Origin: Candidatus Zixiibacteriota bacterium
GTDB taxonomy: Bacteria; Zixibacteria; MSB-5A5; UBA10806; 4484-95
DNA length: 21,973 bases
Reading direction: 5' to 3'
Assembly (NCBI GenBank): GCA_029932605.1
Contig: JAOZPT010000043.1
Span: 1 to 21,973 of the forward strand
This document shows positions 1 to 21,973 of the stretch, one piece after another. Under the pieces are notes generated by a model that saw only the letters and a program-made list of their open reading frames with translations, made no database searches and had not been told where the DNA came from. Made by a program: the position numbers and the translations under genes. The first letter of the stretch is position 1. The number at the start of each line of letters is the position of its first letter.

Positions 1-388
1 CCTTGAGATCTAATTTCCCCTCAACCAGCTCTTGAAATACAAGGTTAATAACCTCATTTAAAAAACGAACATTTGACCGAGATTCATCCGGCAGACCATC
101 TATCATTTGTGATGTAGTTGAGGATTTTCCTCGGTACCCATTCCGTCCTGATTTTTTATTGTTAACAACCGGTTTTGCCTGTTTTTTCCCTTTTTTAATT
201 TCTGTTTTCTTTTTTTGCGAAGCGGTTGTTTTCAAAGAAGGCTTAAGATGGTTATTGAAATGTTCTTCAAGCTGTTTTTTATCTATTTCCAGACCTCGCC
301 GGCTTGCCCATTTAATCAACCTCTCTGGTCGCCAGTTGATTTTTTTATTCAGCTCACCCGAAAACTCACTTGAGCAAATGATACACAT
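1..388 (-). CDS. Partial ORF (3' end off-window), not in the ORF track. N-terminal CxxC...HxxxH zinc/HTH-like module, basic linker, then a helical region. Resembles phage small-terminase-like DNA-binding proteins.
   Basis: Hand translation: MCIICSSEFSGELNKKINWRPERLIKWASRRGLEIDKKQLEEHFNNHLKPSLKTTASQKKKTEIKKGKKQAKPVVNNKKSGRNGYRGKSSTTSQMIDGLPDESRSNVRFLNEVINLVFQELVEGKLDLK..., open for 129 codons to the window edge. The ATG (388) directly follows the portal stop codon (TAAATG). The terminase-like label is inference. Confidence 0.75.
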   Translation of the reverse strand, partial: MCIICSSEFSGELNKKINWRPERLIKWASRRGLEIDKKQLEEHFNNHLKPSLKTTASQKKKTEIKKGKKQAKPVVNNKKSGRNGYRGKSSTTSQMIDGLPDESRSNVRFLNEVINLVFQELVEGKLDLK

Positions 389-1624
389 TTAAATAATCCC
401 AGGTTCGATTTTCTCGATACGTTCACGCGCTTCTTTGCGATCAAGTAAACCGGCCTGATACTGAGCAATTATGCTTTCAGCAATAATCTTCTCCGCCTTG
501 AACCTCTCAATGGAACCGAATACACGCCGATTGTCGAAAAGAACCTCAACCTCGCCTGGCAACCCTTTTAAAGCCATTTCCAATCCCACCAGCCACTTCA
601 AAAATCCTTTCGCTTTCTCCTGAACAGCCACTATCTGGCGCATCATGATCTCAAATTTAAAACGCGCCCAGGTCTGTGTTGTGCCAAACGAATAACCAAG
701 CATAAACGGGTCAAGATGCACGCCGGCACAGATATCCTCAACCAGCGCCCGATGATACAAATACCAGCTCGAGGCAACACCCTGACCTGAGGGACCAATG
801 GTGTTAATCTGAACATCATCCCAGGTCACGGCCGAATCAGAAGGCTTTAAATTTTTCATCAAATCCACCGTGCTGTCAAAATAGCTGTTAGCCCGCTGGA
901 TATAGGCTTCATCGCTTTCTCCGGGAAGTTTCTCCGGTTTATTAAGTTGAACCTGAACACGATGATAACCACTGCGCTCCAATGTCTGCGACATATCAAA
1001 TATCAGCTTTTGCTCAAGACGGGATATAAAACCGATAGAGTTAAGCATACTTACGCCACGTGGGTCATGAGCTGTGGCATCAAGGCCACTAAAATAGAAC
1101 GAACCCGGGTCAACCTTTATTCTACCGTCATCCCTCTCATAAAATATCTGCCAGTGATTGTTTTCACGCTCGAACGTTAAGTACTTATTATCGCAGAGGA
1201 CAAAATCAGCCAGCGCTTCCCCTGCTGGTGTTAATATCGCCTCTCCACTGAAACAGCCATCGATAAACAAGGAACGGAAAAACATGTTCACCACGGTCTC
1301 GATGCCACCTGCTTTCTGGTAGGATGATGGTGTCAGTAACCGGTCAATTCGAGCTATCAACTCCTTGCCAGAATCATCGGATAAATGGTCGAACTTGAAT
1401 TCAACCGGCGCCGAGCAAAGTCGCGTCCAAAGCCAGATAGCCCCCGACAATAGAGGAATATTCTCGGCTAAAAAACGATAAAGGGTCAAACGCTCCTGAC
1501 GCCTATAACCATAACCCGCCGGCAATTGTAATTCAAAACTTTTAAGCCTCGGTTTATCCCGCGATAACCTTAAATTGCTCTTTTTGTTTTTGCTGAGAAA
1601 TTCTTTCAATATTTTCTTGAACAT
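389..1624 (-). CDS. Phage portal-like protein (411 aa)
   Basis: Portal-type signatures: N-terminal LYRFLAENIPLLSGAI, central DPRGVSMLNSI (G-x-S-x-L), late ICAGVHLDPFMLG, and C-terminal GLLDRKEARE. Size is typical of portals. AGGAG RBS upstream of the ATG. Confidence 0.75.
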   Translation of the reverse strand: MFKKILKEFLSKNKKSNLRLSRDKPRLKSFELQLPAGYGYRRQERLTLYRFLAENIPLLSGAIWLWTRLCSAPVEFKFDHLSDDSGKELIARIDRLLTPSSYQKAGGIETVVNMFFRSLFIDGCFSGEAILTPAGEALADFVLCDNKYLTFERENNHWQIFYERDDGRIKVDPGSFYFSGLDATAHDPRGVSMLNSIGFISRLEQKLIFDMSQTLERSGYHRVQVQLNKPEKLPGESDEAYIQRANSYFDSTVDLMKNLKPSDSAVTWDDVQINTIGPSGQGVASSWYLYHRALVEDICAGVHLDPFMLGYSFGTTQTWARFKFEIMMRQIVAVQEKAKGFLKWLVGLEMALKGLPGEVEVLFDNRRVFGSIERFKAEKIIAESIIAQYQAGLLDRKEARERIEKIEPGII

Positions 1625-1750
1625 GTCCGCTCCTATTGGATAGCCGATTACAAAATGATCATTTCAAAAAACAGAACAAACACAAAATCAATGCGCTTTG
1701 CACTAATGGGCCATCAAATTCTCGACACGTTATTATCTTTTAAATATTCC

Positions 1751-1921
1751 GTCAGGTCGAACCCCGATTGGCATCATGTTATTATGCAAGGGTACATTAC
1801 CCTTCGACCAGATTCAATAAGAGTAACAAATGTGTTTCTTCGTCATTGCGACCTAAAGGTGAAGCAATACCGAAACATACGGGCAAATCCCGTCTGGCGA
1901 TGCCAGAAGTTACTTCCGGCA
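1751..1921. repeat. Cluster of palindromes and REP-like remnants in the divergent intergenic region
   Basis: GTCAGGTCGAA (1751-1761) pairs with TTCGACCAGAT (1803-1813). Hairpins: AAGGGTA-cat-TACCCTT (1788-1804), ACGGG-caaat-CCCGT (1879-1893), TCTGGC-gat-GCCAGA (1893-1907), TGCCAGAAG-tta-CTTCCGGCA (1901-1921). GTCATTGCGA...GAAGCAAT (1842-1868) resembles a common REP-type palindrome. Confidence 0.5.
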
Positions 1922-2008
1922 CAAACCATGATAAGCAAAAATTCTCCTGTTCCAAGAGATACAAAATCTATTATAATGATTCTGAAAATTTATAATGGGG
2001 AAGGTTAA

Positions 2009-3145
2009 ATGAAGCAATTTTTACTCGGCATGAAAATAGCAACCGTATTTTTTACCATAATTATATTATCATCCTGTTCACGGAAAGATATATTTTCCAA
2101 TTGGCCTGTTTTTAAGGGTAATAATCAGAGAACCTCTTATGCTGTAGCTCAGGGACCGGGGATATTATTACAACCGGATTGGATACTCAATGTTAATTCC
2201 CGCATTACATCATCTCCGGTTATATACGATGGTATATTATATTGTGGTACCGATTCAGGATTAGTTGCTATTACGTTAAAAGAAGCGAAAGAATTATGGG
2301 CATTCAAAACCGCCGGCAAGGTGTTCTCCACACCGTCTGTCGACGAACAAGCGATTTATTTCGGTTCCTGGGACGATAGGTTTTACGCTTTAGATCGCCT
2401 GGCTGGAAAGCTACTCTGGTCTTTCCAAGACATTGGCGTTTTTGATAGCTCACCTTTAGTTGATAGCCAGTATGTTTTCGTTGGCAATTTTTCCGGTTAT
2501 GTTTATGCCTTAAATAAAAAAAATGGTAATCTGGTCTGGAAATACAAAACCGGGCACTGGGTTGTAAGCTCGCCAGCCAGCTATGGAAATTTTATTTTTA
2601 TTGGAAGCTCCGACTCTTATTTTTACTGCCTTGACAAAAACAACGGTGAACTTTTGTGGCGGTTCGAAGCAGGTAAAGATATCCCCTCATCACCGGCGGT
2701 TGATAGCACAAACGAACGTGTTTATTTTGGCAGCCATGATAAACACATATATTGTCTTGATGCCTTATCTGGAGAAGAAATCTGGCGGTTTGCAACAAAC
2801 AGTGAGATATTTTCATCACCGGCGGTTTGTGATGATAAGATTTACTGCGCCTCTATCGATTCAGTGCTATACTGCATTAACGCTAAAACCGGAAAAGAAC
2901 TCTGGCGATTTTATGCTGGCAATACCATCTATAGCAGTCCCACAATCGCCTCGGATATGGTCTATCTACCCTCTTACGATGGGAACATGTATGTAATTAA
3001 CCGCCAGGATGGGGCATTGGAATATAGTCTCAACATCCAGAATGCCACAGATTCAACTCCGGCGATAAGCGGTAGATACCTTTTTATCGGTGATTACGCG
3101 GGAAACATCTATGCCCTTACGGAGCTTACCAGTGTCTCCAGGTAA
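2009..3145 (+). CDS. PQQ-like beta-propeller repeat lipoprotein (BamB/PQQ_2 family)
   Basis: Lipobox-like IILSSC, WPVFKGNNQRT N-terminal motif, and about 8 repeats of the type SSPAV...VYFGS.D..IYCLDA..G..IW.F. Confidence 0.9.
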   Translation: MKQFLLGMKIATVFFTIIILSSCSRKDIFSNWPVFKGNNQRTSYAVAQGPGILLQPDWILNVNSRITSSPVIYDGILYCGTDSGLVAITLKEAKELWAFKTAGKVFSTPSVDEQAIYFGSWDDRFYALDRLAGKLLWSFQDIGVFDSSPLVDSQYVFVGNFSGYVYALNKKNGNLVWKYKTGHWVVSSPASYGNFIFIGSSDSYFYCLDKNNGELLWRFEAGKDIPSSPAVDSTNERVYFGSHDKHIYCLDALSGEEIWRFATNSEIFSSPAVCDDKIYCASIDSVLYCINAKTGKELWRFYAGNTIYSSPTIASDMVYLPSYDGNMYVINRQDGALEYSLNIQNATDSTPAISGRYLFIGDYAGNIYALTELTSVSR

Positions 3146-5647
3146 AACAAGACGATACCTTCCACTACCATCGCTTTCAACAGCGACCCCCGGTACAGAC
3201 TCAAGCGCCTTCTTTAGCTTGTAAATATACTTAACCTGATTTGAACCATGATCCAGAAAACTTTTATCCAGCCAGCCCTCAAGTTTATCGGCATTATAAA
3301 GTTTAAAAAGGTAAGAATAAAGTTTTGGTTGAAGCAAAACTTTCATCCCACCTATTTCAACCTCGTACCTGGAACCGGCTTTTCTTGCTCGTAATGCTCT
3401 GCTTCCAGGTAGTGGTTTGTTTATGGTTTCCGTGCTCTTTTCAGACAATATATCCTGACATATTTTATACAGATTATTTGCTACCCGTTCTGGAACGATA
3501 GAGGAAACCGCATCAAAACCCGCATTGATGATATCCGAAGGAGTGAACATACCAGCGCTGTTGAGCCTCAATATATAATCCCTCTCAAGAAGCGGTACTT
3601 TTAATAAAGCCAACGTTAAACCCTCTTCGGTCAAACAATGAAAAAGGCGTTCAGCATAAATGTGCAACTTCTGACGTTGCTTATCATCCAGGTTTTGATA
3701 ACCACCAATATCAACCACAGCCTGCATCAAATTTGAAGCCCCCTCGCCAATATGTTTTATCCTTCCCCAGCCGATATCATATTTCGTTTCTAACTCCATC
3801 GTTGGAAGAGGTTGTATCATCTCGGCAATCAGCGAAAAGGTCGCAACCCTGGCCTGGTCCACCGGTATCTCTGGATTGGTAACAAGGACCGCAAGCTGTC
3901 CTGATGGTTTCTCAGAATACAAATCAAGCAGATGTGATAATGGTTCTACTATATCAAGTTTTTCTTGTGAAATCGACAGACGCTTCAAGATGAGTTTCTG
4001 GCCATCAGGGGTGTCAATTAAATAATATATCCAGCTTAAGAAATTATCACTCAATCCGTGTTGTCCAAAACCATCTTTTATAAGAATGGCAGTATTTAAA
4101 AATATATTGTGACGGGCGGTTGCTTTGCCTAACTCCGTGCAATAAAACCGGCATCCTTTAAATTTTAAAAACCCATGTTCAACCAATATGTCAATTGTTT
4201 TTTGTGGCACCCAGTCCCCATATTTCTCACAGTAACCGCGAAGGGTGTTTGCAAACATGCTCCTAATGTCATCGTAATCTTTCACTAACCCACAACTGGT
4301 CCATCTTAACAGCAGATTAGCAAGTTTCTCGATATCGAAAGGCTCCACCTTGGGATGAGCTGAACCATAAACATAAGAATCCCACAATACCTCCCGGCGT
4401 GTTTCATCATCAGCGATAACGATAGCCCTACCGAAATCATCGGTATGCCCAAATCGTCCCGCTCGACCTGCAAGCTGATTGTAATCATACATCACCAGAG
4501 GTTTTAATATAGGTCTTCCATCATAACCATCATAACACTTCACCGCCTCAATAAATACATTCTTGGAGGGGAAATTAACTCCCATTGCTAAAGTAGAGGT
4601 TGAAACCATCACCTTTAACTCACCCGACCTGAAACCAGCCTCTAAAATCCGTCTTGAGGATAGGCCTAAATCAGCATTGTGAAAACCAACACCCTTTTGC
4701 AGACAACTCAATAACTTACCCTTTTGCACAGTATCAGGGATATCATCAAGCATATTTAAAACATCGTTAACCGCCGATAAAGATAATAACTCAGCCAAGC
4801 CTACAGCCAGATTAACACAACCATTTCTGGTAGCGGTAAAAATTAACACTTGCTCGTCTTTATCCACAAGGTGTTTAACGCCTCGATACAGTTCTATAGG
4901 TATATCACAATCCTGCAGAATAATATCTGTACCTTTGAAATACTCTAAACCCTCACGGCAGTCGTTGTAACGCCTGTAAAAAAACTTGCCACCGAAAAGC
5001 ACGCCTTGATATAGCTCAACCGGTCTATTGGTTGATTTCAAAAGCGATATATTCAACCACTCCGAAAAAAGCCGACACTCATCAAGACCTCCAATCAAAC
5101 CGATCATCTGAATAGATGATGATATGTTCCTGACTTTGGAGATGGCAAGTTCATAGGCTAAGCCACGGTCGGTTGTTGTTACCAGTTGGAGTTCATCAAA
5201 AATAATAGTGCCTACCGACTCAAGCAATGAAAGACCGTTTACGGTTAACGAGTTAAACATCTCATACACAACGACCGCTATATCGTAAGTACCTTTGACA
5301 AATAAACGTTTATTCCCCGGGTAATCCGAGGTGACAGCTATTACTTTAAAACCGATTTTCCGGTATCGCTTTTTCAACTCCCAAAACTTCTCCGATGCCA
5401 ATGCCTTTAAAGGTACAAGGAATATGGCTCTCTTGTTATTCATCACTGAACGAACTGCCGCTAGTTCACCGCAAAAGGTTTTTCCAGATGATGTTGGTCC
5501 ATTAATCAGTACGTTATTCCCTTGTAAAAGACCAAAATCCTTTAAAGCCTCTACCTGTAAAGGCAGGAGAAAATCCAGGCCGCTCTCCCGCCAGCAATCT
5601 ACGATCCGCCGGGAAAAACCATATTTTGTTAGATTTTCTATTCGCAT
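3053..5647 (-). CDS. Ski2/Hel308-like SF2 helicase with an additional C-terminal winged-helix-like domain (about 864 aa)
   Basis: Motifs: Q (LLPLQ), I (GPTSSGKT), Ia (VPLKALASEK), II (DELQ), RPVEL, IV (LIFTATR), GVGFHNADL, V (STSTLAMGVNFP), VI (QLAGRAGR), plus CTELGK and an HhH-like region. Start reassigned to ATG 5647 (MRIENL...), 5 nt after the upstream gene's stop. Confidence 0.88.
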   Translation of the reverse strand: MRIENLTKYGFSRRIVDCWRESGLDFLLPLQVEALKDFGLLQGNNVLINGPTSSGKTFCGELAAVRSVMNNKRAIFLVPLKALASEKFWELKKRYRKIGFKVIAVTSDYPGNKRLFVKGTYDIAVVVYEMFNSLTVNGLSLLESVGTIIFDELQLVTTTDRGLAYELAISKVRNISSSIQMIGLIGGLDECRLFSEWLNISLLKSTNRPVELYQGVLFGGKFFYRRYNDCREGLEYFKGTDIILQDCDIPIELYRGVKHLVDKDEQVLIFTATRNGCVNLAVGLAELLSLSAVNDVLNMLDDIPDTVQKGKLLSCLQKGVGFHNADLGLSSRRILEAGFRSGELKVMVSTSTLAMGVNFPSKNVFIEAVKCYDGYDGRPILKPLVMYDYNQLAGRAGRFGHTDDFGRAIVIADDETRREVLWDSYVYGSAHPKVEPFDIEKLANLLLRWTSCGLVKDYDDIRSMFANTLRGYCEKYGDWVPQKTIDILVEHGFLKFKGCRFYCTELGKATARHNIFLNTAILIKDGFGQHGLSDNFLSWIYYLIDTPDGQKLILKRLSISQEKLDIVEPLSHLLDLYSEKPSGQLAVLVTNPEIPVDQARVATFSLIAEMIQPLPTMELETKYDIGWGRIKHIGEGASNLMQAVVDIGGYQNLDDKQRQKLHIYAERLFHCLTEEGLTLALLKVPLLERDYILRLNSAGMFTPSDIINAGFDAVSSIVPERVANNLYKICQDILSEKSTETINKPLPGSRALRARKAGSRYEVEIGGMKVLLQPKLYSYLFKLYNADKLEGWLDKSFLDHGSNQVKYIYKLKKALESVPGVAVESDGSGRYRLVLPGDTGKLRKGIDVSRVITDKKVSTAYRRS

Positions 5648-5652
5648 AAAAG

Positions 5653-5847
5653 TTACCCACAAAAACCCCAGCCACAATTCAAGCAACTGTAACAACCACC
5701 CAAAACAACTACAACCCCGTAACATTGAGGGCAATAAAGCCGATAGCAATAGTTACAAGAATACAGGATGCCATCAAAAGCAAGCTGGTTTCCGCAACGA
5801 CATTTCTTTTGAACCTTTAACAGGTCAATCTGCAACGCTTCACTCAT
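5653..5847 (-). CDS. Small Cys-rich Zn-ribbon protein (64 aa)
   Basis: Strong AGGAGG RBS. Nine Cys, in CRC, CNYC, CPQC, CYSCLNC and terminal FCG. Sits directly upstream of the helicase. Confidence 0.8.
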   Translation of the reverse strand: MSEALQIDLLKVQKKCRCGNQLAFDGILYSCNYCYRLYCPQCYGVVVVLGGCYSCLNCGWGFCG

Positions 5848-5855
5848 AACACCTC

Positions 5856-5900
5856 CTATTTTTGCTTTATCTCACTACACAAGATGCACCATGTGTTCAT
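5856..5900 (-). CDS. Putative 14-aa leader peptide / uORF MNTWCILCSEIKQK
   Basis: AAGGAGG RBS 4 nt before the ATG. Its TAG stop overlaps the AGGAGG RBS of the Zn-ribbon gene. It is the first ORF after the promoter at 5950-5978. Confidence 0.5.
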   Translation of the reverse strand: MNTWCILCSEIKQK

Positions 5901-5949
5901 CTAACCTCCTTAAAAAAACCAACGCCACAAAACTACACACCTGCACATT

Positions 5950-5978
5950 AATATAGTGAACATATGAACCCCTGTCAA
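5950..5978 (-). promoter_or_regulatory. Sigma70-type promoter of the uORF/Zn-ribbon/helicase operon
   Basis: Minus strand TTGACA-17 nt-TATATT. The spacer contains GTTCATATGTTC. Confidence 0.75.
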
Positions 5979-6036
5979 TCTTTTTTTTCGGCAAAATTCA
6001 CTTGACAGTTTAATTTTATTTATCTTCTTTTAAAAC

Positions 6037-6243
6037 ATGAGAATAAAAAACAAAATCAGGGAGATGCGACTTAAAAAGGGGCTCTCGCAAGCTGAACTGG
6101 CAGATAAAATTGGAGTTAGTCGCCAGACCATTATATCAATAGAAAAAAATATCTGTATACCCTCCACTTTTCTGGCGCTTAAACTATCAAAGCTATTCAG
6201 AAAAACCGTAAACGAACTGTTCACTATTTCCAAGACAAGATAG
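6037..6243 (+). CDS. XRE/Cro-type HTH transcriptional regulator (HTH_3)
   Basis: KNKIREMRLKKGLSQAELADKIGVSRQTIISIEK...LALKLSKLF..TVNELF is the classic small XRE pattern. Confidence 0.93.
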   Translation: MRIKNKIREMRLKKGLSQAELADKIGVSRQTIISIEKNICIPSTFLALKLSKLFRKTVNELFTISKTR

Positions 6244-6258
6244 TTGATTGGAGGTAAT

Positions 6259-6987
6259 TTGAAGAGAATTATTGTCCTATTTATTCTGTTACTGATATCT
6301 TCTGCCTTTTCCGCAGAGGAGAAAATCTTAATTTCCATTGGTGGAATAACGTCCAAAGACTGTATCAACAAAATTAAAACAGCCCTTGAAAACGTAGATG
6401 GAGTTCAATCAGCCGAGGTAAAACTGGAATCCTGTGATGCAATTGTTACTTACGATACCGACAAAACCAATGGGAAAAACCTTCTTAAAGCCATTGCAAT
6501 CTCCGGTTATAAAGTTCACGGTGTAAAAACCGTTCCTACAACCTCCGCTAGTGCTGGCTCTTCCTGTTCCAAGGTAACCAAAAAAGAACCCTGTGAATCA
6601 AAACAAAACCTCAAACAGTATCAAGACACTAACGTTACAGGCCATAAACAGGAGAGCCATCCCTGTCCGAGCATCAAGCAATGTAAAGAGCTAATCGAGT
6701 TCCACGAGGCCATGCATCCAATGCACATAGCGCTTTCTGAAAATGATTATGAAACCGCTCGTGAGTGCTATCCCGCACTGGTTGAAAACTCCAAAGCGTT
6801 AGAATCGATGCCCTGCGATGATAAATCTATTAAAGACACTAAAGCCTTCAAGGAAAAACGAACCTTGCTTCTTAAAACCGTCGACGAGCTGGGTAAAGCC
6901 TGCCAGGCCAAAGACGACAAAAAGCTGACTGAAGCCTTTGACAGAATGCATGAAGCCTATATAGAACTGGGAAAGTTGGTCAGGTAG
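6259..6987 (+). CDS. Exported heavy-metal-associated (HMA) domain protein with a His/Met/Cys-rich helical C-terminal domain
   Basis: GGAGG RBS, then TTG 6259. Signal peptide (AFSA). HMA fold ISIGGITSKDC..KIKTALENVDGV..AEV....A.VTYD...GY. C-terminal FHEAMHPMH and FDRMHEAY. Confidence 0.82.
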   Translation: MKRIIVLFILLLISSAFSAEEKILISIGGITSKDCINKIKTALENVDGVQSAEVKLESCDAIVTYDTDKTNGKNLLKAIAISGYKVHGVKTVPTTSASAGSSCSKVTKKEPCESKQNLKQYQDTNVTGHKQESHPCPSIKQCKELIEFHEAMHPMHIALSENDYETARECYPALVENSKALESMPCDDKSIKDTKAFKEKRTLLLKTVDELGKACQAKDDKKLTEAFDRMHEAYIELGKLVR

Positions 6988-7019
6988 TAAACTGAGTTCG
7001 TTTACGTGTGTCAAATTTT

Positions 7020-7045
7020 AAAGCGGGTTGAACGGCCCGCTTTTT
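7020..7045 (+). terminator. Rho-independent terminator
   Basis: AAAGCGGGTT-gaac-GGCCCGCTTTTT, a GC-rich stem with T-tract downstream of the HMA gene. Confidence 0.85.
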
Positions 7046-7130
7046 GGTTTTCATTTCATTCACAACTCAAATGTCTTCACCAAAAATTCTTGACTTTAAC
7101 TTACTAAAAAATTATTTATTTCAAGTTATT

Positions 7131-7895
7131 ATGAACAAACCCGCTTACCTTGATGAACCCATATTCTGTTTTACCTCCGATGTTGACTGGGCAAGCGAGG
7201 ATGCACTCCAGATTCAGCAGGATATTTACGACAGATATGGTATTCAGACAACATACTTTGTAACGCATAAAAGCCCGCTTTTAGAAAGATGGCATAAAGA
7301 GGGCAAAATCCAGTTGGGGATACATCCCAATTTCCTGCCCGGAAGCAGTCATGGCAATACCATTGATGAAGTTCTCGATACCGTCATGAAATTTGCACCC
7401 AGGGCAAGGTGTTTCCGCTCGCATCGATGCTTCGATGTGGCTCCTGTAACCGATGCTCTGGTCAAAAGAGGACTGCTTTATGATTCAAATCTAATCACCA
7501 ACCTCCAGCAGGGAATCTCTCCATTAAAACACGAGTCCGGTTTGATACGATTCCCTTGTTTTTATGAAGACGGCATACATTTTAAATGGAGACGGAGCTG
7601 GGACTTTAGAGAGTTTGAAAAAATATTCAATCAACCTGGTCTTAAGATAATAAGCCATCACCCCATGATAACGGCAATGAATGTCACAACTGCGGAAAAA
7701 TGGGGCATTTTGAAAACTAAGTTTCCACCGGGGGTCTGGATCAAGATGTCAAAAGAGCAATTGCTCGAAAACGCATGCAGAGAACCAGGACCAAAAAACT
7801 TCCTGGAGGATATGATAAAATTTGTTCTCGAAAACAAATTTTCGATCATGTCCATGGAGGAACTATATCAGAATTTTGGTAAAACAATCATCTAA
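7131..7895 (+). CDS. Polysaccharide deacetylase-like protein (WbmS-like, CE4/NodB fold)
   Basis: FTSDVDWA, TYFVTH, LGIHPNF, FRSH, YDSN and HHP motifs. The likely start is ATG 7131, downstream of TTGACT (7090-7095). Confidence 0.8.
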   Translation: MNKPAYLDEPIFCFTSDVDWASEDALQIQQDIYDRYGIQTTYFVTHKSPLLERWHKEGKIQLGIHPNFLPGSSHGNTIDEVLDTVMKFAPRARCFRSHRCFDVAPVTDALVKRGLLYDSNLITNLQQGISPLKHESGLIRFPCFYEDGIHFKWRRSWDFREFEKIFNQPGLKIISHHPMITAMNVTTAEKWGILKTKFPPGVWIKMSKEQLLENACREPGPKNFLEDMIKFVLENKFSIMSMEELYQNFGKTII

Positions 7896-7979
7896 CACAT
7901 TTTCATCTTACATAATGTATATAACCGAACTTTCCGGGTTAAAAAAATCAATCTACATATTTATAGAAAGGGGAATTGA

Positions 7980-9692
7980 TTGCCCGGCAACGATCCAACC
8001 GGCAAAGTATTAGTACTCGGCAGTGACTTTAAAAACTACCGAAGTTGCTTGACCATAATCCGTTCTTTTGGACGTCATGGACTTGAGGTTCATGTAGGCT
8101 GGTGTTCGGATGATGTAGCTCTCAGCTCGAAGTATGTCGCCAGGGTACATGATATACCTTCATACTCACCTACCGATGATTCCTGGAAAGAAAAACTTAT
8201 CTCCATCGTCCAGGCTGAAAATCTCGATCTTGTCGTTCCGGTCAATGAACAGGCTTCAACCCCCCTTGAAACTCACCGCTCGGATTTTGGAAAACTTGAT
8301 GCAATATATCTATTAAACGAGCAGGCGTATGACGTTGTCTTTGATAAATTCAAAACGAATGAATTGGCCAGTGCGTTAGGTATACGAATACCTAAGGGGA
8401 AAAGGGTTTCTGGGGAAGACCAAACGGAGAATATCCTGTCTGAGTTCAACTTCCCGATTGTCTTAAAGCCAAAAGTCTCATTCAGCCTCGATAATCTACG
8501 CATAAAAAATTACGTATACAAGGCATATAACAAAAAAGAGTTTAGCTCTTGCCTTAAGCTTCTCCTTAATAGCGGAGATGTCCTGGTCCAGGAAAATTTT
8601 GTTGGTATCGGTGTGGGCATCGAATTTTTGGCAAGTCAGGGTAATTTACTGCATGCTTTTCAACATCAACGAGTGCATGAACCACTCATGGGTGGAGGAA
8701 GTTCTTACCGTAAAAGCGTTCCTTTGCATCCTGAATTATTAACCGCCACTGATAAGTTATTAAAGGCACTGGATTATACAGGGGTGGGAATGGCCGAATT
8801 TAAAGTAAATTTCAAAACAAAAGACTGGGTATTTTTAGAAATCAACGGCCGTTTCTGGGGCTCTCTTCCATTAGCAGTCTCGGCTGGGTCCGATTTTCCA
8901 TATTTTCTTTATCAGCTCATGGTAAAGAAAAAACAGCAATTCCCACAAACATACAAAACCGGATTATATTGTCGTAACACTATCAGAGATTTCGAATGGA
9001 TTATAAAAAATATCGGTGCCGATAAATCCGACCCATCCCGCAATACCCTTCCAAACCGCCAAGTTGCCAGAGAGATTTTTAATATCCTCGCATTCCGCGA
9101 GAAAAACGACACCTGGGTTATCGATGATATCAAACCTGGTTTCATCGAATTAAAGCACTTTTTATCTTTAATGTTCGATAAAATAAGATTAGCCATTTTA
9201 TCATATTCACCGATTCGGTGGTTAAGGACATATAAAGCCAGGCTGGCCCTGAGAAAAGCCAGGACAATTCTCTTCGTCTGTTTTGGCAATATATATAGAA
9301 GTCCTTTTGCTAAATATTACGCTCAAACTGTTCTCAGCGGTTCGCTAAAAATAAATTCAAGCGGTTATCATAACAGAAGTGGCCGTGTATGCCATCAAAA
9401 AGCAATTGATGTTGCTCATGAATTTGGGATTGACCTCAAACATCATCGCTCTAGTGTTATTACCGAGGATATGGTAAAAAAAGCTGATATAGTGCTTACT
9501 TTTGATAAACAAAACCGCAATATTTTGATCGCTAAATTCCCTTTTGCCAGAAAAAAAATATATTACCTGGGGATTATATCATACAGGGGAGCCGTTATAA
9601 TTGATGATCCGGTCGACAGCAATATTTATACGGTTAGAGAGATTTTTAAAACAATAAAAAGAGCTATCGATTCCTTTAAGAACGAAAAATAA
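7980..9692 (+). CDS. ATP-grasp ligase fused to a C-terminal low-molecular-weight protein-tyrosine-phosphatase/ArsC-like domain
   Basis: DKFKT, FPIVLKP, VLVQE, GVGMAEFK and FLEINGRFWGS (ATP-grasp). ILFVCFGNIYRSPFA, SSG, ADIV and IDDP (LMW-PTP fold). Confidence 0.88.
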   Translation: MPGNDPTGKVLVLGSDFKNYRSCLTIIRSFGRHGLEVHVGWCSDDVALSSKYVARVHDIPSYSPTDDSWKEKLISIVQAENLDLVVPVNEQASTPLETHRSDFGKLDAIYLLNEQAYDVVFDKFKTNELASALGIRIPKGKRVSGEDQTENILSEFNFPIVLKPKVSFSLDNLRIKNYVYKAYNKKEFSSCLKLLLNSGDVLVQENFVGIGVGIEFLASQGNLLHAFQHQRVHEPLMGGGSSYRKSVPLHPELLTATDKLLKALDYTGVGMAEFKVNFKTKDWVFLEINGRFWGSLPLAVSAGSDFPYFLYQLMVKKKQQFPQTYKTGLYCRNTIRDFEWIIKNIGADKSDPSRNTLPNRQVAREIFNILAFREKNDTWVIDDIKPGFIELKHFLSLMFDKIRLAILSYSPIRWLRTYKARLALRKARTILFVCFGNIYRSPFAKYYAQTVLSGSLKINSSGYHNRSGRVCHQKAIDVAHEFGIDLKHHRSSVITEDMVKKADIVLTFDKQNRNILIAKFPFARKKIYYLGIISYRGAVIIDDPVDSNIYTVREIFKTIKRAIDSFKNEK

Positions 9693-9826
9693 ATATCTCG
9701 ATTCAATTAAAATACAGTGGGTTTCCCGCCCCTGGAACTCGATTAATTGGCATCAGGCTTTTATAATTTAATAACTTTTCAAAAATCCTTTGCCAATAAA
9801 ACATTAAAATCAGATATTATTTAATT

Positions 9827-11062
9827 ATGCCGATACGCCACCTAAAGGAATATATCTCTTATATAAAACTATTCTCCCCTAATGCCCGTCTCTATCTTGC
9901 TGGTACTTTTTTTATGGGTTTCTCAAACCAGATTCTCTGGATGCTTTATAATCTTTACCTAAAACAACTTGGTTTTGCCGAGGGAACAATGGGTGAGATA
10001 CTTTTTTTCGAGGGCTTGGGAACTGTACTTGCGGCAATACCGGCTGCCATCGCCATAGATTATATACGGCTTAAAAACGTCATGGTCATTGCCAACCTCA
10101 TAAATACACTCTCTTACGTCTTCTTAACTTTCGTTATCGAGATTAAAGTTCTTTATCTTATTGCCGTTATCACAGGTGCTGGCTGGACTGTTCATTTCAT
10201 AGCAGCTTCACCTTTTTTCATGCGCAACTCCACTACAACCGAAAGGACGCATCTTTTCAGCTTCAATTACGCGCTTGATATGATGTCAGGATTAGTAGGG
10301 GCCTTGATAGGTGGTTATATTCCGATACTCTTATTCCAGAAAGGTGTGCCACTTATCATTGGTTATCGTGTAAGTTTGATATTTGGGGCAATTATGACAT
10401 TATCGGCGGTTATTTTCTATATTCGTATAAAAACTCCCAGGCCTATCAAAACAGGCAAAATAGACTGGCGAAATTATATCAGGTCAAAAAATTGGAAAGT
10501 AACCTTTAGGTTGTGCCTACCACAATTTTTCATGGGTATGGGTGCTGGATTGGTTATACCGTTTCTAAATATCTATTTTGTTAACCGTTTCACCCTCGAT
10601 TCATCCTTTATAGGTAAGATATACTCGGTGGGGCAGCTTTTTATGGTGATAGGTTTTCTCGCCGGCCCTATTTTTGGGAAAAAAATTGGCCTTGTTAGGA
10701 CTGTATCGTTCTCTCAGTTAGCCTCGATACCGTTTTTCCTAATTTTAGCCTTTGGCTATTATCTTCCACCGGTAATTATAGCTTTCTGGTTCAGGGGAAG
10801 TCTTATGAATATGGCCTGGCCTCTTTACAACAATTTTGCCATGGAGAAAGTTGAACCAAACCAACATGCAACCACCAACAGTTTCTTAAGCCTGGCCTGG
10901 AATTCCTCCTGGATGATTTCCACTTTAATCGGTGGACGACTTATTGAATATTACGGCTTCAAGTTGGTGATGCTTATTACAATCTACCTTTATGTCTCAG
11001 TCAGTATAATGATTCTTTCCTTCTTCAAAAAAGACACGAAAATAGGAATATCAAAAAAATGA
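9827..11062 (+). CDS. MFS transporter
   Basis: About 12 hydrophobic segments. YNLYLKQLGF..G.MG pattern, motif-A-like AAIAIDYIRLK and GPIFGKKIGLV. Confidence 0.9.
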   Translation: MPIRHLKEYISYIKLFSPNARLYLAGTFFMGFSNQILWMLYNLYLKQLGFAEGTMGEILFFEGLGTVLAAIPAAIAIDYIRLKNVMVIANLINTLSYVFLTFVIEIKVLYLIAVITGAGWTVHFIAASPFFMRNSTTTERTHLFSFNYALDMMSGLVGALIGGYIPILLFQKGVPLIIGYRVSLIFGAIMTLSAVIFYIRIKTPRPIKTGKIDWRNYIRSKNWKVTFRLCLPQFFMGMGAGLVIPFLNIYFVNRFTLDSSFIGKIYSVGQLFMVIGFLAGPIFGKKIGLVRTVSFSQLASIPFFLILAFGYYLPPVIIAFWFRGSLMNMAWPLYNNFAMEKVEPNQHATTNSFLSLAWNSSWMISTLIGGRLIEYYGFKLVMLITIYLYVSVSIMILSFFKKDTKIGISKK

Positions 11063-11126
11063 TCAAAAAATATAATATTTGTTTAAAATTTAAAATCTCG
11101 CTTGATACCTATTTTATATTTCACCT

Positions 11127-11336
11127 TTATTGCAATCTGATTACATTTTCCGCCTTTAAGCCTTTGGGACCGGTAACCACGTCGTACTGAACTTCCTCTC
11201 CTTGGTTAAGTGATTTAAAACCATCCCCTTTTATCGAGGTAAAATGTACAAAAATATCATCCTGACCTGATTCATCAGGAATAATAAAACCAAACCCCTT
11301 TTTCCTGTCAAACCATTTCACCTTACCAACAGGCAT
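11127..11336 (-). CDS. cspA: Cold-shock protein (CspA family)
   Basis: GKVKWFD..KGFGFI (RNP1) and DIFVHF (RNP2). AAGGAG RBS. Confidence 0.96.
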   Translation of the reverse strand: MPVGKVKWFDRKKGFGFIIPDESGQDDIFVHFTSIKGDGFKSLNQGEEVQYDVVTGPKGLKAENVIRLQ

Positions 11337-11411
11337 AAAAGTACTCCTTTTAGGAATAAGCTTAAATATGATACTCCATAGAATAATGCGGCGATCTCCC
11401 CTCTCTTAAAT

Positions 11412-11440
11412 ATAATAACTTCCATTTTCTTTAAAGTCAA
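11412..11440 (-). promoter_or_regulatory. Sigma70-type promoter of the csp gene
   Basis: Minus strand TTGACT-17 nt-TATTAT, implying a 5'UTR of about 70 nt. Confidence 0.65.
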
Positions 11441-11587
11441 GAACTTTCTATTCTAATCACTCACTTTTTTATCTCTATTACCCTAAAAAAACATCCATGT
11501 GATTTCCATATGACCATGCGGTGATTTAATACTTTAATTTTAAAGCCTATCATCTCTAAAAAAACAGTAATACTCGAGGGGATTATT

Positions 11588-12094
11588 ATGTCAATAATAT
11601 TCGTTGACCATCAGACTCTTGCCAAACTCGCCGGTTATCCGTCCGATTCTATCTGGCAAAACGAGAAATCCAAAAATGATACTGACTATCTGGCTTTTTT
11701 GGATACGGTAAGACAGGCGGTAAACTCTCTTGATGATAAGCACCGGCGGGTTATCGAGATGTATTTCTTTGAAAATCTCAGCCTTCACCAGATCGAGCAA
11801 GAAATGGAACAGAATTGTCATCAGGTGCAGAAATTGCTCCGGGAGGCTATGCTGATGTTAAAATACTCCTTAACCGATGTCGTCCGTAATCGCTGGCCCG
11901 AACGTTTCAAGGAGGTCAACCGATGCCCGATCTGTAAACATCCACAAAGAAAAACAATCGAAAAAATAATAAAAAGTAAAAAGGAGGCTGAAAGCTGGGG
12001 AACGATAAGTAAGAGACTTAAAAAGAAAGTGGGCGAAACATTCAACCCACCCTCAACAATGATAAACCATATAAAATATCACAAGAAAGGGTAA
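11588..12094 (+). CDS. Sigma70 region-4-like HTH protein fused to a C-terminal CxxC...HxxxH zinc/HTH module
   Basis: VRQAVNSLDDKHRRVIEMYFFENLSLHQI....V..LL..A..ML (region 4), followed by CPICKHPQRKTIEK...WGTISKRL...NHIKYH. GAGGGG RBS. No sigma region 2 is recognisable. Confidence 0.8.
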   Translation: MSIIFVDHQTLAKLAGYPSDSIWQNEKSKNDTDYLAFLDTVRQAVNSLDDKHRRVIEMYFFENLSLHQIEQEMEQNCHQVQKLLREAMLMLKYSLTDVVRNRWPERFKEVNRCPICKHPQRKTIEKIIKSKKEAESWGTISKRLKKKVGETFNPPSTMINHIKYHKKG

Positions 12095-12097
12095 ACG

Positions 12098-12328
12098 ATG
12101 GCTGGAGATATTCATCATTTGCAAATACGAACTGACCACAGAGTTCGTGAGAAAATAAAAAAGCTGGCTATGACACATCATCGTTCAACCGCCGATATAG
12201 TCCGCACATCTTTGGAGCTGGGTTTAAGGTTATTAGAAAAGCTCTTAGAGGCGCAATCGGAAATGGTAACCGAGTATATACAGCTTCTAAAAAAGGAATC
12301 GAGGTTGAAATCTAAAAAAAAGAAATAG
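12098..12328 (+). CDS. Ribbon-helix-helix (CopG/Arc-like) DNA-binding protein
   Basis: Strand HLQIRTD, helix REKIKKLAM, helix STADIVRTSLELGL. Starts 3 nt after the upstream stop. Confidence 0.65.
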   Translation: MAGDIHHLQIRTDHRVREKIKKLAMTHHRSTADIVRTSLELGLRLLEKLLEAQSEMVTEYIQLLKKESRLKSKKKK

Positions 12329-12391
12329 TCAAAATTTAGTGGTCTGGATGTTTTATGTTACGAAGTGTAATAAAGCGGCATCTCATTAACT

Positions 12392-12730
12392 TCATTTTTT
12401 ACTTTCACCTATCATCTGTCGCGCATAACCGCAAAGATTGCGAGCCTTCCGCTTTCTAATATTATCGATTTGGAAATCATCGCCGTTTTTTACCTTAAAC
12501 ACCAAAGATGATTTTTTAAATAGCCCTTCATCTACGGAAACATTGCTCAACGTACCCCAGGGATGTTCCTCCAGATTGCGTTTGAAAAAACCTTTCTTAC
12601 AGATTACTAGCCTTCTCTTGGTCGCAGCAATTGCCAGAGGTTTATTACCACTCGAGGCTCTACCAATAAAATGTCTTAAGGCTTCACCTCGTGGTAAACT
12701 CGCCTTAATTGCACGTTTATCAAAAAACAT
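12392..12730 (-). CDS. Bacterial PH-domain protein
   Basis: IAATKRRLVICKKGFF...PWGTLSNVSVDEGLF pattern typical of bPH domains. Confidence 0.75.
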   Translation of the reverse strand: MFFDKRAIKASLPRGEALRHFIGRASSGNKPLAIAATKRRLVICKKGFFKRNLEEHPWGTLSNVSVDEGLFKKSSLVFKVKNGDDFQIDNIRKRKARNLCGYARQMIGESKK

Positions 12731-12839
12731 AGGTCAACCCATTATCGTTTCAATATTTAAATCGGTTTAATTATAAAACGGTTAACCAAAAATTATTACA
12801 GTTAAAAAATTTTTTAACGTCTTATGGCTAAAAGAATCT

Positions 12840-12868
12840 TTGACATGAAAAAAGAATTAATATATGTT
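12840..12868 (+). promoter_or_regulatory. Sigma70-type promoter of the WG-repeat gene
   Basis: TTGACA-17 nt-TATGTT. Confidence 0.6.
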
Positions 12869-12943
12869 TCAGTATGTAGAAAAATATTTGTAAGTGAAAT
12901 AACTAACCATCAAAATAGTGGCTTTTCGAAAGGAGCTTTAACG

Positions 12944-13927
12944 GTGATAAAAAGAAACATTGTTTCAATAATGTGTCTGGCCATAATCATCGTCTCGTGC
13001 ACCAATAAAGATAATAAGGAAAAATCAATCACACTATATCCGGCAATTGAGAATAACAAATGGGGTTATATCGATAAAACTGGCAAGATGGTTATCGCAC
13101 CACAGTTCGATAAAGCACGATTATTCTGTGAAGGATATGCTGTTGTCAGTAAAGGTCCCATCAGCGGTTATATCGATAAAACCGGTAAGATGCTATTCGG
13201 CCAGCAGTTTGATGTTATAAAAAATTTCTCTGAAGGGATGGCACCTGTGTTGTATGATGAAGTCTGGGGATATATCAACAAAACAGGTGAAATAGCTATC
13301 GAACCCCAATACGATTGGGCTAGCAAATTCTCCGAGGGGTTAGCGGCAGTTCAGATATCTAAAAAGTGGGGTTATATCGACACATCCGGCAATATGGTTA
13401 TCGATTTTAATTACGATGGTGCCTGGGAATTCTCTGGTGGCCTGGCTTCCGTAAGACAACTCAACAAGTGGGGATATATCGATAAGGAAGGTAATATCGC
13501 TATTGAGCTAACTTTCAATTGGGCTTTTAAATTCTCCGAGGGTTTGGCTGCAGTAAAGATCGCTGATAAGTGGGGTTATATCGATACTACAGGAACTGTT
13601 GTAATTGAACCTCAATTCGACCAGGTGAACAGCTTCTCCGAGGAGCTTGCCTTTATAAAAACCGGTGGCAAATGGGGCGTTATCGATAAAACAGGGAAAA
13701 TTGTAATAGAGCCACGATTCGAAATGGGATCAGAATTCTCCGAGGGATTAGCCCAAATACGGCTTAACAGAAAATGGGGTTATATAGACAGGACAGGCAA
13801 CATCGTCATCAAACCACAATATAAAGGCACCTGGGGATACACCGATGGTGTGGCGGCAGTAAGAATTGACAGAAAAATAGCTTATATCAATAAAAAGGGT
13901 GATTATATCTGGAATCCCTCAGAGTAA
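12944..13927 (+). CDS. WG-repeat (KWG) lipoprotein
   Basis: About 9 repeats of KWGYIDK.G..VI.PQFD....FSEGLA.V. AAGGAG RBS before GTG 12944. Lipobox IIVSC. Confidence 0.92.
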   Translation: MIKRNIVSIMCLAIIIVSCTNKDNKEKSITLYPAIENNKWGYIDKTGKMVIAPQFDKARLFCEGYAVVSKGPISGYIDKTGKMLFGQQFDVIKNFSEGMAPVLYDEVWGYINKTGEIAIEPQYDWASKFSEGLAAVQISKKWGYIDTSGNMVIDFNYDGAWEFSGGLASVRQLNKWGYIDKEGNIAIELTFNWAFKFSEGLAAVKIADKWGYIDTTGTVVIEPQFDQVNSFSEELAFIKTGGKWGVIDKTGKIVIEPRFEMGSEFSEGLAQIRLNRKWGYIDRTGNIVIKPQYKGTWGYTDGVAAVRIDRKIAYINKKGDYIWNPSE

Positions 13928-13990
13928 ATTTTCCCGCTTTCATGTTACCTCAGGCTCAAGCCGTGACCTGGCTGTCGACATCTCAAGCGG

Positions 13991-14012
13991 CGTCGGGAAT
14001 CCCTTCCCGATG
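13991..14012. repeat. GC-rich hairpin (REP-like or terminator-like)
   Basis: CGTCGGGAA-tccc-TTCCCGATG, downstream of the WG gene. Confidence 0.5.
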
Positions 14013-14164
14013 AATTAATTAAGCAGGAAAAGTTTCAGCTAGGCACAAAAATTTTTCATAAAAAAGTAAATATTTTTAACTGTTATCCGAAAAATATATC
14101 AAATTTGATGATAACATTTAACGACAGGATAAAACCTAAGCCATAAACAATAATGGAGGCTGAA

Positions 14165-14329
14165 ATGTTCTGCGCTTATTGTGATGAGTTTATCAAGGGA
14201 AGATCTTTTGTCTATGATGGCGAGGAGTACTGTTCCCGCGAGTGCCTTTTAGCTGCCAAAGAAGAAATCGAGGGGGACCTTGAAAAATACGAGGAGAACT
14301 GGCAAGAAGAAATAGACGATTATCAATAA
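14165..14329 (+). CDS. Small acidic TRASH/MYM-like zinc-finger protein (54 aa), not in the ORF track
   Basis: GGAGG RBS. MFCAYCDEFIKGRSFVYDGEEYCSRECLLAAKEEIEGDLEKYEENWQEEIDDYQ*, with CxxC-x16-CSxxC and an acidic tail. Confidence 0.85.
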   Translation: MFCAYCDEFIKGRSFVYDGEEYCSRECLLAAKEEIEGDLEKYEENWQEEIDDYQ

Positions 14330-14622
14330 TATCCTAAGTTAAAATTAACACTACATCCTGAAGTCAAATAGATAAGATACTTACCCGATAGCAATCAGGA
14401 TAATGCTACGTTTATTCCATTTCCTCAGCTAGCCTATTATTGATATAAATCTAAACCTCCCGAACCAATAGCGCCCTACCGGTAAAGACCATTATCAGAC
14501 CTTATCAAATCGATCTCAATCCTGATACACGTCTGTATTTCTGACGGCGATACTCTGGCTGGTAAAGCAAACAATATTAAAATCAAAGCGGTTTTTACGT
14601 TCGACAATTGATTAATTATGGA

Positions 14623-15372
14623 TTATCCCACAAGATTTAAGATCATCTTAGCTGCAATTCCCAATAACACAATACCGATGACAAGTTTTACCTGTTGACG
14701 CTTAAGCTTTTCGGTCATCAGCCAGGAGCCGATAAGCGCCCCGCCGGCCGAACCAAGAGCAGTAAACAACAACAATTGAAAGTTTATATGGCCAACTGTA
14801 GCATGGCCTAAAAAACCTGAAAAGGATGAAAAAATTACAATAAAAGAGGTTGTTGCTGAGGCTTTCTTCGGGTTATATCCCAACCAGACCAGAACGGGAA
14901 CGATGAAATTGCCACCACCAACACCAAGCAGACCACCCAAAAATCCAGCGAATGCCCCCACACCCAGGCCGTAAATAACCTGTTTCCATTTAGAACTTTC
15001 CTCTTCTCTTTGTTTAGATTGATATAAAAGCATCATGCCCGCGGCAAAAAGTAAAAACCCGACAAAAAGCCACAATAACATCTCACGGTCAAGCCCCTGA
15101 CTGACAAAAGCACCAATCGGTGATAATATTGTAGCGATAACCAGTATCGGAATAGCAGTTTTCCACATTATCAGCTTCTTTTTAATAAACCTGTAAGAGG
15201 CAAAAATCATAGCTATTGAATTCAGTAATAGTGCTGTAGCCATCGATACATGGATATCCACTCCCAGAGCGATAAATACAGGTATCAGGATAAAGGCTGC
15301 CCCCACACCGGCAATTGTTAGCAAAGTCGTAAAAGCAAGTGTTATCAGTCCTGCTATTATCGAGATAGTCAA
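14623..15372 (-). CDS. Sulfite exporter TauE/SafE (TSUP) family membrane protein
   Basis: AGVGAAFILIP and GFLGGLLGVGGGNFIVP repeats. About 8 TM segments. Confidence 0.92.
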   Translation of the reverse strand: MTISIIAGLITLAFTTLLTIAGVGAAFILIPVFIALGVDIHVSMATALLLNSIAMIFASYRFIKKKLIMWKTAIPILVIATILSPIGAFVSQGLDREMLLWLFVGFLLFAAGMMLLYQSKQREEESSKWKQVIYGLGVGAFAGFLGGLLGVGGGNFIVPVLVWLGYNPKKASATTSFIVIFSSFSGFLGHATVGHINFQLLLFTALGSAGGALIGSWLMTEKLKRQQVKLVIGIVLLGIAAKMILNLVG

Positions 15373-15414
15373 TTAAAATTCCTATATTTTCAAAAATGCC
15401 CTAAGCTTTTTTAT

Positions 15415-16020
15415 TTATGCTGTATAACCTGAGCAGGGAATACAGACATGCTTGCCGTTAACTATTCTTATTTTTGTGGCAAAAACAATCTCTCCACAGT
15501 TAGCACATTCATGCCATTCAAAAGAACCCTTGGGTGAAGCAAAATCTACGTTGTGAACATCACCCACTATTAGCAACTCCTCATCCGGCAGGGAAATTAT
15601 CTTCTCGATTAAAGGGTCAACGATTTCAGGTTTTATATCTTTTGGCTCTATTCCCTTAGCGCGCAATTTAACAAATTCCGAGGCCAAACCTCTCTTTTGA
15701 AATTCCGGATTAAGCTTTACGCGGACTTTTTTCTTGGTTTTCACATCGATTAAATTTATGGCATTTTTCCCATATTCGAGCTTTACCAGGTTGCTCTTGC
15801 CATAGGTACAACCAGTAGAAACCTGGACACCATCAACAAAACACATCGTGGCATGGTCCGAGCCGGTTTCTACATAACAAAACAGCTCTTTATTGGAAGC
15901 GCGTTCTGCACCCAAGGCTTTGAGGGCAGCCTGTCCAGAACGAAGTCCCAACGGCATCGCCGGACACTTATGACCGTGAAACTCAAATCCGATTTCTAAA
16001 AGTTTTTTCAAATCTTTCAT
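15415..16020 (-). CDS. FmdE family protein with C-terminal Zn finger
   Basis: FHGHKCP..PLGLR, CFVDGVQVSTGCTYGK, C-terminal CANCGE...CIPC. AAGGAGG RBS. Confidence 0.9.
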   Translation of the reverse strand: MKDLKKLLEIGFEFHGHKCPAMPLGLRSGQAALKALGAERASNKELFCYVETGSDHATMCFVDGVQVSTGCTYGKSNLVKLEYGKNAINLIDVKTKKKVRVKLNPEFQKRGLASEFVKLRAKGIEPKDIKPEIVDPLIEKIISLPDEELLIVGDVHNVDFASPKGSFEWHECANCGEIVFATKIRIVNGKHVCIPCSGYTA

Positions 16021-16142
16021 TTTAGAACCTCCTTAAAAAATACTTCAATAATAATTCCTTTCCGATTTCCGTCCTTCTAAACATTTCTTAACAGCCAACC
16101 AAATTTTTCGCTTGTGGTTAAACTGCTGCAATTCCCTCAACG

Positions 16143-16186
16143 TTGAAAAATACGAGGAGGACTGGAAGAAGAAATTGAAGACTATC
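16143..16186 (+). pseudogene. Frameshifted 3' remnant of a paralog of the 14165-14329 small gene
   Basis: Aligns with 14280-14324 at 40 of 45 positions, with 4 substitutions and a 1-nt deletion. Confidence 0.8.
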
Positions 16187-16298
16187 GAATTAATTATAAA
16201 CCTATCTACCCATATAATATTTTTAGCTTTATAATTCCATATAGCACCTCATACCAGATTACCCATTTTTATGTTTCGGGATGGAAATTTTTCATATG

Positions 16299-16760
16299 TC
16301 ATCTTAATACAGAATTAAAAGCGACTAGACCTGCAGCATATTCAGGATCACCGTGGGCAAGATCGTTCCAGACGATCACCATAGCGATGCATCGGGCAAG
16401 CCCAATCATAATAAGGCCAACCATGTATTCTGGATAAGCAGGGAAAAAAGCTATTGCCAGAAAAAACATTAATATCGGCCCGATTACCCAGTTTTGTAAT
16501 AAGCTTAAACCCAGAATTTTAAAGTTCTTAAACACCTCGCCCATTTCCTCATAACGAACTTTAGCCAAAGGAGGATACATCATGAGGATCAGTCCAACAG
16601 CGATTGGAATATTGGTAGTACCCACGCTAAATTGATTCCAGAAATCTGCTACGCCCGGGTAAAAATACCCTCCGCCAACACCGATTCCCATCGCTAAAAA
16701 TATCCAGATAGTTAGATATCTGTCCAAAAAGGAAAGTCTTTTAATGGTCGAAGAACTCAT
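16299..16760 (-). pseudogene. acr3: Truncated ACR3 arsenite efflux transporter (N-terminal 153 aa only)
   Basis: [53 protein letters not shown]. It stops at AFNSVLR, whereas ACR3 proteins are about 350 aa. No continuation is recognisable downstream. Confidence 0.9.
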
Positions 16761-16812
16761 GCTTTATTTACTTTCATTTACATTCTCACTCAATGTCAAT
16801 CATTTCTCCTGG

Positions 16813-17505
16813 TTACAAACTAATACGAAAAATATACACCAGTGAATAATATAAACCTACCAGAACGAAAATAACGCCCGTGATACGTCGTGCCCACAAC
16901 TCCACCTGAGTGAGCCTGTTGAACACCTTGCTGACAAGCCTGGTGCTAAGACCTATCAGGAACGCAAACAGTATAACTGGCAAAGAAGTACCAATCCCGA
17001 ATAACGAGGGTAATATGAAACCGGAATCATACTTTATGGATAAGGGGATAAGACTGCCAAAAAAGAGTGCGGCTGAAATAGGACAGAATGAGAGCGCAAA
17101 AATGATTCCGAGCAGAAACGCGCCCCAGATACCGTAATCCTCAACGTGTCCCTGCATCCTCCGACTCAATCCAAATCCAGTAATATTTAATGGTAAAAGT
17201 TCCAAAAGAAAAATCCCTGCTATAATCAGAATTGGGCCAAGGTATTTATTAATATTTTCCTGTAAGAAATAGGATAGTTTCGGGATGGACAGAGCGCCTG
17301 CAACAAGTATAATTCCAAGAATCAGATAAGCAAGCATCCTGCCGAGCATATAAAGAAGGCCCGATAGAAAAACAAGGCGCGGATTCGCTAACCGCTTTCC
17401 GATATAGGAGATTGCGGCTATATTTGTTGCCAATGGGCAAGGACTAATTGAAGTCAAAATCCCTAACCAGATTGCTGATGTAATGCCCAGAAGAAATGAG
17501 TCCAT
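16813..17505 (-). CDS. arsG: ArsG-like (DsbD/CcdA-type) membrane protein, aromatic arsenical efflux permease family
   Basis: LGILTSISPCPLATNIAAISYI and FALSFCPISAALFFG. ATG overlaps the upstream stop (TGATG). Confidence 0.8.
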   Translation of the reverse strand: MDSFLLGITSAIWLGILTSISPCPLATNIAAISYIGKRLANPRLVFLSGLLYMLGRMLAYLILGIILVAGALSIPKLSYFLQENINKYLGPILIIAGIFLLELLPLNITGFGLSRRMQGHVEDYGIWGAFLLGIIFALSFCPISAALFFGSLIPLSIKYDSGFILPSLFGIGTSLPVILFAFLIGLSTRLVSKVFNRLTQVELWARRITGVIFVLVGLYYSLVYIFRISL

Positions 17506-18026
17506 CAATTCTCTCCAAGTAAGGCGCGAACCTCATCCTGCACGTATTTTAAAAAGGCCTTCTTATTTCGAAGAAGCTCCCACACCTTTTCAAGATTCTT
17601 CCACTCGATTTGCTTTCCATTTTCAACCTTTGAAATAATGAGCGATTTGGTATAGAGCTGGTAGTCCTCTACAAAACGCTTATTTTGAGGTAAATCAGTG
17701 TTAATGACAATCCATTCCAGTTTCCCCTCTTCCAACTCATTAGCAAAACCTTGTTCAATAGCTTCCTGTGAGTATGCCTCAATTTTTCTACATGATGAGC
17801 AACGCCGTGAGCCATGAAAATAGTATGCAATGACTTTATGGAGTTGCTCCGGTATACCATCTGTTTCTATAGAATCTTTAACTGTAGTGATTGTGTCGGG
17901 AATCTCCTTAGTTTCGATTTTTTCTTCCTGATTAATATCTTGCTTATTGGCCTCTTGTCCCAGACAAACAGCGCTGGCAAGAAGAAACATTACAAATACT
18001 GTAATAGTTACTGCTTTTAGTTTCAT
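17505..18026 (-). CDS. arsF: ArsF-like exported thioredoxin-fold protein
   Basis: Signal peptide, AYYFHGSRRCSSCRKIE and WKNLEKVW. Located directly upstream of the arsG-like gene. Confidence 0.75.
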   Translation of the reverse strand: MKLKAVTITVFVMFLLASAVCLGQEANKQDINQEEKIETKEIPDTITTVKDSIETDGIPEQLHKVIAYYFHGSRRCSSCRKIEAYSQEAIEQGFANELEEGKLEWIVINTDLPQNKRFVEDYQLYTKSLIISKVENGKQIEWKNLEKVWELLRNKKAFLKYVQDEVRALLGEN

Positions 18027-18133
18027 TTTTGATCACTCCTAATCTTTTAATTTTTAATGGTCTCACTAACCTGTTAAAATATGTCTTAGCCGTTATGAGG
18101 TAATCGATTGGTGGTTTTTATTCATTCCAAGAT

Positions 18134-18610
18134 CTAAACCATCATCCTTTTCAACTGTTCAACCGATGGCACTTTCCCCATGACATTTATTACCCCGTTA
18201 ATAACTAGAGCCGGAGTTGAAACAGGGCCATAATTGGCAATTTGTTTCAGGTCGCGGATGTGCTGAACATCAGCTGGCAATTCAAGCTCTGCAACTGCAG
18301 TCATTACATGGTTTACTAACTCCTCACACCGCGGACACCCCGGACCGAGAATACGTATCTCTATTACACCACGCTTTTCCTCAATTTGCTCTCCCAGAAA
18401 GCGACGGTATTCGAGCAATAAAGCTTCAGCATACTCGGATTCAGCTTCGATCGGGATATAATTCGACCGTCTAGTCCGGTTTATTATCTCATTCATGATC
18501 TTCTCAGGCTCGGAAAGATTTAGCGATTGAACCTCGATAAACACTTTCTTCAGACCGATCATACCTACCCGATGCGACCCCACCTGTATTTGTGTTATGT
18601 TATATTCCAT
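18134..18610 (-). CDS. Thioredoxin-fold (MTH895-like) protein with an extra N-terminal domain
   Basis: C-terminal IRILGPGCPRC...STPALVING...GKVP. About 80-aa N-terminal extension (VGMIGL...NYIP...YAEALL.EY). Confidence 0.82.
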   Translation of the reverse strand: MEYNITQIQVGSHRVGMIGLKKVFIEVQSLNLSEPEKIMNEIINRTRRSNYIPIEAESEYAEALLLEYRRFLGEQIEEKRGVIEIRILGPGCPRCEELVNHVMTAVAELELPADVQHIRDLKQIANYGPVSTPALVINGVINVMGKVPSVEQLKRMMV

Positions 18611-18636
18611 TATTCTTGTCTCTCTTTACTAAAACC

Positions 18637-18876
18637 TCAAATTGATGAAAGTAACCTTTTGACCTCATCTATATCCGGGACTTTACCAACAATCTTCACT
18701 GCCCCATCGACAACCAGCACAGGTGTCATTATTACACCATACTCCATTATCTTCTGTATATTTGTAACCTTCTCGATCGTGCATTCCAAACCAAGTTCCT
18801 TTGTTGCAATCTCTATATTGGCTGCCAATTTTCTACATCTGTGACATCCAGCGCCCAAGATTTGAATCCTCATCAT
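18637..18876 (-). CDS. Small redox-active disulfide protein (MTH895-like thioredoxin family)
   Basis: IQILGAGCHRC...EKVT....I.EYGVIMTP.LVVDG..KIVGKVP. GGAG RBS before ATG 18876. Confidence 0.9.
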   Translation of the reverse strand: MMRIQILGAGCHRCRKLAANIEIATKELGLECTIEKVTNIQKIMEYGVIMTPVLVVDGAVKIVGKVPDIDEVKRLLSSI

Positions 18877-18889
18877 TGTCTTTCTCCAA

Positions 18890-20074
18890 TCAAAAGAAAG
18901 CCCCATATATCAACCCGGCAATCGTCGAAAGAGATATTACCAGGGTTATAAAAACAACCGTCTTTTTCACGCCGATAACCTGCCGGATGACCAGCATGTT
19001 GGGAAGGCTTAATGCTGGGCCTGCCAATAAAAGCGCCAGGGCTGGCCCCTTGCCCATACCTGCACCTATAAGACCCTGTAATATCGGAACCTCTGTCAAG
19101 GTGGCAAAATACATGAATGCGCCAACAACTGAGGCAAACAAATTTGACCAAATGGAATTCCCGCCCACCAGACCAACTACCCAAGACGATGGTATAACCG
19201 CCTCATGATCAGGCCTGCCCATAAGAAAACCAGCGATCAATATCCCGAAAAACAACATGGGCATAATAAGCCAGACAAATTCCCAGGTCGATTTTACCCA
19301 GGTGGTTAACTCACCTTTTTTAAACCAGAACGCTATAGTATAAGCCAGCAAGATCAAACATGCCAGAGTGATAAACCATTTAAAGTTGAATATCATCATC
19401 CAGAAGCTGTTATCTGATGATGGCTTGCTCAGGTTGGCAAAAACCAGAATGCCCACCATCGAACCGAAAAAGACGATTTCCTGCCATAAAGGGCGGCTTG
19501 GTTTCTGAAGGTCTTCACTGTTAAAACTATCAGCCTGATTGTTTTGATGTTGATTATCGCGAAATATTATACTCATGGTCAACCCGATTGTAATACCAAA
19601 CGATATCGCTCCTATCGCCCTGGCAATGCCAAGTTCCATCCCCAGGACACGAGCGGTCAAGATTATAGCAAGCACATTAATCGCAGGACCGGAATATAAA
19701 AATGCGGTGGCCGGACCAATTCCCGCACCACGAGAATATATCCCGGCAAAAAGAGGCAATATCGTGCATGAACAAACTGCCAGAATAGTCCCTGAAACCG
19801 AGGCAATCGAATATGAAAGCCACCTGTTTGCCTTAGCACCAAAATATCTTATCACCGACGCCTGGCTGAGAAAAACGGAGATACCACCAGCAATAAAAAA
19901 TGCTGGTACAAGGCATAACAAAACATGCTTTCGAGCATACTCGTTCAACAAAGCAAATGCCTCAAATAACCCATTTCGAAAACGAATCCCAGCAGGCGAT
20001 TCCCCGATAGGCAAAAAATAAACCGCCAAAAATACAACCGCTATTATCAGAATTTTCTTTAATTCATTTCTCAT
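18890..20074 (-). CDS. Permease, ArsP/DUF318 family
   Basis: HVLLCLVPAFFIAG, LAVCSCTILPLF, FLYSGPAIN, YFATLTEVP, LAGPALSLP. Confidence 0.9.
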   Translation of the reverse strand: MRNELKKILIIAVVFLAVYFLPIGESPAGIRFRNGLFEAFALLNEYARKHVLLCLVPAFFIAGGISVFLSQASVIRYFGAKANRWLSYSIASVSGTILAVCSCTILPLFAGIYSRGAGIGPATAFLYSGPAINVLAIILTARVLGMELGIARAIGAISFGITIGLTMSIIFRDNQHQNNQADSFNSEDLQKPSRPLWQEIVFFGSMVGILVFANLSKPSSDNSFWMMIFNFKWFITLACLILLAYTIAFWFKKGELTTWVKSTWEFVWLIMPMLFFGILIAGFLMGRPDHEAVIPSSWVVGLVGGNSIWSNLFASVVGAFMYFATLTEVPILQGLIGAGMGKGPALALLLAGPALSLPNMLVIRQVIGVKKTVVFITLVISLSTIAGLIYGAFF

Positions 20075-20135
20075 CTTTTAATCCATTATTCGGATAGACA
20101 AATATGCCTATCCTAACACCTATTATATTTGCTTT

Positions 20136-20474
20136 TTAAAACCCTCTCCTTTTTAACGTAGATAGATCCCTTTTCGCCTTTACTTCAATAACATTAGTGA
20201 TACATTTTATGAAATCGACAATACACGGCGCCTCAAGTCTGTAATAGACTTTCAACCCCTCCTTGCGTCCGGAAACCACTCCCGCTTTCTTCAACACCGA
20301 TAAGTGCTTCGATATCGTCGAATGATCAACCTCCAAGTTCCTGTTAAGCTCGCAAACGCACTTCTCACCTTTGGCAAGCATCTCCACAATGAAAAGCCTT
20401 GTTGGATGACTTAAGGTTTTTAATACCTCGGCTTTTAAAGTTGCCAGTCTGTAGTCGCGATTAATAATTTTCAT
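20136..20474 (-). CDS. arsR: ArsR/SmtB family repressor
   Basis: LKTLSHPTRLFI...GEKCVCEL......STISKHLSVLKKAG.V..RKEG..VYY. ATG 20474 is chosen because the promoter lies within the longer ORF call. Confidence 0.92.
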   Translation of the reverse strand: MKIINRDYRLATLKAEVLKTLSHPTRLFIVEMLAKGEKCVCELNRNLEVDHSTISKHLSVLKKAGVVSGRKEGLKVYYRLEAPCIVDFIKCITNVIEVKAKRDLSTLKRRGF

Positions 20475-20475
20475 A

Positions 20476-20513
20476 CTATGTGGCAATATAGTAACATAGC
20501 CATATAAAGTCAA
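20476..20513 (-). promoter_or_regulatory. ars operon promoter with an overlapping inverted-repeat operator
   Basis: TTGACT (20508-20513)-17 nt-TATATT (20485-20490). Inverted repeat CTATGT-N12-ACATAG (20476-20499) straddles the -10. Confidence 0.75.
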
Positions 20514-20527
20514 AAGATTTTCAGCTG

Positions 20528-20556
20528 TTGACACTGTTTTTTTTTAAAGATATAAT
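20528..20556 (+). promoter_or_regulatory. Consensus sigma70 promoter of the pncB-like/pncA operon
   Basis: TTGACA-17 nt-TATAAT. The GTG start is 6 nt downstream with no RBS. Confidence 0.85.
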
Positions 20557-20562
20557 CTTCAT

Positions 20563-21786
20563 GTGAGAAAAAGACTTGACCCATCAGTTTTTGATCTGCC
20601 CGTGCAGGAGTTCAGGCGCGGTTATCGTTCGGCTATCTATTTCTGGCGAACCAAACGAATCCTGGAACAGGATAACAAGCACCCCATTATCACTCACCAG
20701 ATTTTTCAGAAAAAGGAAAAAGTGATAATCTGTGGAACCGATGAAGCCATTGCCATATTAAAAAACGCCACCGGTTATTATTCTGATTATGAAAAAACTT
20801 ACAAACTATTTGACCGCTATATTGAGCTTAAACACACGATAAGAAAAGCGCTATATCGCCACGACTATGACACATTTTTAAAACTGACAGCTGTAAAAAA
20901 CGATATATCTTATCAACTCGACGAGCTTTGGGTGGACAAGTTCAACGAGATCGAGGTTAAATCGCTTTATGATGGCGATGAGCTCTTTGCCTGGGAAACA
21001 GCCATGCTTATCGAGGGCGACTATTCGCTTTTCGCCCATCTTGAATCTCTTTATCTTGGTGTTTTAGCTCGCCGAACAAGAATCGCCACCAATACTCATC
21101 AGGTAGTAAAAGCCGCTGGTGGTAAACAGGTCCTCTTTTTTGCTGACCGGTTTGACCATTTCGCCGTTCAGGGCGGAGATGGTTACGCCTCGCACATAGG
21201 TGGCGCCAGAGGAGTTGCAACCGATGCCATGGCCGCATGGTTCGGCGAACGTGGAATCGGAACTATACCCCACGCCCTGATCGCCTCATACGGCGGTGAT
21301 ACACCGTTGGCAACCGAAAAATTTCATAAATATATGCCGAAGGTAAATGCTGTCGGCCTGGTCGATTTCGATAACGATTGCGTTAACACATCTCTTGAAA
21401 CTGCCCGTCGTTTAAAAGATAAACTATGGGCGGTAAGACTTGATAACGCGGAAACCCTGATCGACAAATCCCTGCAAAACGAAAAAGGTCTAAAAGATGA
21501 GGATAAGTATGGTGTTACACCGCTGTTGGTGGAGAAAGTCAGAAAGGCGCTGGACAAAGAGGGATTTTCCCATGTCAAGATAATTGTCTCCGGAGGATTC
21601 AATCCTGATAAGATCGCTCGTTTCGAGAAACTCGGTGTGCCAGTGGATATTTATGCTGTGGGAAGCTGGATACTTTCCGGACGCTATGATTTTACCGCTG
21701 ATGCTGTCCGCTTAAACGGCAAAAACTTAGCCAAGGTAGGCCGGGAATACAGGCCAAACCCTAGGCTGGAGAGGGTGGATAATTAA
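20563..21786 (+). CDS. pncB: Nicotinate phosphoribosyltransferase (NAPRTase/QAPRTase superfamily)
   Basis: YSAIYF-like N-terminus (YRSAIYF), LGVLARRTRIATN, GTIPHALIA, LVDFDND, VRLD, KIIVSGGF, FTAD, KVGR. Adjacent to the nicotinamidase gene. Confidence 0.82.
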   Translation: MRKRLDPSVFDLPVQEFRRGYRSAIYFWRTKRILEQDNKHPIITHQIFQKKEKVIICGTDEAIAILKNATGYYSDYEKTYKLFDRYIELKHTIRKALYRHDYDTFLKLTAVKNDISYQLDELWVDKFNEIEVKSLYDGDELFAWETAMLIEGDYSLFAHLESLYLGVLARRTRIATNTHQVVKAAGGKQVLFFADRFDHFAVQGGDGYASHIGGARGVATDAMAAWFGERGIGTIPHALIASYGGDTPLATEKFHKYMPKVNAVGLVDFDNDCVNTSLETARRLKDKLWAVRLDNAETLIDKSLQNEKGLKDEDKYGVTPLLVEKVRKALDKEGFSHVKIIVSGGFNPDKIARFEKLGVPVDIYAVGSWILSGRYDFTADAVRLNGKNLAKVGREYRPNPRLERVDN

Positions 21787-21790
21787 GTAA

Positions 21791-21973
21791 ATGTTAACAA
21801 TCAATAATAAAACTGACGCCTTAATCATAGTCGATGTACAGAATGATTTCTGCCCGGGCGGAGCGTTGGCTGTGCCAGAGGGCGATAAAGTGATTCCCGT
21901 CATAAACCAGCTGATACCAAAATTCGATAAGGTTTACACTACACAGGATTGGCATCCGGAAGATCACATATCA
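21791..21973 (+). CDS. pncA: Nicotinamidase/pyrazinamidase (partial, runs off the window)
   Basis: Hand translation MLTINNKTDALIIVDVQNDFCPGGALAVPEGDKVIPVINQL...TTQDWHPEDHIS. Confidence 0.93.
   Translation, partial: MLTINNKTDALIIVDVQNDFCPGGALAVPEGDKVIPVINQLIPKFDKVYTTQDWHPEDHIS

Follow-up and report, generated by a model that had tools for sequence, protein, structure and literature searches.

A phage-derived set of head and packaging genes is inherited vertically throughout the Zixibacteria, an uncultured phylum, and likely builds tailless or short-necked particles that would carry host DNA between cells, the set having probably remained intact since the common ancestor of the phylum. We analyzed a window of 21,973 nt, which is one entire contig (C43) of the Zixibacteria genome G000, together with the contig C18 that overlaps it to the left of position 1. 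The preliminary description had proposed a single domesticated head-packaging system rather than an intact prophage, and this is largely confirmed, because the capsid gene is phylum-wide and single-copy, the head genes follow the rpoB tree under purifying selection, catalytic TerL residues are invariant, and neither a tyrosine integrase at the locus nor a tail was found in the genomes searched.

Genes of the head module and their surroundings

The packaging unit starts with a portal protein gene (389..1624, minus strand, 411 amino acids), described as portal-like before and now identified by matches to PHROG 3753 (E 4e-30) and PHROG 30703 (E 8e-18). It has no Pfam match; its homologues, which are 38-47% identical to a related viral portal, bear precomputed PF04860/PF06074 assignments. 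The identity of the portal is based on profiles and homologues. The adjoining gene (1..388, minus strand) is the 5' part of a small-terminase (TerS)-like gene whose remainder lies on C18, for 178 amino acids in all, comprising an N-terminal CxxC...HxxxH zinc module, a basic linker and a conserved three-helix domain that begins within the window. No profile in our searches names this gene, and the profile made from it fails to detect the TerS of the viral contig L231; we infer that it encodes TerS from its place between portal and large terminase (TerL) and from the helical domain. The TerS-like alignment, the capsid alignment and a 125-aa gene gave no meaningful PDB sequence match. From the window edge, C18 continues with TerL, protease, cement, major capsid, beta-propeller and head-tail adaptor genes.

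The packaging genes had been described as dispersed. This does not hold for G000, where the head genes on C43 and C18 form a contiguous module of ~11 kb in phage gene order, but split loci do exist in several other genomes, the distance between portal and capsid genes being 93 kb in G021, 106 kb in G048 and 35 kb in G019. Upstream of the portal gene lie genes for a PQQ-type propeller, a DEAD helicase, HTH, HMA, deacetylase, ATP-grasp and MFS proteins, as well as cspA and PH domain, WG repeat, TauE, ArsR/ArsP and other genes. These neighbors are mostly ordinary cellular genes, as stated earlier; the exception is the helicase, a Hel308/Ski2-like member of superfamily 2 (3053..5647, minus strand; NF040935, E 1e-67, below the cut-off), which travels with the module. 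It is present in 54 of 61 genomes and lies within 25 kb of the portal gene in 20 of the 22 genomes having both on one contig, a recurrent linkage that is newly recognized here. Directly upstream of it is a Cys-rich zinc-ribbon gene (5653..5847, minus strand), which has no family match in profile searches and belongs to a cluster found beside the helicase in 7 genomes. Across 45 loci from 35 genomes, no additional conserved gene cluster was detected at the module. Contig depth of the module was about that of its flanks in four runs, depth being no measure of copy number.

Distribution and inheritance across the phylum

We found the capsid gene in 199 of 208 Zixibacteria genomes, representing 18 of 19 families, and nearly always once, which is the single-copy pattern that the preliminary description had named as a check of its proposal. 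Among 61 relatives, the portal gene is present in 57, the capsid gene in 56 and TerL in 57. The frames are intact, with more than 85% aligned in one ORF for portal (53/55), TerL (52/53) and capsid (53/54). TerL retains Walker B, the coupling motif and the three nuclease aspartates in 45 of 45 genomes and Walker A in 44 of 45, and the His, Ser and Glu residues of the protease are kept in 36/36. A tree of portal, terminase and capsid from 45 genomes has 35 of 42 splits in common with rpoB (shuffles: mean 0.18, maximum 3); none of 31 supported splits conflicts, and 10 of 10 families are monophyletic. TerL alone yields one supported conflict. For pairs with dS < 1, dN/dS ranges from 0.034 to 0.103 for portal, 0.048 to 0.094 for TerL and 0.032 to 0.151 for capsid, as compared with 0.035 to 0.147 for rpoB. 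The comparisons with the host tree and of substitution rates, both raised in the preliminary description, consequently show congruence and purifying selection (0.03-0.15). In the capsid tree, Zixibacterial sequences occupy one side of a branch with an SH-aLRT of 100.

These data bear directly on whether the locus could be a prophage remnant, or a phage recurrently integrating at a hotspot. Contiguous head genes in phage order in G000 would fit such an origin, and one IMG/VR contig (L228) contains the module; L228, however, shares 82-97% identity with the corresponding module in genome G035 and is thus probably a fragment of host chromosome that was deposited as viral. The 28 window ORFs scanned include none of integrase, replication-initiator or endolysin type, in agreement with what had been noted for this side of the portal. 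Our integrase search covered the tyrosine type (PF00589) in five genomes and found none on C18, C34 and C43 of G000, and none in the 50 kb around the module in the four others. Neither a full set of virion genes nor a patchy spread among strains is seen. Flanks change and the module splits between genomes, which, with the near-universal presence, tree congruence, rpoB-like dN/dS and intact frames, makes a prophage extremely improbable.

Retention of the domesticated head module by 96% of genomes, in the manner of a core gene, points to an old and strongly selected function. Few gene transfer agents (GTAs) are known, most of them from Alphaproteobacteria, and the frequency of virus domestication among prokaryotes is an open question (PMC9953437). 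In the open-access literature, Zixibacteria were not combined with gene transfer agent, viriform, or phage plus portal plus major capsid, nor Zixiibacteriota with capsid; texts having both Zixibacteria and GTA concern other topics by their listings, and PMC13669383 makes no mention of Zixibacteria. A related capsid is found in 27 of 30 genomes of a second phylum, Hinthialibacterota, which is newly recognized here and suggests a search recipe for more such modules.

Candidate regulators and operators

Between cspA and a bPH_3 gene lies an isolated two-gene unit, whose earlier description our searches bear out. The first gene (11588..12094, plus strand) encodes a sigma-70 region 4-like HTH (Sigma70_r4, E 7e-6; ArpU matches weakly, E 8e-4, below the cut-off) fused to a C-terminal CxxC...H zinc module and is a candidate activator; the second (12098..12328, plus strand) encodes an Arc-like ribbon-helix-helix (RHH) protein (Arc/RHH, E 1.5e-4). 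In 200 of 208 genomes the best match to the sigma-r4/Zn profile has an E of at most 1e-16, and by clustering the RHH gene adjoins it in 29 of 30 loci, with a shorter piece in the 30th. The pair is phylum-wide, vertically inherited and often near the module.

A CxxC...HxxxH module common to the portal's neighbor and the sigma-r4 gene had been pointed out before, and it withstands closer comparison. Profiles of the two modules align at 91.9% probability, which is reached by 0 of 200 column shuffles with the four ligands fixed and by 1 of 200 with CxIC and both histidines fixed. A direct HMM cross-search gives a poor match (E 4.6 in the genome), and a loose regular expression for the motif present in 2-388 and 11588-12094 also matches 16 other frames of the genome. 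The module is common to both genes only in this order: the TerS-like gene carries it in 17 of 23 genomes within the order, where it could provide sequence specificity, and in 0 of 29 outside. From linkage and the shared domain, we tentatively assign the pair to the head system in a regulatory role, in which the sigma-r4/Zn protein would be the best activator candidate and the RHH protein possibly its autorepressor. RcGTA of Rhodobacter capsulatus reportedly has a separate activator locus (GafA). Co-loss was considered as proof of the regulator link and rejected, as a profile search detects the regulator in 8 of the 9 genomes that lack a capsid match, 4 of which also retain other head genes. 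Genome G134 keeps the pair, with no match for portal, terminase or capsid.

A candidate operator with the consensus gTnCAannnGCATTtg is located 79 nt before the portal start (1688..1703, minus strand) and again before the protease gene. Within this order, which supplied the training set, the motif lies upstream of the portal gene in 19 of 21 regions and upstream of the protease gene in 7 of 7, and it occurs in 0 of 82 other upstream regions; the held-out protease site of G000 scores 8.7 with the matrix. This putative operator common to the portal and protease units appears lineage-specific and is newly recognized here. In a genome scan with the matrix, no other gene with a suitably spaced ribosome-binding site emerged as a member of the regulon, and a single motif for all other families together is weak (LL 83 vs 48-53). 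Three direct repeats of RTGAH with a period of 11-13 nt (11499..11525, plus strand) form a candidate operator of the two-gene unit. The triple repeat is seen upstream of the unit in all 17 regions from this order and in 1 of 10 from other families, and before none of the other genes tested; the repeat pattern alone has 14 occurrences in the genome. The portal/protease operator is absent before the sigma-r4 gene, and the RTGAH triple repeat is absent before the head genes.

A predicted particle and its relation to known systems

In our proposed mechanism, a regulator would bind the shared operator and switch on the portal-TerS-TerL and protease-to-adaptor units together. Capsid, scaffold and portal would assemble a prohead to be matured by the protease, and TerL would cut and pump the DNA. 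The cargo would be chromosome pieces, since the locus has no replication origin or integrase and the TerS-like protein lacks a DNA-binding head in most families. The role of a long tail would then fall to the adaptor, into which two beta-domains are inserted, and to the sialidase-like propeller; these would seal the portal and attach to recipient cells. The top 11 rows of the adaptor fold search are phage neck or portal-tail chains, the best being the Mu neck (Z 9.9, rmsd 2.9, 92 aligned), and its side domains are tail-tube-like (residues 48-128 match NF052337 at E 3e-8, below the cut-off; YSD1 tail protein, Z 7.4). Foldseek matches of the propeller to sialidases and lectins are generic; a single portal-tail chain from a podovirus ranks eighth (TMq 0.33), Bacillus phage G gp424-427 is also among the matches, and a role as 'nozzle' may be taken as a lead only. 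Six tail profiles had no match in the Zixibacteria genomes searched, TIGR01760 (tape measure), PF05521 (head-closure) and PF13550 (Phage-tail_3) giving 0/5 each, with positive controls (Caulobacter or others). The missing tail would mean that either DNA is delivered in a new way or a DNA-packaging head has been put to a new purpose. Against a GTA stands that the characterized GTAs compared all encode some tail or baseplate part, as far as the available parts of their descriptions go, and none was found here. In addition, no endolysin was identified, a holin-like gene has no profile support, the TerS-like protein carries its zinc module in most genomes of this order, and genome G049, a single contig of 99% completeness, has portal and capsid genes but no TerL match.

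Some of these observations would suit a domesticated head with another job. It might store or dispose of DNA, act as a decoy or adhesin particle that is secreted, or serve as a compartment linked to the conserved protein with a signal-peptide-like N-terminus (judged by eye) whose gene ends the module in 27 genomes. Besides the failure to find a tail or endolysin, in some families PEP-CTERM genes separate TerL from the protease gene, and G049 hints that a head could be of use even if it packages nothing. The conservation of the TerL ATPase and nuclease motifs and of portal and adaptor argues instead for DNA packaging and release, and the signal-peptide-like genes may be inherited head accessories, as related viruses carry such genes after the capsid gene; we judge another job to be unlikely. 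A host-owned anti-phage or piracy device, PICI-like but chromosome-fixed, would divert phage DNA into its heads or borrow phage tails. Head-only gene content and the tail-tube-like side domains of the adaptor would fit, and a lysis enzyme is unneeded if the phage lyses the cell, but the head-closure profile is missing from all five genomes, no tyrosine integrase or replicon was found at the locus, and strict single copy with host-like evolution is unlike patchy defense systems or satellites, leaving such a device rather improbable. Returning to the gene-transfer particle, its fullest version, a phylum-wide tailless GTA sealed by adaptor and glycan-binding propeller, driven by a sigma-r4/Zn activator that shares the TerS zinc domain, fed by the Hel308-like helicase, and domesticated separately in Hinthialibacterota, is doubtful as a whole.

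We compared the module to known systems. It resembles RcGTA in its Caudoviricete-derived head genes, vertical inheritance, several loci and lack of self-replication, as far as PMC9953437 is available, and the accessible part of PMC6854486 describes a TerS without a DNA-binding head, to which the putative TerS of the Zixibacteria may correspond in the 29 of 29 genomes outside this order whose gene has no zinc module. It differs in its capsid (PHROG 3922 / PF25209) and portal (PHROG 3753) families, in that the siphovirus-type tail (tape measure, head-closure and Phage-tail_3 megatron) was not found in the five genomes, and in being near-universal in a whole phylum. The GTA-like element of Faecalibacterium prausnitzii, in the available part of its description (bioRxiv 10.1101/2024.11.15.623857), is comparable in being a ~10.5 kb operon that encodes TerL, portal, scaffold and capsid together with a TerS that has no DNA-binding domain; it has no replication genes and forms 40 nm particles without visible tails, but has a second operon with baseplate, fiber, holin and endolysin, which was not found in Zixibacteria. 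Single-sequence IMG/VR scans with capsid and portal returned no close viral relative. The nearest viral capsids are those of the tailed viruses L229/L230 and L231/L232 (34-35% identity to the G000 major capsid protein), whose portal, protease, cement and capsid genes belong to the families found here and are arranged alike, but which continue into Dit-like, sheath or other tail genes with 0 matches in G000. The protease-DNA ligase fusion of L229 also occurs in some Zixibacteria, where it is decaying and is newly recognized here. Capsid-forming PICIs have a head-only gene set that needs another infection route; they are mobile and patchy and encode integrase and replication genes, whereas the Zixibacteria module is fixed and vertical, with no tyrosine integrase found at the locus. 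Encapsulins are likewise host-owned HK97-type shell genes but come without portal and terminase, whereas the Zixibacteria module keeps a portal, a TerL with intact catalytic motifs, a protease and an adaptor.

Head and packaging genes on three contigs

The window makes up the entire contig C34 in a 2.53 Mb assembly of 101 contigs with a completeness of 99.96%. The preliminary description had read the gene at 389-1624 on the minus strand as portal-like, and indeed it matches two PHROG portal families (E 4e-30 and 8e-18); its named homologues come from candidate division Zixibacteria, to which the host is assigned on that basis. A Pfam scan of the 28 window ORFs bore out two further statements, returning no integrase, replication initiator or endolysin and locating the isolated two-gene unit at 11588-12328, formed by a sigma-r4/Zn gene (11588-12094, plus strand) and an RHH gene (12098-12328, plus strand). 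Elsewhere in the window, an ORF at 7980-9692, placed after a WbmS-like deacetylase, joins an ATP-grasp domain to one of the low-molecular-weight protein tyrosine phosphatase type, and an apparently truncated bile acid/arsenite transporter family ORF of only 153 aa (PF01758; 16299-16760) ends an ArsR/ArsP/thioredoxin cluster (16299-20534).

The preliminary description had advised looking for more head genes left of position 1, and they are found on the minus strand of a second contig, C18. The window overlaps its end by 24 bases with one mismatch, and the join is supported because a 3.6-kb contig from sequencing run X2 (depth 7.2) extends 322 bases beyond the C18 end and an X2 contig of equal depth (7.2) covers window position 96. 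C18 carries the remainder of the small TerS-like gene that begins at window 2-388, TerL (PHROG 2, E 2e-25), a protease-like gene, a DUF2730 membrane gene, a scaffold-like gene, a cement protein, the major capsid protein (PHROG 3922, E 2e-64; PF25209) and proteins of 493, 125 and 270 aa. The last two module genes, encoding a signal-peptide-like protein and a small membrane protein, lie at the start of contig C43, which was linked to C18 solely by synteny with genomes G001 and G004; by manual reading, a citrate synthase-like gene comes after them.

The protease-like gene has His, Ser and Glu residues invariant in 36 of 36 sequences, as expected for HK97-type prohead proteases. The 493-aa protein is predicted to form a sialidase-like propeller plus a beta-sandwich (pLDDT 92), with generic fold matches. 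For the 270-aa protein, a neck-like fold is predicted (pLDDT 87), and all top 11 fold matches are neck or portal-tail chains. The best is the Mu neck subunit (Z 9.9, rmsd 2.9, 92 aligned), and HK97 gp6 scores Z 8.2, values that are modest for a helical domain, so that the weight rests on the uniform list of matches. Two inserted beta-domains resemble tail-tube and baseplate side domains.

Distribution, inheritance and selection

Conserved, vertically inherited, scattered orthologs had been named as support for domestication, and the searches across the phylum and the trees came out in its favour. Portal, capsid and TerL were found in 57, 56 and 57 of 61 genomes, respectively. Among phylum genomes at a completeness of at least 90%, the capsid profile matched 199 of 208, from 18 of 19 families, once in 192 genomes and twice in 7; G057, the only one of these 7 inspected, has two pieces. 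Four capsid-negative genomes (G071, G100, G107, G050) retain other head genes, portal and TerL were both searched for and not found in G134 and G027, and the other misses (G074, G144, G173) were searched with the capsid profile alone. TerL was not found in G049, a single contig of 99% completeness. At its locus (L036; G049:C1:1555000-1571000) portal, protease, capsid and adaptor are present, the propeller gene is in two ORFs, and host genes separate portal from protease.

Over 45 loci of 35 genomes the gene order is conserved and is often interrupted after TerL, before the protease; the distance from portal to capsid is 93 kb in G021 and 106 kb in G048. The flanks vary; in relatives, their ORFs were compared as clusters. 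In several families, PEP-CTERM genes are found repeatedly next to the portal or in the interval from TerL to the protease gene (L086:5986-6447, L029:12296-13132).

Trees were built for the 45 of 61 genomes in which portal, TerL, capsid and rpoB were each covered to 75% in the loci. Of 42 splits in the tree of the concatenated head genes, 35 also occur in the rpoB tree, against a mean of 0.18 and a maximum of 3 over 1000 label shuffles. The head tree has 31 splits supported at 0.95 or higher, and no supported rpoB split contradicts any of them. The TerL-only tree has one supported conflict; multi-genome families are monophyletic in every tree (10/10). By the Nei-Gojobori method (17 pairs, retained where dS <1), dN/dS was 0.034-0.103 for portal (8 pairs), 0.048-0.094 for TerL (7 pairs) and 0.032-0.151 for capsid (9 pairs), versus 0.035-0.147 for rpoB (6 pairs). 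Among 45 TerL sequences, 44 have Walker A, and all 45 have Walker B, the coupling motif and the three Asp residues of the nuclease. The module is real, old and under selection.

Regulation and linked genes

A motif, gTnCAannnGCATTtg, was discovered in 29 regions upstream of portal and protease genes in the order of the window's genome (log-likelihood 197 versus 44-49 for 3 shuffles). At a score of at least 8 it is present upstream of 19 of the 21 portal genes and all 7 protease genes of the training set; none of 82 regions preceding other genes reaches that score, nor does any of 48 portal or protease regions from other families. The held-out protease region of the window's own genome scored 8.7. 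Families f5 and f10 have different motifs common to both units (9/10 and 3/3 regions; patterns picked by eye). Since upstream motifs are shared by both units in this order and in f5 and f10, the portal and protease units are likely under common control of one factor, with a binding site that would drift by lineage.

The CxxC...HxxxH module reported as common to 2-388 and 11588-12094 aligns with a probability of 91.9%. Shuffles reached this score in 0 of 200 cases with the four ligands fixed and in 1 of 200 with CxIC and both His fixed, and the two Zn modules are likely remote homologues. Strong matches to the sigma-r4/Zn gene were obtained in 200 of 208 genomes, 6 further matches (E 1e-9 to 1e-13) being taken as ordinary sigma factors, and the RHH gene directly follows it in 29 of 30 loci. 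Its tree shares 15 of 23 splits with rpoB and has no supported conflict (26 genomes); its dN/dS is 0.16-0.44. The protein weakly matches ArpU (E 8e-4), which we take to be compatible with a phage late activator. Of 11 genomes in which this gene and the portal share a contig, 7, belonging to three families, have the two no more than 13 kb apart, and in the other 4 the distance is 67 kb to 1 Mb; the sample is biased to near pairs and contains non-independent kin. A link between this gene and the head module is plausible but slightly less likely than not. Against it, G134 retains the gene while head genes were not found there, and the Zn module sits on the TerS-like gene in 17 of 23 genomes inside this order versus 0 of 29 outside.

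A Hel308-like gene (window 3053-5647) is present in 54 of 61 genomes and was not found in family f6. Of 22 genomes with helicase and portal on the same contig, 20, belonging to five families, have the two no more than 25 kb apart; in G048 the capsid gene is 10 kb from the helicase, and in G047 the helicase is far off. As a guess, this helicase may process DNA for packaging or recombination.

Viral relatives and comparison with gene transfer agents

Profiles for tail sheath, tape measure, baseplate J, Phage-tail_3 and head closure matched in none of five genomes (the window's own and four single-contig genomes), and a Dit profile in none of three; controls matched. Genes downstream of capsid in the nearest viral contigs had no match in the window's genome, and no tyrosine recombinase was found on C18, C43 or the window's contig, nor, in four other genomes, at a distance of up to 50 kb from the module. 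The tail negatives come from profile searches in few genomes, and a divergent short tail may be present.

Searching IMG/VR with the capsid alignment yielded 5 loci. One contig filed as viral (L228) shares 82-97% identity with the G035 module and is likely chromosomal; databases may list such modules as viruses by mistake. Two others (L229 and L230), with 35% capsid and up to 39% portal identity to Zixibacteria, continue into Dit-like and sheath genes and encode a fusion of the protease with an ATP-dependent DNA ligase. The same fusion occurs in 3 of 35 zixibacterial proteases (L044:9808-12141, L209:11665-14025, L222:7983-10187), one with a weak LigD phosphoesterase match, and remnants occur in 2 more, in family f5. 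We read it as an ancestral feature undergoing loss. An unrooted capsid tree of 49 rows has a branch (SH-aLRT 100, stem 0.77) that separates the 21 zixibacterial rows from all others.

A related capsid gene occurs in 27 of 30 genomes from the phylum of G216 and Ca. Hinthialibacteria OLB16, where a cluster of scaffold-like, cement, capsid, Dit-like and protease-like genes is conserved among host genes (L239-L247, L249, L252, L255, L260, L266, L267), likely a second domestication. In Oscillospirales, we observed a compact, variably trimmed TerS-TerL-portal-protease-cement-capsid cluster with baseplate genes at L272:5881-16281 and some 60 further clostridial loci. It was present in 8 of 61 sampled genomes, weakly in one of the 8, and may underlie the GTA-like activity that has been reported for these families in the gut.

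We found no report on the Zixibacteria module in the literature searched, and it is apparently undescribed so far. It is outside the RcGTA family and is fairly probably a viriform that would work like a GTA. Kuhn and Koonin describe GTAs as caudoviricete-derived, vertically inherited, multi-locus elements whose particles are filled with random host DNA (PMC9953437). Sherlock et al. propose that GTAs are marked by a TerS lacking a DNA-binding domain (PMC6854486), and this matches most Zixibacteria families, provided that the small gene is TerS. The Faecalibacterium system produces 40 nm particles without visible tails from an operon of similar size to the module, but has a second operon that carries baseplate and lysis genes (10.1101/2024.11.15.623857).
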